Shown here piece after piece: positions 1-64,000 of a stretch of 64,000 nucleotides of DNA; positions within the stretch are counted from its first letter, which is position 1; every line of letters starts with the position of its first letter. Source of the DNA: a candidate division WWE3 bacterium RIFCSPHIGHO2_01_FULL_40_23 (GTDB lineage Bacteria; Patescibacteriota; WWE3; UBA101185; 2-01-FULL-41-18); NCBI GenBank assembly GCA_001772615.1, contig MEUZ01000007.1, forward strand, positions 25,146-89,145. The letters are read 5' to 3'. Both the position numbers and the translations under genes were made by a program. The notes under the pieces were generated by a model. That model did no database searches, had not been told where the DNA came from, and saw nothing but the letters and a program-made list of their open reading frames with translations.

Positions 1-29
1 TGTACGCTCGAATTGGAAATACCCCAACG

Positions 30-842
30 ATGGACTACAGAACTAAGGCAAGAAACGCAATCATGTCAGTCATGGGAACTGAACAGGTAGGGGCCTACAA
101 CTCAATCCTGTCACTTGGAAGACAGCTTGGAGCGTATGTTTTGGCTGCCGACTTTATAAATCTTGACGGCGCAGACGATGAAACGTTCAGGGCATGGTTA
201 AAAGATATAAGAACCAAAGAACTTGGAGGGCATGGGAGATGGATAGTATTGACTCAAACGCATGGAGATTCAAATAACAACTGGGGCTCGTTTGCGGGTG
301 CATCCAGAATTGCGGCGAGCATGTACCTTAATGACACAACTGATGTTGAGGCGGCGTCTAAAGTATTCAGAGGGTTTACGGGGGATAGAAACGCTTACGC
401 TTCATTTAGAACCATCTCAAGCACGGAAGCAACTTGGGCCTGTTCACAAAGCACCACATTGTACACACCCATTAACCCGCCGTGTTATCTTTCAGGTATT
501 AACGTAGACGGAGCGATAGTGGGGGACATATACCGAGACAGTACACCGCTTCAGTGGCCTCCCACATCAACCGGGATTTCATATACTCTGGAATCTTTGC
601 AGGGTTTAGTATTGCAAGCGGAGCTTTTATCAAGAGCGGGTTACGACTCATGGAACTACTCGGATAAAGCTTTAAAAAGGGCGGCGGATCTTGTAAGCAG
701 GGATGGGAGATGGAATTATTCATCAGTCAGCTATCATGTTCCCTGGATTTTAAACAAACGATACGGCTTAAATATTCCAACCAGATCTCCGGCCAGCTAC
801 GGAAGAGTCTTTGGCTACACCGACTGGCTGTATGGAAATTAA
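30..842 (+). CDS. hypothetical protein, possibly 5'-truncated at the window edge; weak alginate-lyase/heparinase-like feel, not confirmed
   Basis: Long ORF starting 30 nt into the window; no recognisable catalytic motif. Confidence 0.4.
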   Translation: MDYRTKARNAIMSVMGTEQVGAYNSILSLGRQLGAYVLAADFINLDGADDETFRAWLKDIRTKELGGHGRWIVLTQTHGDSNNNWGSFAGASRIAASMYLNDTTDVEAASKVFRGFTGDRNAYASFRTISSTEATWACSQSTTLYTPINPPCYLSGINVDGAIVGDIYRDSTPLQWPPTSTGISYTLESLQGLVLQAELLSRAGYDSWNYSDKALKRAADLVSRDGRWNYSSVSYHVPWILNKRYGLNIPTRSPASYGRVFGYTDWLYGN

Positions 843-890
843 AATCCCCATTGACATTAACTCTCTCCAAAAAGTAAACTGAAACATGTT

Positions 891-2093
891 GTGCAAAAAG
901 AGGAAACTTATAAAAATGCACTTGACACCGCTCTTGAACCTGTAAACCCGGACAAACCTTCCGAAAACATAAAGCTAGCCCTCTCATATGATGATGTTCT
1001 TCTAATTCCCAGGTATTCCTCAATAAACTCAAGGTCAGAAGTGGATACTTCAACGCAAATAACACCTAATGTCAGGCTTAAGATACCTCTTATCAGTATT
1101 AACATGGATTCGGTTACAGGCGTTGAAATGGCGACTAAACTTGCAAACCTTGGCGGCATGGGTTTTTTGCCAAGATTTGACAAAGCCGAGATACAAGCGC
1201 AAATGGCAACCGATGTAAAAAAGAGTGGGGGATTGGTGGGTGTTGCAATCGGATGTAAAAACGGGTTTATGGAAAGAGCAGAACTTCTTGTTAAAGCCGG
1301 GGTTGACATAATAACTTTGGACATCGCTCACGGTCACATGCAAAAAGCTCTTGATGCAACAAGAGAATTAAAGAATAGATTTAACGACGTCGGAATTATT
1401 TCAGGAGTGGTTGCTACTTACGAGGGAGCTAAAGATTTATTCTTAGCAGGTGCAGACTGTGTGAGAGTAGGCGTTGGTCCCGGAACAATCTGCACAACGC
1501 GAACAATGACCGGCTGCGGAGTTCCGCAAATTACCGCGGTAATGGAAGCGGCAAGAGCGGCGAGGGAATTTAAAAAAACGATTTTATGCGACGGGGGAAC
1601 TAAAAGTGCCGGGGATGTAGTCAAAGGGCTTGCGGCTGGCGCCTCGGCTGTTGTGATAGGAAGCCAGTTTGCGGGCTGTGATGAAGCTAATGGAGAACTT
1701 GTCGTAATAAGAAACGGAACAAAAAAACATATCAGGATTTTTGGTATAAAATTGTTTGAAATTGCGGAGTGGGGGAGTAGTGAAAAATTTAAGAGGTATA
1801 ACGCTTCAACCTCAAAAACCGAAAAGATAAAGCAAATCAAAAAAGACGGGAGCGACAAAAACGGGGATTACACCGACTACATAGAAGGGGTGGAATCCCT
1901 CGTCCCTTACAGCGGCCCGCTTGAAGGCGTTGTAAACAAAATTTTGGCGGGAGTAAAATCAGGCTTATCTTATAACGGCGCGAGCACAATAGAGGAACTC
2001 TGGGAAAAAGCGGAATTTATCCAGGTTACCCACGCGGGGATCATAGAAAGCGGCGCCCATCACGTAATTACAACCCACAGCACCCACCCATAA
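891..2093 (+). CDS. IMP dehydrogenase/GMP reductase family enzyme, CBS-less
   Basis: Catalytic loop [11 protein letters not shown] (matches IMPDH GIGPGSICTTR, active-site Cys); N-term [10 protein letters not shown]; DIAHGH; [19 protein letters not shown]. No Bateman/CBS insertion between the KK region and VGVAIG. GTG start per ORF track. Confidence 0.75.
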
Positions 2094-2122
2094 ATCCAAC
2101 TTAAATTATTACCTTATAGTAT

Positions 2123-2151
2123 TTGACCTAAATTACCGGAGGTGATATAAA
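2123..2151 (+). promoter_or_regulatory. sigma70-like promoter (TTGACC-17-TATAAA) upstream of the large secreted protease gene; strong RBS GGAGG before the ATG at 2242
   Basis: Hexamers with 17-nt spacing read directly. Confidence 0.4.
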
Positions 2152-2241
2152 ACACTTAGCTACAAAAAAGGCTCTTTGATAATTTAAGAGCTCAATATCA
2201 GCTTGTTGCCAAGCTGAAATCTATCCAAAGGAGGATGGAAA

Positions 2242-5200
2242 ATGAGAAAACTCATTGTATTTCTGACGGTCGTTTCGCTTCTACTCGGAACGTACGGCAT
2301 TTCGGACGCCGGCATCAAAGGCGCACCGAACCCACCGGGTTTTGTGGGCGCCACTGTCAACGGCAAAAACTGCGAGGTCCTGGTTTCAACCAGCGCGGAT
2401 AAAACCGTCTGGGCGCTAAACCCCGATCTTGCGGGTGAGGAAGTTCAAAACTGTGAGATCAAGATCAAGAAGGCCCGGGGTGAACAACTTGCGGTTGAAA
2501 CCGCAAACCGGTTCGTTCCGGGTGAGCTTCTGGTGAAGTTTACCCGCGGTTCAAACCGTCAGGGCAATCTCGACGTAATCAAGGGGAACGGAGCAAACGT
2601 ACTCAAAGAGATTGATCCCGGAAACGGCCTCTTTCATGTGTCCGTTGCCAAAGGGCAGGAAAGGGCAATCGCAAAAACACTTTTGACTAATCCGAATGTG
2701 GAGTATGCGGAGCCTAACTTCCTCACTCACAGCTTCTCAACACCCTCGTGGGGACAGGAAGCTATCGGCGCCCCGCAAGTTTGGGGTATTTACGACTGCG
2801 GGAACGCGGGAATTGCGGTTTTAGACACCGGCGTAGCGAAAAATCACCCGGAACTGCAAAATGTGGAAGCCGGGTGGGACTTTGTGAACGACGACCCCGA
2901 CGCTTCGGATGATGAAGGGCACGGCACTCATGTCGCATCAATTGCAGCGGGCGCAACGGTGGGCGTGTGCAGAAACGCACTTGTCATTCCGTATAAGGTG
3001 CTTAATTCGGAAGGATCCGGCACCTACGCAGATATCACGGCTGCTATCGTTTCCGCAACGCTTAACAGCCGGGTGAAGGTTCTTAACCTTTCACTTGGCG
3101 GCTCAAACTCTTCAGATACGATGCGGGAAGCTTTAAACCAGGCTGCTAACGCGGGAAAACTCATCTTCGTGGCAGCCGGCAATGATCTTGGTGAAGGCCC
3201 TTCGTACCCTGCGGCCTACACCTCTACAATTGCGATTAATGCCTTCGGCACAAACTTTGTGCTTCCGGTATGGAGCGCTCGGTTTAAGGGGGCAGAGTAC
3301 CGCTCGCTGTCGGCTCCCGGTGTAGGAATACTCGGTGCCAACTACACGGGCGGGCTGGTGAAGTACAGTGGAACCTCCATGGCCACTCCCTACGCATCTG
3401 GCGCGGCGGCTTACTTACTCTCCATCAACCCAAACCTTACGGCGGAGGAGGTCAAAAGCCTTCTTTTCAACAGCGCCGTAAAGCTGGGGGATGAGAAAGA
3501 GTACGGCCACGGAGCGCTTAACCTTGCCAATGCAGTCAAAATGACGACGGGCGTGAACCTGAATGTGCTTCCTCTTGAATGGAACACCCAATCGTGGCCT
3601 TCGCTCTTAACGATCGGGGAAGAAACAAGCATCCTTTCCTCCCTTAAAGACCCGGATGGAAACGTGGTCAGCGCAACCGCGCTTATCACCACTCCAATCG
3701 GAAGCGTTCTTGCCCCCATGAGCTTTGATTCCACCTTGAAGATGTGGAGGGCGGACTATATGCCCCTGGCTCTTGGGAGTTATTCGGCAACCGTGATTTC
3801 TGTCTCGGATGGAATCTCGGTCACATCCGGATTTGGGTACCAGGCCACATTCAATGTGGTATCTACAACCCTTCCTTCGGGATGGGAAATGCATGGACGT
3901 TTGCCTCAAGGCGGAAGTTACGTTGACTTTAACGTTGACGTCTCATCCGTGGAGCAGATCTACAGCCAGTGGAACGACATCAGCGCCTCCACAGACCAGG
4001 GAGTTGCTACCCACCTTGGGCGTTCTCTGGTACCTGAAAAGGTAAGGGTGGTTGGAAGTTGCCCTTTTGGAGAGTTTGGCGTCCAGTGGGCGTTTGACAC
4101 TCTCTCCGGGATTTACTACAGCTACTACGGCGTCTATGAAACTGCCAAGGAGCTCGACTGTCTCGATGGAATCGGAATTTTCGGCAATCACGGCGCTATC
4201 GGAGGGCAGCTTTTCGCAGTGGACCAAGGATCCAACCATTACAATGGATGGGATGCACGGCTCCACTCCTATGATCCGGTTTCGGGAAGGCACAACTGGA
4301 CAATCCATACCGAATACCATGCCGATGGGGCAGTCAGGATCTCGGAAGATGGTTTAAGGCTTTACATAGCGGGAGGCCCTTATGATCCTTTATGGTCGGT
4401 GAGCTCTGTAACCGGCGAAAGAATCTGGAGCTTCTTCCCAAACTCAGGATCCGTAATGGACTCCGAGCCCGTTGAGAAAGACGGAAAGGTCTATGTAAAA
4501 GTCAGCGGAAGCAGTTTAAGCATCAACAAGCTGTATGCTTTAAACGCTTATACCGGGGATGTTATCTGGCAGTTCAACCCCGACAGAGGGTTTTACGGCA
4601 GATCCGCTCCGACCCTTTCACCTGATGGTCAAACTGTAGTTGTTTGCGACGGCAGCTTTAATATGTACGCCGTAGATACAGCTACGGGAAACCGCATGTG
4701 GAAGACAGCGCTGGGCGGCACCAATTCAAGCTTTTGCGAAAGCGTCCCAGCGGTAACTGAAGAGTATGTCCTGATCTACACTGGCTCTGGAGTAGGCGGT
4801 GACACCAATAATTACCTTCACCTTCTTGACTTACAGACAGGTGAGATAATAGTAACCCGTGTAGTGGTGGATTATGGCTCGGTCGTTGCAAGCCCCGCCG
4901 TTTCTGGAGATCTGGTCTTTCTTACGGATTATCGGGGAAAAATCAGAGCCTATCTTCTGCCAACACTGGGGCTTGTGTGGGAGGATGTTGTTGATCCTTA
5001 TAATATCTCCTCCTGGCAAACCTCCGTGGCAATCGGAGAAGATGAAAACGGAAAATATGCCATCGTTTCGGCATCGGGGAATAACGGGTTCTTTAAAGCG
5101 TGGAAGTTTAGGGAAAGGGTAGAGCAGTCAACACCACCTACGTTGACGCCCATCCCAACCAACACGCCTACAGTTACCAGAACCCCCTCGCCAACAAGAA

Positions 5201-5526
5201 CTACAACTCCTATAGGCGGGGCAACCTTGACACCAACTCCTACACCCACGGCGTCAAACACATCGACTCCGTCGCAGACGCCAACACTGACCCCCACAAG
5301 CACGCCCTCGCCAACGGCGACACCCTGTCAGTGGGGCAGCAGCTGGAAGTGTGCCACCCCAACGGCATCAAAGACTTTCACGCCAACTGCAACCGGAACG
5401 GCGGGCAGCACTACCACGTCTACGGCGACCCCGTCGCAGACGCCAACGCTCACACCTACTGTGTTGCCTACGGCTCAGACAAATCCAAACACACATTGGA
5501 TCTTTCTGCCGTTTGTAATAAAGTAG
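2242..5526 (+). CDS. large secreted multidomain protein: signal peptide, subtilisin-like S8 serine peptidase, PQQ-like beta-propeller repeats, Thr/Pro-rich low-complexity tail
   Basis: N-term MRKLIVFLTVVSLLLGTYGISDA. Asp-His-Ser triad motifs DTGV, HGTHVASIAAG, GTSMATPYASGAAAY. Repeated YxxxxxTGxxxW motifs (YALNAYTGDVIWQF, YAVDTATGNRMWK, LLDLQTGEII). C-terminal TPTxTPT-rich ~130 aa. Confidence 0.8.
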   Translation: MRKLIVFLTVVSLLLGTYGISDAGIKGAPNPPGFVGATVNGKNCEVLVSTSADKTVWALNPDLAGEEVQNCEIKIKKARGEQLAVETANRFVPGELLVKFTRGSNRQGNLDVIKGNGANVLKEIDPGNGLFHVSVAKGQERAIAKTLLTNPNVEYAEPNFLTHSFSTPSWGQEAIGAPQVWGIYDCGNAGIAVLDTGVAKNHPELQNVEAGWDFVNDDPDASDDEGHGTHVASIAAGATVGVCRNALVIPYKVLNSEGSGTYADITAAIVSATLNSRVKVLNLSLGGSNSSDTMREALNQAANAGKLIFVAAGNDLGEGPSYPAAYTSTIAINAFGTNFVLPVWSARFKGAEYRSLSAPGVGILGANYTGGLVKYSGTSMATPYASGAAAYLLSINPNLTAEEVKSLLFNSAVKLGDEKEYGHGALNLANAVKMTTGVNLNVLPLEWNTQSWPSLLTIGEETSILSSLKDPDGNVVSATALITTPIGSVLAPMSFDSTLKMWRADYMPLALGSYSATVISVSDGISVTSGFGYQATFNVVSTTLPSGWEMHGRLPQGGSYVDFNVDVSSVEQIYSQWNDISASTDQGVATHLGRSLVPEKVRVVGSCPFGEFGVQWAFDTLSGIYYSYYGVYETAKELDCLDGIGIFGNHGAIGGQLFAVDQGSNHYNGWDARLHSYDPVSGRHNWTIHTEYHADGAVRISEDGLRLYIAGGPYDPLWSVSSVTGERIWSFFPNSGSVMDSEPVEKDGKVYVKVSGSSLSINKLYALNAYTGDVIWQFNPDRGFYGRSAPTLSPDGQTVVVCDGSFNMYAVDTATGNRMWKTALGGTNSSFCESVPAVTEEYVLIYTGSGVGGDTNNYLHLLDLQTGEIIVTRVVVDYGSVVASPAVSGDLVFLTDYRGKIRAYLLPTLGLVWEDVVDPYNISSWQTSVAIGEDENGKYAIVSASGNNGFFKAWKFRERVEQSTPPTLTPIPTNTPTVTRTPSPTRTTTPIGGATLTPTPTPTASNTSTPSQTPTLTPTSTPSPTATPCQWGSSWKCATPTASKTFTPTATGTAGSTTTSTATPSQTPTLTPTVLPTAQTNPNTHWIFLPFVIK

Positions 5527-5555
5527 GGTAGAGAGAGAAATTTAGGCCAAAGCGG

Positions 5556-5600
5556 TTACAATGAGTAAATCTTGTAGCCGCTTTTTTTATCTTTTTAAAA
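5556..5600 (+). terminator. rho-independent terminator (agcgguuaca..uguagccgcu stem + U-run) after the large protease gene
   Basis: 10-bp stem with one G-U wobble followed by TTTTTTT. Confidence 0.5.
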
Positions 5601-6540
5601 ACTTATCGTGAACCTCCTTCAACCTTCTATTAGTAACATGGGTATAAATTTGAGTAGTTGACACATTTGAATGTCCCAAAATCTCCTGAACCGATCTTAA
5701 ATCGGCGCCGTTAGCAAGAAGTGTAGTGGCCATAGTATGCCTTAAAGAGTGTGGAGTCGCGTCAACGGAGATACCAGCCCTTAATACATATTTTTTAACT
5801 AGCCTTTGCACACTCCTTGCCGTTAATCTTAATGATTCCCCGTCAAGATCATCGGAATCCATCTGCCTTCCACTATATCTTAAAAAGAGGGGGGAGAATT
5901 CGTCCCTTCTTGTATCAAGATACCGTAGGAGCCATGAAGCCGCCGTCTCCGATAAATATACTGTTCTTACTTTTCTTCCTTTTCCCACGATACTAAATTC
6001 CCGTGTATTAAAATTAATATCGTCTCTATTAAGTTTCACAAGCTCACTAACTCTAAGACCGGTAGAGAAGAGCATCTCCAAAATCGCCTTGTCTCTGATG
6101 CCCGATCTTTTGTCAAGATTTTGCACGGACATAATCCGATCAAGTTGCTCATCATTTAAAAACTTCGGAATTCTTTCTTCACTTTTCCCAAGGTCAATCT
6201 GCTCGGGGGCAGGAACGTCAAGGCCCTTTTTAATAATGAGGTATCTTAAAAACGCCCTCAAAGCTATCAGAAAAGTTTTCTGGGTGTTTCTTTTGAAGCT
6301 TTCTCTGGATTTGCCGCTTATTCTTCTATTTAGATTCACTCTATACTTCTGAATTAGATCCAGTGTGACATCTTTTACATTAACGACATCTCTTCTCAAA
6401 AATTGTTTTGACCAATTAAGAAAGTCATTAAGGTAAAAATGATACATTTTAATTGTTCCTTGGGAAAGATTCTTATCAACTTCGCAGTATTCAAGATAAT
6501 CAATTATAAGTTTATCAAGCCCCATGAATTGATTATACAT
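5587..6540 (-). CDS. tyrosine site-specific recombinase (XerC/XerD/phage-integrase family)
   Basis: C-terminal catalytic region HSLRHTMATTLLANGADLRSVQEILGHSNVSTTQIYTHV (R..HxxR..Y). Confidence 0.85.
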   Translation of the reverse strand: MYNQFMGLDKLIIDYLEYCEVDKNLSQGTIKMYHFYLNDFLNWSKQFLRRDVVNVKDVTLDLIQKYRVNLNRRISGKSRESFKRNTQKTFLIALRAFLRYLIIKKGLDVPAPEQIDLGKSEERIPKFLNDEQLDRIMSVQNLDKRSGIRDKAILEMLFSTGLRVSELVKLNRDDINFNTREFSIVGKGRKVRTVYLSETAASWLLRYLDTRRDEFSPLFLRYSGRQMDSDDLDGESLRLTARSVQRLVKKYVLRAGISVDATPHSLRHTMATTLLANGADLRSVQEILGHSNVSTTQIYTHVTNRRLKEVHDKFLKR

Positions 6541-7338
6541 CAGTAATCACATCAACTTTCTAAAATGAAATTAAGAGGCCACCATCAAACACGCGTCCGC
6601 TTGGCTATCTTTACCTCACTCATCAAATATCTTCAATCCTGGGGCATTGTGGAGGCCTCCTTGCAGACCCAAAAACAACCTGATAATAAAATACGGCAAA
6701 TCAGCAGTTAAATATGCCTGGCACCAAAGAGGAGCGAAAGCAAGCGGGAAAAGAGCACGCAAAATAAACGTAAAAACATTTAAAACCACAGACAAAACTT
6801 TTAAAAAGGGAAGTTAAATATCTTTAAAATTAAATCCTTTTAAAATAAGAACCGGCCAGCGAAATATTTTTTGACATACATAAAGTAAAGGGTAGGGGTG
6901 CAAATTGTCACAGACAAGATGTCTTTATATGTATATTTAACGACATCATGTAAGGATTTTCAGGTTGGGCTGACTTAAGGGGACGATAAAACACTATTCC
7001 CGGGAAATTCGCAATAAATTAACATTTATTTAAAAGTATTAAAAACATTTAAAAACTTTTTTTCAAAGTATAGCTGCACAGACTCCCCAAATACCCCTCA
7101 ATAAACGCAGGGCTTGGGAATCACCCCTCTTCCCCGCAAAGCTTATCCACATCAGTTTTAGGGCGTGGTTGCAACAAAAAGTCAATATTTTCAGGCTGAA
7201 TTTTTTCCCAAAGGTGAGTAAAAAAATATGACAAACGTACAATGAGCCTTATAGTTTCCTTAGCACTTGCTACTATAGGATGCCAAAGGGTTTCGGGATT
7301 CTCACCTAATTTTTTTCTACTCCTCTACTCCAACATAT

Positions 7339-8118
7339 CTATGGCAAAAATAAAAGCCCAATAAAAAGAAAAGCTATCGTAATTAATACGTGCTCAAAAA
7401 TAATTTTTTCCGACAAAGTGTGCTTAATAAAATTATGATTAAATCCAAGGCCAAAAAGAAGGATTGATGACAAAAACAGCCCCCTAAAGAGGGCCTCAAA
7501 AGGCAGGAAAAGTATGGCCGAGGATAAGGTTAAAACCCAAAACGAAGTAAGTATGGATAAATTCATGTCAACCTCCCCTACTTCAAAGTCAAGCGACCAC
7601 AAAAAAAGAAGCATTAAAGAAAAGGAAGATAAAGTTATCGCAAAAACCTGGAGGAAAGGATGTATCGGGAGTTTAAAAATACCAGCAAAAAGAGGGATGG
7701 AAACGACTATTATTAGTATCTGCTCCCACGTGATTGCCACTCTGTAAAGAGGGATGACTTTACCCTTTTCAAAGACTACTGAAAAAATATTTAAAATAAG
7801 AAGGGTGATATAGTAAACAACTAAAACAATTATCAAACTTAAAATTCTAAAAAGAATAGAGAGATTTGGAAAGCCGGAAAAAGTAAGAGCCGCTCCCACA
7901 ACTACGTGTATAGGAAGAATAGAAACATAGAACCAGACTCTCCCAAAAGAACGTATCTCCAAAACAAAAAGAAGTGAGGCAAAAACAGCAACTGACAAAA
8001 ATAAAAGATAAAGAGGCATCCACTTTGCCGAAACAAACTTCACAAAAAATAGAAGCATGCAAAGTGTAAAAGAACTAAGGAAAAACTTTAACCTTTTTGG
8101 ATCAACTGACTCAAGCAT
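7339..8118 (-). CDS. hypothetical polytopic membrane protein
   Basis: Multiple hydrophobic segments; no motif. Confidence 0.5.
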
Positions 8119-8668
8119 TTATCCCTCCAAAATCTTCCACTACAAAGTTGGCATAAACTTCCGAGATATCATCATGATTATCCAAAGCTTCAACCAAATC
8201 CATTATCCTACCGGCCATTTCTTTTGTAAGGGGAATTTCAAAAATCGGATTCTCCGGATCCTGCCCAAAAACATACGATGCACATCCGCTTTCTCCCAAG
8301 GAACCTCCAAACCTTGTAAAAATATTTCTGATCTCCGCAACAGTTCTGTTTTTATTATCAGTAAGAGCCTTCACCATAATGGCTATCCCTTCAGGGCCAT
8401 ACCCTTCATACGTAACTTCCTCCAGAGTTGAGCTGTCCCCTCCTCCGGCCCCTCTTTCTATAGCCCTTTCAATGTTATCTTTTGGCATTCTTGCGTCTTT
8501 TGCCTTTTCAATTGCGAGTCTTAAAGAAGGATTCATATTCGGATCTTTCCCACCTTTTTTCGCGGCCTGCGAAATAAGCCTTGAGATTTTAGTGAAGACC
8601 TGGCTTCTTTTCGCGTCATTGAGGGCTTTATCTCTTTTGATTGTTGACCATTTTGAATGCCCGCTCAC
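8111..8668 (-). CDS. yebC: YebC/PmpR family DNA-binding regulator, short form lacking part of the middle/C-terminal region
   Basis: [27 protein letters not shown]...[16 protein letters not shown] and [32 protein letters not shown] match YebC. Confidence 0.8.
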
Positions 8669-8705
8669 ATGGGAATTTTATCACAACTTTTGACGTAACG
8701 ACTTC

Positions 8706-9416
8706 TTGACAAAATGTTTTGTATTAGTTAGCTTCTATCTCATGCCAAACGAAGTAGATCAGCTTTCATCAAAAGCTATTCAGGCGGCACTAAACAAAGA
8801 ATGGAAGAAAGCGGTTGAGCTTAACAAAAAAATAATCAGTTTTGACGATTCGGATATTTCAGCCCTAAACAGACTCGCAAAAGCTTACATTGAGCTTGAT
8901 ATGCATACTGATGCGAGAAAAACCCTTAAAAACGTCTTAAAACTTGATCCCATTAATCAGACAGCCAAGAAAAACATGCAGTACGCGCAGGCAAAAAGAA
9001 AAGCCCTGGGCAATCTCCCCCACCCTGACATTAAAAGCTTTATAAAAGAACCGGGTACAACAAAAGAATTTTCATTTTCCATAATCACAAAAGGACTCAC
9101 GTCTAAAAAATTTTATATTGGAGAGCCCCTTACCATTAAAATAGAGGGACATAAAGTCGGCCTTTACAAATCAACCGGAGAGCTCCTTGGAATTTTTGAC
9201 GTTCAGACGGCCGAAAGACTCTCAACAGTGCATAAAAAAGACGGGACATTAAACTCGTATTATCTTTCAGGAGAAGAAAAAAATATAAAAGTGCTTGTTA
9301 AATCATCACTTCCAATTTTCAAAGCCGAAAAACAGGAGCTAAAACCGTATATTAAGAGAGACACAATAGAAGAACCGGAGCTTGAGCTTTCTTACCCTGA
9401 ACAGGAGGAGCCTTAA
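8706..9416 (+). CDS. hypothetical protein with N-terminal TPR-like repeat
   Basis: ALNRLAKAYIELDMHTDARKTLKNVLKLDPIN resembles a TPR unit. Confidence 0.45.
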   Translation: MTKCFVLVSFYLMPNEVDQLSSKAIQAALNKEWKKAVELNKKIISFDDSDISALNRLAKAYIELDMHTDARKTLKNVLKLDPINQTAKKNMQYAQAKRKALGNLPHPDIKSFIKEPGTTKEFSFSIITKGLTSKKFYIGEPLTIKIEGHKVGLYKSTGELLGIFDVQTAERLSTVHKKDGTLNSYYLSGEEKNIKVLVKSSLPIFKAEKQELKPYIKRDTIEEPELELSYPEQEEP

Positions 9417-9418
9417 TA

Positions 9419-10186
9419 CTACCTTAAATCTTCCTCCGTTAAGGCCTTGGTTTGAGGGGGTTCTCCCAAGGGTTTTTCCTCAACTTTCTTTACCGGTTCA
9501 ATCTTTGGTAAAACAACTTTTCGCACGGGCGGCTTAGGCCCTTCCCTACCCTTATCTTTCCTTAAAGGCTTATTTTCAACCACCACAGCCACCACCTTCT
9601 TGGGCTCGGGTTTAGGTTTCTCCTGCGATACTAAAGGAGCTTCCTCCAAGGAAGGTTTCGGGAGTTCAACCTTCACAACGCTCTTTGGGGTTTTCCCTGG
9701 TATTGACTCAACGGCTGCAAAAGGCACAAACTTATCATCCAAAGGAAGAAGAACAACTACGGGATCTCCCTCCACACCGCCGTAATGGTTAACCGAAACA
9801 TCCAGAACCCTGTAGGAACCGTCGGAAGTAACGGCATGCCATTTTCCTTCCTTTTTAGCTAAAATCCCTTCAACTCGTAACCTCCTAATCCTTTCAATCT
9901 GTTTAAACCTTTTTTCCCCATTTTCTTCATACTGCTTTAACTTATCCCCATATACCAGAGTTGACTTTGAGGCATAATTCGCCGGAATATCAATCTTTTC
10001 CCCTGCTTCGGTTTCCATATACTCACCCATAAACTTCCCAAGTACCCCAGGCAAGTTTCTCGCTGATGGGATGCCTGCTTGGGCTTCAACTTCCTTCATC
10101 AGATTTTTAGCCTGATTAATGAAATTAACCGCTTGATTTAAAGCATTATTTACTTGCTGGATTTTATGCCGTATGTTTTCTTCCAT
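9419..10186 (-). CDS. hypothetical protein with Lys/Pro/Glu-rich C-terminal low-complexity region
   Basis: ORF only; tightly followed by the VirD4-like gene. Confidence 0.4.
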   Translation of the reverse strand: MEENIRHKIQQVNNALNQAVNFINQAKNLMKEVEAQAGIPSARNLPGVLGKFMGEYMETEAGEKIDIPANYASKSTLVYGDKLKQYEENGEKRFKQIERIRRLRVEGILAKKEGKWHAVTSDGSYRVLDVSVNHYGGVEGDPVVVLLPLDDKFVPFAAVESIPGKTPKSVVKVELPKPSLEEAPLVSQEKPKPEPKKVVAVVVENKPLRKDKGREGPKPPVRKVVLPKIEPVKKVEEKPLGEPPQTKALTEEDLR

Positions 10187-10223
10187 ATTTTCTCCTAAGT
10201 TTCGCAGGCTTACTCAAACTACG

Positions 10224-12788
10224 CTACTCTCCCCTACTCCCAAGCACAACTTCACCTTCTATTTTACCGTCAAATGAAGGCCCTTCCTGCCTTTTTAAAG
10301 GCAAAGAACCTTGATCCCCCGTAACACTGCCCTCTTTCACACGGTTTTCCTCGGCAATTGCCATACCAAGGTCAAACTTTCTTTCAACCCACTGCCTAAT
10401 CCTTTCCTCAACATACTGACGGTCTTGCCCGTAGGTTTCCCTGCTTAACTCCTTTGCCTTTGCCCCATTATTAGTTAAATCAGTAATCCTTGGCATAGAT
10501 AAAGCCGAAAACGGCTTTGAGGTTTGACCTTCAATCATGAGCTTCAAATACATATGCTGCCTTTCAAGGGATATAAGATCATTTTCATCAAAAACCGGTG
10601 CGAATTCCTTTGCTAAAATCTCCGCGTCGGGTGCTCCAACGGCGAAAGAAATAATGGTTCCAACGTTTCCGAAAACCGCATTTAAAATTTCTTCAGGAAG
10701 CTGAAGCGTATATTGATGGGTCAGATGAAGACTTAGCCTGTATTTTCTTGCTTCCGAAAGAATAGACTCAAAACCTCCCGAAGCAAAGTTTTGAAATTCA
10801 TCAACAAAAAGATAAAAATCCCGTCTTTCGGCTTCAGGTATCCTCGCCCTCTGCAAAGCCACAAACTGCATTCTTGAAACAAGAAGTGATCCAAGAAGAT
10901 TCGCATTATCCTCACCTATTTTTCCAATTGATAAATTTATAAGAAAGATTTTTCCCGTGTTCATTATTTCATCAATCCTAACGGTTGATTTAGCTCTGCC
11001 TAAAATATTCCTGATGGTGGATGAAGAAAGAAATCTTCCAATCTTATTTTGGATAGGCGCTACAGCCTCTGTTAAAAGCTTTTGATTTCCTTTCATTTCT
11101 TTAAACTCTTTTTCCCAGAAATCTTTAATAACCGGATCCTTCACGTAATAAGTTATAAATTTTCTATAGTTGTCATCCATAAGAAGCCTTGTCAAACCAA
11201 GAAGCGTTGTACCCTCAACTTCAAGAAGAGTTAAAATACAAATATTTAAAAGGTATTCAAGCCTTGGTCCCCATGAAAATCCAAAATGCTGTTTTATTGC
11301 GGAGACAATTCCCGAAGCCATAAGGTTTTTCTGATCGGGATCCAAAACCTCAAGCATGTTCAGCGCGGGCGGTCTCTCCGAATCCGAAGGGTCAAAATAA
11401 ACAACGTCCTTCACCCTGTCATCAGGTATTGCCTCCAAAAGCTCGTCAATTAAAGTTCCGTGCGGATCCAAAACCCCAACTCCCTTTCCGTTTCTCATAT
11501 CCTGAATAATCATATTTCTGAAAAGCTGGGATTTTCCTGATCCTGTTTTCCCGATAGCATAAACGTGCCTTCTTCTATCTTCATCCTTAATTCCGAACTT
11601 AACTTCTTTATTTCTATAAGTTGTTATCCCAAACAAAGTGCTTCCTTCAGTGGGGATGTTTAACGGTGGCTCGCTTCTTTTCGCATATGACCAGGAAATA
11701 AGAGGTGTTTCTACCCCAGCCGCAGGCAAATGATATATTGACCCAAGCTCTTCAGTGTTAAATATATAACTCCCATCTTCTGAAAACTTTCTCAATCTGT
11801 ATGCATCAAAAAATTCACGGGAGTCATCATAATCTCCGGAAGCTATAAAACTGTTAAGATTTGCGGTTGAGAATTGTTTAAGAGACGCGATAACTGATCT
11901 TAATCTTAACTTCGCAACTTCAGTTGAATCAGCAATCGCAAGGACTCTGATAACACACTCGAAGCCCATTTTCGTAAGTTTGTTTTCAATTGCTTTTATT
12001 TCAAGCTCTTGGCCTGGAGACAATCTTGGAGGTAATGCGGCCGCGGTCCTGGCCGGAAACGCGGTAACCTCGGGCGGTGTTGAAATTCTTTTGATAACAT
12101 TAAAGAAGAGCTCCGACAGCTCCTTGCCTAAAGTTGAAACCAAACTACCGCCGGCTCTTTTAATAGTACCCTCTCTCACATCCGTCACATATTTGTAACC
12201 TTCTTCCTGCCAGACATCGGGAATAGGCCTTACCAAAAGTTGAAGCCACACCTGCTCATCCTCTTTTACCTCGGAAAGAGCGGATGTGATGGCCGATATC
12301 GGATCAACCTCAAAATCCTTAAAAGTCTTTATAGGAAAATAATAGTCTTTTGATAGCCTAACATCGGTTCCTAAAACAACTTTTCCTGTCCTATCAACAG
12401 ATTCAATATAATCTGGCACCTCAAAAATAACAGCGCGTGGATACTGTGCATAAATCTGACTTTCTACATAAGAATGAATGCTTTTTGGGACTACAGCGTA
12501 AAATTTAATACCTTTTGGGGAGGAAATTATTTCAAAAGAAAAATGCTCTTGTTCTTTAGGAGTTACTTTTAAAAGCCCGTGCAGAGATGCAAACATGTGC
12601 TCAGAAGCTATCGGGGCTGTCTGAAGATCAATATGCTCCACATCAAGCTCTTTAGGAACCTTAATCTCCAAAAAAACATTCTCAAATGTTTCGGTGTACC
12701 CACCCAAGCTTTTTCTGCGCAAAGATCTATATGCAAAAATTGTTGCGAACAAAACGATAATTGAAGGTAATAAAATATTTAATGGCAT
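10224..12788 (-). CDS. membrane-anchored P-loop ATPase of the VirD4/TraG/TraD type IV coupling protein (DUF87/HerA-FtsK-like) kind
   Basis: N-terminal TM; Walker A GKTGSGKS; Walker B-like YLFVDEFQNF; 854 aa. Confidence 0.6.
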   Translation of the reverse strand: MPLNILLPSIIVLFATIFAYRSLRRKSLGGYTETFENVFLEIKVPKELDVEHIDLQTAPIASEHMFASLHGLLKVTPKEQEHFSFEIISSPKGIKFYAVVPKSIHSYVESQIYAQYPRAVIFEVPDYIESVDRTGKVVLGTDVRLSKDYYFPIKTFKDFEVDPISAITSALSEVKEDEQVWLQLLVRPIPDVWQEEGYKYVTDVREGTIKRAGGSLVSTLGKELSELFFNVIKRISTPPEVTAFPARTAAALPPRLSPGQELEIKAIENKLTKMGFECVIRVLAIADSTEVAKLRLRSVIASLKQFSTANLNSFIASGDYDDSREFFDAYRLRKFSEDGSYIFNTEELGSIYHLPAAGVETPLISWSYAKRSEPPLNIPTEGSTLFGITTYRNKEVKFGIKDEDRRRHVYAIGKTGSGKSQLFRNMIIQDMRNGKGVGVLDPHGTLIDELLEAIPDDRVKDVVYFDPSDSERPPALNMLEVLDPDQKNLMASGIVSAIKQHFGFSWGPRLEYLLNICILTLLEVEGTTLLGLTRLLMDDNYRKFITYYVKDPVIKDFWEKEFKEMKGNQKLLTEAVAPIQNKIGRFLSSSTIRNILGRAKSTVRIDEIMNTGKIFLINLSIGKIGEDNANLLGSLLVSRMQFVALQRARIPEAERRDFYLFVDEFQNFASGGFESILSEARKYRLSLHLTHQYTLQLPEEILNAVFGNVGTIISFAVGAPDAEILAKEFAPVFDENDLISLERQHMYLKLMIEGQTSKPFSALSMPRITDLTNNGAKAKELSRETYGQDRQYVEERIRQWVERKFDLGMAIAEENRVKEGSVTGDQGSLPLKRQEGPSFDGKIEGEVVLGSRGE

Positions 12789-12825
12789 TTCCTCTCCTAA
12801 AGTCCCACTTTTTACTACCCCCGCC

Positions 12826-12852
12826 CTATTTTGGGGCGGGGGTGAAGAAAGG
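12826..12852 (-). terminator. perfect GC hairpin (cccccgccc/gggcggggg) between the LCP-like and VirD4-like genes
   Basis: 9-bp perfect stem, 6-nt loop. Confidence 0.4.
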
Positions 12853-12871
12853 AGAGAGACTTACGGCCACT

Positions 12872-13981
12872 CTACCACATTGAATTAGCATAGTCAATTC
12901 CAGATATTATTGTAATATCGGCCATAAAAGCCTTGAGTCCTTCACCTTCAGGAGAAGCCTGCGGCACCACTTTTTCAATCCCCAACTCTCTTTTTATTTT
13001 TTTTAATGTTTCTGAATCAGTATCGGAAGAGATAATAAAACTTTCATCATAAACATGCGGTGTATTTGATACCAGAACAACCGACCCTCCCATATTTTCC
13101 ACAAACCTTGAGACAAAAGATCCAAGTTTATACGCTTCAGCTCCGTTTAACACAATTACTCTTTTATGCTCCTGTGCAACTCCCCCGTCAAAAAAAACCT
13201 CTCTCACTTTCTTATCAAGAGAGTAATCATCTAAAATATCTTCCTGTGAAAGCTCCGATAACGAAGTTGTCTCTTTGCCTAAACCTCTAAAAAAATTGGC
13301 AAGGAAAAGAATGTCGGTTAGCGAAAGATCAGTTTCAAAGTTTTTTCTTAAATTTTCAAACTCGGAAGGTATTTTTATAGCATTTTCAAAAGACGACAGC
13401 TCAAATAAATCTTCCGAGTCAGAAATTTCAAAAAATCTAGAGACTTCTGCAAAACTTTCTTCATCAGTTAATATATATCTGTCTATTTTTTTAGCGAAGA
13501 TCTTTTCAAGCGTCTTATTAGTTAAATAAACTCCTTTGCCCTCTTCCAAAAGCTGGCCTAAAGCATATACTTTTTCTATCCTCTGCTTCCCAAACCTTTC
13601 AGGAAGATTAAACTCGGATGCAACATTAATATCATAAATGTCAAGCTTTTTATCTTCAGCGTTCCCTGCAAGAAAATAAATACCCTCAACAATGGAGGTT
13701 TGGTCATCTTTATCTTTTAGAACAATAAAACTTAAAGCAAATGAGGAGGTCTCTTCGGCTGTGAAAGTTTCGTTTAAAGATGACGAAGCAGCAAAAGGAG
13801 TTCTTAAAAACTTATAAAAAGACAAAAACGAGATAGTGGCCATTGATATTACTACAGCAAAAAAGGCGGTTGCCACAAGTTTAAAAACCCTTTTTACCCT
13901 AGGGGCAAACTTAATCCCTTTCCATGAGGTTTTTCTTCTTTTATTTAACTTTTTTGACTTAACAGGCCTTTTCCTAGGCAT
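12872..13981 (-). CDS. LytR-CpsA-Psr (LCP) family protein, tentative; basic N-terminus then TM
   Basis: TSIVEGIYFLAGN...KLDIYDINVASEFNLPERFGKQRIEKVYALGQ...IDRYILTDEESFAEV loosely matches LCP core. Start moved to second Met (13981) to abut upstream gene. Confidence 0.4.
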   Translation of the reverse strand: MPRKRPVKSKKLNKRRKTSWKGIKFAPRVKRVFKLVATAFFAVVISMATISFLSFYKFLRTPFAASSSLNETFTAEETSSFALSFIVLKDKDDQTSIVEGIYFLAGNAEDKKLDIYDINVASEFNLPERFGKQRIEKVYALGQLLEEGKGVYLTNKTLEKIFAKKIDRYILTDEESFAEVSRFFEISDSEDLFELSSFENAIKIPSEFENLRKNFETDLSLTDILFLANFFRGLGKETTSLSELSQEDILDDYSLDKKVREVFFDGGVAQEHKRVIVLNGAEAYKLGSFVSRFVENMGGSVVLVSNTPHVYDESFIISSDTDSETLKKIKRELGIEKVVPQASPEGEGLKAFMADITIISGIDYANSMW

Positions 13982-15698
13982 AACTGTGAGCTTTCGCAAT
14001 TTCCGACAAAACTTTTCTGCCCTTTTTGGCATCCCCCATCAACTCTTCAAGTACTATTTCGGACATGGATAAGGACGCTTCAAATTCAGGTTCTATCACA
14101 TCTTTAACTCCCAGACTGTTAAGAACTTTTGCATCCTGCGAGTTTTCGGCTCTGCCTATAATTTTTACACTGGAGGAAATTTTTTTCGCCTTCCTTATAA
14201 TGTACTCGCTTGAGTAAACATCAGGAATTGCCACAACCAAAAGCCTTGCCTCCGAAAGATTGGCAGTTTCAAGAATGTCCTCATCAACAGGGTCTCCGTA
14301 AACAAAAGGCTGTTTGGTTTCAAGGAGAGGATCCAAAACTGAAAAATCATAATCAATAACTACAAAATTTACTTTTGACAGCTCCAAAACCTTCGCTATC
14401 ATCTTGCCCACTCTGCCAAAACCAACAAGAACCACGTGATGTTTAAGCTCCGTTTCCGCCCCGGGAAATGACACAACAGATTTATCAAACCTTGTAAAGA
14501 TAGCATCATATGCTACTCTTGAACGGTTTCTAATTCCTTCTTTCACCACCTTGTAGAATTTCTTGGATGAGGACATAAAATAAGATGTCAGCAGGAGGGA
14601 AATAACGGTTGTTGAAACGATGAGTTGATAAGTATTTTCCGATATTACCCCATGGGAAATCCCGCTTCGCGCCAGAACAAAAGCAAACTCCCCTACTTCA
14701 AGAAGTCCAAGAGAGGCAAGAAATGAAATTCTTGTATGAAACCCGAGATAAGAAACTATCAAAAAAATAACAAGAAATTTTAGAATCAAAACAAATACTG
14801 TTAGAAACACAATCTGTGCCGCATGAGAAACTATAAAAGAAGGGCTTATCAAAAATCCTATTGTCACAAAAAACACAGCTGAAAAAATATCCCTTAAAGG
14901 CCTCATATCTGATCCGATTTCAAACCTCACATAAGAAGCCGATAAGACAACTCCTGCAAGAAAAGCCCCGATAGCAAAAGACTGAAAGTAACTTTCAGTC
15001 AGAATTCCAAAAATTAGAGAGAGGGCAAAACCTCCGACCATCATAAGCTCCTTGGAAGAAAGCCTTGCAAGCCTTTCAAAAAAGAACGGGATAAATTTTC
15101 TACCAAGAAGGAGGATGAGATAACCGATTACTCCAATTTTTAACAAGGCTGTTGAAGCGGTTATTGTCAGATTGCCTTTGCCGTTTGCAAAAATGGGAAT
15201 TAAAATAAACATAGGAATTGTTAAAAGATCCTGCGCGATAAGCCAGCCTATCATCAACTCGCCGTGCAAAGTTCTCGTCTCCTTTGCGTCATTTAAGAGT
15301 TTAAGAACGATGGACGTGGAGGAAAGAGAAATACCAAATGAAAGAATTAAAGAGTCAGTAATCCCCAAATTTAAAAACCTTGAGAAAACAAAAAAGCTTA
15401 TCAGAGCGGTTAGAAAGACCTGAACGCTTGCGCCAATGGTCGCGTTTTTTGCAGTTTTTGAAAGCCTGTCAAGTGAGAATTCAAGGCCTGCCGAAAAAAG
15501 TAGAAGTGCCACACCTATATTTGCAAGGACGGGTATGGTCTGATTTGATCTGATTCTTTCCTGAAAAATTGCCGAAACGACAACGCCTATAACCAGATAA
15601 CCCGCCACAACCGGAAGCTTTAGCTTTCGGCTTATAATTCCACCCACTAAAGCAGCGACGAGTATGATTGTCAGCTCGGTAATCAAAGGCAGGTACAT
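13974..15698 (-). CDS. Kef-type cation/proton antiporter with C-terminal TrkA-N/TrkA-C (RCK) domains
   Basis: ~12 TM segments then Rossmann motif VVLVGFGRVGKMIAKVLE. Confidence 0.8.
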   Translation of the reverse strand: MYLPLITELTIILVAALVGGIISRKLKLPVVAGYLVIGVVVSAIFQERIRSNQTIPVLANIGVALLLFSAGLEFSLDRLSKTAKNATIGASVQVFLTALISFFVFSRFLNLGITDSLILSFGISLSSTSIVLKLLNDAKETRTLHGELMIGWLIAQDLLTIPMFILIPIFANGKGNLTITASTALLKIGVIGYLILLLGRKFIPFFFERLARLSSKELMMVGGFALSLIFGILTESYFQSFAIGAFLAGVVLSASYVRFEIGSDMRPLRDIFSAVFFVTIGFLISPSFIVSHAAQIVFLTVFVLILKFLVIFLIVSYLGFHTRISFLASLGLLEVGEFAFVLARSGISHGVISENTYQLIVSTTVISLLLTSYFMSSSKKFYKVVKEGIRNRSRVAYDAIFTRFDKSVVSFPGAETELKHHVVLVGFGRVGKMIAKVLELSKVNFVVIDYDFSVLDPLLETKQPFVYGDPVDEDILETANLSEARLLVVAIPDVYSSEYIIRKAKKISSSVKIIGRAENSQDAKVLNSLGVKDVIEPEFEASLSMSEIVLEELMGDAKKGRKVLSEIAKAHSYA

Positions 15699-15773
15699 TT
15701 GGGAACATTATAAGATCTTTTTGAAGGTAGGAGCAACAGTTAAATGTCATTGTCTCTCTAGGGACGATAAACA

Positions 15774-16469
15774 TTATCTTCCAATTTCAAACTGTTTGGG
15801 CAACTTGGATTCAAAAGATACAGGGGCACCACCGTTTGGGTGTTTAAATTCTATTCTACCGGCATGCAACATGAGTCTCTTAAAGCGCTTAATGTTTTCA
15901 TTATAAATACGCGCCGGCGCGTAAAGCGGATCCGAAACTACGGGAAAACCTGCTGCGGCGAGGTGGACTCTTATCTGGTGCGTCCTTCCTGTGTGAGGAT
16001 TTACTTTCAAAAGCGTATAAATGTGATCGTCCAAGCTTTTTTCTTTAACCTTTTCAAACTCCGTATATGCTTCTTTTCCTTCTTTGTGCACGGAAAATCT
16101 CATCCGGTTCCTTGGATTTCTCCCAATAGGGGCGTCAACATTAAATTTATCCTCCCCTACTCTTCCATTCACCAAAGCAAAATAAAACTTTTTCACTTTT
16201 CTTTTCTTAAATTGATTTCGCAAAGATTTTAATGACCTCTCATTTTTCGCGATTATTAAAACACCCGAAGTTTCTTTATCAAGCCTATGCACAATGCCCA
16301 TCCTTTCAAGACCTTCTTCAATTCCAAAAATCCCACGGTTTTCCTCCAAAAGCCCTTCTAAGGTGTTATTTTTATCTTTTTGGGTTTCTGACCTGTCTAC
16401 AACCAGACCTGAAGGTTTATCAAAAACGAGGATATCATTATCCTCATACAGAACCGGAAATTTGATCAT
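15774..16469 (-). CDS. RluA-family pseudouridine synthase
   Basis: HRLDKETSGVLIIAKN catalytic Asp motif. Confidence 0.8.
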   Translation of the reverse strand: MIKFPVLYEDNDILVFDKPSGLVVDRSETQKDKNNTLEGLLEENRGIFGIEEGLERMGIVHRLDKETSGVLIIAKNERSLKSLRNQFKKRKVKKFYFALVNGRVGEDKFNVDAPIGRNPRNRMRFSVHKEGKEAYTEFEKVKEKSLDDHIYTLLKVNPHTGRTHQIRVHLAAAGFPVVSDPLYAPARIYNENIKRFKRLMLHAGRIEFKHPNGGAPVSFESKLPKQFEIGR

Positions 16470-16845
16470 TCTGAACCTCTTCTAAAATCCTTCTCACCGT
16501 AGCTGCAACATCCCCAGGGTTAATCTCCGATTTAACCAGATAGCCCGAGGCGCCAAGGTTGTACCCTTCTTTAATAATTGAATCTCTTCCAAGATTTGTT
16601 AAAAGAACAACGGGTTTACCTTTTAAAATCACATCTTTTTTAATTCGTGAAAGTATTTCAAGACCGTCTCTTTTTGGAAGCATAATATCAAGAAGCATTA
16701 AATCCCATTTCCCCTCCATTGCTTTCACTAAACCGTCTTCCCCATCAGAAGACTCAATCACATCATAATCCGTTTTTAATACTTCCGAGTAAACTTCTCT
16801 AATATTTGCTTCGTCTTCAACAATAAGAATTACTTTTTTTCCCAT
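16444..16845 (-). CDS. stand-alone response regulator receiver (CheY-like)
   Basis: KVILIVEDE...DLMLLDIMLP...LLTNLG. Confidence 0.8.
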   Translation of the reverse strand: MGKKVILIVEDEANIREVYSEVLKTDYDVIESSDGEDGLVKAMEGKWDLMLLDIMLPKRDGLEILSRIKKDVILKGKPVVLLTNLGRDSIIKEGYNLGASGYLVKSEINPGDVAATVRRILEEVQNDQISGSV

Positions 16846-16901
16846 AACTTCTCTCCCTGCAAAACCCGCAGCCCAGGATGATTAAACTTATCAAAACTCC
16901 T

Positions 16902-17279
16902 TTATTTTAAGAATTGCCCGACCTCGGTAACTATCCTATCCGGGGTTATCTGGGACTTTATCAAATATCCATCCGCAGAAGTCTTAAAGGCCTCATTTAT
17001 GATTGACTCATGTCCAAGGTTTGTAAGAAGTATAACAGGTTTAAACTTGAGCCTGACATTTTCTTTAACTGCACGCAGTATATGAAGCCCGTCCTCACCG
17101 GGAAGCATAATATCAAGAAGCATTAAATCCCACTCATCATCAAATGCTCTTTTTAAGCCGTCAACCCCATCATTAGCCTCCAGTACACGATAACCCGCTT
17201 CCCTTAAAACTTCGGCGTAAACCATCCGTATTTCATCTTCATCCTCTATTAAAATTACTGTTTTCCCTTGATCCTCCAA
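16902..17279 (-). CDS. stand-alone response regulator receiver (CheY-like), paralog of 16444..16845
   Basis: TVILIEDEDEIRMVYAE...DLMLLDIMLPGEDG. Confidence 0.8.
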   Translation of the reverse strand: MEDQGKTVILIEDEDEIRMVYAEVLREAGYRVLEANDGVDGLKRAFDDEWDLMLLDIMLPGEDGLHILRAVKENVRLKFKPVILLTNLGHESIINEAFKTSADGYLIKSQITPDRIVTEVGQFLK

Positions 17280-17301
17280 GTAAATTCACCTCCTTAAACA
17301 C

Positions 17302-19320
17302 TTATACAGCCCTGACTGTGAAGTAAAATGTAGAGCCTTTGCCGGGCCCTTCGCTGTAAACCCCTACCTTGCCGCCCATAGCCTCCACAATTGATTTTAC
17401 AATATATAAACCTAAACCAGTACCCCCCGATTCCGCAGCCGTCACAAAAGAGTTATCAAGCCTGCCAAACTTGTGAAAAAGTTTTGGAAGGTCATCCTTT
17501 GATATCCCTTTTCCCGAATCGGCAATGGAAACCTTAACTTCCTTCCCGGAAGCTTCCGCAATGATATGAACAAAACCTGTGTCACAATATTTAAAAGCAT
17601 TACCTAAAAGATTAATAATGACTTCTCTTAATTTGTCTTCATCCGCCCTGACTTTTGGAAGATTGTTATCAATAAGAAGCTTAAAATCAAGACCCTTTTG
17701 CTCCGCCTTAATTCTAAAATCGGAAGCAATTTCAGCTAAAACAGAAGAGAGATCAACCTGCGTCGGATGAAGTTCAAGCTTGCCCTGCTCCATCCTTGAT
17801 ATATCAAGCATGTCATGAATAAGCTTTATCATTCTTTCGGTTCCGGCGTAAGCTTTTTCCACATACTCGCCTTGTTTTGGAGTAAGATCCCCTCCTTTTT
17901 TATTTTCAAGCATCCAAAGATAGTTTTTTATAATGGTCATGGGCGTTCTTAACTCGTGTGAAGCAATTGAAATAAACTCTTCTCTTGCCTTTTCGGCCTT
18001 AATCTCATCAGTAACATCCGAAATAATCACAACATAAACATTTAAATTCTTTTCAACAATGACTTTAGAAGCAGTTAAGTTAACATACCTCTCTCTTCCG
18101 TCAGGTCTTTTCAATACAAGATTGGTTAGTTTAGTTCCCGATTTAAACTCAAGCAGACTCTTTATTGAATCACCTGTAATCTTTTGATTTTTAGCGTCAA
18201 AAAGATTGACAATTTTACCAAAGAATTTTCCTGAAGCATCCTGCTCGGTAAAAGTTGTTAAACTTTGTGCGGCTCTGTTAAACAAAAGAATTTTTGTTTC
18301 GGCGTCACAAACAATTACAGCCTCCGTTATGTTATATAAAAGGGCTTCAGCCTTCCTCTTTTCCTGTATAAGTTCAAGATTTTTCTTATAAATCTGCTCG
18401 TTTATTCTTGATAAGAGTTGATCCCTTTCATGAAGCTTTATGTTTGCTTCGTGAAGCTCTTCCTCCCTTTGCCTTAAAAGCAAAGAAGGATTTGTAAAAA
18501 TCTCAAGCGGGACTACATCAATATTTAATGCATTTGTCCCAAGCGTGACTAGGGTGAGCATAGTAAGATACATAAAATCAACGAAGTTCCCATTATAAAA
18601 AGTACCGTAAGTTGTCTGATGGGCAAAAAACATGTCGGCAAGGAAAGAAACAACTAGACCAAACGAAAGCATTAAAACCGAAAATCTAATCTCCCCTTTT
18701 AGATGGGAGAGAGCTAGGGCGTCAACTATGAGAATTAGAATTAAGAGCACTACATCCCAAAGGGGATATGAGATGTCAAAAAAAAGTTTGATTACATTTG
18801 TGCTTAATTCAAATGTTGACCCTCTGGCAAAGACAAATAGCAGATAGTAAGAAATGGTTACAACAAGTATCGGGATAACGAGAATTATTACCCGTGTTAC
18901 TTTGTTCTTAAAAGAAATGCGAAGGCCTATTCCTCTTGCTAAATACATGATGCCAAATGACCAGAAAAACATGGTTAAAATGAAGGAAGCGTCCGCAAAA
19001 GAAGGATAAGGAACTTCTACATTTAAGATGAGGTTATAAAAGGACCAGGTGGACTCCCCTACTCCCCACGCAATAAGGCCTAAAGAGAAATAAACGACGG
19101 CTCTTATTAAGTTTTTGTTTGATTTATCGGTTCTGTTAATTAGCCTTATTAAGCTGTAAATACCACCGAAAAATGGAACCAAACCATAAAAGAAGGCAAA
19201 CCAGTAGTTTAAGGGGTCGTCTGTCGTACCTAAAATCTGGATATATGACCACCAAAAGGCAAGGAAGATGAAAGAGGCAATTACAAGTTTTGAGGCAAAA
19301 TTAAACTTAACATCTTTCAT
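17302..19320 (-). CDS. sensor histidine kinase: N-terminal ~7-8 TM module, PAS, HisKA, HATPase_c
   Basis: H-box ASHELRTPM; G-box GTGLGLYIVKSIVEAMGG; PAS-like region. N-terminal ~280 aa paralogous to the ORFs at 19658 and 22403. Confidence 0.85.
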   Translation of the reverse strand: MKDVKFNFASKLVIASFIFLAFWWSYIQILGTTDDPLNYWFAFFYGLVPFFGGIYSLIRLINRTDKSNKNLIRAVVYFSLGLIAWGVGESTWSFYNLILNVEVPYPSFADASFILTMFFWSFGIMYLARGIGLRISFKNKVTRVIILVIPILVVTISYYLLFVFARGSTFELSTNVIKLFFDISYPLWDVVLLILILIVDALALSHLKGEIRFSVLMLSFGLVVSFLADMFFAHQTTYGTFYNGNFVDFMYLTMLTLVTLGTNALNIDVVPLEIFTNPSLLLRQREEELHEANIKLHERDQLLSRINEQIYKKNLELIQEKRKAEALLYNITEAVIVCDAETKILLFNRAAQSLTTFTEQDASGKFFGKIVNLFDAKNQKITGDSIKSLLEFKSGTKLTNLVLKRPDGRERYVNLTASKVIVEKNLNVYVVIISDVTDEIKAEKAREEFISIASHELRTPMTIIKNYLWMLENKKGGDLTPKQGEYVEKAYAGTERMIKLIHDMLDISRMEQGKLELHPTQVDLSSVLAEIASDFRIKAEQKGLDFKLLIDNNLPKVRADEDKLREVIINLLGNAFKYCDTGFVHIIAEASGKEVKVSIADSGKGISKDDLPKLFHKFGRLDNSFVTAAESGGTGLGLYIVKSIVEAMGGKVGVYSEGPGKGSTFYFTVRAV

Positions 19321-19363
19321 TGGATTTATTCTAAGTTACTTTGTGGGTAAATTCTAGTAAAAA

Positions 19364-19648
19364 CTACCTTAAAATGTCAGGAAGAATCTCCTTCTGGTCC
19401 CCTACAACTGCCGAAACTGCCTCTCTGCAAACTTCCACCGATACTCTTCCGAATAACGAGGCGTACTGCTTTACAAGACCTTCAAGGACAGCTTTCCCAT
19501 CACCTGTAATCGTTGCTGTTTTGCCATCAGATGAAATATTAAGTCCGGGAACCTTATTCGCCTCCTCTATTGCTACAGGTCCTATGATCAACTCCTGCTG
19601 GGATATTATAGATTTTACAAGATTTTCAAACTGCCCATTCATACACAA
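19364..19648 (-). CDS. small hypothetical protein (~92 aa)
   Basis: ORF packed between the membrane-module paralog and the HK. Confidence 0.4.
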   Translation of the reverse strand: MCMNGQFENLVKSIISQQELIIGPVAIEEANKVPGLNISSDGKTATITGDGKAVLEGLVKQYASLFGRVSVEVCREAVSAVVGDQKEILPDILR

Positions 19649-19657
19649 ACGACTAAA

Positions 19658-20482
19658 TTAACTAGAGCCACTCCTAACACTATCGGAATACTTGACATCT
19701 AAAGCATTCGTGCCATAAGTTAATAAGAACATAGCAGAAGCGAATAATAAGTCTACAAATCCCCCATTGTAAAAAGTTTCAACAGTAGATTGATACGATA
19801 AACCCATATCAGCGAAGTAATTAACAACGAAACCCAAAAGTATTAAGGTTATTGGAAACTTGAACCTTCCACCAAGAAAACCAAATGAAAGACCGTAAAC
19901 CAGTAGTACTAGGGTTAATAGTATTACATCCCAAATAGGATAGAGCAAATCAAAAAACAATTTTAAATATTCAGAAGAAAGATCAATCGTAGAGTCCCTC
20001 GCAACAACGTAAAGCAAGTAATATGATGCGGATATTACTAAAAAAGGAACAACTAAGAGAAGAAGCTTACCTCTAACATTCCTCAAAGAGAACTTAATCC
20101 CAGTTGCTTTTGAAAGGTTTATAACACCCATAGACCATAGTGGCCAGCTCAAAATAAAACTAGCGTCAGCTAGCGATGGGTAAGGAATTTCTACGTTTAA
20201 TCCCAAAATGTAATAAGACCATATCGTCTCTCCAATTCCCCAAGTTATCAAACCTAATGAAAGATAGAGAACTGCGCTGCCCATTGCACTCTTAAAAGAG
20301 CCCCATTTTCTTGATAGAAATAACCCATTAATACCCCCAAATAGAGGAACAAGACCGTAGGCAAATACAAACCAGTAATTGACGGGAGAATCGGTTGTTC
20401 TCAAAAACTGAATATACAACCACCAAATAACCAAAAGAATATAAGAAGCAAGAAGAAGCTTAGTTGCTTTACTCTCAATCAC
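19658..20482 (-). CDS. stand-alone multi-TM membrane module, paralog of the HK N-terminal domain
   Basis: Shares WW..YIQ, NYWF.F.YGLVP.FGG, NVE(I/V)PYPS(L/F)ADASFIL, TFYNG.FVD motifs with the HK N-terminus. Confidence 0.7.
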   Translation of the reverse strand: MIESKATKLLLASYILLVIWWLYIQFLRTTDSPVNYWFVFAYGLVPLFGGINGLFLSRKWGSFKSAMGSAVLYLSLGLITWGIGETIWSYYILGLNVEIPYPSLADASFILSWPLWSMGVINLSKATGIKFSLRNVRGKLLLLVVPFLVISASYYLLYVVARDSTIDLSSEYLKLFFDLLYPIWDVILLTLVLLVYGLSFGFLGGRFKFPITLILLGFVVNYFADMGLSYQSTVETFYNGGFVDLLFASAMFLLTYGTNALDVKYSDSVRSGSS

Positions 20483-21290
20483 TTTTTTTGAAACCTGAGG
20501 CTAAAATTATACTTTCGTATCCAATCTCCTTATGCTCAGGTACTTTCTGTACCATTATATTCACAGTCGACATGTCAAAGTCAAGGTTAACAAACAAGTT
20601 ATTAAAATCACCCTCTCTAAGGTTCGCACAGGGAAAAAATCTTTTACCTACCTTATAATACCTACAATCCCTCAAGGCGGCGGTAACAAAAAAACCTCCT
20701 GGTTTTAATAAGGACAATATATTAACCATGTAGTCATGCCAAACCTCTCTGGAATTGGTTGCGCTATCGGCACAATAACATGAGAGCATAAAACTATAGT
20801 GACTCAAACCATTCCCTAATAACGGAGCTTTATTACTTGCATCGCATAATATGTATTTTGTGATCTTTTGCCTAGTCAGCTCCTCTCTTCTTTCTATATC
20901 AGAATCAGTTGGTTCTAGGTTACCTTCATACTTCAAGATAAGTTCTGTGAAAGGCTTCCAGTTATGCATCCCGACCTCTTTCTGCTGCCATTTCTTTATC
21001 TCCGAGAGATTGGTTTTCAGATAATCCGCAACATGTATTTCCGCCACGTAAGGGCTCAGAGGAAGAATATGATGAAGAGTCGGTCCCGCACCAAATTCCA
21101 ATGCTATAGGGTTCTCCCTAATCTTCTTAAATTCATCCACAAGGAATCTTAAAGTATATCTTTCATCTTGCTCAACATAACCATAATAGTCCCTCAGGTA
21201 ATCAGAGGGTGTCCACTTATCAAACCCTGACAGAGTCAACTTATTCGTCCTCAAAATGGGTGATATTTTACTTCTTAAAGGTTTAGACAT
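20475..21290 (-). CDS. NNMT/PNMT/TEMT-family SAM-dependent N-methyltransferase
   Basis: Matches human NNMT blocks: PSDYLRDYYGY (vs PRDYLEKYYKF), EFGAGPTLHHIL..HVADY...EIKKWQQKE (vs DIGSGPTIYQLL..VVTDY...ELEKWLKKE), LLKPGGFFVTAALRDCRYYKVGKRFF (vs [26 protein letters not shown]). Start at internal Met MSKPL (21290), 2 nt from upstream stop. Confidence 0.75.
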   Translation of the reverse strand: MSKPLRSKISPILRTNKLTLSGFDKWTPSDYLRDYYGYVEQDERYTLRFLVDEFKKIRENPIALEFGAGPTLHHILPLSPYVAEIHVADYLKTNLSEIKKWQQKEVGMHNWKPFTELILKYEGNLEPTDSDIERREELTRQKITKYILCDASNKAPLLGNGLSHYSFMLSCYCADSATNSREVWHDYMVNILSLLKPGGFFVTAALRDCRYYKVGKRFFPCANLREGDFNNLFVNLDFDMSTVNIMVQKVPEHKEIGYESIILASGFKKSD

Positions 21291-22389
21291 ACACAACCCC
21301 CGGTACAGCAAACCCGTTAAAGGGAGCGGCATAAGCTGTCGTATAAGCCGCACAGTTCATAATAAACACTTTATCTCCAATCTCAACACATCCAAGATCA
21401 GTGCTCTCCGAAACTACGTCAACGCTGTCACAAGACGGCCCTGCGATAGTCACAGCGTTCACATCCTTGTTTCCAAGTACCTTAAATTCATATTTATATC
21501 CTTGGACCGTTTCCATCAGAGCGTTAAAAACTCCGGCATCAATATAAACCCATCTCTCTGAACCTCTTTTAGCAATGCCTACAACTGTGCTTACCATAAT
21601 ACCAGAGTCACCTATCAAACCTCTCCCAGGTTCGATTGACACTCTCAGAATCTTGGATCTGTCAAAATATTTATCCAAAGATCGAGTGATAACCTTCCCA
21701 ATCTCCCTCATTGACGGAACATTTAAAGTTTGCCTAATTGGCAAACCGCCACCTAGACTTAGGAAACCTAACTGTGTGCGTTTTCCAAAATTCTGAAACC
21801 AAAACTCAGAGCTTAATTTTATAGCGCTCTCCCAGCTACTCTTATCGCGACACTGTGATCCCACGTGAAACGTTAACCCATAGACAATAAGTTTCCTTTC
21901 GTTACAATAAGAAATTAACTCTTTTGCCTCCCGAACAGTTACTCCGAATTTCTTTGTTAATGGCCAGTCACTACCTTTATTCTCTACTTCCAATCTCAGC
22001 ACAAGCTTGGCACCTGGGAAATATCTTAATACCTTATCAACTTCATCAAATGAATCGAAAGCAAGGATGTTTATATCTTCATTTCTAAGTACCCTTATGA
22101 AAGAGGGAGTTTTAATAGTGTGCATGCATATAATTTTTTTTGAGGATACACCCATTTTCTTAAGCACTTTCAATTCACCCTCAGATGCAATCTCAAAGCC
22201 TGATCCTTCTCGATCAAGAATTCTAACTATCTCCGAATCGTGATTAGCTTTCAAGGCGTAGTATACCTCCATCCCGGGCAAAGCCGTGCTAAGAGTTTTA
22301 AACTTCTTACTTATGCTTCTAATATCAATTGCTAAAAAAGGGGTTTCCTCCGTTTTAGACAAACTTCTCAGTGTTTTGGTTATGCGCAT
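21283..22389 (-). CDS. Orn/Lys/Arg/DAP decarboxylase, fold-type III PLP (eukaryotic ODC-like)
   Basis: VYYALKANHD (PLP-Lys), GFEIASEGE, GGGLP, IEPGRGLIG, AGPSCDSVD (catalytic Cys), AAYTTAYAAPFNGF. Confidence 0.8.
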   Translation of the reverse strand: MRITKTLRSLSKTEETPFLAIDIRSISKKFKTLSTALPGMEVYYALKANHDSEIVRILDREGSGFEIASEGELKVLKKMGVSSKKIICMHTIKTPSFIRVLRNEDINILAFDSFDEVDKVLRYFPGAKLVLRLEVENKGSDWPLTKKFGVTVREAKELISYCNERKLIVYGLTFHVGSQCRDKSSWESAIKLSSEFWFQNFGKRTQLGFLSLGGGLPIRQTLNVPSMREIGKVITRSLDKYFDRSKILRVSIEPGRGLIGDSGIMVSTVVGIAKRGSERWVYIDAGVFNALMETVQGYKYEFKVLGNKDVNAVTIAGPSCDSVDVVSESTDLGCVEIGDKVFIMNCAAYTTAYAAPFNGFAVPGVVYV

Positions 22390-22402
22390 GGATCTCCTAA
22401 AT

Positions 22403-23368
22403 TTATAGGAATGATATCACAGAAATAATTAGACAAAAACCTGGAAAAATATATGAGAAGAAATTATCACTCTCTATAACATTAAGACAGAACTCCCTTA
22501 ATGTTTGGATTCTGTAAACATAATTAACTCCATTGAATCTCTCTTCCGTGCTGGCCAAGGGAAACCAATAATCAACGGTTTCACAAATTCCGAGAAAAAG
22601 TAGAAATGCGTAGCTAACATAAAAAAGATCCACATAACAACCATTAAAGTAAGTATTATTCATACTAGTATTAAAAAACAACAGATCTCCAATAAACAAA
22701 AATAAAAACGCTGAAGTTAAAAGAAACTTTGCTTTTTTATTTAAGTGGTCTACCAAATAGTTAGATGCAAATATAAATAAAGTTAGTATCAAAATTAAAA
22801 TCAGAATGTCCATTGTAACGTAATAATAGTTTAAAGTTAACCTCAAAGTTTCCAGCTCAAGAGGAGATTTTGAAAATTTAATAGCAGTCGTAAGTACAAC
22901 CGGGGAAACTGACACAAAAACACTTAATATTCTTAAGGTTCCAATTACGCAAAATTTTAACTTCTCGCTCTTAAAAAACTTGTTGGAAAGTAACTTTCCT
23001 AAGCCTATAAAAGTTGCGGTATAGCTAAAAGAATAAAATACATCAGCGTATGATGGGAAAGGCACCTCTATACTTAAGAAGATGTTATAGACAGACCACA
23101 CGACGTTACCTAAACCCAGTAGAAGCAATCCAACACCGAGCAGTACTAATGCAGTTTTTCGTACCTTATTATAGGTATAAACCTTTGAAGTCCTACTTAT
23201 ATGGTAGACAACCAAAAAAACAGCTAAGACCAAAAACAGGGCCCAAAAAAAACCGAACAGGCTGTTATTCAACCCTCCCCTACTCCCTGAAAGATAGAGG
23301 GAGAGCCACCAGACCAAAATGGCTAAGTACAAACCGGTAATAAAATTTATACTGTTTTTAATTGTCAT
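22403..23368 (-). CDS. stand-alone multi-TM membrane module, third paralog of the HK N-terminal domain
   Basis: Shares SIEVPFPSYADV and TYFNGCYVDLFY blocks with the other two copies. Confidence 0.65.
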   Translation of the reverse strand: MTIKNSINFITGLYLAILVWWLSLYLSGSRGGLNNSLFGFFWALFLVLAVFLVVYHISRTSKVYTYNKVRKTALVLLGVGLLLLGLGNVVWSVYNIFLSIEVPFPSYADVFYSFSYTATFIGLGKLLSNKFFKSEKLKFCVIGTLRILSVFVSVSPVVLTTAIKFSKSPLELETLRLTLNYYYVTMDILILILILTLFIFASNYLVDHLNKKAKFLLTSAFLFLFIGDLLFFNTSMNNTYFNGCYVDLFYVSYAFLLFLGICETVDYWFPLASTEERFNGVNYVYRIQTLREFCLNVIESDNFFSYIFPGFCLIISVISFL

Positions 23369-23726
23369 GGTCGGGCTAGGATTATAATTATCTTATACAT
23401 AATAATCATAGTTAATGCAACTCTCTTCGTACTCTCTAAAACAGCTTAAACACCCTACTAAACTCCAGAGTTCAAACGTCCTTACTTCTGCCACCCGCCG
23501 CCCGCCTGTTGGCGGATGGCGGAGTCACACAGGGACGGAATAATCGAGTAATTGAGACTCAAATCACATTCAAATACTTGCAATAACCTCACAACCATTG
23601 GCCTATAAATAAATACTATTAGAAGTAAAAACTCTTTACATTATAATAATCGGTATGATAATAATTAATACAACTAGAACAAAGGTTGCAACCACTCTAG
23701 TAAACCGTGCAAAAAGGAGAGATAAA

Positions 23727-23918
23727 ATGTGCGGACCTGATTTTTCCACCTATCCTTTCGCTGAAGATCCTCCCGATCAAACACCGGAGGAAATCGCGAA
23801 ACTGTTTGAGGAGTCCTCCGCCGAAGAACCCACAGAAGACGGTATCGATTGGACCAGCGAGGAAGAGAACGAAGGCTGTAGTCCATATCCCGACTTCCGA
23901 TGGGTTTATTATGACTAG
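23727..23918 (+). CDS. small highly acidic protein (64 aa) with aromatic-rich C-terminus (FRWVYYD)
   Basis: Strong RBS AAGGAGAG 8 nt upstream of ATG; GC-rich coding relative to genome. Confidence 0.5.
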   Translation: MCGPDFSTYPFAEDPPDQTPEEIAKLFEESSAEEPTEDGIDWTSEEENEGCSPYPDFRWVYYD

Positions 23919-23972
23919 TGGAAGGCCCCGCAAAAAAATCACGCCCTAAGGCACAGGAGGTGAGACAACAAA

Positions 23973-24155
23973 ATGTATATCGATCCGGAGGACGAAGAGG
24001 ATCATTCTGATGATGATCGGGATGACTGGAAGGACCGCTTCAACGAGGGATTAAGGTTTGCATCCCTGGCTGATGTAGAAGAGGTCGGGGGAGGCGGAAC
24101 GGACGATGAATGGGAAACCTATTACATCGCCGATCAGTACGCGAGGCAGGGCTAA
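23973..24155 (+). CDS. small highly acidic protein (60 aa) with aromatic-rich C-terminus (WETYYIADQY)
   Basis: RBS AGGAGGTGA upstream; GC-rich. Confidence 0.5.
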   Translation: MYIDPEDEEDHSDDDRDDWKDRFNEGLRFASLADVEEVGGGGTDDEWETYYIADQYARQG

Positions 24156-24222
24156 AGCCCGCAACTTGCCAGGTTGGAACCCTTCTCTAAAGATTGATGG
24201 GAGAAGGGTTCCAGCAAATATT

Positions 24223-25221
24223 ATGATGCCGTCTGCAGCTGAAGTCAAAGAAATATTACTCTTTGACACAATTAATGAGGACCAAAATATTGCTCACTTA
24301 ATGGAGCATTGCCTTGCCGCCCACATTCATATTAATAATCCTAAAGCTCACTCAAGCGGTGGCTTCCATGCGGGTACGAATCCGAAAGGAATGTACTTGA
24401 TCTTTGAAAAAGAGGATTTTGTCAAATTTGACACGTTTCCAGACCTTGCACCCTTTATAGACCATCAGAAAAAAAGGTTGTATTTGGAGAGCATAGAAAG
24501 CATCCTCGTAGGCTCAAAAATAGTTGAGATATACGTAAGGCAGAACTGCTTAACATATAAAGAGGTTCTTGACAGATTTGACAAGTTCCTCAAATTGGAT
24601 ACTGCTGCAATAATAAAATCTTTTAAAAAAATTTACGCTACTAAAATAAAAATAAGCTCTATCAGTCAAACTTTGAATTTTAAGCCTATAACAACGTCGC
24701 AAAAGCAAGTTCATAGTATAAAAGTTCCGAAGTTTCAGCCTCTGCTTGACATATTTGAAATCTCTATTATGCTTCCCATGACTTTGGAATCACTTGCCTA
24801 CTGCGAAGCAATAAAGCTTTTGGCTTCAATGAACTTTTCCCCGATCCTTGCCCAGAAAACACTATTACACACAAATAGCGGAGGTGCCTCCATGTCTGTG
24901 AACAGCCTCTTTATTACGTACTCGTATAAAACTCTTAAAGGAGACGGGGAAAATACTAAAAATGTCTTCTGGGATCTTATAAAAAACGCACGGCATCTGG
25001 ATATTTACGTCAGCATTTGGAAAGAGCGAGAGTCCGAAAAAGCAAGAAAGACTTGGGAAGAGAATATCTTAAGGAGGGAACATATTTTCTCACTATTAAG
25101 ATTTGGCCACATTCTTACAGAAAAAGAAATAAAAGAAGTGGACAGCCAAAAAATCGTTAAACTTCACCATGAGGTAATTTCAAACCCCAACAGGTTTGTT
25201 ATTGAGCTGACTGACTTCTAA
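24223..25221 (+). CDS. hypothetical protein with inverted zinc motif HxxEH (AHLMEHCLAAH), possibly a divergent M16-like subunit; start uncertain (24106 or 24223)
   Basis: HLMEH resembles the M16 HxxEH; no other M16 blocks confirmed. Confidence 0.4.
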   Translation: MMPSAAEVKEILLFDTINEDQNIAHLMEHCLAAHIHINNPKAHSSGGFHAGTNPKGMYLIFEKEDFVKFDTFPDLAPFIDHQKKRLYLESIESILVGSKIVEIYVRQNCLTYKEVLDRFDKFLKLDTAAIIKSFKKIYATKIKISSISQTLNFKPITTSQKQVHSIKVPKFQPLLDIFEISIMLPMTLESLAYCEAIKLLASMNFSPILAQKTLLHTNSGGASMSVNSLFITYSYKTLKGDGENTKNVFWDLIKNARHLDIYVSIWKERESEKARKTWEENILRREHIFSLLRFGHILTEKEIKEVDSQKIVKLHHEVISNPNRFVIELTDF

Positions 25222-25587
25222 AATCATTAAAATAATGCCTAAAGCCACAAAAAAATCGGCAATATTAAAAACCGAAAAGGAAAAGAAAGGTATAAAATCA
25301 ACCACTTTCCCCCCATAAAAAACCCGGTCAATCAAATTACTCACTCCCCCACCGATAACAAACCAGTAAGAAAAAGACTCACTCACATTCCTAAAAAAAT
25401 AAGCAAACACAAGAATAAGGCATAAAACAAGAAAAAGGTTAAAAAAAGAGCTCCAGTAAGACCCTGTCCCAAGCATAAAACCCATGTTAAAGCTCACAAT
25501 ATCAGGAAAAAGCCTTAAAATTAAAAATTTAGAAAGCCTGTCAATAAAAATAACAAAAAAGCAAAAATAAAAGGGATGAAACTTCAC
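25180..25587 (-). CDS. lspA: lipoprotein signal peptidase (signal peptidase II)
   Basis: VIGGGVSNLIDR, KVVDFI, FNIADFFVALG conserved LspA blocks. Confidence 0.8.
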   Translation of the reverse strand: MKFHPFYFCFFVIFIDRLSKFLILRLFPDIVSFNMGFMLGTGSYWSSFFNLFLVLCLILVFAYFFRNVSESFSYWFVIGGGVSNLIDRVFYGGKVVDFIPFFSFSVFNIADFFVALGIILMILEVSQLNNKPVGV

Positions 25588-25593
25588 AAGAAC

Positions 25594-26607
25594 TTACTCC
25601 TGCCGTGACTTCTCCGCACATTCCAAACACATAGTAGCCTGCGGAAAAGCTTTTAACCTTGCGGGATCAATCGGTTTGTGGCAAACTTCGCAAATTCCGT
25701 ACGTCCCTATGTTAATCTTTGCCAAGGCCTTTCTGATCTGAAGCCTCATTTCGGATATTGACTTTGACAAAATGCTTGTCATCTCATGGGATGTATCCTC
25801 AAAGGCCTCATCAGCCTCCTCATTGTTTAAAACGTCCCTCTCGGGAAGGTTATACGCATCTTCCTTTTTTAAAAGCGTTTCTTCTTTGGCAAGTTCTTTA
25901 TCTTTTCTTAACAAAAGATCCCTTATATTTTTAAGAAAATCCTTGGAAATAGGAGAAGCTAATTTCATTTTCCTGCCCTTTAATCTGTGGACTAATACTA
26001 CTAATCCAAGTGTAAACAATGCAGACAAAAATATCAAACTTTTCTTTTCAATAAAAAAGAGCCCGAGGATGAAGCTAACCAGCATCAGGCCAATCCCAAA
26101 AATCCCGCCGTAAACAAAGCCGTTTTTCCTTAAGTTTAAAAGAAGCACATGTATCAAAACCAAAAGCCCAAAAGCAATCAAAAACTCATACATATTTTTA
26201 ACAAGTACAAAATACAAAATAACAAAAGGAATAGCCGCCGATGCGGAAAGAGCAAAAACATCTGTAACACGCGGCATTGACCACTTTTTCCCTCTTACAA
26301 GAAGGTATCCTGACAAAACCAACCCCGCCCCTACTCCATTCAAGTCAACACCATAAGTCCAAAACCTTACCGTATGCATAAAAATATCAGCAGGAAAGGA
26401 AAATTTTTCCAAAGCGTAAACAAGCCTTCCTGAAAAAATAGCCAAAATTACACAAGATAAAACCAAATCAAAGACCTGCTCTTCTTCAAAACCTTCCTTT
26501 TTGGCCTCCCTCCAAATCACGTACATAAAAACAAAAAAGCCGAATATAAGAAAGAGACTTAGAGTATAAATTTGAATGGATCCTATTTGAAAATTTTGAG
26601 GTATCAT
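25594..26607 (-). CDS. membrane protein (Lgt-like N-terminal region, tentative) fused to C-terminal DksA/TraR C4 zinc finger
   Basis: C-terminus CEVCHKPIDPARLKAFPQATMCLEC fits the DksA/TraR pattern C-x2-C-x3-I-x3-R-x4-P-x4-C-x2-C exactly. ~6 TM N-terminal. Confidence 0.6.
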   Translation of the reverse strand: MIPQNFQIGSIQIYTLSLFLIFGFFVFMYVIWREAKKEGFEEEQVFDLVLSCVILAIFSGRLVYALEKFSFPADIFMHTVRFWTYGVDLNGVGAGLVLSGYLLVRGKKWSMPRVTDVFALSASAAIPFVILYFVLVKNMYEFLIAFGLLVLIHVLLLNLRKNGFVYGGIFGIGLMLVSFILGLFFIEKKSLIFLSALFTLGLVVLVHRLKGRKMKLASPISKDFLKNIRDLLLRKDKELAKEETLLKKEDAYNLPERDVLNNEEADEAFEDTSHEMTSILSKSISEMRLQIRKALAKINIGTYGICEVCHKPIDPARLKAFPQATMCLECAEKSRQE

Positions 26608-26610
26608 AAA

Positions 26611-27873
26611 TTATAAAGAGAGAAGGCTGTTAACTTCCTCTTCCTTTACCCTTCCGACAACGGCAAGATTAAGACCATCACTCACAAAAACCTCGGAAAC
26701 AACTTCGGAAATATCAGAAAGATTAACCTTTTCTATTTCCTTAACATAATCCTCATAAGACAGTACTTTTTTGGAAAGAAGTTCCTGTTCAGTCAGAAAT
26801 GAATTCATATCATGATGGCTCTCAAACTTTAACGCAAGGAGCCCTTTTAAATGCTCTTTACTGCGCCTAAGCTCTTCCTTTTCCACTCCCTCCGACTTTA
26901 TCTTGTTTACTTCTTTTATAGTTGCATCAATAGCTTGGAGAAATTTCTCATTATTAACACCAGCCGCTATGAAAAAGGCTCCGGTATCCATCAAAGATCT
27001 TGATGACGCTTTAATGTAATATGCAAGCCCAAGCTCCGTTCTTATCTTTTGGAACAAGCGCGAGGAAATACCGCCTCCAAGAATCATAGATACAAGCTTA
27101 AGAGTTATTCTTTTCTTGTCATCCTTTGGATAGCCTCTGAAGCCAAAACACAAATGGGACTGCTCCGTTTCTCTTGATTCAACTATTAACTTCGGTTCTT
27201 TCTGAACTCCGGAAAGAGGCTCGTAACTTCTTAACTTCCCATCGGAAACTTTCAAGAAAGCTTCCTTTAAAAGACCTAAAGCCTGTTCTTCATCAAACTT
27301 TCCCGAAAGCCCTATCACCATATTTGATGATTTATAAAAATCGTCTTGGTAAGAGGTAAAATCGTCGCGTGAAAATGAGGAAACTGTCTCTTTAGTACCA
27401 CATATAAACCTTCCAAGCGGGTGGTTTGGCCACATTACCTTCTCCAAAAGAATCCCGACTTTATATTCCGGCATGTCATTGTTCATATTTATCTCTTCAA
27501 TAATTACCCCTTTTTCCTTTTCTATTTCTTGCGGCAGATAAAGCGGGTGAAAAAGCATCTGATCTAAAACATAAACAATATCTTTAAGATGTGATGACTC
27601 CGCCCTGATGTAATACTCAATATGTTCATTTCCTGTCCCTGCGTTCCAGTCCCCGCCGAAGCCTTCCACAAACTTAGACAGCTCAAACTGCGATTTAAAG
27701 GCTTCACTTCCCTTAAAAGCCATGTGCTCAAGGAAATGCGCTATGCCGTTATTTTTCTCGTTTTCATATCTGGAACCAGCTTTCACATAAATAGAAAGAT
27801 TTACTGATTTTGAATCTTTTGAGGGTACTAGAAGAATCCTGATATTATTTTTCAAGGTAATTTTTTTATACAT
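26611..27873 (-). CDS. M16 (pitrilysin/insulinase) family zinc peptidase
   Basis: GIAHFLEHMAFKGSE HxxEH motif; 420 aa typical M16B. Confidence 0.85.
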   Translation of the reverse strand: MYKKITLKNNIRILLVPSKDSKSVNLSIYVKAGSRYENEKNNGIAHFLEHMAFKGSEAFKSQFELSKFVEGFGGDWNAGTGNEHIEYYIRAESSHLKDIVYVLDQMLFHPLYLPQEIEKEKGVIIEEINMNNDMPEYKVGILLEKVMWPNHPLGRFICGTKETVSSFSRDDFTSYQDDFYKSSNMVIGLSGKFDEEQALGLLKEAFLKVSDGKLRSYEPLSGVQKEPKLIVESRETEQSHLCFGFRGYPKDDKKRITLKLVSMILGGGISSRLFQKIRTELGLAYYIKASSRSLMDTGAFFIAAGVNNEKFLQAIDATIKEVNKIKSEGVEKEELRRSKEHLKGLLALKFESHHDMNSFLTEQELLSKKVLSYEDYVKEIEKVNLSDISEVVSEVFVSDGLNLAVVGRVKEEEVNSLLSL

Positions 27874-27893
27874 ATTTTTAGGTTGACATAGGG

Positions 27894-28451
27894 TTATGCG
27901 CGCTCAATATACTCCCCTGTCCTTGTGTCAACCTTAATCTTATCACCTATGTTTATAAAGGCAGGAACTTTAACTTCGGCTCCTGTCTCTATTATGGCGG
28001 ACTTGTATACATTTGTAACCGTATTTCCTTTAAAACCGGGCTCTGTATAAGTTACTTCAAACGTGGCGCTTGGCGGCAATTCAACGGCAATAGGATGGTC
28101 TTCGTAAAAGACTATCTGCGCTGTTTCACCTTCCTTTAAAAATCCGCTTACCTGGGAAAGAATCTTTCCCGAAACAATCTCCTGCTCATAAGTTTTCGGA
28201 TCCATAAAAACAAAGTTGTCCCCTTCTTTATATAAATACTGGGCGTTTCTTCTATAAACATCCCCTTCCTCAACGGTGAGGTTACTGTGCCAGCTTCTTT
28301 CTATAATTGAATTTGTTAGAAGATTTTTTGCTTTAACTTTTATGTAAGCTCCCTGCCTTGCAAGTTTTATCAGCTCATATTTAAGGACAAGATAAGGATC
28401 ACCGTTTTCCTTAAAGACGGATCCTGTTCTTAACTCTGTGACATTTAGCAT
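27894..28451 (-). CDS. efp: elongation factor P
   Basis: MLNVTELRTGSVFKENGDPYLVLKYE; 185 aa. Confidence 0.9.
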   Translation of the reverse strand: MLNVTELRTGSVFKENGDPYLVLKYELIKLARQGAYIKVKAKNLLTNSIIERSWHSNLTVEEGDVYRRNAQYLYKEGDNFVFMDPKTYEQEIVSGKILSQVSGFLKEGETAQIVFYEDHPIAVELPPSATFEVTYTEPGFKGNTVTNVYKSAIIETGAEVKVPAFINIGDKIKVDTRTGEYIERA

Positions 28452-28523
28452 AAATGAGATTATACAGATGGAAGGCCGAAAGAAAAGAGGTTGTGCCGCT
28501 TAAGGTTTCGGCCTTCCGTGGGG

Positions 28524-28655
28524 TTACTTCTTTCTCTCCTCCTCCTTGACTCTGGCTTTAACCAAAGCCTTTCTCCCAAGATCATAAAATCCCACCAGTA
28601 GAGCAATGGGAATCACAGCCAGTGCAACAAGAAGTAATAGAACGCTTATGGTCAT
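28524..28655 (-). CDS. small single-TM membrane protein (43 aa): MTISVLLLLVALAVIPIALLVGFYDLGRKALVKARVKEEERKK
   Basis: GGAGAG RBS 5 nt upstream of ATG; hydrophobic core then basic tail; not in ORF track (<60 aa). Confidence 0.45.
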   Translation of the reverse strand: MTISVLLLLVALAVIPIALLVGFYDLGRKALVKARVKEEERKK

Positions 28656-28840
28656 GAAACTCTCCTCTCGGAAGAATTGATATGAGAATTATACTACAAC
28701 TGCAACCAAAAACAAAGAGACTATAGGTTAAATAATATTTGACTCTCCAACTGCCCTTCTTCGCTAAAGCTACGAAGGGCACACCTCCCCTGCTCTCGTC
28801 TTCGTCGGGACTTGCCCTCCGAAGCCTCGGCGAAGGAGGG

Positions 28841-28926
28841 TGGTGCCGTGGGTGAGAGTCGAACTCACACGGGGTTGCCCCCAATGGTTTTTGAGACCAT
28901 CGCGTATGCCATTCCGCCACCACGGC
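28841..28926 (-). tRNA. tRNA-Leu (anticodon CAA), class II with long variable arm, genomically encoded CCA
   Basis: Minus-strand GCCGTGGTGGCGGAATGGCATACGCGATGGTCTCAAAAACCATTGGGGGCAACCCCGTGTGAGTTCGACTCTCACCCACGGCACCA: 7-bp acceptor, anticodon loop CTCAAAA, T-arm GAGTTCGACTCTC. Confidence 0.85.
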
Positions 28927-28979
28927 AAAGCCGGAGAGATTGCTTCACCCTCGGCGAGCTCGGGTTCACAATGACCCAG

Positions 28980-29432
28980 TTATTTTACACCAAACTGCCT
29001 CTTTCTCATTCTTTTATAAAAGTTGTAGATAAGAATCAGATGAACTGCCGAAAATATTAAAACATACTGAAAATACTCGCTTCCGATGATAACCATGCAG
29101 GCAACAATAAAAATCTCAAAAAGAACTAAAAGAAGGTTTATTTTATAAACAAACGGAAGCTCCCTAAATATCAAAAACGGATAATTCCCATGCCTAAAGC
29201 TTTTAAGGTTAAACATATATCCCGTAAAGGGAACAAACACAAAAAGAATTACAAACCATGTAAAAATGATAAGAATGAAGAGCTTTCTGTATTTTTCGGG
29301 ATTTGAAAGAACGTCAGATGCGTCAAGGCCTAAAAAGGAGGAAAAAACCGCGGCTAGAGCGGTGGTTACGCCAACAAAAATAAGCATGTAGCTTTTAGCA
29401 GATGTAACCCTTTTTACTTCATGCTCTTCCAT
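28980..29432 (-). CDS. hypothetical membrane protein
   Basis: 4 hydrophobic segments. Confidence 0.5.
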   Translation of the reverse strand: MEEHEVKRVTSAKSYMLIFVGVTTALAAVFSSFLGLDASDVLSNPEKYRKLFILIIFTWFVILFVFVPFTGYMFNLKSFRHGNYPFLIFRELPFVYKINLLLVLFEIFIVACMVIIGSEYFQYVLIFSAVHLILIYNFYKRMRKRQFGVK

Positions 29433-29451
29433 AACCAGGTCCTAAAGAAGC

Positions 29452-30765
29452 CTAGTGCGCAGTGTCGGCTTCATAAAATTTAGTTCTGTTGCCCTTAAAG
29501 TATAAATCAAGCTCCCCCGTTGGTCCATTTCTATGCTTGGAAATGAGAAGTTTAATATTTTCCCTGTCTTCTTCATCCGGCCTGTATAAAAACATAACAA
29601 CGTCCGCATCCTGTTCTATACTACCTGACTCCCTTAAATCCGAAAGCTGCGGTCTTTTGTCCCCCCCTCTCTGCTCAACGGCTCTTGAAAGTTGTGAAGC
29701 CGCAATAACAGGAATTTTAAGCTCCCTTGCAAGGTTCTTTAATGCCTGGGAAATCTCGGAAACCTCCTGAACTCTATTTTCAAGATTTCTCCCATGAATC
29801 AACTGCAAATAATCAACTATGATCAGCCTCACTTTCTGATCAATCTGGAGCCTTCTTGCTTTGGTCCTCATTTCCATTATATTAATACCGGGAGTATCGT
29901 CAATAAATATAGGCGCTTCGGCCAGCTCACCTGCGGCATTGGAGTACTTTTCAAAATCCTCCTCTTCAAGATTTCCCGTTGTTATCCTCCAGTTATCAAT
30001 ATCACCCTGCGCCGAAATCATCCTGTCAACAACCTGTTCTCTGCTCATTTCAAGGGAAAATATCCCAACCGGAATTTTATGCTTCACGGCCGCAAACTGG
30101 CAAAAGTTAATAAGAAGACTGGATTTACCTATGGAAGGTCTTGCCGCAATTATTGAAAGGTTACTATCCTGAAGTCCCGAAAGCATATTGTCTAAAGTTT
30201 TAAATCCCGTCGGCACGCCTCTTAAAGATCCTTTCTTTTTGTGCATCTCATCAAGACGTTCAAAAGTTACCTCTAAAGTTTCTTTAATAGGGACAAACTC
30301 CTCTCTTAATTGATCTTGTGAAACACCGTATAAAAGCTGTTCGGCCTCATCCAAAAGAGAGCTAACCCCTATGTCCTCCTTAAACCCTAACTCCCCAATT
30401 CTTGATGAAACTTTAATAAGAAACCTTCTTATTGCATGTTCTTTAATGATGTTTGCGTAGTATTCAACATTTGCGGCCGTCGGGACAAAGTTAACAAGTT
30501 CAGTAAGATATGAAACACCCCCGATTTCTTTTAATACCTTCATTCGTTTGAGTTCATCCGGGACGGTAACAAGATCCGAAGGCTCACCTTTTTCAAAAAG
30601 ATTAAGTATCGCTTTGTAAACGCTTCCGTTTAAGTCTTTGTAAAAATGCTCGGGACGCAAAAACTCCGCGACTTTTACAATCGCGTCCTTATCAATAAGC
30701 AGACCTCCAAGGACGGAGCTTTCAGCTTCTAAATTATGTGGTGGGATTCTTATTTCGTGATCCAT
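29452..30765 (-). CDS. dnaB: replicative DNA helicase DnaB
   Basis: Walker A ARPSIGKSSLLINF; LIIVDYLQLI; SQLSR. Confidence 0.9.
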   Translation of the reverse strand: MDHEIRIPPHNLEAESSVLGGLLIDKDAIVKVAEFLRPEHFYKDLNGSVYKAILNLFEKGEPSDLVTVPDELKRMKVLKEIGGVSYLTELVNFVPTAANVEYYANIIKEHAIRRFLIKVSSRIGELGFKEDIGVSSLLDEAEQLLYGVSQDQLREEFVPIKETLEVTFERLDEMHKKKGSLRGVPTGFKTLDNMLSGLQDSNLSIIAARPSIGKSSLLINFCQFAAVKHKIPVGIFSLEMSREQVVDRMISAQGDIDNWRITTGNLEEEDFEKYSNAAGELAEAPIFIDDTPGINIMEMRTKARRLQIDQKVRLIIVDYLQLIHGRNLENRVQEVSEISQALKNLARELKIPVIAASQLSRAVEQRGGDKRPQLSDLRESGSIEQDADVVMFLYRPDEEDRENIKLLISKHRNGPTGELDLYFKGNRTKFYEADTAH

Positions 30766-30792
30766 ATTATACGGGCAGTTTACATGGGGTTA

Positions 30793-31494
30793 TTAACTTT
30801 GTTCAAGGATCACAACCTGCGTCTCTTCAGGAAGCTCACCTCTTGTGGTCACCTTAAGCTTTTGCTCTCTTCTTACCACGTCACTCCCCCACTCTGAAAT
30901 AAATTTATCAACCCCGTCAAGTTTTTTTGAAAGATTTAATTTTTCAGTTTGATAATGCATCGGGATCACAAAAGAAGGCTCCACTTCCGAAATCACATCC
31001 ATGGCCATTTTGTAATCTATTGTGTAAATTCCTCCCACAGGTATAAATAAAACATCAACCGTATTAAGCTCTTCCAAAACCGCTTCGGAGAGCATATGCC
31101 CAAGATCCCCGAGATGTAAGAAGAAAAAACCATCCAGCTCCGCATAATAAATAATATTTTTTCCTCTTTCTTTGCCGGAAACTGCGTCATGATAAGTGGA
31201 AAGGCCCTCAATGTGAACTCCTTTTATATCATATTCCCCGGGATCATTTACTAAAAAAGGATTCTTCCCGACTTCAGTCCCTTTAACACCCCCCACAAAA
31301 TTATGGTCATCATGCGAGTGGCTGACACAGACAATATCTGCTTCAAGTTTAGGAAGTTTAAACCCGACTTTTTCTGGGTCAAACGGATCAAAAACAGCCG
31401 AAGCATTCTTCCCTTTTATCTTAAAACATGAGTGCCCTGCGTATGTAACTTCCATAGATCTGAAATATATCACACTTGCTACGCGCTTATCCAT
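30793..31494 (-). CDS. MBL-fold metallo-hydrolase
   Basis: HSHDDHN metal-binding motif. Confidence 0.7.
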   Translation of the reverse strand: MDKRVASVIYFRSMEVTYAGHSCFKIKGKNASAVFDPFDPEKVGFKLPKLEADIVCVSHSHDDHNFVGGVKGTEVGKNPFLVNDPGEYDIKGVHIEGLSTYHDAVSGKERGKNIIYYAELDGFFFLHLGDLGHMLSEAVLEELNTVDVLFIPVGGIYTIDYKMAMDVISEVEPSFVIPMHYQTEKLNLSKKLDGVDKFISEWGSDVVRREQKLKVTTRGELPEETQVVILEQS

Positions 31495-31513
31495 ATCGGA
31501 TAATTAAGCTGAC

Positions 31514-32821
31514 ATGGAAGATATAATCTCAAAAGAAAGCGAGGCTATAGCCAAAAAGAAACCCGGAAAAAAGCTAATTGTCATAGGACTTCTCCTTGGA
31601 ATTCTCCTGGCCTTTTACGCTGCGACATTCTTATTAAAAACAACGGTTACACAAAATAACAAAACCAAAAAAACTGAAGAAGAAAACAAAAGTGTGCAGG
31701 AAGGGGTACTCTCCCCCAAGAAGACCTCCAGATATAAAATAGAATCTTCCTTTGGTAACTCTCCTTTATCATTTCTTTATACCGGCGGGGAAAATTCCCT
31801 TTTTACACCTTTAACGGCTTATTACCTCACCCCGGACAATAAACTTTTCAAAAACTCTTTTGGCGTAAACTCGGTAAACTCAAATGGAAAACCGTGGTGT
31901 TTTAAAGAAGGTCGTTATTCATTTTCCTCTTCACAGGATAATAAGGTTGTATTTTGTCTTGAGCATAAATCTGACAAAGATATAATCTTAAGAAAAACGG
32001 ATCTTAAAGGAAACGAATACAAAGAATACGAGTTTACAGAGGATAAAAATCTTTTTACAGACTCAATTTTATCAAGAGTAATTTCTTCACAAGACGGGGA
32101 CTCGGCTCTTATTTACAGCCCGGCGGGAGCTTTTGTCTTTGAGCCCATTGCAGAAAGTCTATTTAAAACAAACCTTCCTTCTGACCTTGAAATTATAAAC
32201 GTAGTCCACATTGGAAGCTCTGAAAGCGCTCTTATCACAGCCGACAATAAGATTTACAGACTTAATTTCAGTAACCATCAAGGTGGTGTGTTTAATGTTG
32301 ATTTTGCTTCCGTTGACAGATCAAAGTTAAATGAAGCTCTTAAAACTGCGAGGCTTTCAAAGGACAGCAGAAAAATAGTATTTACGGTTTCGGTTAAAAT
32401 TTCTGATCTTCCTTCTGATAACGTGCCGCCAAATTTCCAATCGGTTATTGCGTATAACATAGATTTAAACTCCACTAAATTATCCGACGAGCTTGATTAT
32501 GAGGAAAGGTTCAGACTAAGCTGCCAAAATCTTCTTGGAAATAAATATTGCTTGTATAAATCCTTTATTGAAGAGGACAAGGTCAGGTATGAAAAACTTT
32601 ACATAAAAGATTTTGAAAGCTCTCTTAAAGAAATAATAAAAGTCAGAACTGTTTTAAACGAGGGGCATAAAATTGAAACTTATTTACCCTCACAAAATCC
32701 GAATTTTCTTTTTGTAAAAGCACCTTATTTTTATGGAACGGATAAGTTTAACAATGAATTTTTCTTTGTAATTTACGTATACAACACTGGTAGCGGAAAG
32801 CTCTGGCCTCTTTCTTACTAG
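31514..32821 (+). CDS. hypothetical membrane-anchored/secreted protein
   Basis: N-terminal TM LIVIGLLLGILLAFYAATFLL. Confidence 0.5.
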   Translation: MEDIISKESEAIAKKKPGKKLIVIGLLLGILLAFYAATFLLKTTVTQNNKTKKTEEENKSVQEGVLSPKKTSRYKIESSFGNSPLSFLYTGGENSLFTPLTAYYLTPDNKLFKNSFGVNSVNSNGKPWCFKEGRYSFSSSQDNKVVFCLEHKSDKDIILRKTDLKGNEYKEYEFTEDKNLFTDSILSRVISSQDGDSALIYSPAGAFVFEPIAESLFKTNLPSDLEIINVVHIGSSESALITADNKIYRLNFSNHQGGVFNVDFASVDRSKLNEALKTARLSKDSRKIVFTVSVKISDLPSDNVPPNFQSVIAYNIDLNSTKLSDELDYEERFRLSCQNLLGNKYCLYKSFIEEDKVRYEKLYIKDFESSLKEIIKVRTVLNEGHKIETYLPSQNPNFLFVKAPYFYGTDKFNNEFFFVIYVYNTGSGKLWPLSY

Positions 32822-33029
32822 ACTTATTTAATAGAATTAGCAGAACAAAGGGGATGTCGTGCAGGCAATCTCGCAGCGAGCCCAGATTCCCGCTTTCGCG
32901 GGAATGACATTACGCGAGCGAGAGTTAGTGCCGCGAGAACTGATCTTAAAATTCGAGAGCAACCTAACCGGACACGTGCCTGATAGACATTCCCTTTGTT
33001 CTGCTTTAAGTCTAGAAGCCAGGTTTATA

Positions 33030-33065
33030 AAAGTCCTCCCGCCACATCCAAAAATGTAACGGGAG
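33030..33065 (-). terminator. hairpin (cctcccg..cgggagg) plus U-tract after the 73-aa membrane ORF
   Basis: 7-bp stem then acttttat on the minus strand. Confidence 0.4.
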
Positions 33066-33073
33066 GCAAAGGA

Positions 33074-33295
33074 CTACGCAGGAACAGGGGCGAGGCGGTA
33101 AAGTAGATCGTACATTAGAGACACAAGAGCTCCCGCCACGTATCCAACTACAATGGACATCGCCATCGGGTTGACCCAAGCAGGGAGCGAAACCGCATTC
33201 ATATTCATAGCAAAGAATGCGATCAGATCCATGCTGATCAAAGCCCACGCCCCGATTCCAAGCATGCAGAAAAACGGCCTTGCGCTGAATTCCAT
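33074..33295 (-). CDS. small 2-TM membrane protein (73 aa), GC-rich; paralog of the next ORF
   Basis: Excellent RBS GAAGGAGG; shares NPM...G..VSL pattern with neighbour. Confidence 0.55.
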   Translation of the reverse strand: MEFSARPFFCMLGIGAWALISMDLIAFFAMNMNAVSLPAWVNPMAMSIVVGYVAGALVSLMYDLLYRLAPVPA

Positions 33296-33306
33296 TCTTT
33301 CCTCCT

Positions 33307-33498
33307 TCAGATAAGTGTGTAGAATGCAAAGATCAGAAGTGATACCAAACCCCCGACAATACCACCGACCAGCATGGGTTGAACGTTTGGCACCATTTCC
33401 GGATTCGCTGCTACTAAATCCCTTAAAAGAAAGGAAAGCGCAACCCCAATCACCCCAGCAAGAACTGCAAATGGAATTTGAGATCTCCGCTGACTCAT
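33307..33498 (-). CDS. small 2-TM membrane protein (63 aa), GC-rich
   Basis: RBS AAGGAG before MSQRRS; start taken at internal Met rather than track start. Confidence 0.5.
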   Translation of the reverse strand: MSQRRSQIPFAVLAGVIGVALSFLLRDLVAANPEMVPNVQPMLVGGIVGGLVSLLIFAFYTLI

Positions 33499-33618
33499 TT
33501 TGTCGTCTCCTTTTATTGCCCTATAGTACAATATGATGTTTTTGGTTGCAACTGCCGTCGCGACCACTTCTTTACTGGATAGCTTCCTGCGTCCTAGTTC
33601 TTGTGCTAACATAACCCT

Positions 33619-34908
33619 ATGTTATCAACACAGCCTTACAAGGGCGTCAGGGATTTTTTCCCCGATGACATAAAAGTAAGAAATTATATCTTTGATACCT
33701 GGAGAAAGGTTTGTTTATCCTTCGGCTATGAAGAATATGACGGCCCTTTTCTTGAACCCTTTGAACTTTTTTCTGCTAAAACTGGCGATGAAATAGTAAA
33801 CAACCAGCTTTACTCATTTGAAGACAAAAGCGGAAGAAAAGTTGCAATAAGACCAGAAATGACCCCAACCGTCTCAAGGATGGCTGCCGAAAAAATAAGG
33901 ATGCAGACTCCCCTGCCCCTGAAATGGTTTTCAATTGCCGACTTTTACAGATATGAAAAACCCCAAAAAGGAAGGGGAAGAGAATTTTACCAGCTTAATG
34001 TTGATATTTTCGGTGAAGAAAGCGTAAATGCCGAGCTTGAAATCCTCCTTTTAAATAAAGGCATTATGGAAAAATTCGGTGCTACAGACAAGATGTATGA
34101 AGTAAGGTTTAATAACAGATTTCTGATGAATTACCTTTACGAGAGAATTGCTAGCCTAACCGTGCCTGAAATTAAAGCAGTCCAGAAAGCGGTTGATAAA
34201 AAGGCTAAAATATCAAACTCCGAATTTGAATCCCTCCTAGAGAAAGACATTGATAAATCAAAAATAAAAAAAGTACATGAAGTTCTTAATTTAACCATTT
34301 CAGATATTAAAAAACTAAAAGACCTGCCTGATAAAGCCTCTAATCTCCTTAAGCTGATGGAAATGGCGCAAAAAGTCGGTATTAAAAACATTATTTATGA
34401 CCCAGCTCTTGTAAGAGGCCTTGACTATTACGACGGAAATGTATTTGAACAGTATGATCTTACAAAAGGGAATAATCGTTCCATGTTTGGCGGAGGCCGC
34501 TATGACGGTCTGATCTCACTTTTCATTGATAAAAAAGTTCCAGCCGTGGGCTTTGCACCAGGAGACATAACACTTATGGAGTTTCTTAAATCCTGGAACC
34601 TCCTCCCGGAAACCGGTAGTCTCGTTAATCTTTTAGTAACCGTTTTCCCCGGTAATAAAGCCTGCCTTGAAAAATCTCTTGAGGTTTCTGAAAAACTAAG
34701 AGAATACATTAATGTTGAGACATATCTTAACCCCGATATGGAACTTACCAAACAGCTAAAATATGCCGACAGGAAAAGCATCCCGTTTGTTTTAATAATC
34801 GGTCCCGATGAACTTGCGAAAGAGCTACTACTGATCAAAAATCTAAAAACGGAAGAACAAAGCAAAATGAAAAGTCTTCAAGATGTAGTAAAACTTATTA
34901 AATCTTAA
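33619..34908 (+). CDS. hisS: histidyl-tRNA synthetase
   Basis: Class II motifs GVRDFFPDD, AIRPEMTPTVSRM, FYRYEKPQKGRGREFYQLNVDIFG; C-terminal anticodon-binding domain. Confidence 0.85.
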   Translation: MLSTQPYKGVRDFFPDDIKVRNYIFDTWRKVCLSFGYEEYDGPFLEPFELFSAKTGDEIVNNQLYSFEDKSGRKVAIRPEMTPTVSRMAAEKIRMQTPLPLKWFSIADFYRYEKPQKGRGREFYQLNVDIFGEESVNAELEILLLNKGIMEKFGATDKMYEVRFNNRFLMNYLYERIASLTVPEIKAVQKAVDKKAKISNSEFESLLEKDIDKSKIKKVHEVLNLTISDIKKLKDLPDKASNLLKLMEMAQKVGIKNIIYDPALVRGLDYYDGNVFEQYDLTKGNNRSMFGGGRYDGLISLFIDKKVPAVGFAPGDITLMEFLKSWNLLPETGSLVNLLVTVFPGNKACLEKSLEVSEKLREYINVETYLNPDMELTKQLKYADRKSIPFVLIIGPDELAKELLLIKNLKTEEQSKMKSLQDVVKLIKS

Positions 34909-34925
34909 CCCTCCTGTTAAAACGT

Positions 34926-35495
34926 ATGAAACAACAAAACATTACTAAAACCGTACTGGCAGGAGCTTCCATTAGCCTTCTTTTCATCTTTCTTCAATTT
35001 TATATACCAAACTTAAAAAACAAATATTATCTAAGAAATACAAAAACTTACACGCCCCCAAACCAAGAAACGTTCCAGGAGCCAAAACCCGAAGTAAAAG
35101 AAAAAGAAGAGGTTAAAGCGGAAACAATAGGCGAGGAAAAAACTTTGGAACTATCCGAAGAAGACCTTCAAGCATTCTTCTCTTTGGATTCTAAAGGTCT
35201 TGAAATCTCAACCAGCATAAAAGTTAAAATTATGGACGGCGGTATCACTCTTAATTTAACCTCAAAAGAAACCGGAAATGTGATCGTTTACGCAGAAGTC
35301 GCCCCTGACAAAAAATCTTTTGAAGTTAAATATATTGAATTCCCCGAAAGTTCAAAACTTCCAAAAGAAGCAAGCGACTACATTTCAAAACTGGTGTCGC
35401 AATCTCTCTCTTCGGCTTTAACGGCAAAAACAAAAAGTACCTTGATAAAAAGCATTGAAATTAAAGATTCTAAAATCCTCATTGTTTATAAGTAA
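34926..35495 (+). CDS. hypothetical protein with N-terminal TM
   Basis: ORF with hydrophobic N-terminus. Confidence 0.45.
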   Translation: MKQQNITKTVLAGASISLLFIFLQFYIPNLKNKYYLRNTKTYTPPNQETFQEPKPEVKEKEEVKAETIGEEKTLELSEEDLQAFFSLDSKGLEISTSIKVKIMDGGITLNLTSKETGNVIVYAEVAPDKKSFEVKYIEFPESSKLPKEASDYISKLVSQSLSSALTAKTKSTLIKSIEIKDSKILIVYK

Positions 35496-35524
35496 CCAAG
35501 CTATTAAAATAATCGTAAAGCCTT

Positions 35525-36601
35525 ATGCAATTTAAGACTGCCCAAAATAAAAAGCACAAACTCGCGTTAATGTACCTCCTTATTGCTGCGCTTGTATGGG
35601 GTGCGGCAGGTCCTGTGATTAAATTTACTCTTATTTATCTTCCCCCATTCACTTTTTTATTTTTAAGATTTCTCACAGCCTCAATTGTTATACTCCCCTT
35701 TCTTATCCTGGAGGAAAGAAAACACCCTGTCAGTAAGAAAGACTGGGTGAACCTTATTGTCCTTTCGCTTCTCGGCGGGGCCATTACACTCGCTTTCGTC
35801 TTTTTCGGGTTTAAATACACCACTTCCCTTGATGGTAGCTTAATTTCCGCAGTATCCCCTATTTTGACACTTGCAGCTTCTTCAAAACTCTTAAAAGAAA
35901 AAATCACGGAAAATGAAAAAAACGGAGCCATTATAGCTCTTTGCGGAACACTTGTTGTAACTATGCAGCCTCTTTTGACCTCCTTTTTCCATCCGACTGG
36001 AGATGTCATGCTAAGAATTTTAGGAAATGTTTTTATTCTTCTTTCAATAGTTTCATGGATTGGTTATACACTCTGGTCAAAAAAAGTATTTGAGCATAAG
36101 CCTTCAAGAATTTTTAACGCCCTTCTTCATTACTTTCATCTAAGATCAGAAACAAAACAATATTCCCCCTTCTTTTTAACAGGAGTTTTATCCGTTGTCT
36201 CGTTAATAGCTCTTGCTCCTTTGTCATTTCTTGAGTTAGGACTCATTCATGGCTTTAAATACCCCTCGTTTGAAAATCTGGCACTATCAACGCCTACCCT
36301 TTCAAACCTGTTAGAAACTCCAAACGCAATGATTTACACTGTTCTTGGAGTTTTATACATGGGCCTTTTTTCCACCCTTATCGCCTACGGTTTATACGAA
36401 TGGGCAATAAAAGAAATTCCCGTAGCGGAAAGCGCGATTTTCGCTTACTTACAACCGACATTTGCTATACCTTTTGCTTATCTGCTTCTTTCTGAAACCG
36501 TGGATTTATGGTTCGTCGTAGGAGCCTCCATAATAGGCTATGGGTTCTATGTAAGCGAAAAGAAAGTCCTCCCTGTGCTAAATAACTCCAGAAAAGGCTA
36601 G
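35525..36601 (+). CDS. EamA/DMT-superfamily transporter (10 TM)
   Basis: Two EamA-like halves. Confidence 0.7.
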   Translation: MQFKTAQNKKHKLALMYLLIAALVWGAAGPVIKFTLIYLPPFTFLFLRFLTASIVILPFLILEERKHPVSKKDWVNLIVLSLLGGAITLAFVFFGFKYTTSLDGSLISAVSPILTLAASSKLLKEKITENEKNGAIIALCGTLVVTMQPLLTSFFHPTGDVMLRILGNVFILLSIVSWIGYTLWSKKVFEHKPSRIFNALLHYFHLRSETKQYSPFFLTGVLSVVSLIALAPLSFLELGLIHGFKYPSFENLALSTPTLSNLLETPNAMIYTVLGVLYMGLFSTLIAYGLYEWAIKEIPVAESAIFAYLQPTFAIPFAYLLLSETVDLWFVVGASIIGYGFYVSEKKVLPVLNNSRKG

Positions 36602-36680
36602 AATAATCCGGTTGTTTCATGCCCACCATATTACCTTAGGGTGGGGCACTTCATTTAGAACTCGCGTGCAACCTATAGTA

Positions 36681-36709
36681 TGGACAGATTGAGAAGTTTT
36701 TGATATAAT
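36681..36709 (+). promoter_or_regulatory. sigma70-like promoter TGGACA-17-TATAAT driving a ~330-nt transcript with no convincing ORF
   Basis: Hexamers and 17-nt spacer read directly. Confidence 0.45.
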
Positions 36710-36995
36710 GGTATGTACAAGTGGCAGGAGTGTTGAGATTTAAGATTCGAAACTTAAATTTCTCCTCCTTCAGGTCGTTTGTGAACTCTTGGATAAAATC
36801 TTCCGGCGGGAAGATTTCTATCTTAAGGGAATGCACAAACGAGCTAGTCGTTAGGCCTTTCTTTGGTGAAGCTTTCGGCGGTCAGGCAGGCATTGCTTGG
36901 CAATTACATCCAAACGTCGAAATCGCTCCCAAAGATATGTACAAAGCTTTCTAGAAGCAATGTATGAAAGAGGTACAGACTTAAGCCATTTGCTC

Positions 36996-37050
36996 AGGGC
37001 CCCCTTTCCCAGTCATAGTTAATAACATACCGGGAAATGGGGGCCTTTTT
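36996..37050 (+). terminator. strong rho-independent terminator (ggccccctttccc / gggaaatgggggcc + TTTTT)
   Basis: 13-bp GC-rich stem with one bulge, followed by T5. Confidence 0.7.
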
Positions 37051-37094
37051 CATATTTGCGTATTTCTCCACTAAATTGCTATAATCCCAAAGTT

Positions 37095-37412
37095 ATGAAA
37101 AACGACATTCATCCGAAATTTTATACGGACACATTAGTTACATGCGCTTGCGGCAATACATTCACAACAGGCTCAACTGTCCCTAAAATCACAGTTGACA
37201 TCTGCAGTAAATGCCATCCTTTTTTCACGGGAACTCAAAAGCTAATTGACACCGAAGGGCGTGTTGAAAAGTTCGCCAAGAGGCAGGCCATTGGCCAAGC
37301 TTCCGCAAAAGTTAAAAAAGAAAAGGAAGAACAAAAGAAAAAAGCATCGCAAACAAGATCGCCCAAATCCCTCAAAGAAATGCTTGAAAACGTAAAAGAG
37401 TCCTCAAATTAG
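37095..37412 (+). CDS. rpmE: 50S ribosomal protein L31 with Lys-rich C-terminal extension
   Basis: [23 protein letters not shown]...[10 protein letters not shown]. Confidence 0.85.
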
Positions 37413-37477
37413 ACGCCGTCCCTGCGAAAGCAGGGATCCCGATTAGATCTGGGGATGACGCTAACAAAAGGCTCACA

Positions 37478-38425
37478 ATGAATGAAGTCCTAAATAGCCT
37501 TAAAAAAGACATTGAAGAAGTTGAAAAAAGGATAAGTGATCTGGATAATCTTCTTTCTTTGGAAAAAGATCCCGAACTAAAAAAACTCGCGCAGGATGAA
37601 AAAGAAGAGCTCTTAAAGCAAAAAGACGCTCTAATGGAGTCCTCCAATTCACTCTCAAATCCGAACCCTTCAGAAAGAAATAAATCACCCGAAGAAATAA
37701 ATCCCCATATTGCTATCCTTGAAGTAAGAGCTGGCACAGGAGGCGATGAAGCAGGTCTTTTTGCTAACGATCTTTATAAAATGTATCTGAAGTTTTCTGA
37801 AAAAAAGGGCTGGAAGGCTTCTGAAATAGCCGTAACAGAAGGCGGCATACCCTCCGAAATAAGAAGTGTCACATGCGAAATAAAAGGTAAAAGTGTTTAT
37901 CCTCTTCTTAAGAACGAATCAGGGGTTCATAGAGTTCAAAGAATTCCCGTTACGGAAACAGGTGGAAGAATTCATACTTCAACGGCAACAGTTGCCATCC
38001 TTCCTGAAGTAAATGAAGTGCAGGTTGAAATTAACCCTAAAGATGTGGGGCTTGAATTTTTCCATGCTTCCGGCCATGGAGGTCAAAACGTAAACAAAGT
38101 TCAAACTGCAGTAAGGCTTAAACATCTCCCAACGGGAATTGTGGTTGAGTCACAGGAGCAAAGAAACCAGGCTCAAAACCGAGAAAAGGCTATGGTAATT
38201 TTAAGGTCGCGATTATATGAGCTTATGAGAGAACAGCAAAAAACAAAAGTTGACGATCTAAGAAGTGAGCAAATAGGAAGTGCCGAAAGAAGCGAGAAGA
38301 TAAGGACCTACAACTTCCCTCAAGACCGCGTTACAGACCACAGACTTAAGGAGTCCTTCCACAATATTCCCGCGATTTTAAACGGCGAAATAGACGAAAT
38401 CATCCAAAAAACCTCCAATTGTTGA
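37478..38425 (+). CDS. prfA: peptide chain release factor 1
   Basis: GGQ motif HASGHGGQNVNKVQTAVRL; PVT (PxT) tripeptide; RIHTSTATVAILPE. Confidence 0.85.
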   Translation: MNEVLNSLKKDIEEVEKRISDLDNLLSLEKDPELKKLAQDEKEELLKQKDALMESSNSLSNPNPSERNKSPEEINPHIAILEVRAGTGGDEAGLFANDLYKMYLKFSEKKGWKASEIAVTEGGIPSEIRSVTCEIKGKSVYPLLKNESGVHRVQRIPVTETGGRIHTSTATVAILPEVNEVQVEINPKDVGLEFFHASGHGGQNVNKVQTAVRLKHLPTGIVVESQEQRNQAQNREKAMVILRSRLYELMREQQKTKVDDLRSEQIGSAERSEKIRTYNFPQDRVTDHRLKESFHNIPAILNGEIDEIIQKTSNC

Positions 38426-38434
38426 ACTTGTAAT

Positions 38435-39568
38435 TTATTCCTGTGGGGCTTCTTCAAGTGTAACTTCTACGGTAATAATTTCGCCATTTCTATCAAGCGT
38501 TACTCTAACCCTATCCCCTACTTTGTTATTTGCCTGAATATCAAGGTCCAAGGGATTCTTTTCACTTATACCCCTTCCATTCATTTTAGTAATAATATCT
38601 CCTCTCTCTATACCAGCCCTTTCCGCGGGCGTTGCGACACCAACGCCTCTTACAAAAGCGCCCTCGGGAAATCTGCTGAAGCCGGAGATATCTTTAGTTA
38701 TCATACTGAAGTTTACTCCAAGATAAGGCCTTATTATCCTACCTGACTCTTTGAATGATTCCAGAATGGGCTTTAAACGGTTAACAGGAATGGCAAAACC
38801 TATATTTTCTGCCCCTCTTGTTGTGGCAACATTTACTCCAATCACCTGCCCGTAAAGATTAAGAAGAGGCCCGCCTGAATTTCCGGGATTTAATGCCGCG
38901 TCCGTTTGTATTACATCATTATAAGTTTTAGGAGACTCTCCAAAAGGACCTGACGCGGTTACCTGCCTCGCAAGCCCCGAAACCACACCAACCGTTACCG
39001 TGTTTGAAAACTGGCCCAAGGCATTCCCTATGGCAATTGCCTTTTGACCGACTTTAAGCTTTTCGGCATCCCCAAGCTCAACAACAGGCAAGTTTTTAGC
39101 ACTTAACTCAAGAATGGCAAGATCATTAAGCGTATCCCTATGGATCTTTTTTACATCATAAGAAGAACCATCTTTTAACACCACCGAATAATCAGCACTT
39201 GTATTAAAAACAACATGGCTGTTTGTCACAACCACACCCAAAGTATCAACTATAAAACCGGTCCCTATCCCCTCCTCTGATGACACAGGTCCTGAAAAGG
39301 GATCAAAACCCACGGTTTTTTCAACAATTGACACAACGGCCGGTGAAACATTCTCCACAACTCTGATTACGGCTGACTCTTCTTCAACAACAGACTGTTT
39401 AAGAAGTATATTAGTCTTAATTTCCGTAAACTCCCCTTTTAAAATCTTATTTTTTAAATCACTAAGGAAGCTTCTAACCGAAAACCCTTTATTAAAATTT
39501 AAAAACACGCCAAAAAGTATAAATATGAAAAGAAGGAAAAAAAGGATTCCTGAAAGTTTTTTATTCAT
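38435..39568 (-). CDS. HtrA/DegP-family trypsin-like serine protease with PDZ domain
   Basis: GNSGGPLLNLYGQVIGVN around the catalytic Ser; N-terminal TM. Confidence 0.85.
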   Translation of the reverse strand: MNKKLSGILFFLLFIFILFGVFLNFNKGFSVRSFLSDLKNKILKGEFTEIKTNILLKQSVVEEESAVIRVVENVSPAVVSIVEKTVGFDPFSGPVSSEEGIGTGFIVDTLGVVVTNSHVVFNTSADYSVVLKDGSSYDVKKIHRDTLNDLAILELSAKNLPVVELGDAEKLKVGQKAIAIGNALGQFSNTVTVGVVSGLARQVTASGPFGESPKTYNDVIQTDAALNPGNSGGPLLNLYGQVIGVNVATTRGAENIGFAIPVNRLKPILESFKESGRIIRPYLGVNFSMITKDISGFSRFPEGAFVRGVGVATPAERAGIERGDIITKMNGRGISEKNPLDLDIQANNKVGDRVRVTLDRNGEIITVEVTLEEAPQE

Positions 39569-39577
39569 AGGTTTAAA

Positions 39578-40795
39578 TTATGATTTAATTTGCGCTTTTA
39601 TAATTTCTTTGGCTTTATCAAGCTGAAGATCAAGACCTTTTACAACGTCCTCTTCTTTTCTTTCTACAACAAAATCGGGCTCAAGTCCAACTTTATGAAC
39701 CCATACTTTCTTTGGGGTAAGCCACTTTGCAATCGTAACGTGCAGGGAAGATCCATCCTCATATTCCTCCGATCCCTGAACAGTTCCCTTACCAAAAGTT
39801 TTCTCACCGACAAGCTTGGCACTAAGGCGGTCTCTTAACGCACCCGATACAATTTCGGAAGCCGAAGCGCTCCCACTATTAACTAAAACCACAACGGGTT
39901 TTCCTACAAGCTTGCCCTCTCTATTTACTCTGTATTCAACGTTTGTACCATCCGCGGTCTCTTCATACAAAACAAGCCCGCTTTTCACAAACTCCGAAGC
40001 AATATAAACCGAGGCCGAAAGATATCCCCCTGGATTTCCCCTGACATCCAAAACAACACCCTTTAGATTTGGCATTTGAGATGTGAGTTCGTCAACGGCC
40101 TTATTCCATTCATCTATAGTTTTATCTCCGAACCTTGCAAGCCTGATATAACCGATTCCGTCACCAAGATCTTTCCAGGAAACACTTTTTGAAACAATTT
40201 TTCTTCTGACTATTTTATATTCTTTGGGTTCGTTCTCACCTGTTTGTATCAGAAGAGTGCTGACTGTTCCTTCAGTGCCTCTTATTTTTGAAACCGCGTC
40301 CGATAAGGTTATGCCAACTGTGCTCGCGCCCTCTATCTCAAGAATTTTATCTCCGGGTGTAATGCCTTCTTCTTCCGCCGGTGAACCCTCCAATGGGGCG
40401 ATGATTACAAGCTGTTTATCTTTAAATCCAAGTTCAGCTCCAATACCTTCATAAACACCATTTAAAGTGCTTTTTGCAACAACATTCAGCGGAGGTGTAA
40501 AAAAGGAAGTGTACTCATCACCTACGGATGAAACCATTCCGGAAACAGCCCCGTAAACAAGTTTTTTGGCATCAAGAGGTCTGTCAATATGCTTTTTATT
40601 CAGACTGTCCCAAACCTGCCAGAATATCTCAAAATCAACTTCTTGATCTTTAGGTTCTCTGTTTATAACTGTTATTTTCGGAGGGTTTTTCTTTATTTCA
40701 ATGTTAAAACCTCTTTTGCCAAAATAAAATCCACCGTAGAAAGTTGAGACCAAAAGAAGAAGCAATATAATAAAATTGGAAGCTCTTTTAAACAT
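39578..40795 (-). CDS. S41 carboxyl-terminal processing protease with PDZ
   Basis: LDVRGNPGGYL; SGSASASEIVSGALRD. Confidence 0.85.
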   Translation of the reverse strand: MFKRASNFIILLLLLVSTFYGGFYFGKRGFNIEIKKNPPKITVINREPKDQEVDFEIFWQVWDSLNKKHIDRPLDAKKLVYGAVSGMVSSVGDEYTSFFTPPLNVVAKSTLNGVYEGIGAELGFKDKQLVIIAPLEGSPAEEEGITPGDKILEIEGASTVGITLSDAVSKIRGTEGTVSTLLIQTGENEPKEYKIVRRKIVSKSVSWKDLGDGIGYIRLARFGDKTIDEWNKAVDELTSQMPNLKGVVLDVRGNPGGYLSASVYIASEFVKSGLVLYEETADGTNVEYRVNREGKLVGKPVVVLVNSGSASASEIVSGALRDRLSAKLVGEKTFGKGTVQGSEEYEDGSSLHVTIAKWLTPKKVWVHKVGLEPDFVVERKEEDVVKGLDLQLDKAKEIIKAQIKS

Positions 40796-40800
40796 AGAAA

Positions 40801-41844
40801 CTAAAACAGCAAGGCAAGGAGGTTAGTGGACTTAACAGCAACCGTTTCAACTGCATTATCAAGCACAACCTCAACTTTATCACCCTCAACACTTTTTACT
40901 ACTCCCATCCAGCCAAAATATGGCCTATCCAAAACTTGTACAATCATACCATTTTTAATTTCAGTGAAGTAGTCTTTACTCCGGTCCGCCATTTTTGTGT
41001 CAAACTTTTCACCACCCGGAATTAAAATTTCTCCTTTTTCACCCCTTATAAATATGTACCTGTTTGAAACCGAAGACAGAAATGCAAAAATAGAATCGGG
41101 TGTTGGAATTCTGCCATAGCCGTTAAGGGAAGCAAGGACAAAACCATTTTTTTGAGCATAATCAAAAGAGCGTTTGTCTACGCCGCCCGCAATAATTCCT
41201 CTAACACCAAGATTAATTGCCTTTTTCAAGTTCTCCAGTTTAATAAAGTAACCGCTGTAAATAATTTTACCCGCTATATCTTTTGTGAATTTGTTAAAGT
41301 AAGGATCTTCCAGAAGCTCTGTTGGATTTGGCAAAACAACAAGCTCTCCTTCAGCTTCAAAAGGCGTGCTTACGGCGCAGTAAACAATCGTAGCCGATCC
41401 CAAAATAAGAACCGATTTATTCTCAACAATATCAAAAACCTCACCCCACGCACCGGAAAGAAGCGGGAACACCTCTTTATCCTGCTCAAAAATAAAAGAT
41501 CCGTCTCCCACTGCCCTTATAAAACCACTATACGGAGCATAAAGCCTGGCAATTTTAAAGTGTCCTTTTTTCTTAAAGCCGATGCAAACGCCCTTTTCAA
41601 TATAAGAATTAACCTCCCTTATAAGCGTAAATGACGGATCTATTTTTTCAAAAAAATAAGAAACTTTGGCCTCTCCCATTTTTGTAAAAGGCTCCACTTT
41701 CTCGCCCTTTAAAACATGAATTGTCCCTATATCGGGAAGTATTCTTTCAACAAAGAAATTATTTGTTCTATGCACTTTTTCAACAATAGAAATTTTATTT
41801 ATCATCAAAGCCCTTTCAAAGTATAAAGAAGCGTCTCCTCCCAA
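40801..41844 (-). CDS. hypothetical protein
   Basis: ORF overlapping upstream gene by 40 nt. Confidence 0.45.
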
Positions 41845-42872
41845 CTTTTTATTAATTCTTTTCTTTCATCGGGAGATAAAGTTTTTGTCCCGCTTTTTTC
41901 CCTCGTATCAATAACAATTCCAAAAACACCGCCCGAAAGCTCTTTTTCAAAACTGCCGTACTTTTTGGACTTAAGCGAAAGTGTAATCCTTTCTGAAAAG
42001 GATAAGGGGTGCGTAAAAACACGGCCTTTTTTGACACTAAACTGCGTTTTAGCTCCGTTTGAAGAAGAAATCACACATGAGAGGTCATCCATAATGTTTA
42101 TAACACTCCCAAGAGTCAAAAATTCAGGAAACTCCAACCTTTGAAAGGTGGTATTTTCCAAAAGGCATAAAGGAGAAGACGCTCCAAGAAAATTTGACTG
42201 GTCAAGCTTAAAGGAATAAAAGCCCTCGGAACAAAGGGAATCTATGCATAAAAGCATAAACCTGCATAACGCTCTTTCATCATCAAGACCCCTTGTTGTT
42301 GAGAAGGTAACTGATTTTTCGTTTGCGAAAGTCTCAAAGTTTTCTATTTTGCATCTTGTTCTTGCTATAAATCTTAAATACGCTTCCTCCTCATAAAAAT
42401 CTCTGTCGGAATCAGGCTTTAGAAACGGATATAATTCAAGGTTTTTAAAATAATTAATTACAACGTCTTCACTTTCATCAAAATAAAGATCCTTCAACAC
42501 CTCTTTAAAAGAAACTTCAATATTATAAACACCCATACTCCCACCGACATGGAGGTGCCCGAAATACAAAAAATCAATCGGACTCAAAGATCTAAACGAT
42601 TCGCTTTTATTGCAGAAAATAATATTTTTTTCATGTATATCAAGATCAGTGAGCGTTGTTACATATATCTTTATCTTATTATCAACCGATACTTTAAACA
42701 CTTCCTGCAAAACTTCCATCAGATTTTTAAATACTTCTTTTTTTGAAGGCTTGTGGGCGTAAAAAATGTCAGGAACCATCAGGGGAACGCGGACTATTTT
42801 ATATGAGAAGTTGTCATTTACCAGAAGAGCGCTTGCGGCGCCCCGCGAATAGTCAATAGAAAGGACGGGCAT
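41805..42872 (-). CDS. hypothetical protein, possible actin-like (ASKHA) ATPase fold
   Basis: N-terminal [15 protein letters not shown] resembles a phosphate-1 motif; weak. Confidence 0.4.
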
Positions 42873-42928
42873 AGTAATTATGATGATACGATATGGAGGG
42901 GTGTGTTGTCATTCACATGAAGCTCGGA

Positions 42929-43192
42929 TTATAGGGCGTGTCTTTCGGTGTAAGGAATTAACGCTAGGTATCTTGCTTTCTTAATTTCTCTAGTCAATTG
43001 CCTCTGATGCATACTGCAGGTTCCAGTTCTTGATTTCCCTAAAATTTTCCCTCTGTCTGATATAAACCTTCTTAACTTCAGCACATCTTTATAATCAGGC
43101 TCGGCCTTAAGTTTACAGTAATAACAAACGAGATTTGCTTGATCTATAATTCTTTGTGATCTTGATCGTGTTCGGGAGGTTCGCATCTTCAT
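42929..43192 (-). CDS. rpsR: 30S ribosomal protein S18
   Basis: RRFISDRGKILGKSRTG...ARYLALIPY. Confidence 0.85.
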   Translation of the reverse strand: MKMRTSRTRSRSQRIIDQANLVCYYCKLKAEPDYKDVLKLRRFISDRGKILGKSRTGTCSMHQRQLTREIKKARYLALIPYTERHAL

Positions 43193-43199
43193 AAGTTAA

Positions 43200-43703
43200 T
43201 CAGAAAGGAATCTCCTCCGGAGAGAGATCCTCACCTACTGCCTCAAAATCATTACTGGTTTCACTCTTCTTACCTTTTCCAGCTTTCTTTTTAGGAGCAG
43301 TTAAATCCTCTACTGACGGCGAGGATTGTTCTTTTTCCACCTCGGGCTCCATTTCAACCTCTCCTCCATCACGTCTTGAGGAGAGAACAATCATATCCTC
43401 CGAAACAATCTCGGTTCTATAATGTTTGACGCCTTTATCATCCGTCCAATCTCTTGTCTGAAGCCTGCCCTCTATATAAACTTTAGTTCCTTTCTTTAAC
43501 AGCTGATTGCAAAGTTCAGCAAGTTTATTCCAGGCTATGACATTGTGAAATTCCGTTTCTTCCCTCCTATCGCCCTCAACTTTCCAGTCTCTGTTTGTTG
43601 CAACGCCGAAATTTGTAACGGCGTGACCTTGCGGGGTAAACCTCATTTCAGGATCTCTCGTCAAATTTCCTATTAAAGTAACTTTGTTCAGACTTCTTGA
43701 CAT
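43200..43703 (-). CDS. ssb: single-stranded DNA-binding protein
   Basis: OB-fold N-terminus; acidic tail ending EEIPF. Confidence 0.9.
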   Translation of the reverse strand: MSRSLNKVTLIGNLTRDPEMRFTPQGHAVTNFGVATNRDWKVEGDRREETEFHNVIAWNKLAELCNQLLKKGTKVYIEGRLQTRDWTDDKGVKHYRTEIVSEDMIVLSSRRDGGEVEMEPEVEKEQSSPSVEDLTAPKKKAGKGKKSETSNDFEAVGEDLSPEEIPF

Positions 43704-43724
43704 AAATACCCTTCAAAAGGCCCC

Positions 43725-44003
43725 TTAAGCCTTTCTAAATAAATACCTTATCACAGATGGGTTCTGATTTAACTTTAAGAACAGTTTTTTTTGAGCTGAA
43801 GAATCTATACTAAGATCCAATATTGAATAATAGGCTTCCTGCATTCTTTTTATCTCATAAGCAAGCTTTCTTTTTCCCCAGAAATCTTCCTTTTCAACTG
43901 AACCGCTTCCCGCTTTAATTGTTTCTTTCACATCCTCCACATTCTTTTTTACCTGCTCCTCGGATAAATTGGGTTTTAACATTAAAACTAATTCAAACTT
44001 CAT
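43725..44003 (-). CDS. rpsF: 30S ribosomal protein S6
   Basis: MKFELVLMLKPNLSEEQ; classic rpsF-ssb-rpsR order. Confidence 0.85.
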   Translation of the reverse strand: MKFELVLMLKPNLSEEQVKKNVEDVKETIKAGSGSVEKEDFWGKRKLAYEIKRMQEAYYSILDLSIDSSAQKKLFLKLNQNPSVIRYLFRKA

Positions 44004-44214
44004 AAATTTGTAACTTCTGATACTACAACCTGTATTATACAATATTTTGTTCTTTGTTGTAAAGAACCAGTTTATCTTACAACAAGTTGTTATTCTCGTG
44101 CAAACCAGGAAGCTAAAGATGCATACCTTTAGCTTTATATAGACCTAAATATGCGTAAGGTTGAAATTCCTAAGCAAATGGCCTGTAATAGTAGGACCTA
44201 GAAGGAGGAGAAAG

Positions 44215-44580
44215 ATGAATTGGAAAAGACGGAGGTGGGCCGGAATATGGCTTGCCTTATCAACTATACTCACGTTAATGGTGGGGTTGCTGTTCTTTCT
44301 GACGTCGGCTACGGCTCCCAGCTCCTGTCAGATTGGCAGGAGAACAATCTACAAGGACGCGTGGATCACATCAGTCGCGTCCGATGGATCCTGGTTAGAG
44401 TATAAAGATTACAATACACAGGAAATCCAGATGGTGAAAGTATGTCCGAATGGGAATCTCCCATCACTTTCCACCATTCAGGATCAGATGAACCGCTTTG
44501 ATGGTAGGGTAGCCTTGATCTTGACGGAGCGAAACTGGCTGGAATCAGAACCCCAGGTTTTGACGGTGATTCTAAAGTGA
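44215..44580 (+). CDS. hypothetical small secreted/membrane-anchored protein, GC-rich
   Basis: RBS GGAGGAG; N-terminal TM; GC ~50%. Confidence 0.45.
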   Translation: MNWKRRRWAGIWLALSTILTLMVGLLFFLTSATAPSSCQIGRRTIYKDAWITSVASDGSWLEYKDYNTQEIQMVKVCPNGNLPSLSTIQDQMNRFDGRVALILTERNWLESEPQVLTVILK

Positions 44581-44581
44581 A

Positions 44582-44620
44582 CGCCGAAGCGCGGAACCAA
44601 CACCTCCGCGCTTTTTAGAA
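44582..44620 (+). terminator. rho-independent terminator (gcgcgga..uccgcgc + UUUUU)
   Basis: 7-bp stem + T-run. Confidence 0.55.
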
Positions 44621-44702
44621 CTGCGGATTTTGGTTATTTTATTGCGGGATCAATAAAATCTTCTTATTGACATTACAATATAGGTTTTGGTAAAGTAACT
44701 GC

Positions 44703-44942
44703 ATGTTATCCTCAAAAGATTTATCTGACATTAAGCATATTGTTCAAGAAACATTCGAAGAAAAGATAATAGAATACCACAATAAAACATTAAAAGATGA
44801 GCTTAGGAAACAATTTAAAAAAGAACTAGGACCTATCAAGAGAGACTTAAAGTTTATTAGAGAAGCACTGAATGCAGCCGTTCACCATTTTGACATGGAA
44901 ATAATAGACATTAAAAAGAGGCTTGACCTTGCAAATATATAA
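44703..44942 (+). CDS. small hypothetical protein, probable coiled coil
   Basis: ORF only. Confidence 0.35.
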   Translation: MLSSKDLSDIKHIVQETFEEKIIEYHNKTLKDELRKQFKKELGPIKRDLKFIREALNAAVHHFDMEIIDIKKRLDLANI

Positions 44943-44960
44943 TCAGGCCATTTAAATTAT

Positions 44961-46049
44961 TTACACACTAAACCTAAACTCCACCACGTCCCCATCCTTC
45001 ATTTCATACTCTTTACCCTCAAGCCTTATTTTTCCAAGCTCCTTGGCTTTATGATAACTTCCAATAGAAACCAAGTCCTCGCACGCGATAACATCGACAG
45101 CTATAAAACCTCTCTCAAAATCAGTATGAATAACACCTGCCGCCTGGGGAGCTTTAGAACCTTTTTTAATTGTCCATGCTCTCACTTCCTTAGGACCCGC
45201 CGTCAAAAATGTCTGGAGAGAAAGAATTTCAAAACCCTTTTTTATGACTTTATCCAGCCCCGATTCCTCCAAACCATATTCCTTCATAAAAAGTTTTTGG
45301 TCGTCACTTGAAAGAACTGAAAGCTCGGACTCGATTTTTGCCGACACCGCAACAGAATTCTCATAATCAGAAAATTTATCCGTAGTTAAATCATTTTCAG
45401 AAACATTAAAAACATAAATAAAAGGTTTTGCGGTTAAGAGGTTTAGGCTTTTAACCTGCTCTTTTTCCTCCTCTGTTAGCAAAACATCTTTTGCTAAAGC
45501 ACCTTTGTCCAGCGCTTCCTTAAGTTTTAAAACTCCCAAGATCTTGGCCTCCTCACCTTTCTCAACTTTTCCTTTTATTTCGGTCCTTTGCTTGGATAAA
45601 GTTTGAAGGTCGGCAAGAATTAACTCCGTTTTTATAACTTCTATATCGGATTTAGGATCTTTTGAGCCGGACCTGACTACATTTTCGTCCTCAAAAGCTC
45701 TTACTACCTCCACTATCGCATCAACCTCTCTTATATGCGACAAGAATTGATTCCCAAGTCCTTCCCCTTTGTGGGCGCCTTCAACAAGCCCTGCAATATC
45801 AACAAACTTTACCGCAGCATAAATCGTTTTTTCAGGGACTTCCCTACCCCCTTCTTTTCCGTAATCGTTTTTTACAACTTCCTTTAACTTCTCAAGCCTC
45901 TCATCGGGAACTTCAACAACACCAACATTCGGCTCAATTGTGGCGAAAGGATAATTTGCGGCCAGAGCAACCTGCCTTTTTAACAGTGCATTAAATAAAG
46001 TTGACTTTCCAACATTCGGAAGCCCCACAATCCCAATTGCTAATGACAT
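44961..46049 (-). CDS. ychF: ribosome-binding ATPase YchF (Obg family) with TGS domain
   Basis: IGIVGLPNVGKSTLFNALLK...ANYPFATIEPNVGVV. Confidence 0.9.
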   Translation of the reverse strand: MSLAIGIVGLPNVGKSTLFNALLKRQVALAANYPFATIEPNVGVVEVPDERLEKLKEVVKNDYGKEGGREVPEKTIYAAVKFVDIAGLVEGAHKGEGLGNQFLSHIREVDAIVEVVRAFEDENVVRSGSKDPKSDIEVIKTELILADLQTLSKQRTEIKGKVEKGEEAKILGVLKLKEALDKGALAKDVLLTEEEKEQVKSLNLLTAKPFIYVFNVSENDLTTDKFSDYENSVAVSAKIESELSVLSSDDQKLFMKEYGLEESGLDKVIKKGFEILSLQTFLTAGPKEVRAWTIKKGSKAPQAAGVIHTDFERGFIAVDVIACEDLVSIGSYHKAKELGKIRLEGKEYEMKDGDVVEFRFSV

Positions 46050-46136
46050 GGGAAGATTTTAACATGCGATGAGATAGAACCCTCACTAATTTGATAATTC
46101 CCAAGGAAGTGGTACATTTAGGAAGAGAAAGGAGAC

Positions 46137-46511
46137 ATGACAATGAGGCACCTATTGTGGCCGCTCAACCTTTTAAGAAATGGCTGGTTTTACTACTTTC
46201 GGCCGAAGGATTATGAACGCAATCATCCTTACATCAAAGAAAGATACAAAAGGATTGGAAAGAGGGTTCTGTACTGCGGAGTAGGAGTGATTTTTGGACT
46301 TGGTATTGCTGCACTTGCTTTTACAGTGCGAGGCGTTTCCGCCAATGTGCTTCTTGCCTGGGCACTTGGGATCTTTATCTACGCGCTGGACGATAACGAT
46401 ACATCCGAGGCATCTGAATTCGGAGTTAACTTCTCTTTCGGGGTTCTCGTCATATGGATTGTGTATATCGCAGTTACCACAATCGGAAGGACGCTTCTGA
46501 ATCCGACCTAA
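46137..46511 (+). CDS. hypothetical membrane protein, GC-elevated
   Basis: Hydrophobic segments; GC ~45%. Confidence 0.4.
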   Translation: MTMRHLLWPLNLLRNGWFYYFRPKDYERNHPYIKERYKRIGKRVLYCGVGVIFGLGIAALAFTVRGVSANVLLAWALGIFIYALDDNDTSEASEFGVNFSFGVLVIWIVYIAVTTIGRTLLNPT

Positions 46512-46560
46512 CAAAAACTCCCCGTTTGGTATCAAGCCGACGGGGAGTGTTCTTTCTTTA
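46512..46560. terminator. hairpin (cuccccgu..acggggag) between convergent genes, T-rich on the + side
   Basis: 8-bp stem followed by tgttctttctttatt. Confidence 0.45.
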
Positions 46561-46565
46561 TTATC

Positions 46566-47063
46566 TTAGTCAACAAACTCAGCACCTTCCGGCGTAACTG
46601 ACAGCGTTCCAGCATAGCCTAAACCCCGATTTGAAAGCTCGGCTATTAGGGTGATTATGGCACTAGCCTCAACTGCTGACGGTTTCTCATAACTGCATTC
46701 AGCAGTCCAAACTTCAACCCCTCCGGCTAATCCGACACAACTAATATACAACTTGCGCCCAAAGTCTCTCGGTCGGAGTAAGACATCTAAAGCCCACACC
46801 ATTGGACTTCCAAATCCCCTTACGCATACTGCATAGAAGTGCTTGCCGACCTCACCTTTCTTTGATGGGCCTACTGATTTAAGCACCAAGAGATAATCTT
46901 CTTCCTTACCCTCAAGCATGTACCTGATCACTGCATCCATGTTGATGCTAGCTAATGCCTCAATAGGCTTAAGAAAAGCTGTGATCACCCGGCCAAGCTG
47001 TTGGGGATGACGTGCTACAAACACTGCCCTTTTCAGCCTTCGGCTTTTTGTTTGAGTGGACAT
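46566..47063 (-). CDS. hypothetical protein, GC-elevated
   Basis: ORF only. Confidence 0.4.
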   Translation of the reverse strand: MSTQTKSRRLKRAVFVARHPQQLGRVITAFLKPIEALASINMDAVIRYMLEGKEEDYLLVLKSVGPSKKGEVGKHFYAVCVRGFGSPMVWALDVLLRPRDFGRKLYISCVGLAGGVEVWTAECSYEKPSAVEASAIITLIAELSNRGLGYAGTLSVTPEGAEFVD

Positions 47064-47276
47064 ATGGTCTCTCCTTATTTTGATGATTAGTTCAAAGTAT
47101 CTATAGTACTATAGGATAAAATGTGTGAGGTTGCAAGTGAGAAAAGGGACAGAGCTACTCTTTTGAAAAAAGGCTCTTAATCCAATCTATAAACGACCTT
47201 AACCAATCAATGAGAGAAACACCGCGGTCAACGGTATCCCTGCCTTCTTCAAGCTTGTCAAGTATGGGCATAATTA

Positions 47277-47732
47277 TTACTTAAACCTTACGGGAATTTT
47301 AAGCTCTTTGTCGTTTTCAGGCATCCCTGAAGGATTATCAGCTCTTAAAACAATGTAACCTTTGGGATCTGAAGGCGTGTCAAACTCAAGAAGCGACTCA
47401 AAATCAACATAATCTTCGGTCATCCACTCCCCTTGCGCCTGCGCATAACTTGAAACAATTTCAGTACCCTCTGAATCGGTGAGAGTCACGGGGAAGGAGG
47501 CTTCAAAAAACCACATGCCCTTGGCTCTTCCTGTAACAGTTAGAGGGCTCGTTACCAAATCGTTTCCTTTAGGGTCAGAAACTTCTATACCATCCCCTTT
47601 CATCATAACTGGCATCATTTTCGTGGCCTTGCCATTAGGTCCGCCGTCTAAACCGGTCTTTCGGGGAAAAAAAACATAAGTAACCAGGAAACCTAAAACT
47701 AGACCAACGAGTAAGAGGGCAAGTGTTTTCAT
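47277..47732 (-). CDS. hypothetical secreted protein (signal/TM anchor)
   Basis: MKTLALLLVGLVLGFLVTYVFF. Confidence 0.5.
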   Translation of the reverse strand: MKTLALLLVGLVLGFLVTYVFFPRKTGLDGGPNGKATKMMPVMMKGDGIEVSDPKGNDLVTSPLTVTGRAKGMWFFEASFPVTLTDSEGTEIVSSYAQAQGEWMTEDYVDFESLLEFDTPSDPKGYIVLRADNPSGMPENDKELKIPVRFK

Positions 47733-47816
47733 ATAATCATTAAATTCCTATTAATACCCCATGTCAATATGATGCAGATCCCCGATTAAATCGGGGATGA
47801 CAATAAAATGTCGTTC

Positions 47817-49031
47817 TCATAGTTTCAAACCTTTAAGCATGACACCTGAAACTTCAAGCTCAAACTTACTGCCTTTAAGTTTTACCTTCGGTTTTTGGGT
47901 TACTGAAGAATCCGCAAAAATAACCCCTCTACCACCCACATCTTCAGCCAGCTTAGAGGCAACGTTCACGGGCCCGCCTGCAATCTCCTCCCCTTCCTTC
48001 ATAGGAAAGATTAAAACCTCGCCTTTTGCCATCCCAACACTGCAAACGTAGCCGTTAAAAGTAAGCACTTGCTTTATCCTCCTTGCAAAAGCCAAAGAGT
48101 CTCTTACATCGGTTGAAGCAAAAATGCCCAAACCTCCGTTAGATTTAACTCTTTCGATTCCAAACTCCTTTGAAACACTTTCCATAATGCTGTTTCCTAG
48201 CGCCATATCGGTAAGAAAATCAAGAAGAAGCTTTTTTTCATCGTGATCAACACGCACAAGCGTTATTACTCTGTTTTTGGACAAGTTTTTATACATCCCA
48301 TCCTCCCTCTTTAGTTCACTAACCTTTGAACTTTTTAAAAACTTATAAAATGAGTCGGTAAAAGGGTAAGGGTAGCTTCCCGCGGTTTCTCTTAAAACAA
48401 CTCTTTGAGGTTTGGTGGAAATGACTGTATATAAAGCCTCCTTCAGGCCTTTAACATCTTTTTTAACAAGTTTAAAATTATTTTCGGGAAGCTTTTCTTT
48501 AACGCTTTCAGAAATTACAATTTCTCCCTTGCCCGAAAAACTTTCCGCCGCTTCCTCCACAAAATCGGCTTCATCACCACATAACCCTCCCCCTATTTCA
48601 TAAAACTCTCCGAAGTGAACTGCCATTCCTACTTGAACTTTAAGGCTTGCTATCTCAGTTTGAGCTTCAACCATAGACTCAACAACTTTACTGACAGGAA
48701 TCGCCTCGGGATAAAACATTTCGGTATTGTCAGCCGCCCACACTCCTATTGCCTTTCCGGAAGTAGAAGAACCGTACTTAAAAATTACTTCCTTTGGCTC
48801 ACTCACTAGCTTTAACACTTCCAAAAGGGATTTTTGCGATGAAAGTTTACTTAAACCCGAGGAGTCAGAAGAAACAACCGTTCCCTTAATTATGTAAGGT
48901 GCAAGAAGGTCATTATGTTTCTTAACATCCCTTTTAGAAGAAGCCCAGTTTAAAATGAGGGGAAGAGGAATGACTCCTGCAATATCCTGCTTTAAATCGG
49001 CAAGTGATGGTTGGATAAGCCTTTTTGCCAT
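47817..49031 (-). CDS. tandem nucleotidyl-cyclase-fold (CHD/GGDEF-like) protein with non-canonical catalytic residues
   Basis: Two internally similar halves; C-terminal GGPVNVASKLAE resembles GDTVNLASRLE and VKSNGGLGIFAS the preceding strand; metal-binding Asp not conserved. Confidence 0.35.
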   Translation of the reverse strand: MAKRLIQPSLADLKQDIAGVIPLPLILNWASSKRDVKKHNDLLAPYIIKGTVVSSDSSGLSKLSSQKSLLEVLKLVSEPKEVIFKYGSSTSGKAIGVWAADNTEMFYPEAIPVSKVVESMVEAQTEIASLKVQVGMAVHFGEFYEIGGGLCGDEADFVEEAAESFSGKGEIVISESVKEKLPENNFKLVKKDVKGLKEALYTVISTKPQRVVLRETAGSYPYPFTDSFYKFLKSSKVSELKREDGMYKNLSKNRVITLVRVDHDEKKLLLDFLTDMALGNSIMESVSKEFGIERVKSNGGLGIFASTDVRDSLAFARRIKQVLTFNGYVCSVGMAKGEVLIFPMKEGEEIAGGPVNVASKLAEDVGGRGVIFADSSVTQKPKVKLKGSKFELEVSGVMLKGLKL

Positions 49032-49033
49032 GT

Positions 49034-49660
49034 TTACCTTTGATACAAGCCGGTAAGTATACTCTGGGCTAAAATGTGGCCTTCCATGGCTTTTTCAAGA
49101 TCTTTCTTTCTTGAGTTTTGCGGTATATTTAACACTGTGTCCAAAGCGTGGAGCTTTAACTGGTATCTGTGAGTACCCGAAGGCGGACACGGGCCCCCAT
49201 ACCCATTCTTTCCAAAATCATTTAAGCCTTGAATGGCACCTCTTGGCACACTGTTCTCCAAAACCTCGGTTGCCCCGCCTCCAATATTCCACAATAGCCA
49301 GTGTGTCCAATCGCCTGCCGGAGCATCGGGATCATCAACAATTAACGCAAAACTTTGAGCCCTTCCTGGCGCTTCATTTATTAACAAAGGCGGATTAACA
49401 TTATCTCCGTCACAAGTATACTTTGAAGGAATGTATTCATTATTTTTAAAAGAAGAACTTTCAAGCTTCATAGCGTTTTCCACTACATCTTTCTCACCAA
49501 TGGGTTTTTCAACGGGCCCCTCTTTGAGAGTCTTTCCCCGTACTATCACAAAAATTATAGCACCAGTAAAAACTAAAATAACAATAATAAAGGATAACAA
49601 GAGTTGCCTACTTTTATTCTCCATAACTGTCTTGGTAAAATTATAGCTTTTGATTAACAA
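49034..49660 (-). CDS. YbhB/YbcL (PEBP/Raf-kinase-inhibitor-like) family protein, membrane-anchored
   Basis: DPDAPAGDWTHWLLWNI; GTHRY. Confidence 0.75.
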   Translation of the reverse strand: MLIKSYNFTKTVMENKSRQLLLSFIIVILVFTGAIIFVIVRGKTLKEGPVEKPIGEKDVVENAMKLESSSFKNNEYIPSKYTCDGDNVNPPLLINEAPGRAQSFALIVDDPDAPAGDWTHWLLWNIGGGATEVLENSVPRGAIQGLNDFGKNGYGGPCPPSGTHRYQLKLHALDTVLNIPQNSRKKDLEKAMEGHILAQSILTGLYQR

Positions 49661-49680
49661 ATTAAAAAGGCCGTCGGATT

Positions 49681-50022
49681 TTATTCAGACGGCTCTGGAC
49701 GGTTGAACATGATGCTCCCCAGGTTCACCACGTGGAAACCGTATGGAAGAACTCCCTCAACTTGATTTACATCAGTAAACTTCATTGCCTCCTCCAGATT
49801 TCCTTCGGGTTTACCTGTATGTCTTGTCAGGTCGCCACCCACAGTCAAGTATCTTGGTTCCTTTTTCTTGTCGTCCAATTTTGATTCAGGGTTATCCCCG
49901 CCGTAACCGTTATTTTTGTCTCTTTCAACCTCGGAGAGAACGAAATAGTCGGAGTCAACCCATTTTGCTCTTAAAACAGTCATCTCATGCCTCCTTCCTT
50001 TATTAACCATCTTATACACCAA
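49681..50022 (-). CDS. hypothetical protein
   Basis: ORF only. Confidence 0.35.
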   Translation of the reverse strand: MVYKMVNKGRRHEMTVLRAKWVDSDYFVLSEVERDKNNGYGGDNPESKLDDKKKEPRYLTVGGDLTRHTGKPEGNLEEAMKFTDVNQVEGVLPYGFHVVNLGSIMFNRPEPSE

Positions 50023-50039
50023 GCATAAAAATAAGACAA

Positions 50040-50675
50040 TCAGCCTTTTTGCTTTGAAACAAAGGGGTTGTCTTTAATATAAAACCTCCAGGGTTTATGC
50101 TCATATTCCTCGGCGTAGCTTATTCCCATTCTTTTTGAGGTCCCAGTTACAAAGTTATCCTTATCCCCTTCTCCCACATAAAAGGAACCACTGTTTATTA
50201 AATCATGATTGTTGTGGGATTTGTTAATACCTAAAGCTCTTGTAAGTTTCCCAGGGCCGGAAGCTATGATTTTCAGAAGCTTAGATTCCCACTTTCCCGC
50301 CAAGAGGGCGGGCAAGCGCGGAAATGACATATCGTTTAATCCTCTATTTTTGGACATCACGGAAATTCCCTGTATAGGCTCTATAGCGCGGATTAAAACC
50401 GCGGAGGGGAAACCTTCTTTCTCCGTCACAATGTTTAGCATAAAATACATCCCATAAGTGAGATAAACATAAGTAAAGCCGGCAGGACCCCACATCGGAA
50501 AACAGATTTCTTTCTTTCTCCATCTTGCGTGGCAAGCCTTATCTTCAGTCCCGATATACGCCTCGGTTTCAACAATTTTTCCAACCAATCCGTCTTTATA
50601 TAGAAACTTACCTAAAAGCTCCCTCGCAACGGTTAGAGTATCTCTTGAGTAAAATTCTCTTTTTAGGCGCTTCAT
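50040..50675 (-). CDS. DNA-3-methyladenine glycosylase (Mpg/AAG family)
   Basis: GKIVETEAYIGTEDKACHA...GPAGFTYVYLTYGMYFMLNIV. Confidence 0.8.
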   Translation of the reverse strand: MKRLKREFYSRDTLTVARELLGKFLYKDGLVGKIVETEAYIGTEDKACHARWRKKEICFPMWGPAGFTYVYLTYGMYFMLNIVTEKEGFPSAVLIRAIEPIQGISVMSKNRGLNDMSFPRLPALLAGKWESKLLKIIASGPGKLTRALGINKSHNNHDLINSGSFYVGEGDKDNFVTGTSKRMGISYAEEYEHKPWRFYIKDNPFVSKQKG

Positions 50676-50742
50676 AGCAAAATTTTACACCATGTCATCC
50701 CTGCACCTGTCCGCTCCGCCGGCCGGCGGATGGCAGGAAAGC

Positions 50743-51555
50743 ATGGATCCCATTGGAACTACCGAAGAGATTCCGGATCAAGTCCGCAATGACATAGTGA
50801 CGTCAGAACGTGGGGAAAAACGTTTGTGTGCTAAAATCACACCAAAACCAAGTAAGATAGGAGAGATTACAATGTCAAACCCCCCATTTACCGAAGGGCA
50901 ACTTACTTCGTATCTGCAGGTTGCGGTGGTTAGGAAGCAGCTGCTCCGTGTGCTTTCACAACAAGAAACCGATAGGGTGATGAGTGAATTGGAAAAAGAG
51001 ACAGTTACCGTCCCGCTTCACCTGGCCAAAGATCTCAAAGATCTTTTTGAATTTCTTGAACTGGCGTGGACGGATGAGCTTGAAGAATCGATGGAGAGTC
51101 TGAAGACCCTCATTGAGATTCTTGAAGCTTCAAATTTTAGAAAGCGAAAAAGACTTCCTGCCGGAAAAGTAAGAAAGATCTTAAGAGCGTTTCGAAGCTT
51201 TTTGATATCACTGGAAGCCGACCAGGACCTGATTACAGCGGCAGAGGTGCTGGTTAATGAAATTGACTATGTCTCCCAGTTGGTTAAGCTGAACCGCATC
51301 TTAAAAAACATTATCATAAACCTTAGGGCCGCCATCAAGGAGATGAAAAACGAGTTTGAGATGCAAAAGTTAGAGAGAGAACCTGAAGAGGTTTCTAAGG
51401 ACGAGATGAAGAGAAAAATCGAAATGGTTCTTGAAAGAATTGTTCTTGAGCTTAAGGCTTCAGACAAGCTTCCTGAAGACCTAAATGACTGGAGGCAAAT
51501 TGAAGGACTTCCCACTGCTCTTAGGCTTTTCATCCTTCAGGAAATCCTGTCCTGA
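50743..51555 (+). CDS. hypothetical coiled-coil protein; start probably at MDPIGTT (50743) rather than the track start
   Basis: RBS AGGAAAG before the 50743 ATG; GC-rich palindrome lies upstream. Confidence 0.45.
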   Translation: MDPIGTTEEIPDQVRNDIVTSERGEKRLCAKITPKPSKIGEITMSNPPFTEGQLTSYLQVAVVRKQLLRVLSQQETDRVMSELEKETVTVPLHLAKDLKDLFEFLELAWTDELEESMESLKTLIEILEASNFRKRKRLPAGKVRKILRAFRSFLISLEADQDLITAAEVLVNEIDYVSQLVKLNRILKNIIINLRAAIKEMKNEFEMQKLEREPEEVSKDEMKRKIEMVLERIVLELKASDKLPEDLNDWRQIEGLPTALRLFILQEILS

Positions 51556-51591
51556 AACTTGGGGATACAGGCGTAAAAACCCTCTTTACGC

Positions 51592-52989
51592 CTATTTTAT
51601 TTGCGTCCCACTAGGAGTGTCTTCCACCACAAAACCCTTCCGTTCAATTTCAGCTCTTATTTTATCCGCCTCATCAAATTCTTTATTTTCTCTTAGCTCA
51701 TCTCTTTTTTTGGCAAGATCTAAAATTTCCAGTGGTACCTCTCGCCTTAAGTTCACTTCAGAAAAGTCATCAAATCCAAGCCCGAATATTTTATCCGCCT
51801 GAATGAGACTTACGTAAGGAACATTTGGATGCTTTGCCATTTCCCAAAAAACACCGAGCGCTTTAGGTATATTAAGATCGTCATTAACGGCTGAAAGGAG
51901 TGCTACATTGAAATTATTTACTATTCTTAAATCTTCAGGATAATTTTCCGGAATCGCTTTTTTAGCTGCGGCAAGTTCGTAGAGATGCGAAAGAGAATTC
52001 TCCGCACCTCTTAGAGCGTCCCAAGTAAAATTTAACTTTTGCCTGTAATGCGTATTTAAAAACAAATATCTTAATTGCAGAGGATGAAATCCGCGATCTT
52101 TAACATCCTTAAGTCTATAAAAATTATTTAACGACTTGCTCATTTTGCCCCCATCAACAAGCAGAAACTCGTGATGAACCCAGTATCTTACAAAAGGTTT
52201 GCCCGTTGCTCCTTCTGACTGGGCTATCTCATTTTCATGATGAACGGGGATATGATCCACACCTCCCGTGTGTATATCTATAGTATCCCCAAGATACTTC
52301 ATGGACATGGCTGAACATTCAATATGCCAGCCGGGGAAACCGTCCCCCCAAGGCGATTCCCAATGCATCGCGTGATCTTTATGAACCCCTACCCTTTTAA
52401 CCCACAGGGCAAAGTCATAAGGATTTTTCTTTTCGCTGTCTATTATCACATCATCTCTTACACCGACTTTTTTCTCAGATAAATCTTGCCCTGAAAGCCT
52501 TCCATAATCTTTAAACTTCCCAACGTCAAAATAAACGGCGGAGGAAGTCTCATACGCAAAGCTCTTTTGAAAGAGTGCCTTAATTAGATCCACTTGTGCA
52601 TCAATATTTTCTGTGGCTCTACAAATAATATCTGGGGGCAAGATATTCATCTTCCCAACAGAATCGTTAAAGTCCTTTTCGTAAAATCTAGCCACGTCCC
52701 AGACGCTTTTACCTTCTCTTTTGGCCCCTTTTTCAAGCTTGTCTTCCCCTTCGTCCGCATCCGAAGCCAGATGTCCCACATCAGTAACATTTTGCACGTG
52801 CTTAACTTTGTAGCCGTTATAAATTAATGCCCGTTTAAGTAAATCATCACCCGTGTACTTTCTTAAATGGCCTATGTGGGTATAATCATAAACCGTCGGG
52901 CCGCAGGTATATAAAGTAGCATTAGGCGGATCTAAAGGCTTAAACCCCTCTACTTTTCTTGAAAGCGAGTTGTAAATTGAAAAGACCAT
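51592..52989 (-). CDS. cysS: cysteinyl-tRNA synthetase
   Basis: HIGH (YTHIGHLR) and KMSKS (GKMSKSL) motifs. Confidence 0.9.
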
Positions 52990-52992
52990 ATC

Positions 52993-53739
52993 TTGATTAT
53001 ACTTAAAACCCTTGCTTTTTTGAATGTGGTATTATGTGCGGAAATCCAAAACGGAGAAAGGATGCGAGAAATGGAGGAGAAAAAGGTAGACGTTTGGCTC
53101 GCCCGGCTCGAAAGAACGGGAAGACTCCTACCGTTCAGGGTTGGCCAATGGGGGATCATGGCTCGAAATGAAGACCTACTCCTGATGCCAACTCCTGAAG
53201 GCTATGTGTTAGTTCTAAGGCTCACAGACTTCGCAACAAGGGCTAGGCAGATCATTCGGCTCAACGTTCCCGAAGCGATGATCAGCCTGGCAAGAATTTG
53301 TCTTACCGCCCAAGAGCTAACAAACAAGTCATATGCAATGGCGCTACTGGAGAGTTTGCGCTTTTCAGACCGGAATGGAAGTGTTGACCTACTTCACGGT
53401 GTTCCAACAAGAATCGTCTCTTTTCAACATCAGGACTTTGACGGGAGAACCGTGGAACGCCTTGGATTCGCGTCTCAAATGAAGGACACCATCATTCTCC
53501 CACATCCGGATATGCGCTGGGTGACGGTGCGCAGGTATTCAAAGTCAACCGGGTGTAGGGAGACGGGGATAAAAACTGGTTTGCCTTCAGGAGTCTATAG
53601 GGTTACTACCATACTCTTAGCACTCCAAGAAAATGTAAACAGTTACTTTGGCGTCATAACCAAGGCTATGGATCAAAACATTATCGAAGGGGCAAGGCCT
53701 GACTTCAGTCGTGTAGCGGTTACAGTAGGAGGAACCTAG
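52993..53739 (+). CDS. hypothetical protein, GC-elevated
   Basis: ORF only. Confidence 0.4.
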   Translation: MIILKTLAFLNVVLCAEIQNGERMREMEEKKVDVWLARLERTGRLLPFRVGQWGIMARNEDLLLMPTPEGYVLVLRLTDFATRARQIIRLNVPEAMISLARICLTAQELTNKSYAMALLESLRFSDRNGSVDLLHGVPTRIVSFQHQDFDGRTVERLGFASQMKDTIILPHPDMRWVTVRRYSKSTGCRETGIKTGLPSGVYRVTTILLALQENVNSYFGVITKAMDQNIIEGARPDFSRVAVTVGGT

Positions 53740-53792
53740 GGGCTTGGAAAGCAATATTTCAGGCCCCGCTTTTTTAGAGTACAGCTTACCCG

Positions 53793-54527
53793 TTAATTTG
53801 ATCTTTGTTTAACTTCCTCGTCTGAAATATATTTGTACGCCATAAGTAGAACCTTTAAATGATCCTTTGCATCAGAAATAGCCCCCTTTACATTTTCTAG
53901 ATTTGCTTCATCCACGTCACCTGGTTTTTTAGCTGCTTTAACATAACTCTCCATTGCACCCTCCTGGTTTTCTATATAATCCAGCCAGAACTGAAATTGA
54001 AAAGATACAAGAGTTTTTGACGCCTCTACATCAGCAAAATCCCGACTTCCTGACTCAAAATTTCCTGCTCGCTTAAGTAGATGTTCAAGAGTAAGTAACA
54101 TTCCTTTCTCATCAACTTCGTCCTCCGCAATTTGAGATCTCAAATCCCCAAACAGCTCTTTTTCAATCTCACCGCCTCCCTTCAAACCCTTAATTTTCAA
54201 CATTTGATCATAAAAATATACAAGATGGGATGTTTCCATAACTCTTTTAAAAGCTTCATCATCAATCCCCTGATTTCTCTCTCCTTTCTCATCAACAACG
54301 CCACCCTCCATAAGCTTTTCCTTATCCTCCTCCCTTTTTATAGCTTCTTTAAGGGATCTTTTGCCCTTTATATCCCTTCCAACTTCATTAACAATTTCAT
54401 AAAACGCGGATTCGTTTTCCTTGGGATCCGATACCAACTCTTTATATTCCCATTCACTTAAACCCAAAGCATTTGGTAAAGGCACTTCATATGAAAATGG
54501 AATTTCATCACCCCTGCCAAATTTCAT
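53793..54527 (-). CDS. hypothetical acidic protein
   Basis: ORF overlapping recR by 4 nt. Confidence 0.45.
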   Translation of the reverse strand: MKFGRGDEIPFSYEVPLPNALGLSEWEYKELVSDPKENESAFYEIVNEVGRDIKGKRSLKEAIKREEDKEKLMEGGVVDEKGERNQGIDDEAFKRVMETSHLVYFYDQMLKIKGLKGGGEIEKELFGDLRSQIAEDEVDEKGMLLTLEHLLKRAGNFESGSRDFADVEASKTLVSFQFQFWLDYIENQEGAMESYVKAAKKPGDVDEANLENVKGAISDAKDHLKVLLMAYKYISDEEVKQRSN

Positions 54528-55216
54528 AAATTAAAACTAACCCTCCCTTCAAGCGCACGCTTTAAGGTAATGTCATCAGCATAAACTATATCTCCTCCAA
54601 CGGGAAGGCCGCGCCCGATCCTTGTTATCTTAACGGCGGAGGATTGCCCATTTAAACCACTTATAAGTTTAGAAATGTACATCGCCGTTGACTCCCCTTC
54701 CATATTTGTGTTTGTGGCAAGTATTACTTCTTTAATTTCCCCCGAAGCGGCACTATCAAGAACATCACCTGAAAGGTAATTGTAAGCGCTTCCTTCGGTT
54801 CCTTCAGAAGCCGCACTCTCTCTTTTTAGCCTTTTCATCAGGTCATTTATATATAAATCATCCGGTCCGATATTATTAAGTGGGCTTATAACCCCGTGGA
54901 TCACATGATACAAACCCTTAAACCCAGCCTTTTCAAGAGCTAAAACATCAAGTGGGCTCTCAACAACGGCGATCACTTCCCTATCCCTCCCGCGATCAGT
55001 GCAGACTTCACAGGGATCGTCTTCGCCCACATTTCTGCAGATACTGCAGATTTTAGTGCCAAGCTTTAAACTACTCACGGATGAAGAGAGCATTTCAAGC
55101 TCCTCTGAAGGGACATGCAAAAGATAAAAAGTAAGCCTCTGCGCGGTTTTTGGCCCTATTCCCGGGAGCCTTTCAAATGCCTCTATTAAATTACGGATGG
55201 ATTTAGGTATTTTCAT
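54524..55216 (-). CDS. recR: recombination protein RecR
   Basis: C4 zinc finger CSICRNVGEDDPCEVC; Toprim; classic dnaX-recR order. Confidence 0.9.
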   Translation of the reverse strand: MKIPKSIRNLIEAFERLPGIGPKTAQRLTFYLLHVPSEELEMLSSSVSSLKLGTKICSICRNVGEDDPCEVCTDRGRDREVIAVVESPLDVLALEKAGFKGLYHVIHGVISPLNNIGPDDLYINDLMKRLKRESAASEGTEGSAYNYLSGDVLDSAASGEIKEVILATNTNMEGESTAMYISKLISGLNGQSSAVKITRIGRGLPVGGDIVYADDITLKRALEGRVSFNL

Positions 55217-56745
55217 ACCACAATCTCCCCATCAAACACTTCTATCGCGCTTTTTACCATCTTGGAATCTTTTGGAAGCTCTATATTTTTATCCGTCAGA
55301 TTCTCCCCGCCTTTAGACTTAAGCACATATTTGACCTTAACATTTACTCCAAACATATTCTTTAAAACCCTTTCAATGACTTCCTTAGCTTTCGGAGTCT
55401 CAAGCCTCTCTTTATGAAAAGCATAAAATACTTCCAAGGTTAAGTTATTGTTCTTAAGAGATGCGGGCTTACTTGATCTTAAAAGCGCTTCAACCGAGTG
55501 ATTAAAAGGCTTAACCTCCTTTAAGATCTCATTCCATCTTTCAAGAAGGGAATCAAAAGAAACAGCTCCTAAATCAGCATTTTTTCCTCTACCCTCTTTT
55601 GAAACATCTTCCTCATCTTCCGCTTCTGATTCATCTGCGTTCACTTCACCCTTTTCCCTCTCCGACACCTCAACCAACGCCACTTCAATCGGAAGCGAGG
55701 GAATAAAAGAGCCTTTAATATCCCAAGAAGCTTTTAAAAGCCTGTCAATTATTTTCACAAGTTCAGAGGAAGATAATTTTGACGCCTGATCTTCCATATG
55801 GGCAAAAATATCATCCGTTACTCCCGAAACGCCCTTTTCAAAACCAGCCTGTATATATAACAAGTCCCTCAAATACCTTAAGTACTCATTGGTCCAGCTT
55901 GACAAATCTATCCCCTCCTCAAAAAGCTCGTTTACAAGTTCAAGGCAGGCCTGGGTTTTACCTGACACGATATAATCGGTAAGTTTTACAAAGCTTAAAA
56001 TCCCGCCGGCACCGACAAGAGAAGAAACGTCAAGCCCCCCTTCAATTACCTGCTGCAAAAGGGTGTCTGCATCCCTGAAACCGCCTAAGGAGGCAGATGC
56101 TATCTTCTCAAGATCAGAATCCGAGACTTTAGCACCTTCTTTTTTGCAAAGTTCCTTTAACCTTTCAACTAACTGCTTTATAGATGCTCTTTTAAACTTA
56201 AAGACCTGGCACCTTGATTTGATTGTGTCAGGTACTTTGTGAGATTCGGTTGTACAAAGGATAAAAACGGCGTGCCTAGGGGGCTCTTCAAGAGTCTTAA
56301 GAAGTGCGTTAAAAGCTTCCATGGTAAGCATATGAACTTCATCAACCACATAAACTTTATATTTTGCCGAAACAGGGGTTAAGTTGATTTTATCCTTAAG
56401 CTCTCTGATGTCATCTATTCCTCTGTTGCTTGCGGCATCAATTTCTATAAGATCTAAAAACCTGCCTTCGGTTATTGCTTTACAGGAGTCACACTTGTCA
56501 CAGGGATCGCCTTCTTTTGAGAGGTGTTTGCAGTTTAAGGCTTTTGTGAAAATTCTTGCGGTGGTGGTTTTTCCCGTGCCTCTGGGACCGATAAAAAGAT
56601 AGGCATGCCCGGTTTTGTTTGAAGTAATCTGATTGGAAAGGGCGGCTGCGGCGTCATTAGGCTTTGAAATCTCGGAGAATTTTTGGGGGCGGTATTTCCT
56701 ATAAAACATAATAGCGGCTAGACGAATCAAAGTATACTTTTGCAA
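55213..56745 (-). CDS. dnaX: DNA polymerase III subunit gamma/tau
   Basis: Walker A GPRGTGKTT; zinc module CKHLSKEGDPCDKCDSC; VVDEVHM. Confidence 0.9.
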   Translation of the reverse strand: MQKYTLIRLAAIMFYRKYRPQKFSEISKPNDAAAALSNQITSNKTGHAYLFIGPRGTGKTTTARIFTKALNCKHLSKEGDPCDKCDSCKAITEGRFLDLIEIDAASNRGIDDIRELKDKINLTPVSAKYKVYVVDEVHMLTMEAFNALLKTLEEPPRHAVFILCTTESHKVPDTIKSRCQVFKFKRASIKQLVERLKELCKKEGAKVSDSDLEKIASASLGGFRDADTLLQQVIEGGLDVSSLVGAGGILSFVKLTDYIVSGKTQACLELVNELFEEGIDLSSWTNEYLRYLRDLLYIQAGFEKGVSGVTDDIFAHMEDQASKLSSSELVKIIDRLLKASWDIKGSFIPSLPIEVALVEVSEREKGEVNADESEAEDEEDVSKEGRGKNADLGAVSFDSLLERWNEILKEVKPFNHSVEALLRSSKPASLKNNNLTLEVFYAFHKERLETPKAKEVIERVLKNMFGVNVKVKYVLKSKGGENLTDKNIELPKDSKMVKSAIEVFDGEIVV

Positions 56746-56825
56746 CGTGCTTTTTACAATACCGGGCCAGGTAGTCCTATGGACCAGGTCAGGTCCGGGT
56801 CGCGACCTGGTCCTAACAAAAAAGG

Positions 56826-56848
56826 AGAAGTTTTTAGACTTCTCCTTA
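56826..56848 (-). terminator. rho-independent terminator for the 56866..57330 gene (ggagaagu..acuucucc + U6 on the minus strand)
   Basis: 8-bp stem followed by TTTTTT on the minus strand. Confidence 0.55.
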
Positions 56849-56865
56849 GTGAAGATGGGCAGTTT

Positions 56866-57330
56866 CTAACGAAGTATGTATCCCCATAACTTCGTGAGAA
56901 GGCAGTACTTAAAAGAAATTGTCTGCCTGCCAACCCGATAGCCGACATATGGTATCTGGTAAACACCGTATTCAACGACCAGATCCTGGTTGTATATACC
57001 AAGGGGGTAGAACGTAAGCTTAAACGGATCAGATCTATCCCACACCGCCCCTTCGGTTAAGGACATAATCAGCTCACTGTTTGGGGCAAAAAACTTTCCG
57101 TACAGCCAGTCAGTCTTTAACCTGGTTATCCCCCTCTGCCGGTCAACATCAACAGAGAAAGCTTGGCCAGCCACGGGCAACCCTTCAAAAACCACGCCGT
57201 TTTCAAACACCACCTTATCACCAAACCCGTACACAGTGGGTTCATAGCAAGTGTTGAATACCAGATAAATCAGGGACGACGTGATCAAAAAAAGAACGAC
57301 TAGAAGAAAAACGAGAATTTTCCTTTTCAT
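56866..57330 (-). CDS. hypothetical secreted protein
   Basis: N-terminal signal/TM MKRKILVFLLVVLFLITSSLIYLVF. Confidence 0.5.
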   Translation of the reverse strand: MKRKILVFLLVVLFLITSSLIYLVFNTCYEPTVYGFGDKVVFENGVVFEGLPVAGQAFSVDVDRQRGITRLKTDWLYGKFFAPNSELIMSLTEGAVWDRSDPFKLTFYPLGIYNQDLVVEYGVYQIPYVGYRVGRQTISFKYCLLTKLWGYILR

Positions 57331-57351
57331 GTCTACTCTCCTTTTTAGAGC

Positions 57352-57885
57352 CTAAAGGTTTAGGAATCCGTCAATTTTGTCATAAATCTTCTTTTCAAAC
57401 AAATCTTTTAAATTTGAGATCTCTTCATCACTAAATTTCTCCAGAACATAGTCTTCAACTTCATATTTTTTATCAAGAGGTCGCCCTACACCCATCCTTA
57501 AACGAAAAAAATCACTTGTCCCAAGCTTTGAAAAAATATCCTCCACTCCGTGATGCCCCGCCGCTTGGCTACCCTTTTTAAGCTTAAACTCCCCTTTTAT
57601 AAGATCTACATCATCATGAATCACTAAAAGATTGGAAAGGTCAATATTATAAAAATGAACAAGTTTTGAAACGCTCTCCCCCACTCTGTTCATAAAAGTC
57701 TGTGGTTTTGCGTAAATCACGCCCTCCTCTCTATAAACATGGGCGTTAAACTTAGTTTCTGAAAGCCAGACAATACCGTCCCCGACTTTTTTAGCGACAA
57801 AAGCGTTCAGTATTAAAAACCCCGCGTTATGCCTGGTGTATTCATACTTTTCCCCTGGATTTCCAAGACCGACAACAAGTTTCAT
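57352..57885 (-). CDS. pth: peptidyl-tRNA hydrolase
   Basis: MKLVVGLGNPGEKYEYTRHNAGF. Confidence 0.9.
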   Translation of the reverse strand: MKLVVGLGNPGEKYEYTRHNAGFLILNAFVAKKVGDGIVWLSETKFNAHVYREEGVIYAKPQTFMNRVGESVSKLVHFYNIDLSNLLVIHDDVDLIKGEFKLKKGSQAAGHHGVEDIFSKLGTSDFFRLRMGVGRPLDKKYEVEDYVLEKFSDEEISNLKDLFEKKIYDKIDGFLNL

Positions 57886-57940
57886 AATCTTACCTCTCTT
57901 TGGAAACTGGACATATACCCTCCAGGCACGTGTCCTCTAT

Positions 57941-58225
57941 TTATGCATCATCCTCATGGTGTACACCTTGAAGGTGAAGCATTCCATGAGCAACAAGTTC
58001 TGCTATTTCCTCCTCATAAGTATTGCCAAATTCTTTGGCTTGTCTTTTTGCCTGATCAACATTAATCACTATGTCACCAAGATAAAATTTCCCTGCCTCA
58101 AGCTTTTCATTAATATTAAAAGATAAAACATCAGTCGTGTAATCCTTCCCGCGATGCTTTTTGTTAAGCCTTTTCATCTCAAGATCCCCTACAAATGAAA
58201 CATTTACGTAGCTTTTTTTCTTCAT
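57941..58225 (-). CDS. ybeY: endoribonuclease YbeY (short form)
   Basis: TDVLSF and HGMLHLQGVHH zinc motif. Confidence 0.75.
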   Translation of the reverse strand: MKKKSYVNVSFVGDLEMKRLNKKHRGKDYTTDVLSFNINEKLEAGKFYLGDIVINVDQAKRQAKEFGNTYEEEIAELVAHGMLHLQGVHHEDDA

Positions 58226-58262
58226 CAGTCAAGAATAACAATTTATGAAGTTTTTAACAAAA

Positions 58263-58523
58263 TTACCCGGAAATAAGTCTGACTAGAATAGAGGGAAGCT
58301 GAAGCCCTCCAAAAATAAGAAGTGCAAGCTTAACAAAATTCATCAGCCTTCTTTTTGTGTTCTCACTTTCAAACCTTCTCGCGTTAGCAAAAATAAAAAC
58401 GGCAACAGACAAAGGAAGGAATATAAAAAAACCAAGCTTTGAGAAAAACACCGCGAAAGTTTGAAAGACGTTGCTTGCGTCCACCATGTATAAATTAAAA
58501 CATATTCCCGGACCATTATTCAA
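58263..58523 (-). CDS. small hypothetical membrane protein
   Basis: Two hydrophobic segments. Confidence 0.35.
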   Translation of the reverse strand: MNNGPGICFNLYMVDASNVFQTFAVFFSKLGFFIFLPLSVAVFIFANARRFESENTKRRLMNFVKLALLIFGGLQLPSILVRLISG

Positions 58524-58592
58524 GCCAAAACCATCGGTCTAAGAGCCCGGTCAGCTTTTTACAAACTATCCCGGGCATCAAGTACTTATCCG

Positions 58593-58925
58593 TTAAATCC
58601 TCTGAACTGAGCTGATGAACCTCAAAACAGATTCAACTGGAAGAAAAAGCCCCTCTATGTTTCCCATGAATTCATCAGCGGAACCAAGAAGGTATCCTCC
58701 TTTGCGAAGTTCACCGTGCATTCCAACGAGAGCGATGACAGCCTCATCCCCTACAGGATGCAGCACCGTAACAAAACCTTCCCCCTCCCTACTAAAGTAC
58801 ATAACGTAAGCCCCCCAAGCATCCCCTTTCTCCATTTCCAAAAATGCGGCTAGGTCTCTTAACTTAAGCCAAAACCTCTGAGCATCTGGATGCTCATACA
58901 GTTGGAGGTTAACTCGCCGAGGCAT
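58593..58925 (-). CDS. hypothetical protein, GC-elevated; paralog of 59009..59347
   Basis: Shares RFWLKLRDLAAF vs GFWVNIGDLARF with neighbour. Confidence 0.45.
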   Translation of the reverse strand: MPRRVNLQLYEHPDAQRFWLKLRDLAAFLEMEKGDAWGAYVMYFSREGEGFVTVLHPVGDEAVIALVGMHGELRKGGYLLGSADEFMGNIEGLFLPVESVLRFISSVQRI

Positions 58926-59008
58926 CTCAAATCTCCTTTCAAGGTGAATTCAGGAAATCCGAAAAAGAGGCTAAGATTTTTCTTAGCCCCAAACACGGGC
59001 AGACTATT

Positions 59009-59347
59009 TTATTTTAATAGAACCTCAATCACCTCCAGCGCATACTCAATCTGGATGTAAAGTTCTCCTCCCCACCTCTTAAAGAAGATGCTTTCGGAGC
59101 CAAGAGCTAAACTACTGGGGAAGTGAATATAGGCAATCCGCGGTGTAGTACCATAAAGCATCCTCTCTTTATCTTCCGGCCAGGCAACTGGCGCATAACC
59201 CGGACAGGTAGTGAAAAGCGCAAAATAAACCTCCCATACACGCCAAACCGGTTCTTGGCAAAACCTGGCTAAATCCCCAATGTTAACCCAAAAACCCTCA
59301 CCGTCTCGCATCTTACTAATGGTTAACTGCTGGGTCCCGTTTTGCAT
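59009..59347 (-). CDS. hypothetical protein, paralog of 58593..58925
   Basis: See above. Confidence 0.45.
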   Translation of the reverse strand: MQNGTQQLTISKMRDGEGFWVNIGDLARFCQEPVWRVWEVYFALFTTCPGYAPVAWPEDKERMLYGTTPRIAYIHFPSSLALGSESIFFKRWGGELYIQIEYALEVIEVLLK

Positions 59348-59412
59348 TTCTCCCTCCGAATTGACTCCAAAACTAAAAAGGTTTTGAGCTGTAATTTAAG
59401 ACAATTCCATAC

Positions 59413-59877
59413 CTAAAGACCTTGCAGACGTCCTCTGACTACGGATCCTAGAGCGCTCCCATCCACTCTCCCCTTAAGTTTAGGCATTAAATATCCCATC
59501 ACCTTCCCCATATCTGAAACTTCCGAAGCTGATGTAGCTTTAATAGCCTCATCAACCATCTTTGAAAGTTCCTCCCCGGAAACCTCTTCGGGAAGATACG
59601 TTTTTAAAATATCCATCTCGCCCGCTTCCTTGTCAACTAAATCCTTCCGCCTGCCTTTTTCAAACTCAACGATTGACTCCTTTCTTTGCTTAACCTGCTT
59701 TGAAATCACACCGATCACTTCATCATCAGTGAGTACTTTCTCTAAAGGTCGTAGTTCAATTTCCCTATTCTTAACGGCTGATAACAAATACCGCAAAGTT
59801 GAAACCCTTAACTCATCCCTATTTTTTTGGGCTTCTACCAGATCATTTTGAATTTTAGTTAATAGAGACGAGGACAT
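59413..59877 (-). CDS. GatB/YqeY domain protein
   Basis: LRVSTLRYLLSAVKNREIE. Confidence 0.75.
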   Translation of the reverse strand: MSSSLLTKIQNDLVEAQKNRDELRVSTLRYLLSAVKNREIELRPLEKVLTDDEVIGVISKQVKQRKESIVEFEKGRRKDLVDKEAGEMDILKTYLPEEVSGEELSKMVDEAIKATSASEVSDMGKVMGYLMPKLKGRVDGSALGSVVRGRLQGL

Positions 59878-59881
59878 CGGA

Positions 59882-60076
59882 TCAGGTCCTGTGCATTCTT
59901 TCGTTATAAATCCTTCTTGCCTGCTCTTTCATTTTTCTTCTTTTAATTGCGCTTGGTTTTTCATAAAATTCTCTATCTTTGACCTCCTGCAGGATGCCTT
60001 CTTTCTGAACTTCCCTCTGAAACCTCCTTAAGGCCTGCTCCAGCGTCTCGTCATGCCTCACTTTTACTTTTGCCAT
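59882..60076 (-). CDS. rpsU: 30S ribosomal protein S21
   Basis: [29 protein letters not shown]. Confidence 0.85.
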
Positions 60077-60130
60077 GATTTATTGGTAATAAATATACCG
60101 TAAAACACCTCCCAACTTTAAAAACTACTT

Positions 60131-60484
60131 TTAACTTGGGCCTCCCGGCTCCACTTTGGATCCACCCATTATATGAACGTGCTGATGGTCAAAATGATGA
60201 TACCCCGCCCCGTTGTTTATCATCTTGTACCCTGTTTTATCAAGACCCAGATGCTTTATTGCCTCATAAACCGCAGCCATCATCTTATCCCAGTAGCATT
60301 CTTTGCTGTACTTCCCTTCCATTGTATCAGTTTTTTCACGATGTTTCTTATCAAGAACCAGCACGTGAATAGGCGCTTTGGGAAACTTGTTCTTAATCAC
60401 AAGAAATTCTTTAGTTTCAGTAACTTTTACCGACGGCTCCGACCCTTCAACTATCTTACAAAAAAGACAACCCTGATTTCTCAT
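60131..60484 (-). CDS. HIT-family hydrolase
   Basis: Histidine triad HHFDHQHVHIMGG. Confidence 0.8.
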   Translation of the reverse strand: MRNQGCLFCKIVEGSEPSVKVTETKEFLVIKNKFPKAPIHVLVLDKKHREKTDTMEGKYSKECYWDKMMAAVYEAIKHLGLDKTGYKMINNGAGYHHFDHQHVHIMGGSKVEPGGPS

Positions 60485-60579
60485 AAATCCTACAAAAGGA
60501 TATCACAAAAAAACAATAAATTAAACTATTCAGAAGGGAAAATATGCACGCTATAAGTCTAGTTAAAACGTTTGCAGTT

Positions 60580-62061
60580 TTAATATGCCTGGGCGAAAAT
60601 CCATTTGTGCTTTGCCTCATTTCCGCAGTATACACATTTTCCTTTTTCCTCTTTTTCATCTAAAAGTAAACATCTTGTACCCGCTTTTGTTTTTCCTTTA
60701 ATTGATTCCTCGCAAGCTTTATCCTCGCACCAAAAAGCTCTAATGAACCCTTTCTTTGTTCGCATAATTTCTTCAAATTCTTTAAAATTGTTTATTTCTG
60801 ACGTCAATTTTTTCAAATTTTCTTCGGCTTGAGCAAGTAAATTACTCTGTATACTCGCCAGGGCTTTAGATACGTCCTTTGTTATGTTTTTGGAATTAAA
60901 TTTCTCAAATGTATCCCTCCGCACCAGTAAATAACTCCCTGATTCAATTTCTTTAGGCCCAACTTCTACTCTTATAGGTACTCCTTTTACCTCCCACTTA
61001 TTAATTCTAAAACCCAAAGTTTCATCCTCCCGCCCATCAACTTCCGCTCTAATTCCGGCAGATGAAAGCTCAGTGGCCAATTCATTAGATCTTGTTAACT
61101 GCTTTGAATCATCCGGCTGTACAGGCAAAATTATTACCTGAATAGGCGCAAGTTTTGGTGGGAGACGAAGGCCTTTATCATCTCCATGCGCAAGAACTAG
61201 CGCCCCGATTGATCTTGTTGAAAACCCCCAGCTTGTCTGCCATACATATTCTTTTTTGGAATCTTTATTTTGAAAGGATATATCAAAGGCTTTGCTGAAA
61301 TTTTGCCCCAGATCGTGCGAGGTGCAGTTCTGCAAAGCCTTTCCATCAGGCATCATAGCTTCAAAAGACAGCGTTGTAACTGCACCTGCAAACTTTTCGG
61401 ATTCGGACTTCTTTCCTACAAAACCAGGGATAGCAAAATAATCCCTGTAAATACCCCTGTACATATTTGCCGCCCATAACACAAAATCCCAAGCTTCTTC
61501 ATGCGTAGCGTGGGCCGTATGCCCTTCCTGCCACAAAAACTCCGTTGTTCTTAAAAAAAGATATGTTCGTTTTTCCCAGCGGACAACATTATTCCATTGG
61601 TTAATGAGTAACGGAAGATCTCGCCACGACTGAACCCATTTTTTATACATTTCATACATAATGGTTTCGGATGTAGGCCTTACAGCCAAAGGCTCTGAAA
61701 GCTCTTCCCCACCTCCGTGTGTAACTATCGCAAGCTCGGGCGAAAACCCTTCAACATGGCTTTTTTCCTTATTCAATAAAGAGATTGGGATAAAAATAGG
61801 AAAGTAGCCATTTCTAACACCTTTTTCTTTAATCAAAGGGTCCATAGCTGCCTGCAAAAGCTCCCAGATACCGTATCCATACGGCTTAATAACCATGCAT
61901 CCTTTAACGGGAGAATAATCGGCAAGATCAGCTCTTACAACAATGTCGTTATACCAATCGGATATGTTCTCGGATTTTTTCTTTTTTTGCGATTTATCGT
62001 ATGCCATATGTATTTCTATAATACAAGAAAACCGCTCTTTAACAAGGCTCATAATAGCCAT
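60580..62061 (-). CDS. proS: prolyl-tRNA synthetase, archaeal/eukaryotic-type class II
   Basis: Class II motifs; C-terminal CVYCGNEAKHKWIFAQAY. Confidence 0.85.
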   Translation of the reverse strand: MAIMSLVKERFSCIIEIHMAYDKSQKKKKSENISDWYNDIVVRADLADYSPVKGCMVIKPYGYGIWELLQAAMDPLIKEKGVRNGYFPIFIPISLLNKEKSHVEGFSPELAIVTHGGGEELSEPLAVRPTSETIMYEMYKKWVQSWRDLPLLINQWNNVVRWEKRTYLFLRTTEFLWQEGHTAHATHEEAWDFVLWAANMYRGIYRDYFAIPGFVGKKSESEKFAGAVTTLSFEAMMPDGKALQNCTSHDLGQNFSKAFDISFQNKDSKKEYVWQTSWGFSTRSIGALVLAHGDDKGLRLPPKLAPIQVIILPVQPDDSKQLTRSNELATELSSAGIRAEVDGREDETLGFRINKWEVKGVPIRVEVGPKEIESGSYLLVRRDTFEKFNSKNITKDVSKALASIQSNLLAQAEENLKKLTSEINNFKEFEEIMRTKKGFIRAFWCEDKACEESIKGKTKAGTRCLLLDEKEEKGKCVYCGNEAKHKWIFAQAY

Positions 62062-62153
62062 GTGATGTCCACCTCTTGCATTGAATTAAATTGATTATTA
62101 TAATTTCTTCTATCCAATTCCCCGACTAAAAAATCAGAAAAGGAGAAAACCTG

Positions 62154-62333
62154 ATGGCTCTTTACTATTGTCACACTTGCAGGGTTCAGCTTGATGAGCT
62201 AGGAGTAGCTGAACATCAACAAGCTGGACACACAGTGGATAAACTTCCACCGAAACAAGTTGAAATCCTTCAGCGCCGCACAGAAATCCCCAAAGACGCC
62301 CATGACGATGGGGGAAACCATCATGGCAACTGA
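62154..62333 (+). CDS. small Cys/His protein (59 aa) MALYYCHTCRVQLDELGVAEHQQAGHTV...
   Basis: Strong RBS AAAAGGAGAAAAC; stop overlaps start of the paralogous next ORF. Confidence 0.5.
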   Translation: MALYYCHTCRVQLDELGVAEHQQAGHTVDKLPPKQVEILQRRTEIPKDAHDDGGNHHGN

Positions 62334-62514
62334 CTTTTACTGCTGTGATTGCAAAGAGCTTGTACCCACGATGGAGGGAGTGGCAGGGCACATTAGTAGC
62401 GGTCACAACGTGATTCAGCTTAGTGGGAGAGAGCTTGAGATCGTTAGAACGAATGCGCAGAGCCGGGGGCTGAAAGAAAGTGTAGAACTGGAGCCTGCGA
62501 CACAGAGGAACTAA
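62323..62514 (+). CDS. small Cys/His protein (63 aa) MATDFYCCDCKELVPTMEGVAGHISSGHNV..., paralog of previous
   Basis: ATG within ATCATGG overlapping upstream stop; shared MA..(Y/F)YC..C...L.....A.(E/G)H...(A/S)GH.V pattern. Confidence 0.5.
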   Translation: MATDFYCCDCKELVPTMEGVAGHISSGHNVIQLSGRELEIVRTNAQSRGLKESVELEPATQRN

Positions 62515-62534
62515 TAACAACTAAATATGAACTC

Positions 62535-62580
62535 TAAGCCCTGAAGTTAAGCCATGTGCATACTTCAGGGCTTTTTATTT
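62535..62580 (+). terminator. rho-independent terminator (agcccugaagu..acuucagggcu + UUUUAUUU)
   Basis: 11-bp stem + T-run. Confidence 0.6.
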
Positions 62581-62630
62581 GATATTAAAAATGCTAATCT
62601 CTTATATAAAACCAACAAAGGAGAGGCGCT

Positions 62631-63401
62631 GTGACAGCAAAACCTGTTTTCATCGTTATTCTCGGAGGACCCGGATCAGGAAAAGGGACTCAAGCAAAAC
62701 TTATTGAGGGTATGTTTAAGATCCCACATATCTCAACAAGGATTCTGCTTCAGAACAACATGCAGAAAGGCACAACGCTGGGTCTTGAAGCAAAAATCTA
62801 CATCAATGCTGGCGAGCTGGTTCCGGATAGTGTAATCGCCAACATGCTTCGTGAACGTTTGAAGCAGGCCGACTGCAAAGCAGGAGCCATCTTTGACGGG
62901 TTTCCAAAAACTGAAAGTCAGTTTATTACATTAATTGGCTTGCTTGCCGAACTCGGGGCTAAACCTAACCTTGTCCTGCACCTAAAGGTGAAGGTTTCAG
63001 TTATGATAGAAAGGTTAACCTCACGCGTAACCTGTACCGGCACAGGTCAGCATGTATATAACCTCAAAATCAAAGCGCCAAAAACAGCAGGCAAATGTGA
63101 TATTGATGGCACCGGCCTCGTACCAAGAGCGGATGATGGTGAAATGCTTTTCATCCTCACAAGAATCTCGGCATACTTTCAAGCTACCGCCCCGCTTGTG
63201 AGCCATTTCAGGAAGCTAAACGCAGTAGCGAGGATTGTTGAAGTAAAAGAGATAGACGGTGAAAAACCTATTGAAGCTGTTTGGGAGCTAATGACGGCAG
63301 CGGTGGAACCTTTCTTTGCCGTCAGCGAAAGCGCGGAGCCTAAAGCTCAAGCCAAGATCGCCGCCACTCCCCCATTCACCGTTGAACCAACCCCAGCTTA
63401 A
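62631..63401 (+). CDS. adk: adenylate kinase with Cys-containing LID and ~40-aa C-terminal extension
   Basis: ILGGPGSGKGTQA P-loop; LID CTGTGQHVYNLKIKAPKTAGKCDIDG; GTG start with RBS AAGGAGAGG. Confidence 0.85.
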   Translation: MTAKPVFIVILGGPGSGKGTQAKLIEGMFKIPHISTRILLQNNMQKGTTLGLEAKIYINAGELVPDSVIANMLRERLKQADCKAGAIFDGFPKTESQFITLIGLLAELGAKPNLVLHLKVKVSVMIERLTSRVTCTGTGQHVYNLKIKAPKTAGKCDIDGTGLVPRADDGEMLFILTRISAYFQATAPLVSHFRKLNAVARIVEVKEIDGEKPIEAVWELMTAAVEPFFAVSESAEPKAQAKIAATPPFTVEPTPA

Positions 63402-63415
63402 GCCTGATTAAGCAA

Positions 63416-63450
63416 ACCCTCCCCACACCTAAAAACGTGGGGAGTTTTTT
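63416..63450 (+). terminator. rho-independent terminator (cuccccac..guggggag + U6) after adk
   Basis: 8-bp stem followed by TTTTTT. Confidence 0.6.
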
Positions 63451-63546
63451 AAAGGGCATGCCAATAAAATTATTGACATCACCTTTTTTAAATTCTTATA
63501 CTTTTTAAAACACCTACCGGCCTTTAATGCCGGAAACTACAAAGGA

Positions 63547-63660
63547 GACTAGACAATGAATTTCTTCACCCGGATTTACTGGAAAGATGCAGGCCAGGAA
63601 AACAAACCCCGAGTTCCTCCGCCCACGCCTTCACAGCAACCGGGAGGGAGAAAGAAGTAA
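63547..63660 (+). CDS. possible small ORF (37 aa) MNFFTRIYWKDAGQENKPRVPPPTPSQQPGGRKK
   Basis: RBS AAAGGAGA 8 nt upstream; followed by hairpin agcaggcu..agccugcu. Confidence 0.3.
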
Positions 63661-63827
63661 TCATCCTTCCTTATAGAGCAGGCTCGGAGCCAACTCCCAG
63701 CCTGCTCATTTGCCTTTGTTCATCATTCTGGATTCAATCCAGAATCCATAATTCCAGATTTCTACGTAGGTTGATCTTTAAGTAAACCTATAGTATAATT
63801 AGAAGATTCACCCAAGGAGTATAAAAA

Positions 63828-64000
63828 ATGAAAAAGATCTTGATCTTTATAGCTGGAACTTCGGCATCAGCTGGATTCTTGTGCGGAATACCCAGCTTAG
63901 CCGCCACGCTTCGGCCTTCAGTTCTTGAAGCATACGCCTGGGGGTTTGGGGCGATCCTTGGCGCAGTGCTGGTCCTTGGAGGTTGGGCTCTTTGGAGTTT
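63828..64000 (+). CDS. 5' part of a membrane protein, truncated by the window end
   Basis: RBS AAGGAG; hydrophobic N-terminus. Confidence 0.4.
   Translation, partial: MKKILIFIAGTSASAGFLCGIPSLAATLRPSVLEAYAWGFGAILGAVLVLGGWALWS

Follow-up and report, generated by a model that had tools for sequence, protein, structure and literature searches.

LiaF-LiaSR, UhpC-UhpB-UhpA and BceAB-BceRS are three-component systems that include an accessory membrane protein, and kinases fused to transporter-like domains are also known. In CqsA-CqsS, a small amine-containing signal is produced by a PLP-dependent enzyme, the gene of which lies beside that of a membrane kinase, and the membrane part of this kinase detects it. 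Anabaena sensory rhodopsin is a helical-bundle receptor that signals to a small soluble transducer encoded beside the receptor gene, and in the aminergic receptors of animals an outer-half Asp together with aromatic residues is the classic arrangement for binding protonated or quaternary amines. The usual sensor slot of NB-ARC/NACHT NTPases is the C-terminus. The genomes of Patescibacteria are very small and encode few regulators. VraTSR is described as a three-component system with an accessory membrane protein (bioRxiv 10.1101/2025.01.23.634444).

The window analysed here, that is, the whole stretch of 64,000 nucleotides of DNA, carries a cluster of minus-strand genes in which one multi-helix membrane module of about 265 aa is repeated. 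We infer with moderate confidence that this module represents an unnamed family of eight-helix membrane sensors with an adaptor of its own. The first gene of the cluster is copy C (22403..23368), a divergent stand-alone module of 321 aa, which matches the family profile over the full module (E 1.2e-23) and has a C-terminal extension of about 55 aa with one extra hydrophobic segment. It is followed by a PLP-dependent decarboxylase (21283..22389), by a small-molecule amine N-methyltransferase (20475..21353), the true start of which is probably the ATG at 21290, and by copy B (19658..20482), a stand-alone eight-helix module of 274 aa, identical (100%) to a protein annotated as hypothetical from a candidate division WWE3 bacterium. 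B represents the widespread type of the module, which goes with the small protein encoded next. Next comes S94 (19364..19648), a conserved soluble protein of about 92 aa and of unknown family; it shares the reading frame of B, beginning after the TAA and a further 15 nt, and in the public annotation it starts at ATG 19642. This small partner gene had been overlooked in an earlier sequence-only reading of the locus.

The third copy of the module forms the N-terminus of a histidine kinase, the whole ORF of which occupies 17302-19320. The module (18511..19320, aa 1-270, of which the module proper spans aa ~1-265) is continued by the cytoplasmic part (17302..18510), consisting of a charged helical linker (aa ~275-325), PAS (325-438; Pfam E 7e-8), HisKA (445-513; 1.7e-18) and HATPase_c (560-670; 1.7e-25). 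With its HisKA and HATPase_c domains and the H-box SHELRTP in the translation, it is a class I histidine kinase. Two single-domain response regulators lie behind it, at 16902..17279 (receiver only; Pfam Response_reg 8.5e-20) and at 16444..16845 (4.3e-20), and in the related locus L035 the fused kinase is likewise followed by two receivers.

The sequence-only reading had claimed that the module is present three times, and the three minus-strand ORFs are real and lie where it had placed them. A family profile from which the window sequences had been left out matched exactly three places in the window, each over its full length (E 6e-80 for the kinase N-terminus and 1.9e-123 for B, besides C); the copies are homologous throughout. 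In pairwise BLASTP, the kinase N-terminus and B are 51% identical across 260 aa (E 2e-76), the kinase and C are 34% identical across 137 aa (E 9e-8), and the direct match between B and C is limited to 33 aa surrounding the PYPSxAD block (E 1e-4). The motif blocks quoted earlier hold for the kinase and B but not for C, which has neither YIQ nor NYWF, and which carries SIEVPFPSYAD in place of N(V/I)E(V/I)P(Y/F)PSxAD and TYFNGCYVD in place of T(F/Y)YNGx(F/Y)VD. The window copies do not come from a recent local triplication, a point that the sequence-only reading had missed: they belong to three old types of paralog, and two other genomes contain orthologs of each. In L022 and L035 the decarboxylase has an ortholog of C upstream of it, and orthologous module-fused kinases are found in L022, L035 and P0135.

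From the triplication, the module had been proposed to be the core of the locus in functional terms. Gene order bears this out: about 80 related loci conserve the B-type module, the ~92-aa partner and a kinase together. In 76 of 82 loci the module is paired with S94 (S94 directly downstream in 68 and fused in 8), and a kinase directly follows S94 in 52, with 6 further loci cut by the contig end. These kinases are mostly core-only (~270-290 aa) or of about 450-500 aa, contain 0-1 hydrophobic segments and have no membrane sensor of their own. S94 has 15 invariant residues, one Cys among them, and it had no match in Pfam, PDB, PADLOC or PHROGs. Natural module-S94 fusions make up 18 of 296 family proteins; the model of one of them (P0034; pLDDT 91.5, pTM 0.89 despite a disordered linker, from only 7 paired sequences) suggests a defined docking of S94 on the module. 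S94 is proposed to be a cytoplasmic adaptor between the module and the kinase.

The domains fused to the module all belong to signalling proteins, namely histidine kinases, TrmB/MarR winged helices, NB-ARC/NACHT NTPases, in which the module is at the C-terminus, and HisKA_7TM; in addition, there are 7 tandem module-module proteins. The AlphaFold model of copy B has eight helices (pLDDT 91, pTM 0.89). The topology is N-in/C-in, both ends being cytoplasmic, given the charge bias of the loops (K+R 4.07 in cytoplasmic vs 1.79 in outer loops; D+E 0.20 vs 3.75) and the cytoplasmic domains fused at either end, with the kinase at the C-terminus of the module and HTH and NB-ARC at its N-terminus. Among 314 domains, the top-conserved residues are all located in the outer third of the membrane. 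The near-invariant set consists of four Asp, PYPS and a Tyr in the outer membrane half: PYPS is in the loop that joins helices 3 and 4 on the outside, helices 4 and 8 each have a conserved Asp at their outer end, helix 6 carries Asp-x-x-Tyr-Pro, and helix 7 carries Asp-x-x-Phe. Of the 314 domains, 96-98% retain these outer-face Asp, Tyr, Pro and Ser residues, as do all three window paralogs.

A mere membrane anchor or dimerisation scaffold for kinases, NTPases and regulators, which senses nothing, would agree with the tandem proteins and with three paralogs in one operon, both of which fit a dimerising scaffold, but it would need neither near-invariant residues on the outer face nor a dedicated conserved partner protein, and we regard such a role as very improbable. 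Returning to the module as a sensor, its two faces are conserved differently in the window: the kinase-fused copy and C keep 8/8 and 7/8 of the outer-face motif residues, but 2/6 and 0/6 of those in the cytoplasmic loops. That is to say, the cytoplasmic motif is lost in both window paralogs not paired with S94. It is not S94-specific, because several NB-ARC-fused copies keep it.

The family is large, with 5157 cluster representatives, and nearly all of the loci fetched are from Patescibacteria. The earlier claim that it lies outside the known sensor families was upheld, since none of 61 members had a Pfam or NCBIfam match at E ≤ 10; MASE1/2/4/5, MHYT, 7TMR-DISM_7TM, 5TMR-LYT and HisKA_7TM were among the Pfam families covered, and PADLOC, PHROGs and PDB sequences gave no match to the module either. 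The full kinase reached 178 bits against NCBIfam NF047874 (MASE3_PAS_HK; cut-off 560) in an alignment extending back to aa 111. MASE3 (PF17159; NF047874) was rejected, as the module alone and 60 relatives had no Pfam or NCBIfam match to it at E ≤ 10. HisKA_7TM was also rejected as an identity, since P0138 contains HisKA_7TM at aa 8-204 and the module at aa 214-484 as separate domains.

In searches of solved structures, a PDB profile search with the module returned 0 matches at E ≤ 10, Foldseek against PDB found nothing at E ≤ 0.001, and no solved structure matched the module model. Seven-helix receptors, i.e., microbial rhodopsins and GPCRs, were tried and rejected (best E 0.0099, TM 0.4-0.5, rmsd 7-13 Å), for the module has eight helices; nor is there any Lys among its conserved positions in the 314 domains that would correspond to the retinal-type Lys of helix 7. 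Common descent with rhodopsins or GPCRs gains no support from the sequence-conservation or fold searches.

Among the predicted structures searched, the only fold-level neighbour, found by Foldseek against BFVD, is a YhhN/TMEM86-type protein of Tupanvirus annotated as lysoplasmalogenase (E 3.1e-4, TM 0.63/0.67, rmsd 5.1 Å, 262 columns, 16% identity, both structures being predicted). YhhN proteins themselves have eight helices, an N-in/C-in topology and five conserved intramembrane residues, Lys, Asp, His, Asp and Tyr (PMC9052158). From this neighbour, the shared helix number and topology, and intramembrane Asp and Tyr that may correspond to those of YhhN, it could be argued that the module is a YhhN-related membrane enzyme acting on an outer-leaflet lipid or envelope molecule, while the two-component system regulates the enzyme or responds to its product. 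We consider this improbable. The Pfam YhhN model (PF07947) matches 0 of 61 members at E ≤ 10, and hhalign gave probabilities below 1% (0.17% with E. coli YhhN and 0.58% with a 4-sequence alignment, the YhhN profile being shallow). Of the five-residue set the module shows conserved Asp (four) and Tyr, the positions not being equated by superposition, but no His or Lys at positions at least 85% conserved in the 314 domains. Moreover, an enzyme role would not explain why the module is tied to S94 and the kinase, or why it is fused to NTPases and to DNA-binding domains.

The enzymes next to the module hint at a chemical class for what it may detect. The decarboxylase (Pfam Orn_Arg_deC_N 1.7e-49) is closest to lysine/ornithine decarboxylases, its best PDB sequence matches being the Lys/Orn decarboxylase 5gjm (3.5e-53) and eukaryotic ODCs, and its translation shows the motifs YALKAN, GGGLP and PSCDS. 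The methyltransferase is of the NNMT/PNMT/TEMT type (Pfam NNMT_PNMT_TEMT 3.3e-36; NCBIfam GntF-like 2.9e-31; NNMT, INMT and PNMT in PDB, 1e-25 to 1e-12). A decarboxylase homolog occurs near the module in 19/82 loci. Directly upstream of the module there is an NNMT-type methyltransferase in 16 loci and a SET-type one in 19 others, never both, so that one of the two types, which are unrelated to each other, adjoins it in 35/82. A decarboxylase-SET fusion is found in L010 by Pfam and is suggested in L011, L075 and L079 by homology to the SET region of L010. That a diamine decarboxylase and N-methyltransferases recur beside the module had escaped the sequence-only reading. As neither enzyme is encoded at 42/82 loci, the ligand is not necessarily an amine or a product of the cell itself.

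The same enzymes also bear on a different role: the cationic product of the decarboxylase and methyltransferase would pass through the module, acting as a small transporter or channel (a diamine exporter, for instance), and S94 and the kinase would monitor transport, as in the co-sensing of BceAB-BceS or DctA-DcuS. Amine-producing enzymes adjoin the module in 35-40% of loci, acidic residues lie inside the membrane in its outer half, the tandem proteins suggest a dimeric pore-like unit, and a 4+4 internal repeat is possible, although not significant. However, the enzymes are absent from half of the loci, and the conserved charged residues are at one face only instead of lining a path across the membrane. 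Sensors, unlike carriers, are typically found where the module is fused, at the C-terminus of NB-ARC NTPases and behind DNA-binding domains. In agreement with the earlier view that this is no known permease, no transporter family was matched consistently by sequence (Pfam, NCBIfam, PDB) or by fold, and none appeared among the interpretable Foldseek matches in PDB. A transporter role thus seems rather unlikely to us.

If the module is a sensor, its outer-half acidic and aromatic site, placed by helix positions and not by a measured cavity, would bind an external cationic ligand. In the B-type route, the cytoplasmic face would work with S94, and S94 would relay the state of the module to the mostly soluble histidine kinase of the next gene. 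In the kinase-fused route, helix 8 would run into the helical linker and then to PAS and the kinase core. The window would hold both routes together with paralog C, which keeps the outer site without the cytoplasmic motif; the three paralogs may form mixed dimers, and the output would pass to the two receiver-only response regulators. An N-methylated diamine is tentatively put forward as the likeliest class of ligand, its putative source being the Lys/Orn decarboxylase and the N-methyltransferase of the genes immediately upstream. The wider proposal is more doubtful still: that Patescibacteria share a dedicated system in which an eight-helix receptor and a 92-aa adaptor, both of unnamed families, detect an N-methylated diamine produced by a Lys/Orn decarboxylase and interchangeable N-methyltransferases. 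If true, it would mean a polyamine-derived signal from cell to cell or from symbiont to host, a new chemical class of autoinducer and a new receptor fold.

Compared with CqsA-CqsS, the enzymes and the receptor fold are unrelated, the decarboxylase occurs in only about a quarter of loci, and the self-made signal is putative. Unlike Anabaena sensory rhodopsin and GPCRs, the module has eight helices rather than seven, no conserved Lys, and weak fold matches to them (E at least 0.01). YhhN/TMEM86 proteins (PF07947) resemble it in length (~260 aa), helix number and N-in/C-in topology, but they are enzymes with conserved Lys and His, and we know of no link between YhhN proteins and kinases. With MASE1-type domains, MASE3, MHYT, 7TMR-DISM, 5TMR-LYT and HisKA_7TM the module shares the position of a multi-helix domain N-terminal to a histidine kinase, the use of other outputs too and polar intramembrane residues; it differs from them in that its commonest form is stand-alone with a small cytoplasmic partner, in its NB-ARC fusions and in being almost confined to Patescibacteria in the loci fetched. 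With the three-component systems (VraT-VraSR, LiaF-LiaSR, UhpC-UhpB-UhpA and BceAB-BceRS) there is no homology, and here an extra soluble protein of about 92 aa stands between the membrane protein and an often fully soluble kinase; the putative control of the kinase by the module and S94 has indirect support from the natural fusions and one confident fusion model. What is shared with these systems is a separate membrane protein, encoded in a conserved operon beside a kinase that has little or no sensing domain.

A minus-strand run of nine closely spaced or overlapping genes (eight listed here) occupies window positions 16444-23368 and is probably one operon. From its high-coordinate end it holds module copy C (22403-23368), a PLP decarboxylase (21283-22389), an NNMT/PNMT-type N-methyltransferase (20475-21353, with the start likely at 21290), module copy B (19658-20482), the S94 gene for a partner protein of 92-94 aa (19364-19648), a histidine kinase with an N-terminally fused module (17302-19320), and two receiver-only response regulators (16902-17279 and 16444-16845), all on the minus strand. 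PAS, HisKA and HATPase_c domains are found in Pfam at aa 325-670 of the kinase, and the decarboxylase, the methyltransferase and both receivers are also assigned by Pfam, while the first ~270 aa of the kinase, B, C and S94 are without any Pfam assignment; NCBIfam agrees on all of these. Copy B and a hypothetical protein from a candidate division WWE3 bacterium are 100% identical, which places the window in a Patescibacteria (CPR) genome. Copy B shares its reading frame with S94 across a gap of TAA plus 15 nt (19642-19660), that is to say, the two are same-frame neighbours in the window, whereas they form one single protein in other genomes. In scans of the window, promoter-like sites were at chance level and terminator-like sites were about twice the expectation (12 against a shuffled mean of 6.6, sd 2.4); the Rfam scan gave one tRNA, distant from the locus.

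The sequence-only reading had proposed that an unclassified multi-TM module is present three times at 17302-23368, and the repeat is real. The kinase N-terminus is 51% identical to B over 260 aa (E 2e-76) and the kinase is 34% identical to C over 137 aa (E 9e-8), while direct alignment of B with C covers the PYPSxAD block region only (E 1e-4). The copies nevertheless align over their length: a MAFFT alignment of all three is collinear and has 48 invariant columns, and a family HMM built without any window sequence matches each copy over profile positions ~18-282 of 298, with E-values, scored as against a million sequences, of 1.9e-123 for B, 6e-80 for the kinase and 1.2e-23 for C. The same kind of scan found exactly three module copies and one S94 in the window. 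The conserved motifs listed in that reading hold for the kinase and B, but not for C, in which their forms vary.

The module could not be placed in a known family, as had been supposed, since Pfam, NCBIfam, PDB sequences, PADLOC and PHROGs gave no match. For 61 members there was no consistent match to Pfam and NCBIfam at E <= 10, the family profile had zero matches to PDB sequences at E <= 10, and PADLOC and PHROGs were without a match for either the module or S94. MASE3 was considered and rejected: in NCBIfam, the MASE3_PAS_HK match to the kinase extended into its membrane part, but the module alone and 60 relatives had no MASE3 match. The fold matches to GPCRs and rhodopsins in the PDB (TM 0.4-0.5, rmsd 7-13 A) were set aside as generic helical-bundle resemblance.

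Exhaustive profile search of 1.84 billion cluster representatives returned 5157 proteins at E <= 0.001, with 1811 at <= 1e-10 and 300 at <= 1e-30. Two new protein families are defined, the membrane sensor family with its 5157 cluster representatives and the putative cytoplasmic adaptor S94. A scan of one genome per species gave 223 module loci, and almost all of the 80 fetched bear Patescibacteria lineage labels. Conservation of the module extends to many lineages of these bacteria: WWE3, Roizman-, Levy-, Davies- and Saccharibacteria, Parcubacteria groups and Peribacteria. Of the 296 proteins retrieved, 243 consist of the module by itself, 18 join it to S94 and 7 are tandem module-module proteins. 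The survey of domain fusions in these proteins and in the related loci (L numbers for loci, P numbers for proteins) showed a PAS-kinase (P0135), a TrmB/MarR winged helix ahead of one or two modules (P0124, P0188, L082), HisKA_7TM (P0138, where it is a separate domain ahead of the module), a MazG-like domain (P0140), and NB-ARC/NACHT NTPases that carry the module C-terminally (P0154, P0160, P0250, plus one gene in each of five loci). Apart from the MazG-like domain, all fusion partners of known role are signalling or regulatory, and in NB-ARC NTPases the C-terminal position is normally that of the sensor domain. Homologues of the NB-ARC and HTH fusion proteins are present inside Patescibacteria loci. 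The five NB-ARC genes (L028:1353-3452, L029:1371-3428, L032:2389-4734, L043:1459-3639 and L053:2381-4708) lie 2-5 kb upstream of a module-S94-kinase core, so one genome can wire the module to two outputs.

The AlphaFold model of the module, with a 61-sequence alignment as input, has pLDDT 91, pTM 0.89 and eight long helices, predicted at 5-27, 33-59, 66-94, 104-126, 136-161, 172-199, 208-233 and 242-259. Family-wide, the loops assigned as cytoplasmic carry 4.07 Lys+Arg and 0.20 Asp+Glu, and the outer loops 1.79 and 3.75, respectively. Because of this charge bias, and because cytoplasmic domains are fused at one or other end of the module depending on the relative, both termini are placed in the cytoplasm. 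Conservation across 314 domain instances is strongest at G77, G84, Y91, P100-Y-P-S103, D106, D178, Y181, P182, D225, F228 and D244 (copy B numbering). G77 lies in helix 3 near mid-membrane; every other one belongs either to the outside loop that joins helices 3 and 4 or to the outer ~40% of helix 3, 4, 6, 7 or 8. The location of the PYPSxAD loop, raised earlier as a check, is thus predicted to be extracytoplasmic, and in the model the Asp of the block starts helix 4. Helices 1-4 and 5-8 align in register in hhalign (E85...PYPSxAD with D225...FYNGxVD), at a non-significant level (E 0.099, probability 0.6%). That the module is a transporter which doubles as a sensor is considered unlikely.

Over 82 non-redundant related loci, S94 is encoded immediately after the module in 68 and forms one protein with it in 8, and a histidine kinase directly follows S94 in 52, with 6 more loci ending before that point. 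These kinases are mostly core-only (~270-290 aa) or of ~450-500 aa with a soluble N-terminal part, which is a GAF domain in L003, and have 0-1 hydrophobic segments. Most of them thus lack a membrane sensor, which makes the module-S94 pair the obvious source of their input. S94 itself shows strong conservation (15 invariant positions, one of them Cys) and has no match among PDB sequences or in Pfam; in Foldseek with a module-S94 fusion model, the matches were dominated by the membrane part. The model of the natural fusion P0034 is as good as that of the module alone (pLDDT 91.5, pTM 0.89) despite a disordered 14-residue linker. Built from an alignment of seven natural fusions, and so from only seven paired sequences, it suggests that S94 docks in a defined way on the cytoplasmic face of the module. 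In some genomes, module-S94 pairs or fusion genes stand two or three in tandem (L005:1239-3471, L044, L066, L076, L080), so the pair commonly undergoes local amplification. In the Roizmanbacteria-type loci L001 (5740-6090) and L008, the receiver gene is separated from the decarboxylase by a gene for a 116-aa protein that matches nothing in Pfam and has no counterpart in the window. In one lineage (L003:10685-16481), a prepilin peptidase gene, several pilin-like ones and PilM come directly after the core, which makes type IV pili a possible regulated target.

With slightly more confidence than doubt, the module is taken to be a membrane sensor with S94 as its adaptor. Its outer acidic/aromatic site would bind an external cation, and its state would reach the kinase through S94; in the fused type, the signal would run from helix 8 through a helical linker and PAS to the kinase core. 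The kinase would then phosphorylate the receiver-only regulators.

The neighbouring enzymes bear on what might be bound. The nearest solved structures to the decarboxylase are lysine/ornithine decarboxylases (3.5e-53) and ornithine decarboxylases, and those to the methyltransferase are nicotinamide, indolethylamine and phenylethanolamine N-methyltransferases. Counted over the 82 loci, 70 of which have at least 1.5 kb of upstream sequence, an NNMT-type methyltransferase is directly upstream of the module in 16 and a SET-type one in 19; the two occur together in 0 and one or the other in 35. A decarboxylase is present in 19 loci, together with a methyltransferase in 14, and 42 loci have neither enzyme. 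At L010:5288-6928 a Lys/Orn-type decarboxylase and a SET domain form one protein, and L011, L075 and L079 look the same. Two unrelated methyltransferases in one slot, one of them fused to the decarboxylase, point to an N-methylated diamine product, for which the outer-face Asp/aromatic cluster is plausibly the cation site. Taken on its own, the claim that the ligand is a methylated diamine is rather doubtful. The module's recurrent pairing with a diamine decarboxylase and one or other of two unrelated N-methyltransferases suggests a small-molecule pathway that could be rebuilt in E. coli.

A neighbour-joining tree of 104 module instances groups the window's kinase-fused copy with its kinase-fused counterparts in L022 and L035, and copy C with stand-alone genes that precede the decarboxylase in those two loci; copy B falls among the widespread S94-linked type. 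The order C, decarboxylase, B, S94, fused kinase, receiver(s) is found again in L022 and L035, both without the NNMT-type methyltransferase and L035 with a SET-type in that slot. Three paralog types and a shared arrangement argue that the triplication is old and maintained. All types retain 7-8 of 8 residues of the outer-face motif; that the module serves as a passive anchor is very improbable. Of the 6 residues in the cytoplasmic-loop motif (W60, G61, G68, G128, S199, G205), S94-linked copies retain 5.9, the kinase-fused type 2 and the C type 0; the motif is not exclusive to the S94 partnership, because several NB-ARC-fused copies keep it.

Other genes of the window were also recorded. Immediately ahead of the operon lie two short plus-strand ORFs (87 and 60 aa, 23655-24155) with very acidic products rich in Asp, Glu, Trp and Tyr; the 87-aa ORF, the only one scanned, has no Pfam match, and the two may not be real genes. 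A 371-aa protein (24106-25221) with no Pfam match contains HLMEH, the HxxEH pattern of M16-type zinc peptidases, and a 420-aa protein with HFLEH (26611-27873) lies about 1.4 kb away. A stretch of 50-52% G+C, compared with about 39% elsewhere in the window, may be acquired DNA; it includes the gene at 2242-5526 for a 1094-aa protein in which a fervidolysin-like prodomain and an S8 subtilase domain are combined with a PQQ-type beta-propeller. The 854-aa protein at 10224-12788, with weak matches to TrwB/VirD4 coupling proteins and HerA-type ATPases, may be a DNA-transfer or secretion ATPase in a small genome.

A large part of bacterial diversity belongs to the candidate phyla radiation, whose members mostly live attached to other cells; to our knowledge, very little has been reported on what they sense. 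That the module is nearly always found with S94 and a kinase in much-reduced genomes strongly suggests that the system is important for this lifestyle, and the work offers a testable architecture, residues for mutation and a candidate ligand class.

No description of the family or gene cluster was found in the literature, and the sensor family, the adaptor, the Patescibacteria-centred distribution and the link to diamine methylation are absent from the libraries and papers searched; membrane sensor domains and three-component systems as such are already known kinds. Foldseek of one copy, suggested earlier as a check, gave nothing in the PDB at E <= 0.001, and the one fold neighbour of note is a Tupanvirus protein, itself a predicted structure, that is annotated as lysoplasmalogenase (YhhN/TMEM86; E 3e-4, TM 0.63/0.67). 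Compared with E. coli YhhN and with a shallow alignment of four YhhN sequences, the module profile stayed below 1% probability (the metagenome scan had yielded near-identical E. coli sequences only, and the plasmid search the four usable ones). YhhN, non-significant there, is therefore kept as a fold-level neighbour and not as the family, although a remote link is conceivable, and a YhhN-like enzyme is a decidedly unlikely identity for the module. YhhN proteins have eight helices, N-in/C-in topology and conserved intramembrane Lys, Asp, His, Asp and Tyr (PMC9052158). The module likewise has eight helices and is N-in/C-in, but YhhN carries a conserved Lys and His, whereas the module is built without a conserved residue of either kind.

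What the first reader, a model, noticed from the sequence alone, without database searches (positions are those of the whole stretch)
20475..22389. Eukaryote-like NNMT/PNMT/TEMT amine N-methyltransferase abutting an ODC-type decarboxylase in a bacterium
The methyltransferase matches the human NNMT blocks closely (YLxxYY, GxGPTxxxxL, DYxxxNxxExxKW, LLKPGG(F)...YY..G...F). This family is overwhelmingly animal and rare in bacteria. It starts 2 nt after the stop of a decarboxylase carrying all hallmarks of eukaryotic-type ODC (PLP-Lys in YALKAN, GGG loop, EPGR, catalytic CDS(V)D). Family assignments rest on established motifs; the product identity is inference.
Basis: partly seen in the sequence, partly recalled or inferred. 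Interest (0 to 1): 0.7.

Follow-up and report, generated by a model that had tools for sequence, protein, structure and literature searches.

The report
Amine-making enzyme pair wired to sensor
The decarboxylase and methyltransferase are real, but they are not an animal-like oddity: they are the enzyme half of a gene module, apparently undescribed and widespread in ultra-small (CPR) bacteria, that couples synthesis of a modified amine to a new 8-helix membrane sensor and a histidine kinase, possibly a self-made chemical signal circuit.

Summary
Window 20475-21290 (-) encodes a 271-aa PF01234 (NNMT/PNMT/TEMT) methyltransferase (125.6 bits, cut-off 25). Window 21283-22389 (-) encodes a 368-aa ODC-fold PLP decarboxylase with a complete catalytic set. 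The genes overlap by 8 nt; they are not 2 nt apart. The "animal family, rare in bacteria" reading is not supported. The organism is a candidate division WWE3 (CPR) bacterium, and the nearest relatives are 78 or more bacterial clusters at 38-62% identity, against about 94 bits to NNMT. Composition is native and the locus is syntenic in related contigs. The pair belongs to a conserved operon: decarboxylase, methyltransferase, an 8-TM protein with no Pfam family (7TM-receptor-like fold), a 92-aa partner, a histidine kinase and CheY-like regulators. Across 37 distinct Patescibacteria loci, 36 have a decarboxylase and/or an amine-capping enzyme just upstream of the 8-TM gene. The decarboxylases come from four unrelated folds. 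The capping enzymes are NNMT-type, SET, class-I methyltransferase or carbamoyltransferase. Best reading (inferred, about 0.45): a basic amino acid, most parsimoniously arginine, is decarboxylated and N-methylated to a cationic metabolite that the 8-TM sensor detects. Substrate, product and ligand are untested.

The parts
22403..23368 (-). Mem321: a divergent third paralog of the 8-TM sensor-like domain and the first gene of the operon.
   Evidence: 25% identity to Mem274 and keeps the PFPSYAD and YFNGCYVD motifs. No Pfam family. Found in the same position in WWE3-like contigs L016, L017, L023, L059 and L060.
21283..22389 (-). ODC-fold (alanine-racemase-fold, group IV) PLP-dependent decarboxylase, 368 aa.
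   Evidence: PF02784 168.9 bits and PF00278 53.1 bits. Below every NCBIfam equivalog cut-off. Best PDB match 5gjm, a Lys/Orn decarboxylase, 184 bits; human ODC 160 bits. The equivalents of K69, E94, R154, H197, GGG, E274, R277, C360, D361 and Y389 are kept. D332 is replaced by the family motif METV(Q/E) plus a deletion.
20475..21290 (-). NNMT/PNMT/TEMT-family SAM-dependent N-methyltransferase, 271 aa. Its start overlaps the decarboxylase stop by 8 nt.
   Evidence: PF01234 125.6 bits. NF041360 GntF 108.9 bits, cut-off 60. NNMT 94 bits, INMT 86, PNMT 53. Junction sequence. Family alignment A1.
19658..20482 (-). Mem274: an 8-TM membrane protein from a family absent from Pfam, with a 7TM-receptor-like fold. 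Its GTG start overlaps the methyltransferase stop by 8 nt.
19364..19642 (-). orf92: a 92-aa soluble partner of the 8-TM protein.
17302..19320 (-). Histidine kinase, 672 aa: N-terminal Mem-type 8-TM domain, then PAS, HisKA and HATPase_c.
   Evidence: Pfam domains. The N-terminal 270 aa are 40-47% identical to Mem274.
16902..17279 (-). Single-domain (CheY-like) response regulator, 125 aa.
   Evidence: PF00072 71.4 bits, no output domain.
16444..16845 (-). Second single-domain response regulator, 133 aa.
   Evidence: PF00072 72.4 bits.

Best explanation
The two genes are the biosynthetic half of a conserved Patescibacteria (CPR) signalling operon.

Shown: the decarboxylase is catalytically complete and the methyltransferase is a bona fide PF01234 enzyme. 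They are translationally coupled to each other and to an 8-TM protein (Mem). After Mem come a 92-aa cytoplasmic partner, a histidine kinase carrying the same 8-TM domain as its input, and two CheY-like regulators. Across CPR lineages the core Mem-orf92-kinase is constant. The one to three genes just upstream almost always encode a decarboxylase from one of four unrelated folds, and an amine-capping enzyme from one of four kinds.

Inferred mechanism: the decarboxylase removes the alpha-carboxyl of a basic amino acid. Arginine is the only substrate known for all four decarboxylase folds, so agmatine is the most parsimonious product, with Lys or Orn as alternatives. The methyltransferase N-methylates the newly exposed primary amine. 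The resulting small cation leaves the cell and is bound in an Asp- and aromatic-lined pocket on the outer face of Mem. Mem with orf92 then switches the kinase and the CheY-like regulators. This would be a self-produced amine signal circuit, analogous in logic to CqsA/CqsS or PhcB/PhcS.
For: Family identity.

Operon structure: 8-nt overlaps at both junctions and short gaps throughout.

Conservation: the order decarboxylase-methyltransferase-Mem-orf92-kinase recurs in WWE3, Parcubacteria, Roizmanbacteria and Saccharimonadales contigs.

Non-homologous replacement, seen in Mem-seeded metagenome loci. The decarboxylases are ODC-fold, AdoMet_dc PF02675, PvlArgDC PF01862 and OKR_DC_1 PF01276. The modifiers are PF01234, SET PF00856 (also fused to the decarboxylase in L022), a carbamoyltransferase (PF02543 plus PF16861) and a class-I methyltransferase.

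Statistics: 36 of 37 distinct loci have at least one such enzyme within five genes upstream, and 24 have both. Of the genes at positions -1 to -3, 88 of 169 are such enzymes, against 3 of 307 elsewhere in the same loci; Fisher p 6e-44, with non-independent loci.

Sensor role of Mem: it is fused to kinase, NB-ARC, TrmB-HTH and HisKA_7TM modules. The kinases that follow orf92 mostly lack multi-TM inputs of their own. The fold resembles 7TM receptors. The conserved Asp106, 178, 185, 225 and 244 and the Tyr/Trp/Phe motifs lie on the predicted outer face.

Transporter-like neighbours: EamA or small 4-TM genes flank the enzymes in 25 of 37 loci.
Against: No substrate, product or ligand has been measured; every chemical step is inference.

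The closest solved relatives of the decarboxylase are Lys/Orn decarboxylases, not arginine decarboxylases. The arginine argument rests on other loci, which need not use the same substrate.

Mem's conserved residues do not co-vary with the class of upstream enzyme. That fits recognition of a shared moiety, but it fits equally well a sensor that does not bind the product at all.

The window has no exporter candidate next to the operon.

The response regulators have no output domain, so the regulated process is unknown.

Some loci have only a decarboxylase or only a modifier.
Confidence: 0.45

Rival explanations
1. Regulated protective metabolite. The Mem/kinase system senses an external cue such as pH, osmolarity or envelope or host contact. 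It is only co-located with an operon that makes an intracellular N-methylated polyamine-like cation or compatible solute. The product is not the ligand.
For: Mem's conserved residues are the same whichever enzyme class lies upstream. Co-transcription of enzymes and sensor is equally expected for a regulated pathway. No exporter sits next to the window operon.
Against: A decarboxylase and a capping enzyme have been recruited next to the same sensor many times from unrelated folds. EamA or small 4-TM membrane proteins are frequently present. Both point to a tighter chemical link, and to export. The regulators have no DNA-binding domain.
Confidence: 0.25
2. Mem is a transporter: a precursor/product antiporter or an amine exporter. 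The decarboxylase and methyltransferase would then form a decarboxylation-driven pH or energy system, as in CadA/CadB or AdiA/AdiC. The kinase-fused copy would be a transporter-like co-sensor, as in CbrA.
For: Decarboxylase-plus-membrane-protein operons are classically antiport systems, and CbrA shows that a transporter-like domain can be fused to a kinase (both established knowledge). Mem is the most conserved protein of the module. Outer-face acidic and aromatic residues would also suit a cation pathway.
Confidence: 0.15
3. One reading: a eukaryote-like NNMT/ODC pair acquired horizontally from animals or other eukaryotes, making for example N-methylputrescine.
For: Solved-structure hits to the methyltransferase are all animal enzymes. 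Human ODC scores 160 bits to the decarboxylase.
Against: The PDB simply lacks bacterial members of this family. Bacterial homologs are much closer, at 38-62% identity, and form a deep clade of their own. GC content is native and the locus is syntenic within WWE3-like contigs. The ODC specificity residue Asp332 is absent. The equivalent of the NNMT substrate residue Asp197 is Ala (alignment; residue role recalled from memory).
Confidence: 0.03
4. A GntF ortholog, that is, part of a guanitoxin-like toxin pathway, as NCBI's PGAP pipeline names homologs.
For: NF041360 scores 108.9 bits against a cut-off of 60. PGAP labels P0010, P0022 and P0025 as GntF.
Against: None of the other gnt genes (hydroxylases, PLP cyclase, aldolase, transaminase, kinase, O-methyltransferase; PMC10673588) is in the window or in any related locus. 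The cut-off looks permissive.
Confidence: 0.02

Closest known systems
Animal NNMT, INMT and PNMT (PF01234)
   Same: Same fold and family. The SAM motifs GxGPT and D-Y-x3-N are kept, as are the Tyr-rich N-terminus and an acidic residue (Asp175 in CYCADSAT) at the position of PNMT Glu219 and NNMT Asp167 (residue roles recalled from memory).
   Different: Only about 30% identity. The position of the NNMT substrate residue Asp197 is Ala204. The bacterial clade is deep and separate. The gene sits in an operon with a decarboxylase and a sensor.
GntF, the N-methyltransferase that forms pre-guanitoxin (NF041360)
   Same: The best-scoring curated bacterial model (108.9 bits). GntF N-methylates a primary amine on a guanidine-bearing small molecule, which is chemically close to the proposed agmatine-like substrate (PMC10673588).
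   Different: No gnt cluster context, and a CPR organism rather than a cyanobacterium. Equivalog status is not justified.
Selenomonas ruminantium Lys/Orn decarboxylase and eukaryotic ODC
   Same: Same fold, and all PLP and catalytic residues are kept, including Lys69, His197, Cys360 and Asp361.
   Different: The specificity helix differs: Asp332 is lost, a family-specific GLMETIE motif is present, and there is a 3-4 residue deletion. The protein is shorter (368 aa). It scores below all NCBIfam equivalog cut-offs.
CqsA/CqsS and LqsA/LqsS, and PhcB/PhcS, quorum-sensing pairs
   Same: In the proposed reading, the logic matches. A small-molecule synthase (a PLP enzyme in Cqs, a SAM methyltransferase in Phc) is encoded next to a multi-TM sensor kinase that detects the product (established knowledge).
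   Different: No homology between the sensor domains. The chemistry would be amine-based. A separate 8-TM protein plus a 92-aa adaptor feeds a mostly soluble kinase. The function is untested.
7TM receptors: aminergic GPCRs and TAARs, bacterial 7TMR families, and heliorhodopsins linked to kinases in Patescibacteria
   Different: Eight helices. No sequence membership in any Pfam 7TM family. No retinal-type Lys in the seventh helix. Signalling goes through a histidine kinase, not G proteins.

Membership tests
PF01234 NNMT/PNMT/TEMT methyltransferases | Profile score above the Pfam gathering threshold over most of the domain. | tested here: met
   125.6 bits against a cut-off of 25, covering profile positions 13-243 of 261.
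PF01234 NNMT/PNMT/TEMT methyltransferases | SAM-binding motifs (GxGPT loop; acidic D-Y..N after strand 2) and the Tyr-rich N-terminal lid. | tested here: met
   GAGPT 67-71, ADYLKTN 88-94, DYLRDYY 30-36. G67, G69, P70, D89, N94 and Y31 are invariant in 26 bacterial homologs.
NNMT proper (nicotinamide N-methyltransferase) | Nicotinamide-binding residues, Asp197 and Ser213 in human numbering (recalled from memory). | tested here: not met
   The HMMER alignment to mouse NNMT puts Ala204 opposite the Asp of '[11 protein letters not shown]'.
GntF (NF041360 equivalog) | HMM score above the curated cut-off. | tested here: met
   108.9 bits against a cut-off of 60.
GntF (NF041360 equivalog) | Encoded within a gnt (guanitoxin) biosynthetic cluster. 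| tested here: not met
   No gnt-type neighbours in the window or in about 100 related loci.
ODC-fold (group IV) PLP decarboxylases | PF02784 and PF00278 domains plus the catalytic residues: PLP-Lys, His197, GGG loop, Glu274/Arg277, Cys360. | tested here: met
Ornithine decarboxylase proper (eukaryotic-type ODC) | The distal-amine binding pair Asp332 and Asp361. | tested here: not met
   The Asp361 equivalent is kept (CDSVD). Position 332 aligns to Gly or Gln, within a family-specific METVQ/GLMETIE helix that carries a deletion.
LysA, NspC, SpeA, DokD and FslC equivalogs | NCBIfam score above the curated cut-off. | tested here: not met
   lysA 179.8 against 297.9, and all the others are far below their cut-offs.
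Synthase plus cognate sensor-kinase signalling pair (Cqs/Lqs/Phc-like logic) | Synthase genes adjacent to, and co-conserved with, a membrane sensor feeding a histidine kinase. | tested here: met
   36 of 37 distinct loci. Positional enrichment 88/169 against 3/307.
Synthase plus cognate sensor-kinase signalling pair (Cqs/Lqs/Phc-like logic) | The product is released and is the ligand of the sensor. | not testable with these tools
   Needs metabolite analysis and binding or phosphorylation assays. The in-silico covariation test was negative or uninformative.
Known bacterial 7TM sensor families in Pfam (HisKA_7TM, 7TMR-DISM, 5TMR-LYT, heliorhodopsin) | A sequence match to the family profile. | tested here: not met
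   None of 34 Mem-family members matches any of them at E <= 1.

The most novel reading that the evidence does not exclude
CPR/Patescibacteria have a lineage-wide, previously unrecognised chemical signalling system. A self-made capped amine (N-methyl- or N-carbamoyl-agmatine or a related diamine) would be sensed extracellularly by a new family of 7TM-receptor-like proteins that signal, through a dedicated 92-aa adaptor, to histidine kinases. This would be a bacterial counterpart of aminergic receptor signalling, and the first autoinducer-type circuit described for these episymbiotic ultra-small bacteria.
Probability: 0.3. Interest if true: 0.9.

Novelty: new variant of a known kind. Interest (0 to 1): 0.75.

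Why it matters
CPR bacteria make up a large share of bacterial diversity, are mostly uncultured, and live attached to hosts. Almost nothing is known about how they sense or signal. This locus defines a testable module with cloneable enzymes, a predicted small-molecule product, and an uncharacterised sensor family of more than 5000 representative clusters that recurs across CPR phyla. If the product is the ligand, it would be a new chemical class of bacterial signal and a new receptor family. Even if it is not, the repeated recruitment of four decarboxylase folds and four amine-capping enzymes beside one sensor is a clear case of non-homologous gene displacement, pointing to an unknown amine metabolite. 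It also flags an annotation problem: PGAP names these methyltransferases "GntF" (a guanitoxin enzyme) in organisms with no toxin cluster.

Tried and rejected
1. Eukaryote-to-bacterium transfer: rejected on identity levels, a rough NJ tree, native GC content and synteny.
2. Canonical ODC or LysA: rejected. Asp332 is missing, the LysA Arg-Pro-x-Leu-Tyr element is absent, and the protein scores below all equivalog cut-offs.
3. An early reading from memory that Asp332 aligned to the Ala of "IDAG" was wrong. It was corrected using the HMMER alignment to human ODC.
4. Mem as a known family: no Pfam or NCBIfam hit, singly or for 34 members. The afdb50 fold library was unavailable.
6. Covariation between Mem pocket residues and enzyme class: no discriminating positions except L203F in the carbamoyltransferase class.
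7. Context of the proteobacterial methyltransferase homologs (L008-L014): uninformative (amidohydrolase, Lrp, TGT, PolA).
8. Promoter and terminator scans: promoter-like sites were no more frequent than in shuffled sequence.
9. Exporter next to the window operon: none found.
10. Literature: nine full-text searches found nothing on this module, on bacterial PF01234-plus-decarboxylase pairs, or on the 8-TM family.
11. Heliorhodopsin-kinase links in Patescibacteria were checked and are a different protein family.
Full report
**1. What is at the coordinates**

All relevant genes are on the minus strand.

- The 368-aa ORF at 21283-22389 matches the PLP-binding and C-terminal domains of the Orn/DAP/Arg decarboxylase fold: PF02784 168.9 bits and PF00278 53.1 bits.
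- The 271-aa ORF at 20475-21290 matches PF01234 (NNMT/PNMT/TEMT) at 125.6 bits against a cut-off of 25, over nearly the whole profile.
- The methyltransferase stop overlaps the GTG start of the next gene in the same way (GTGATTGA).

**2. Source and the "animal-like" claim**

The methyltransferase is 100% identical to a hypothetical protein of candidate division WWE3 bacterium RIFCSPHIGHO2_01_FULL_40_23, a CPR/Patescibacteria genome from groundwater.

Solved structures that match are all animal enzymes: NNMT 94 bits, INMT 86, PNMT 53. This only reflects what has been crystallised.

- A word-indexed search returns 78 bacterial clusters at 38-62% identity.
- NCBIfam has two bacterial models in this superfamily. 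The window protein scores 108.9 bits on the GntF model, whose cut-off is 60.
- In a rough NJ tree rooted on NNMT and INMT, the bacterial proteins form one deep clade.
- GC content of the locus equals that of the rest of the window.
- A related WWE3-like contig has the same gene order, with 53-76% identical proteins.

Recent acquisition from eukaryotes is not supported.

**3. The decarboxylase**

Its best solved relative is the Selenomonas ruminantium Lys/Orn decarboxylase (184 bits), then human ODC (160 bits). It is below every NCBIfam equivalog cut-off: lysA, nspC, speA, dokD, fslC.

I aligned it with 18 module-linked relatives, the Selenomonas enzyme and human ODC.

- Kept (human ODC numbering): Lys69, Glu94, Arg154, His197, the GGG loop, Glu274, Arg277, Cys360, Asp361 and Tyr389.
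- Not kept: the specificity helix. Asp332 is replaced by a family-specific GLMETIE motif (METVQ in the window) followed by a 3-4 residue deletion.

It is therefore an active-looking decarboxylase of a basic-amino-acid type with a remodelled distal pocket. It is not a canonical ODC.

**4. The surrounding operon**

The operon, in order:

1. Mem321
2. decarboxylase
3. methyltransferase
4. Mem274
5. orf92
6. a 672-aa histidine kinase
7. two single-domain response regulators
8. a pseudouridine synthase

Mem274 has no Pfam or NCBIfam family. The kinase has an N-terminal 270 aa that are 40-47% identical to Mem274, followed by PAS, HisKA and HATPase_c. Mem321 is a third, 25% identical paralog.

**5. 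The pair is part of a conserved module**

The string decarboxylase-methyltransferase-Mem-orf92(-kinase) recurs in several lineages:

- a Parcubacteria MAG (L007);
- a MAG labelled Gammaproteobacteria (L009);
- Roizmanbacteria (L020);
- Saccharimonadales (L021);
- further metagenome contigs.

Mem is the most conserved component, at 50-60% identity across CPR phyla, with 315 clusters.

I seeded a metagenome scan with the Mem alignment, which gave 80 loci. I then called genes, clustered them, and ran Pfam on representatives. The core Mem-orf92-kinase is nearly universal; orf92 follows Mem in 63 of 70 cases. The genes immediately upstream vary in a patterned way.

| Role | Alternatives found upstream of Mem |
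|---|---|
| Decarboxylase (four unrelated folds) | ODC-fold; AdoMet_dc PF02675; pyruvoyl arginine decarboxylase PF01862; fold-I Orn/Lys/Arg decarboxylase PF01276 |
| Amine-modifying enzyme | PF01234 methyltransferase; SET-domain methyltransferase (fused to the decarboxylase in L022); NodU/CmcH-type carbamoyltransferase; class-I methyltransferase |
| Membrane proteins, often present | EamA; small 4-TM proteins |

After collapsing near-identical loci there are 37 distinct loci:

- 36 have at least one such enzyme within five genes upstream;
- 30 have a decarboxylase;
- 30 have a modifier;
- 24 have both.

Of the genes at positions -1 to -3 from Mem, 88 of 169 are such enzymes, against 3 of 307 elsewhere in the same loci. 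Proteobacterial homologs of the methyltransferase lack this context.

**6. What Mem looks like**

- AlphaFold gives a confident 8-helix bundle: pLDDT 87, pTM 0.87.
- Positive-inside counts across 51 family members place both termini in the cytoplasm. They place the conserved motifs at the outer face: PYPSxAD, FFDxxYPxxD, NYFAD and FYNGxxVD, including Asp106, 178, 185, 225 and 244.
- A profile search of 1.84 billion representatives finds 5081 relatives.
- Fusions include Mem+orf92 single chains, NB-ARC+Mem, TrmB-HTH+2xMem and HisKA_7TM+Mem.
- The kinases encoded after orf92 are mostly soluble GAF-HisKA-HATPase proteins, or bare catalytic cores.

Together this argues that Mem is a membrane input module. 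orf92 would be its cytoplasmic partner, feeding a kinase. orf92 itself folds confidently (pLDDT 93) but has no informative structural neighbour.

**7. Most likely mechanism**

Shown: family identities, operon coupling, module conservation, non-homologous replacement of both enzyme roles, and the sensor-type domain architecture of Mem.

Inferred:

- The decarboxylase acts on a basic amino acid. Arginine is the only substrate known for members of all four decarboxylase folds (SpeA and the PBCV-1 enzyme; crenarchaeal ArgDC; PdaD; AdiA; established knowledge). Agmatine is therefore the parsimonious product. Lysine or ornithine remain possible, given the enzyme's closest relatives.
- The methyltransferase N-methylates the new primary amine. 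This is consistent with its nearest curated model, GntF, which methylates the amine of a guanidine-bearing molecule (PMC10673588). It is also consistent with SET or carbamoyltransferase substituting for it elsewhere.
- The resulting cation is sensed by Mem at the outer face. The circuit would then be analogous to synthase/sensor pairs such as CqsA/CqsS or PhcB/PhcS.

I put about 0.85 on [quoted passage not shown]. I put about 0.45 on the full self-signal model.

**8. Evidence against, and rivals**

Against the self-signal model:

- Mem's conserved positions do not differ between loci with methyltransferase, SET, carbamoyltransferase or decarboxylase only. Either a common moiety is recognised, or the product is not the ligand.
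- The window has no adjacent exporter.
- The response regulators have no output domain.

Rivals:

| Rival | Confidence | Main point |
|---|---|---|
| Regulated protective metabolite; the sensor detects another cue | 0.25 | Fits the lack of covariation |
| Mem is a transporter, in a Cad/Adi-like system | 0.15 | Disfavoured by the fusions, by separate EamA genes and by the lack of any transporter similarity |
| Eukaryote-derived NNMT/ODC pair | 0.03 | See section 2 |
| True GntF, guanitoxin-like pathway | 0.02 | No gnt genes anywhere nearby |

**9. Comparison with known systems and novelty**

The two enzymes are new members of known families. The methyltransferase fails the NNMT-specific test and the GntF context test. 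The decarboxylase fails the ODC-specific Asp332 test.

The module as a whole appears undescribed. It comprises the 8-TM family (absent from Pfam-A), the 92-aa partner and the interchangeable enzyme cassettes. Nine full-text searches found nothing. The nearest analogy in Patescibacteria, heliorhodopsins linked to kinases, is a different family.

I rate it a new variant of a known kind: a two-component system with a linked small-molecule synthase. There is about a 0.3 chance that it represents a genuinely new amine-signal and receptor system.

**10. Limits**

- Gene calls in the loci are my own simple ORF calls.
- Locus counts are affected by relatedness between loci.
- The NJ tree is rough.
- Residue roles in NNMT, PNMT and ODC are recalled from the literature, not re-derived.
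- The afdb50 fold library was unavailable.
- No chemistry has been tested.

Noticed in passing
window 22403-23368 (-): Mem321, a third and divergent (25% identity) copy of the 8-TM domain, opens the operon. Together with Mem274 and the kinase-fused copy, this WWE3 genome has three paralogs in one operon. The same arrangement occurs in L016, L017, L023, L059 and L060.
   Followed up: partly
P0232, P0237, P0203, P0220: The Mem domain also occurs fused to NB-ARC STAND NTPases, to a TrmB winged-helix regulator (with two Mem copies), and behind a HisKA_7TM domain. It therefore behaves as a mobile input module well beyond histidine kinases.
   Followed up: partly
L022:3288-4904 (-); also L030, L036, L059: An ODC-fold decarboxylase is fused or adjacent to a SET-domain methyltransferase. 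This subgroup has Leu in place of the catalytic Cys360 (GNTLDPDD). A decarboxylase-only subgroup (L049, L058) has Val in place of Asp361.
   Followed up: partly
L018:3582-4496 (-): In the AdoMet_dc-plus-methyltransferase variant, a gene with the C-terminal domain of lysyl-phosphatidylglycerol synthase (PF09924) sits inside the module. This hints at a possible link to membrane lipid aminoacylation.
   Followed up: no
L098 and L067 (e.g. L067:3-1358 and 1368-2210): Some modules carry an aldehyde dehydrogenase and an EamA transporter, with or without the PF01234 methyltransferase, in place of a decarboxylase. This suggests a different route to the small molecule.
   Followed up: no
L009 (CAZQAU010000024.1): A complete module lies on a contig whose record is titled "uncultured Gammaproteobacteria". 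This is either a binning error or a transfer outside CPR.
   Followed up: no
P0010, P0022, P0025; NF041360: NCBI's PGAP pipeline names Chloroflexi and proteobacterial homologs as the guanitoxin enzyme GntF. The model cut-off (60 bits) appears permissive, so this is probably systematic over-annotation.
   Followed up: partly
window 1-6540: A block with raised GC (0.45-0.52 against about 0.39). It holds an alginate-lyase-like gene, IMPDH, a 1094-aa S8 subtilase with a PQQ-type propeller, and a tyrosine recombinase (5587-6540, -). It may be an integrated or foreign segment.
   Followed up: no
window 24106-25221 (+): A 371-aa ORF with no Pfam family lies divergent from the operon and is conserved in all syntenic contigs (L001-L005).
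   Followed up: no
window 10224-12788 (-): An 854-aa HerA/TrwB-like ATPase (DUF87, TrwB_AAD_bind; DUF8128 in precomputed hits) lies downstream of a Na+/H+ exchanger with a TrkA domain (13974-15698).
   Followed up: no

Follow-up and report, generated by a model that had tools for sequence, protein, structure and literature searches.

In a 64-kb window from a groundwater WWE3 bacterium (candidate phyla radiation (CPR), Patescibacteria), by which we mean the whole stretch of DNA analysed, we tentatively recognise a small operon with a conserved two-gene core (probability about 0.4). The core would consist of ORF2, which encodes a highly acidic small protein, and ORF3, which encodes a miniature M16-type peptidase, with a stem-loop between them (Table 1). 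This pairing is a rare, hitherto undescribed, new two-gene module; no account of an ORF2/ORF3-type pairing was found in literature searches. Most lineage-specific genes of CPR bacteria have no assigned function, and small proteins in these organisms are routinely missed or mis-called.

Table 1. Features of the module and its surroundings (positions within the window).
Feature	Position	Strand	Remarks
GC-rich imperfect hairpin	23495..23522		CCGCCGCCCGCC tgtt GGCGGATGGCGG; within the positions given by the preliminary description, in the divergent intergenic region
Promoter-like site	23635..23662	+	TTTACA, 16-nt spacer, GATAAT; consensus scan, 10/12 positions; consensus match only
ORF1, candidate gene	23727..23918	+	Acidic, aromatic-rich tail; ATG 23727, stop 23916-23918, 63 aa
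ORF2 Shine-Dalgarno sequence	23955..23964	+	AGGAGGTGAG, strong; GGAGGTGAG-like in 5/6 aligned relatives; weaker in L012 and L063
ORF2	23973..24155	+	60 aa; highly acidic, predicted disordered; homologues upstream of ORF3 homologues
Conserved 16-bp stem-loop	24173..24215	+	GUUGGAACCCUUCUCU, 11-nt loop, GGAGAAGGGUUCCAGC; between ORF2 and ORF3, ends 7 nt before the ORF3 ATG
ORF3, predicted compact two-domain M16 (clan ME) fold	24223..25221	+	332 aa; HLMEHC residues 25-30 (24295-24312), Glu89 24487-24489
lspA	25180-25587	minus	PF01252
Membrane Lgt-N-terminal/DksA-TraR zinc-finger fusion	25594-26607	minus	
Canonical M16 peptidase, HFLEH	26611-27873	minus	PF00675 + PF05193; 1.39 kb from the ORF3 end

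Conservation of the gene pair

The ORF2/ORF3 family is known from seven loci only, five of them on contigs of less than 5 kb. In all seven the small ORF lies 0–120 nt 5′ of the peptidase gene, a short peptide gene directly upstream of a processing-type enzyme, and neither type of gene was found without its partner. The peptidases of the paired loci are 22–34% identical and everything around the modules is rearranged, within a neighbourhood that is loosely conserved among three WWE3-like lineages. A Shine-Dalgarno sequence precedes the small ORF at every locus, and in six, including the window, it is GGAGGTGAG-like. The full ORF2 core motif is present in five of the seven small proteins. Those of L062 and L065–L067 have only the acidic–Tyr end in common with ORF2, and in L062 and L065 the match rests on position and this motif, with a BLAST score that is not significant. 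Homologues, purifying selection and conserved pairing together place ORF2 and ORF3 beyond chance.

The promoter-like site upstream of ORF1 would, as judged from its sequence, drive ORF1, ORF2 and ORF3 as a single transcript; the consensus scan found no other plus-strand site between it and the ORF3 start. Ten contigs from the same strain are 99.9–100% identical, the few differences being singletons or lying at contig ends. Scans of metagenome and genome collections with degenerate DNA for FAxxA[DE]VEEVG gave 49 loci, all of them chance matches in GC-rich genomes, so that these collections evidently lack contigs carrying the module.

The small acidic protein

ORF2 contains 21 Asp/Glu and 5 Lys/Arg residues and ends in ..WETYYIADQYARQG. 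A word-indexed search returned the same strain only, and there is no relative in Pfam, NCBIfam or the PDB; tblastn gives E values of 8.8e-8, 2.3e-7 and 1e-5. Amino-acid identity in the ORF2 frame is 0.77, compared with 0.33–0.38 in the other frames, and pN is 0.17–0.46 against a pS of ∼0.8 (pN/pS ∼0.2–0.55, with synonymous sites saturated). These sequence comparisons indicate that ORF2 is a real, conserved gene under purifying selection that belongs to a new small-protein family.

The proteins of the family, 49–72 aa in length, have a conserved central and C-proximal core, R.EG..FA..ADVEEVG..GG..GDEEEYV..QW, complete in the five noted above, which appears as FAxxADVEEVG, a Gly-rich turn and GDEEEY[VIL]xxQ[WY]. 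Glu48 and Tyr51 are invariant (spacing E-x-x-Y). Variation is concentrated in the N-terminus and at the far end of the C-terminal tail, which closes with RQG, DDDE, DQD or NDG, and charge-hydropathy plots predict that the proteins are disordered. A Pup/UBact tag was considered and rejected, given the absence of a Pfam match at E≤10, the varied C-termini where Pup carries GGQ/GGE, and the lack of a PafA/Dop-like ORF among the annotated genes of the window. Checks against known families likewise gave no support for an identity with DUF-type small proteins.

A compact M16-like protein

Gene callers disagree on ORF3, giving 371 or 331 aa, and several extend its start too far, across ORF2; the start at 24223/24226 is backed by the alignment of homologues and has no Shine-Dalgarno sequence. 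A word-indexed search again found the same strain only and an alignment search regained just two relatives, but an exhaustive phmmer search of 1.8 billion representative proteins yielded five full-length relatives (24–34% identity) and a fragment. In all, six or seven distant relatives of ORF3 are known from these proteins, every one with HLxEHC and a Glu further along. Full-length members span 315–332 aa.

The preliminary description had called ORF3 M16-like on the strength of its AHLMEH motif (residues 24–29, with His25 encoded at 24295-24297). The profile search that it proposed does not bear this out, since neither ORF3 nor its homologues match PF00675 or PF05193 at E≤1; structure prediction and residue conservation do. 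NCBIfam gives no match for ORF3, alignment of the ORF3 family with the canonical M16 by hhalign has a probability of 1%, and a profile search of PDB sequences reaches the beta subunit of mitochondrial processing peptidase (MPP-beta) at no better than E 0.13. BLASTP aligns NEDQN-IAHLMEH of ORF3 with NEKNNGIAHFLEH of the neighbouring canonical M16.

AlphaFold2 with the seven-sequence alignment gives a model of ORF3 with pLDDT 89.1 and pTM 0.86 (pLDDT 33 on the single sequence). Every one of the top 50 Foldseek matches of this model in the PDB is an M16 peptidase or a bc1 core protein (probability 1.0), among them 3eoq_B (E 3.6e-10, TMq 0.65). The predicted two-domain α/β fold is shared with bacterial M16B enzymes, namely Thermus thermophilus TTHA1264/TTHA1265 (PDB 3EOQ, 7V4Y) and Bacillus halodurans BH2405, and with MPP-beta, the M16B-type structures matching at E 1e-9 to 1e-10 and TMq 0.55–0.65. 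On this model we conclude that ORF3 has the M16 fold, with two α/β domains per chain.

In both M16B and the ORF3 model, HxxEH opens the first long helix after a β-strand, and a later helix of the same domain 1 carries a conserved Glu. The residues H25, L26, E28, H29, C30, K83, R85 and E89 are invariant in the ORF3 family, with H25, E28 and H29 retained in all seven sequences, fragment included, and Glu89 in all six full-length members. Glu89 lies in QKKRxxxE on a predicted helix (residues 76–96), a motif that resembles E(K/R)xx(V/I)xxE of M16, 60 residues past HxxEH in ORF3 compared with ∼77 in M16B. In M16 enzymes a distal Glu on a later helix of the first domain is the third zinc ligand (PMC12731061), a part that Glu89 might play; with the HLxEH zinc motif and a distal Glu both retained, ORF3 is probably catalytically active.

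Several features set ORF3 apart from M16B. It has ∼320 residues rather than 400–450, is missed by the M16 profiles, carries an invariant Cys directly after the motif (HLxEHC) and always has a dedicated small acidic gene upstream. The R/Y pair, which completes the active site from the C-terminal domain in M16 enzymes, also seems to lack its Arg in the family; at the site that a non-significant hhalign alignment equates with LRTxxxLGY, His or Tyr is kept (column H216) but no Arg is conserved. ORF3 would act as a dimer, since a single M16B-type chain supplies just half of the clam shell. M16 peptidase chains usually comprise 400–1000 residues, and a conserved version of 320 residues in which the catalytic motif is retained would represent a minimal M16 scaffold and a new clan ME family missed by profile databases.

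A further parallel is the poxvirus G1-type metalloendopeptidase (M44, clan ME), which like ORF3 is a divergent HxxEH enzyme, is missed by M16 profiles and is recognised mainly by its fold. A viral structure library searched with the ORF3 model returned M16 and G1-type peptidases, but the G1-type enzyme is ∼590 aa long, viral, has no small acidic partner and is a much weaker structural match (TMq 0.35).

The intergenic stem-loop

The hairpin between ORF2 and ORF3 includes a perfect 13-nt inverted repeat and has a predicted ΔG of -28.7 kcal/mol (z -4.9). It is 93% identical to its counterpart in L070, compared with 36–58% for the flanking DNA and 46–58% for its coding part. All 16 base pairs are retained at three loci, at two of them through compensatory double changes, as in L011. 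A hairpin occupies the equivalent place in six of the seven loci (z -3.7 to -7.2), those of L012, L063 and L065 being unrelated in sequence. The comparisons indicate that this element is the best-conserved DNA of the module, above either coding region, and hence a candidate cis-regulatory RNA; it has no match in Rfam and no second copy in the window. Because the hairpin ends 7–22 nt from the ORF3 start across the loci, no room is left for a promoter before ORF3.

These observations bear on whether the two genes need have anything to do with each other beyond a common transcript. ORF2 might be a DNA or RNA mimic, an anti-sigma-like factor or a metal buffer, and ORF3 a general peptide-clearing peptidase. 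Nucleic-acid mimics are typically extremely acidic and disordered, as ORF2 is. The peptidase gene also has lgt, lspA and genes for type IV pilin processing in its vicinity, a setting that would be apt for an enzyme clearing signal peptides, the task of PreP in organelles (PMC12731061). We regard this independence as quite improbable, because the pairing survives in seven of seven loci at such low peptidase identity and in rearranged surroundings, neither gene occurs alone and the DNA between them is the most conserved of all. Nothing was found in support of the DNA-mimic or anti-sigma roles that the preliminary description had offered as an alternative for the acidic proteins.

A second hairpin, upstream of the promoter-like site, has a ΔG of -32.3 kcal/mol (z -3.2, over 23470-23545). 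It has no Rfam match, is unique in the window and lacks a counterpart in the related loci, and nothing ties it to the module.

Possible function of the pair

The ORF2 protein is most likely a dedicated ligand of the mini-M16 enzyme, and we infer that it would be a substrate in the first instance, with a role as regulator or inhibitor nearly as likely. In such a scheme ORF2 would be translated from its near-perfect Shine-Dalgarno sequence, and the hairpin, together with the absence of a Shine-Dalgarno sequence before ORF3, would keep the peptidase scarce relative to the ORF2 protein. The disordered chain of 70 residues or fewer would then be captured electrostatically by ORF3 and cut in the cytoplasm. 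The succession of small gene, hairpin and enzyme gene is the layout of pqqA-pqqB and of lantibiotic operons. M16 chambers take unstructured peptides of up to ∼65 residues, chosen largely by charge (PMC12731061), and ORF2 is a plausible substrate in that an unstructured short chain fits this size limit. Four of the six peptidase homologues are basic (pI 8.3–9.1) and two are near-neutral (6.7–6.8), so charge complementarity is not universal. The apparent lack of a conserved Arg in the R/Y pair, which clamps substrate in M16 enzymes, speaks against the ligand reading. Strict pairing with disordered polyacidic mini-proteins nonetheless supplies a candidate natural substrate or regulator for an M16-like enzyme.

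A strongly expressed small acidic protein encoded upstream could just as readily be read as an inhibitor, a chaperone or a partner of the antitoxin kind. ORF2 would in that case be a regulator and not a substrate, perhaps a pro-segment acting in trans, that fills the active-site cleft and silences a cytoplasmic protease until it is removed; we consider this possible but doubtful. Protease-inhibitor and type II toxin-antitoxin pairs usually take this form, with a better-translated, acidic and disordered small protein upstream of a larger, mostly basic enzyme, and the ORF2/ORF3 arrangement is like it. The strictness of the pairing is in keeping with such a role, as is the form of the conserved part of ORF2, a single contiguous core resembling a binding motif with both ends variable. 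In L062, moreover, the two genes overlap by 8 nt and lack the hairpin, an arrangement closer in appearance to stoichiometric coupling. At the other six loci it is a strong hairpin, not translational coupling, that divides the genes. ORF2 also lacks a DNA-binding domain, and neither partner matches PADLOC or a known toxin-antitoxin family.

A toxin-antitoxin or defence pair as such was rejected. Neither an antitoxin DNA-binding domain nor a toxin family is present, viral scans for relatives of the module were empty, and PADLOC, Pfam and PHROG contain no significant family for its proteins. The loosely conserved chromosomal setting in the three WWE3-like lineages is likewise at odds with the hopping of mobile toxin-antitoxin pairs.

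Returning to ORF2 as substrate, a more ambitious and unlikely extension is self-contained peptide maturation in CPR bacteria. An abundant, disordered polyacidic pro-protein would be cut by its own miniature M16, releasing a conserved Glu/Tyr/Trp peptide (∼..GDEEEYVxxQW..) that could serve host-dependent ultra-small cells as a signal, as an effector or as the precursor of a cofactor. The ratio of substrate to enzyme would be set by the conserved hairpin, acting as a specific RNA control. If true, this would represent a new class of ribosomal peptide product, with the protease as its only dedicated enzyme.

ORF1 and the GC-rich patch

The observations of the preliminary description hold, its interpretation only in part. 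The two acidic ORFs, each preceded by a Shine-Dalgarno sequence and with the tails it reported, are present, and their GC content (0.51 for ORF1, 0.52 for ORF2) is well above the 0.41 of the window; GC3 in ORF2 is 0.57, compared with a median of 0.36 for long ORFs. The search for homologues that it proposed bears out ORF2, with its homologues, coding constraint and constant place beside an ORF3 homologue, but not ORF1. For ORF2 and ORF3 the outcomes named there as damaging, a product without an M16 fold and small ORFs without conserved homologues or constraint, were not what we found.

ORF1 has AAGGAG 7 nt upstream, contains 19 Asp/Glu and 2 Lys/Arg residues (pI ∼4) and ends in ..DFRWVYYD. Gene callers assign it 87 or 63 aa, and the position of the promoter-like site favours the shorter form. 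All six frames are open over this GA-rich stretch, so the open frame is weak proof of a gene, and the L007 assembly variant has a stop at codon 3. ORF1 matches nothing in Pfam, NCBIfam, PADLOC or PHROG. That it might be a diverged duplicate of ORF2 was ruled out by hhalign against the ORF2 family (probability 0.3%), by tblastn and locus comparison and by the A4 profile, which does not match ORF1 even at E≤10. A counterpart is missing in L011 and within the 414 nt preceding the module in L065, the two loci at which absence could be judged, the other related contigs offering only ∼50–250 nt upstream. The idea of two tandem precursors thus fails: ORF1 has no detectable homologue, is absent at the assessable loci and is unrelated to ORF2.

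The small ORFs of the related loci have a GC content of 0.47–0.58, compared with 0.36–0.43, in every case. As it recurs in every relative, we attribute the patch to Asp/Glu/Gly/Ala codon composition and not to foreign DNA. Foreign or mobile DNA, or a non-coding stretch with frames held open by GA-rich composition, might be suspected from the climb in GC from ∼0.38 to 0.52, the six open frames and the lack of ORF1 homologues. It is a very improbable account of the patch as a whole, given the equal excess in all relatives, the purifying selection on the ORF2 frame and the absence next to the module of flanking repeats, an integrase and viral, plasmid-like or defence relatives. It is largely refuted for ORF2 and ORF3 and stands for ORF1. 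More generally, locally high GC content within an AT-rich genome can be an effect of such codons instead of horizontal transfer.

Neighbouring genes and relationship to peptide-processing systems

The AHLMEH gene and, nearby, lspA, the DksA-type membrane protein and the HFLEH M16 were all found as first described. The canonical M16 had also been proposed as part of the module, together with a RiPP-type processing function, and neither proposal was supported. This M16 has both HFLEH and the R/Y pair on its own chain and does not occur in the 10 kb that precede the module in L065 and L067, and was therefore rejected as an obligate partner; it, lspA and the lgt/dksA gene are merely loosely syntenic neighbours. 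The sole PqqF-related matches are weak ones of TIGR02110 (NCBIfam) and PF22456 (Pfam) to this canonical M16. Scans of genome collections for the Lgt/DksA fusion returned nothing, and for an HExxH protein in L066 neither PDB nor family searches gave an informative match.

A RiPP or peptide-cofactor pathway, as the preliminary description had read the region, we hold to be improbable. The order of small gene, hairpin and enzyme fits, and M16 enzymes are proven RiPP leader peptidases, as with PttP1/P2 and AlbE/F (PMC10885120; PMC12731061). RiPP proteases can, moreover, be encoded away from the remaining cluster genes (PMC8960859). Yet no radical SAM, YcaO, lanthipeptide synthetase, ATP-grasp protein or RRE is encoded within 10 kb on either side of the module. 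Tailoring enzymes and RREs are also absent among 30 further large ORFs in the rest of the 64-kb window, and no tailoring enzyme occurs at the longer related loci (L063, L065–L067). No RiPP precursor family in NCBIfam matches, the canonical M16 is unlinked to the module in L065 and L067, and CPR genomes are very small.

The known systems with a dedicated M16 enzyme make the comparison more precise. AlbE/AlbF (subtilosin A) and PttP1/PttP2 (class III lanthipeptides) are M16-fold enzymes devoted to one cognate short precursor (PMC10885120; PMC12731061). They are, however, heterodimers of two full-length M16 chains, whereas ORF3 is a single short chain, and they lie in or correlate with clusters containing radical SAM enzymes or lanthipeptide synthetases, of which the 64 kb contain none. 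In the pyrroloquinoline quinone system, too, the gene of a very small peptide, PqqA, is associated with an M16 peptidase, PqqF/PqqG, that processes it. Expression of pqqA exceeds that of the enzymes, similar to the scheme proposed for ORF2 and ORF3, and the conserved Glu and Tyr of the PqqA core are loosely echoed by the invariant E48 and Y51. The spacing differs, being E-x-x-x-Y in PqqA (∼25 aa) and E-x-x-Y in the longer, polyacidic ORF2 family, and the peptidase has ∼700–760 aa compared with ∼320 for the ORF3 type. PqqB, C, D and E, present in the PQQ system, have no counterpart in the module; pqqB-E are absent and no gene of the PQQ pathway was seen across the window.

Organisation of the locus

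The source genome belongs to the CPR/Patescibacteria and derives from Rifle groundwater; the same strain is present in >20 assemblies, with 99.9–100% identity across this region. The features picked out in the preliminary description are all present in the sequence, namely two extremely acidic ORFs with aromatic-rich ends, each preceded by a ribosome-binding site, and a following ORF (ORF3) that carries AHLMEH, with a canonical M16 peptidase, lspA and a DksA-type protein nearby. The high GC content of both small ORFs is likewise confirmed (0.51–0.52 compared with 0.41 for the window).

Features of the locus and its surroundings
Feature	Position	Strand	Remarks
Region with S8 subtilase	2242–14032		1094-aa subtilase, fervidolysin-like prodomain, beta-propeller
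Tyrosine recombinase/integrase	5587–6540		
TrwB/VirD4-HerA-like ATPase	10224–12788		854 aa
Membrane protein and kinase genes	17302–23368	−	
GC-rich imperfect hairpin	23495–23522		CCGCCGCCCGCC tgtt GGCGGATGGCGG; ΔG −32 kcal/mol, z −3.2 over 23470–23545
ORF1	23727–23918	+	63 aa; AAGGAG ahead of start; pI ~4; aromatic-rich tail
ORF2	23973–24155	+	60 aa; AGGAGGTGAG ahead of start; pI ~4; aromatic-rich tail; annotated hypothetical protein A2716_00360
Stem-loop, 16 bp	24173–24215		Between ORF2 and ORF3; ΔG −28.7 kcal/mol, z −4.9
ORF3	24223–25221	+	332 aa
lspA		−	Converges on ORF3; 3′ ends overlap by 42 nt, 25180–25221
Lgt N-terminal–DksA/TraR zinc-finger fusion	25594–26607	−	
Canonical M16 peptidase	26611–27873	−	PF00675 and PF05193; HFLEH
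Canonical M16 and efp	26611–28451	−	20 nt apart, M16 downstream
tRNA-Leu(CAA) gene	28841–28926	−	

ORF3 is a compact protein with a predicted M16 fold

No model in Pfam (the M16 models included), NCBIfam, PADLOC or PHROG matches ORF3. When 5.8 billion proteins were searched by word index, the same strain alone was returned. An exhaustive phmmer search of 1.84 billion representative proteins, however, gave five full-length relatives (315–324 aa, 24–34% identity) and one fragment. Their alignment places the true start at 24223/24226, whereas several gene callers choose 24106, which overlaps ORF2. Residues H25, L26, E28, H29 and C30 (HLxEHC), K83, R85 and E89 are invariant, and the second half of the family carries a K236-x3-G-x-G motif.

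Structural comparison does bear out the M16-like character. The AlphaFold2 model built from the seven-sequence alignment has a pLDDT of 89.1 and a pTM of 0.86 (pLDDT 33 without the alignment), and its top 50 Foldseek matches in the PDB are all M16 peptidases or bc1 core-protein relatives, including Thermus TTHA1264/1265, MPP-beta, IDE and PqqL (best E 3.6e-10, TMq ≤0.65); a viral structure library returned M16 and poxvirus G1-type enzymes. The link at the level of sequence is weak: BLASTP against the canonical M16 neighbour aligns the motif alone, hhalign of the ORF3 family against that neighbour gives no significant match, and MPP-beta comes up at E 0.13 when PDB sequences are searched by profile.

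M16 enzymes are characterised by HxxEH, a distal Glu on a later domain-1 helix, an R/Y pair and a four-domain clam shell (PMC12731061). ORF3 has the HxxEH motif, and Glu89 is plausibly the distal Glu, being invariant and located in a predicted helix (residues 76–96), although it lies 60 residues past the motif compared with ~77 in M16. Of the R/Y pair, ORF3 retains no more than a His/Tyr at the presumed Tyr site. Since a single chain would make up half a chamber, we infer that ORF3 acts as a dimer. Given a predicted M16 fold and HxxEH but so weak a sequence link, we file ORF3 as a putative new, highly divergent clan-ME family with an M16 fold, outside Pfam M16.

A small acidic protein travels with ORF3

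Genomic context was recovered for every ORF3 relative, five of the seven contexts being contigs of <5 kb. A same-strand small ORF lies 0–120 nt upstream of the ORF3 homologue in all seven lineages; we consider it very improbable that ORF2 and ORF3 are independent of each other. A GGAGGTGAG-like Shine-Dalgarno sequence precedes the small ORF in six lineages including the window, and is weaker in L012 and L063. The family seems rare: our single-sequence exhaustive search brought the total to seven lineages in the databases it covered, and a literature search found no description of a small acidic protein paired with a mini-M16.

Of the two small ORFs, ORF2 alone has detectable conserved homologues. 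The core R.EG..FA..ADVEEVG..GG..GDEEEYV..QW is common to five small proteins (window, L011, L012, L063 and L070); tblastn with ORF2 gives E values of 8.8e-8, 2.3e-7 and 1e-5 against L011, L012 and L063, the L070 protein, outside that search, being assigned by motif. The most distant proteins (L062 and L065–67) share only position and an acidic run followed by a Tyr/aromatic end. Among ORF2 homologues pN is 0.17–0.46 while synonymous sites are saturated (pS ~0.8), and amino-acid identity is 0.77 in the ORF2 frame compared with 0.33–0.38 in the others, which together constitute a coding signal. ORF2 is thus, from these comparisons, a genuine gene that accompanies ORF3, and both proteins are under purifying selection. 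Charge and hydropathy predict every ORF2-family member to be disordered; the family has no match in Pfam, NCBIfam or PDB sequences, and no paralogue of ORF2 occurs elsewhere in the window.

For ORF1 no relative was found in any family library, and it is not related to the ORF2 family (hhalign probability 0.3%), whose profile does not match it. L011, in which 137 nt separate the end of lspA from the small ORF downstream, has no counterpart, and none lies in the 414 nt ahead of the L065 module; absence was judged at these two loci, the other contigs reaching ~50–250 nt upstream. Its 90% cluster holds strain variants only (C52W, C52F, Y61F). In L007, a same-strain assembly, G23733T (L007 position 1478) turns codon 3 into TGA, and C24233A gives S4Y in ORF3; these changes and the Cys52 variants each occur once, in contigs that are short or of low coverage, and may be errors. 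Lacking a detectable relative or counterpart, ORF1 is treated as a putative ORF only.

The GC excess over the small ORF recurs in every related locus (0.47–0.58 compared with 0.36–0.43) and follows from Asp, Glu, Gly, Ala and Pro codons, with GC-rich third positions also in some lineages including the window. Being codon-driven and recurrent, it gives no sign of horizontal transfer. A tRNA-Leu(CAA) gene explains the other local GC peak (0.54–0.59, near 28.8 kb).

The intergenic hairpin

The stem-loop between ORF2 and ORF3 is single-copy in the window, matches no Rfam family and stops 7 nt short of the ORF3 ATG, too close for ORF3 to have a promoter of its own. It shares 93% identity with the L070 hairpin, compared with 46–58% for flanking coding DNA and 36% for the spacer. 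In L011 two pairs are changed on both sides (C-G to A-U, U-A to C-G) with 16/16 pairs intact, compensatory changes that rest on three hairpin sequences and are not statistically decisive. L012, L063 and L065 have equally strong hairpins of unrelated sequence in the same place (z −3.7 to −7.2), and in L062 the module genes overlap instead. A U-run follows the stem in L065 alone. No Shine-Dalgarno match was found ahead of ORF3 in four of the five intergenic sequences read, L063 alone having GGTGGG ~13 nt upstream. The hairpin probably acts as an attenuator, a processing site or a block to ribosome access.

A second hairpin, GC-rich and imperfect (23495–23522), lies between the divergent 321-aa membrane-protein gene and ORF1. 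It is single-copy in the window, matches nothing in Rfam and lacks a U-run on both strands.

Functional interpretation

The comparisons show a conserved operon of a small disordered acidic protein, a hairpin and a mini-M16 with an intact catalytic motif. The small protein would be a dedicated ligand of the ORF3 peptidase, and the hairpin would keep the peptidase scarce relative to it. We favour the reading that the small protein is a substrate (probability about 0.4), because M16 chambers admit unstructured chains of ≤ ~65 residues, chosen largely by charge (PMC12731061), four of six peptidase homologues are basic, and the expression layout would yield many copies of the small protein for each enzyme molecule. 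A regulator, inhibitor or antitoxin-like partner is nearly as likely, if still doubtful.

It is established that M16 enzymes can serve as leader peptidases for RiPPs (PMC10885120), and the locus had been proposed as a precursor-peptide processing module. Within 10 kb either side of the module there is no radical SAM, YcaO, lanthipeptide, ATP-grasp or RRE protein, nor is there one among 30 further large ORFs elsewhere in the window or in those related loci that are longer. For want of a tailoring enzyme the locus does not qualify as a RiPP cluster, at least within the available sequence; a RiPP or cofactor pathway whose tailoring enzymes are unlinked seems unlikely.

Nor does the canonical M16 hold up as the partner of the module; it is tied to efp, a pairing also seen in L063 (2721–4586). 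The position of the module relative to the efp-M16-lgt/dksA-lspA block differs among the window, L011 and L063, and in L065 and L067 its neighbours are type IV pilus genes, and the 10 kb upstream of it contain no M16. The best NCBIfam matches of the canonical M16 are YfmF/YfmH (‘EF-P 5-aminopentanol modification-associated’), at 113–122 bits against cut-offs of 250–285. The EF-P loop is KLARQGA, its Arg occupying the site of the modified Lys of Bacillus.

Neighbouring features

No terminator-like structure was seen between ORF3 and lspA. The fusion adjoining lspA (335–337 aa) joins the N-terminal half of Lgt (profile positions 2–121 of 240) to a C-terminal DksA/TraR C4 zinc finger, and this arrangement is conserved next to lspA in three lineages (window, L011 767–1774 and L063 4589–5596).

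The genes at 17302–23368 encode multi-pass membrane proteins of 321 and 274 aa, paralogous to the N-terminal membrane part of a 672-aa PAS/HisKA kinase, with homologues in L063. They flank an ornithine/DAP-decarboxylase-like gene and an NNMT/PNMT-family methyltransferase; the L063 equivalents flank AdoMet decarboxylase and an LPG_synthase_C protein. The region at 2242–14032 may be an integrated or conjugative element.

In the more distant clade (L066, 2640–3996), a second pair lies after the mini-M16 gene, namely a basic small ORF of 58 aa and an HExxH (HELGH) protein of 347 aa with no family or PDB match. These may form a second small-protein/metallopeptidase module, and the start of a homologue also follows the module in L062 (1612–1773).
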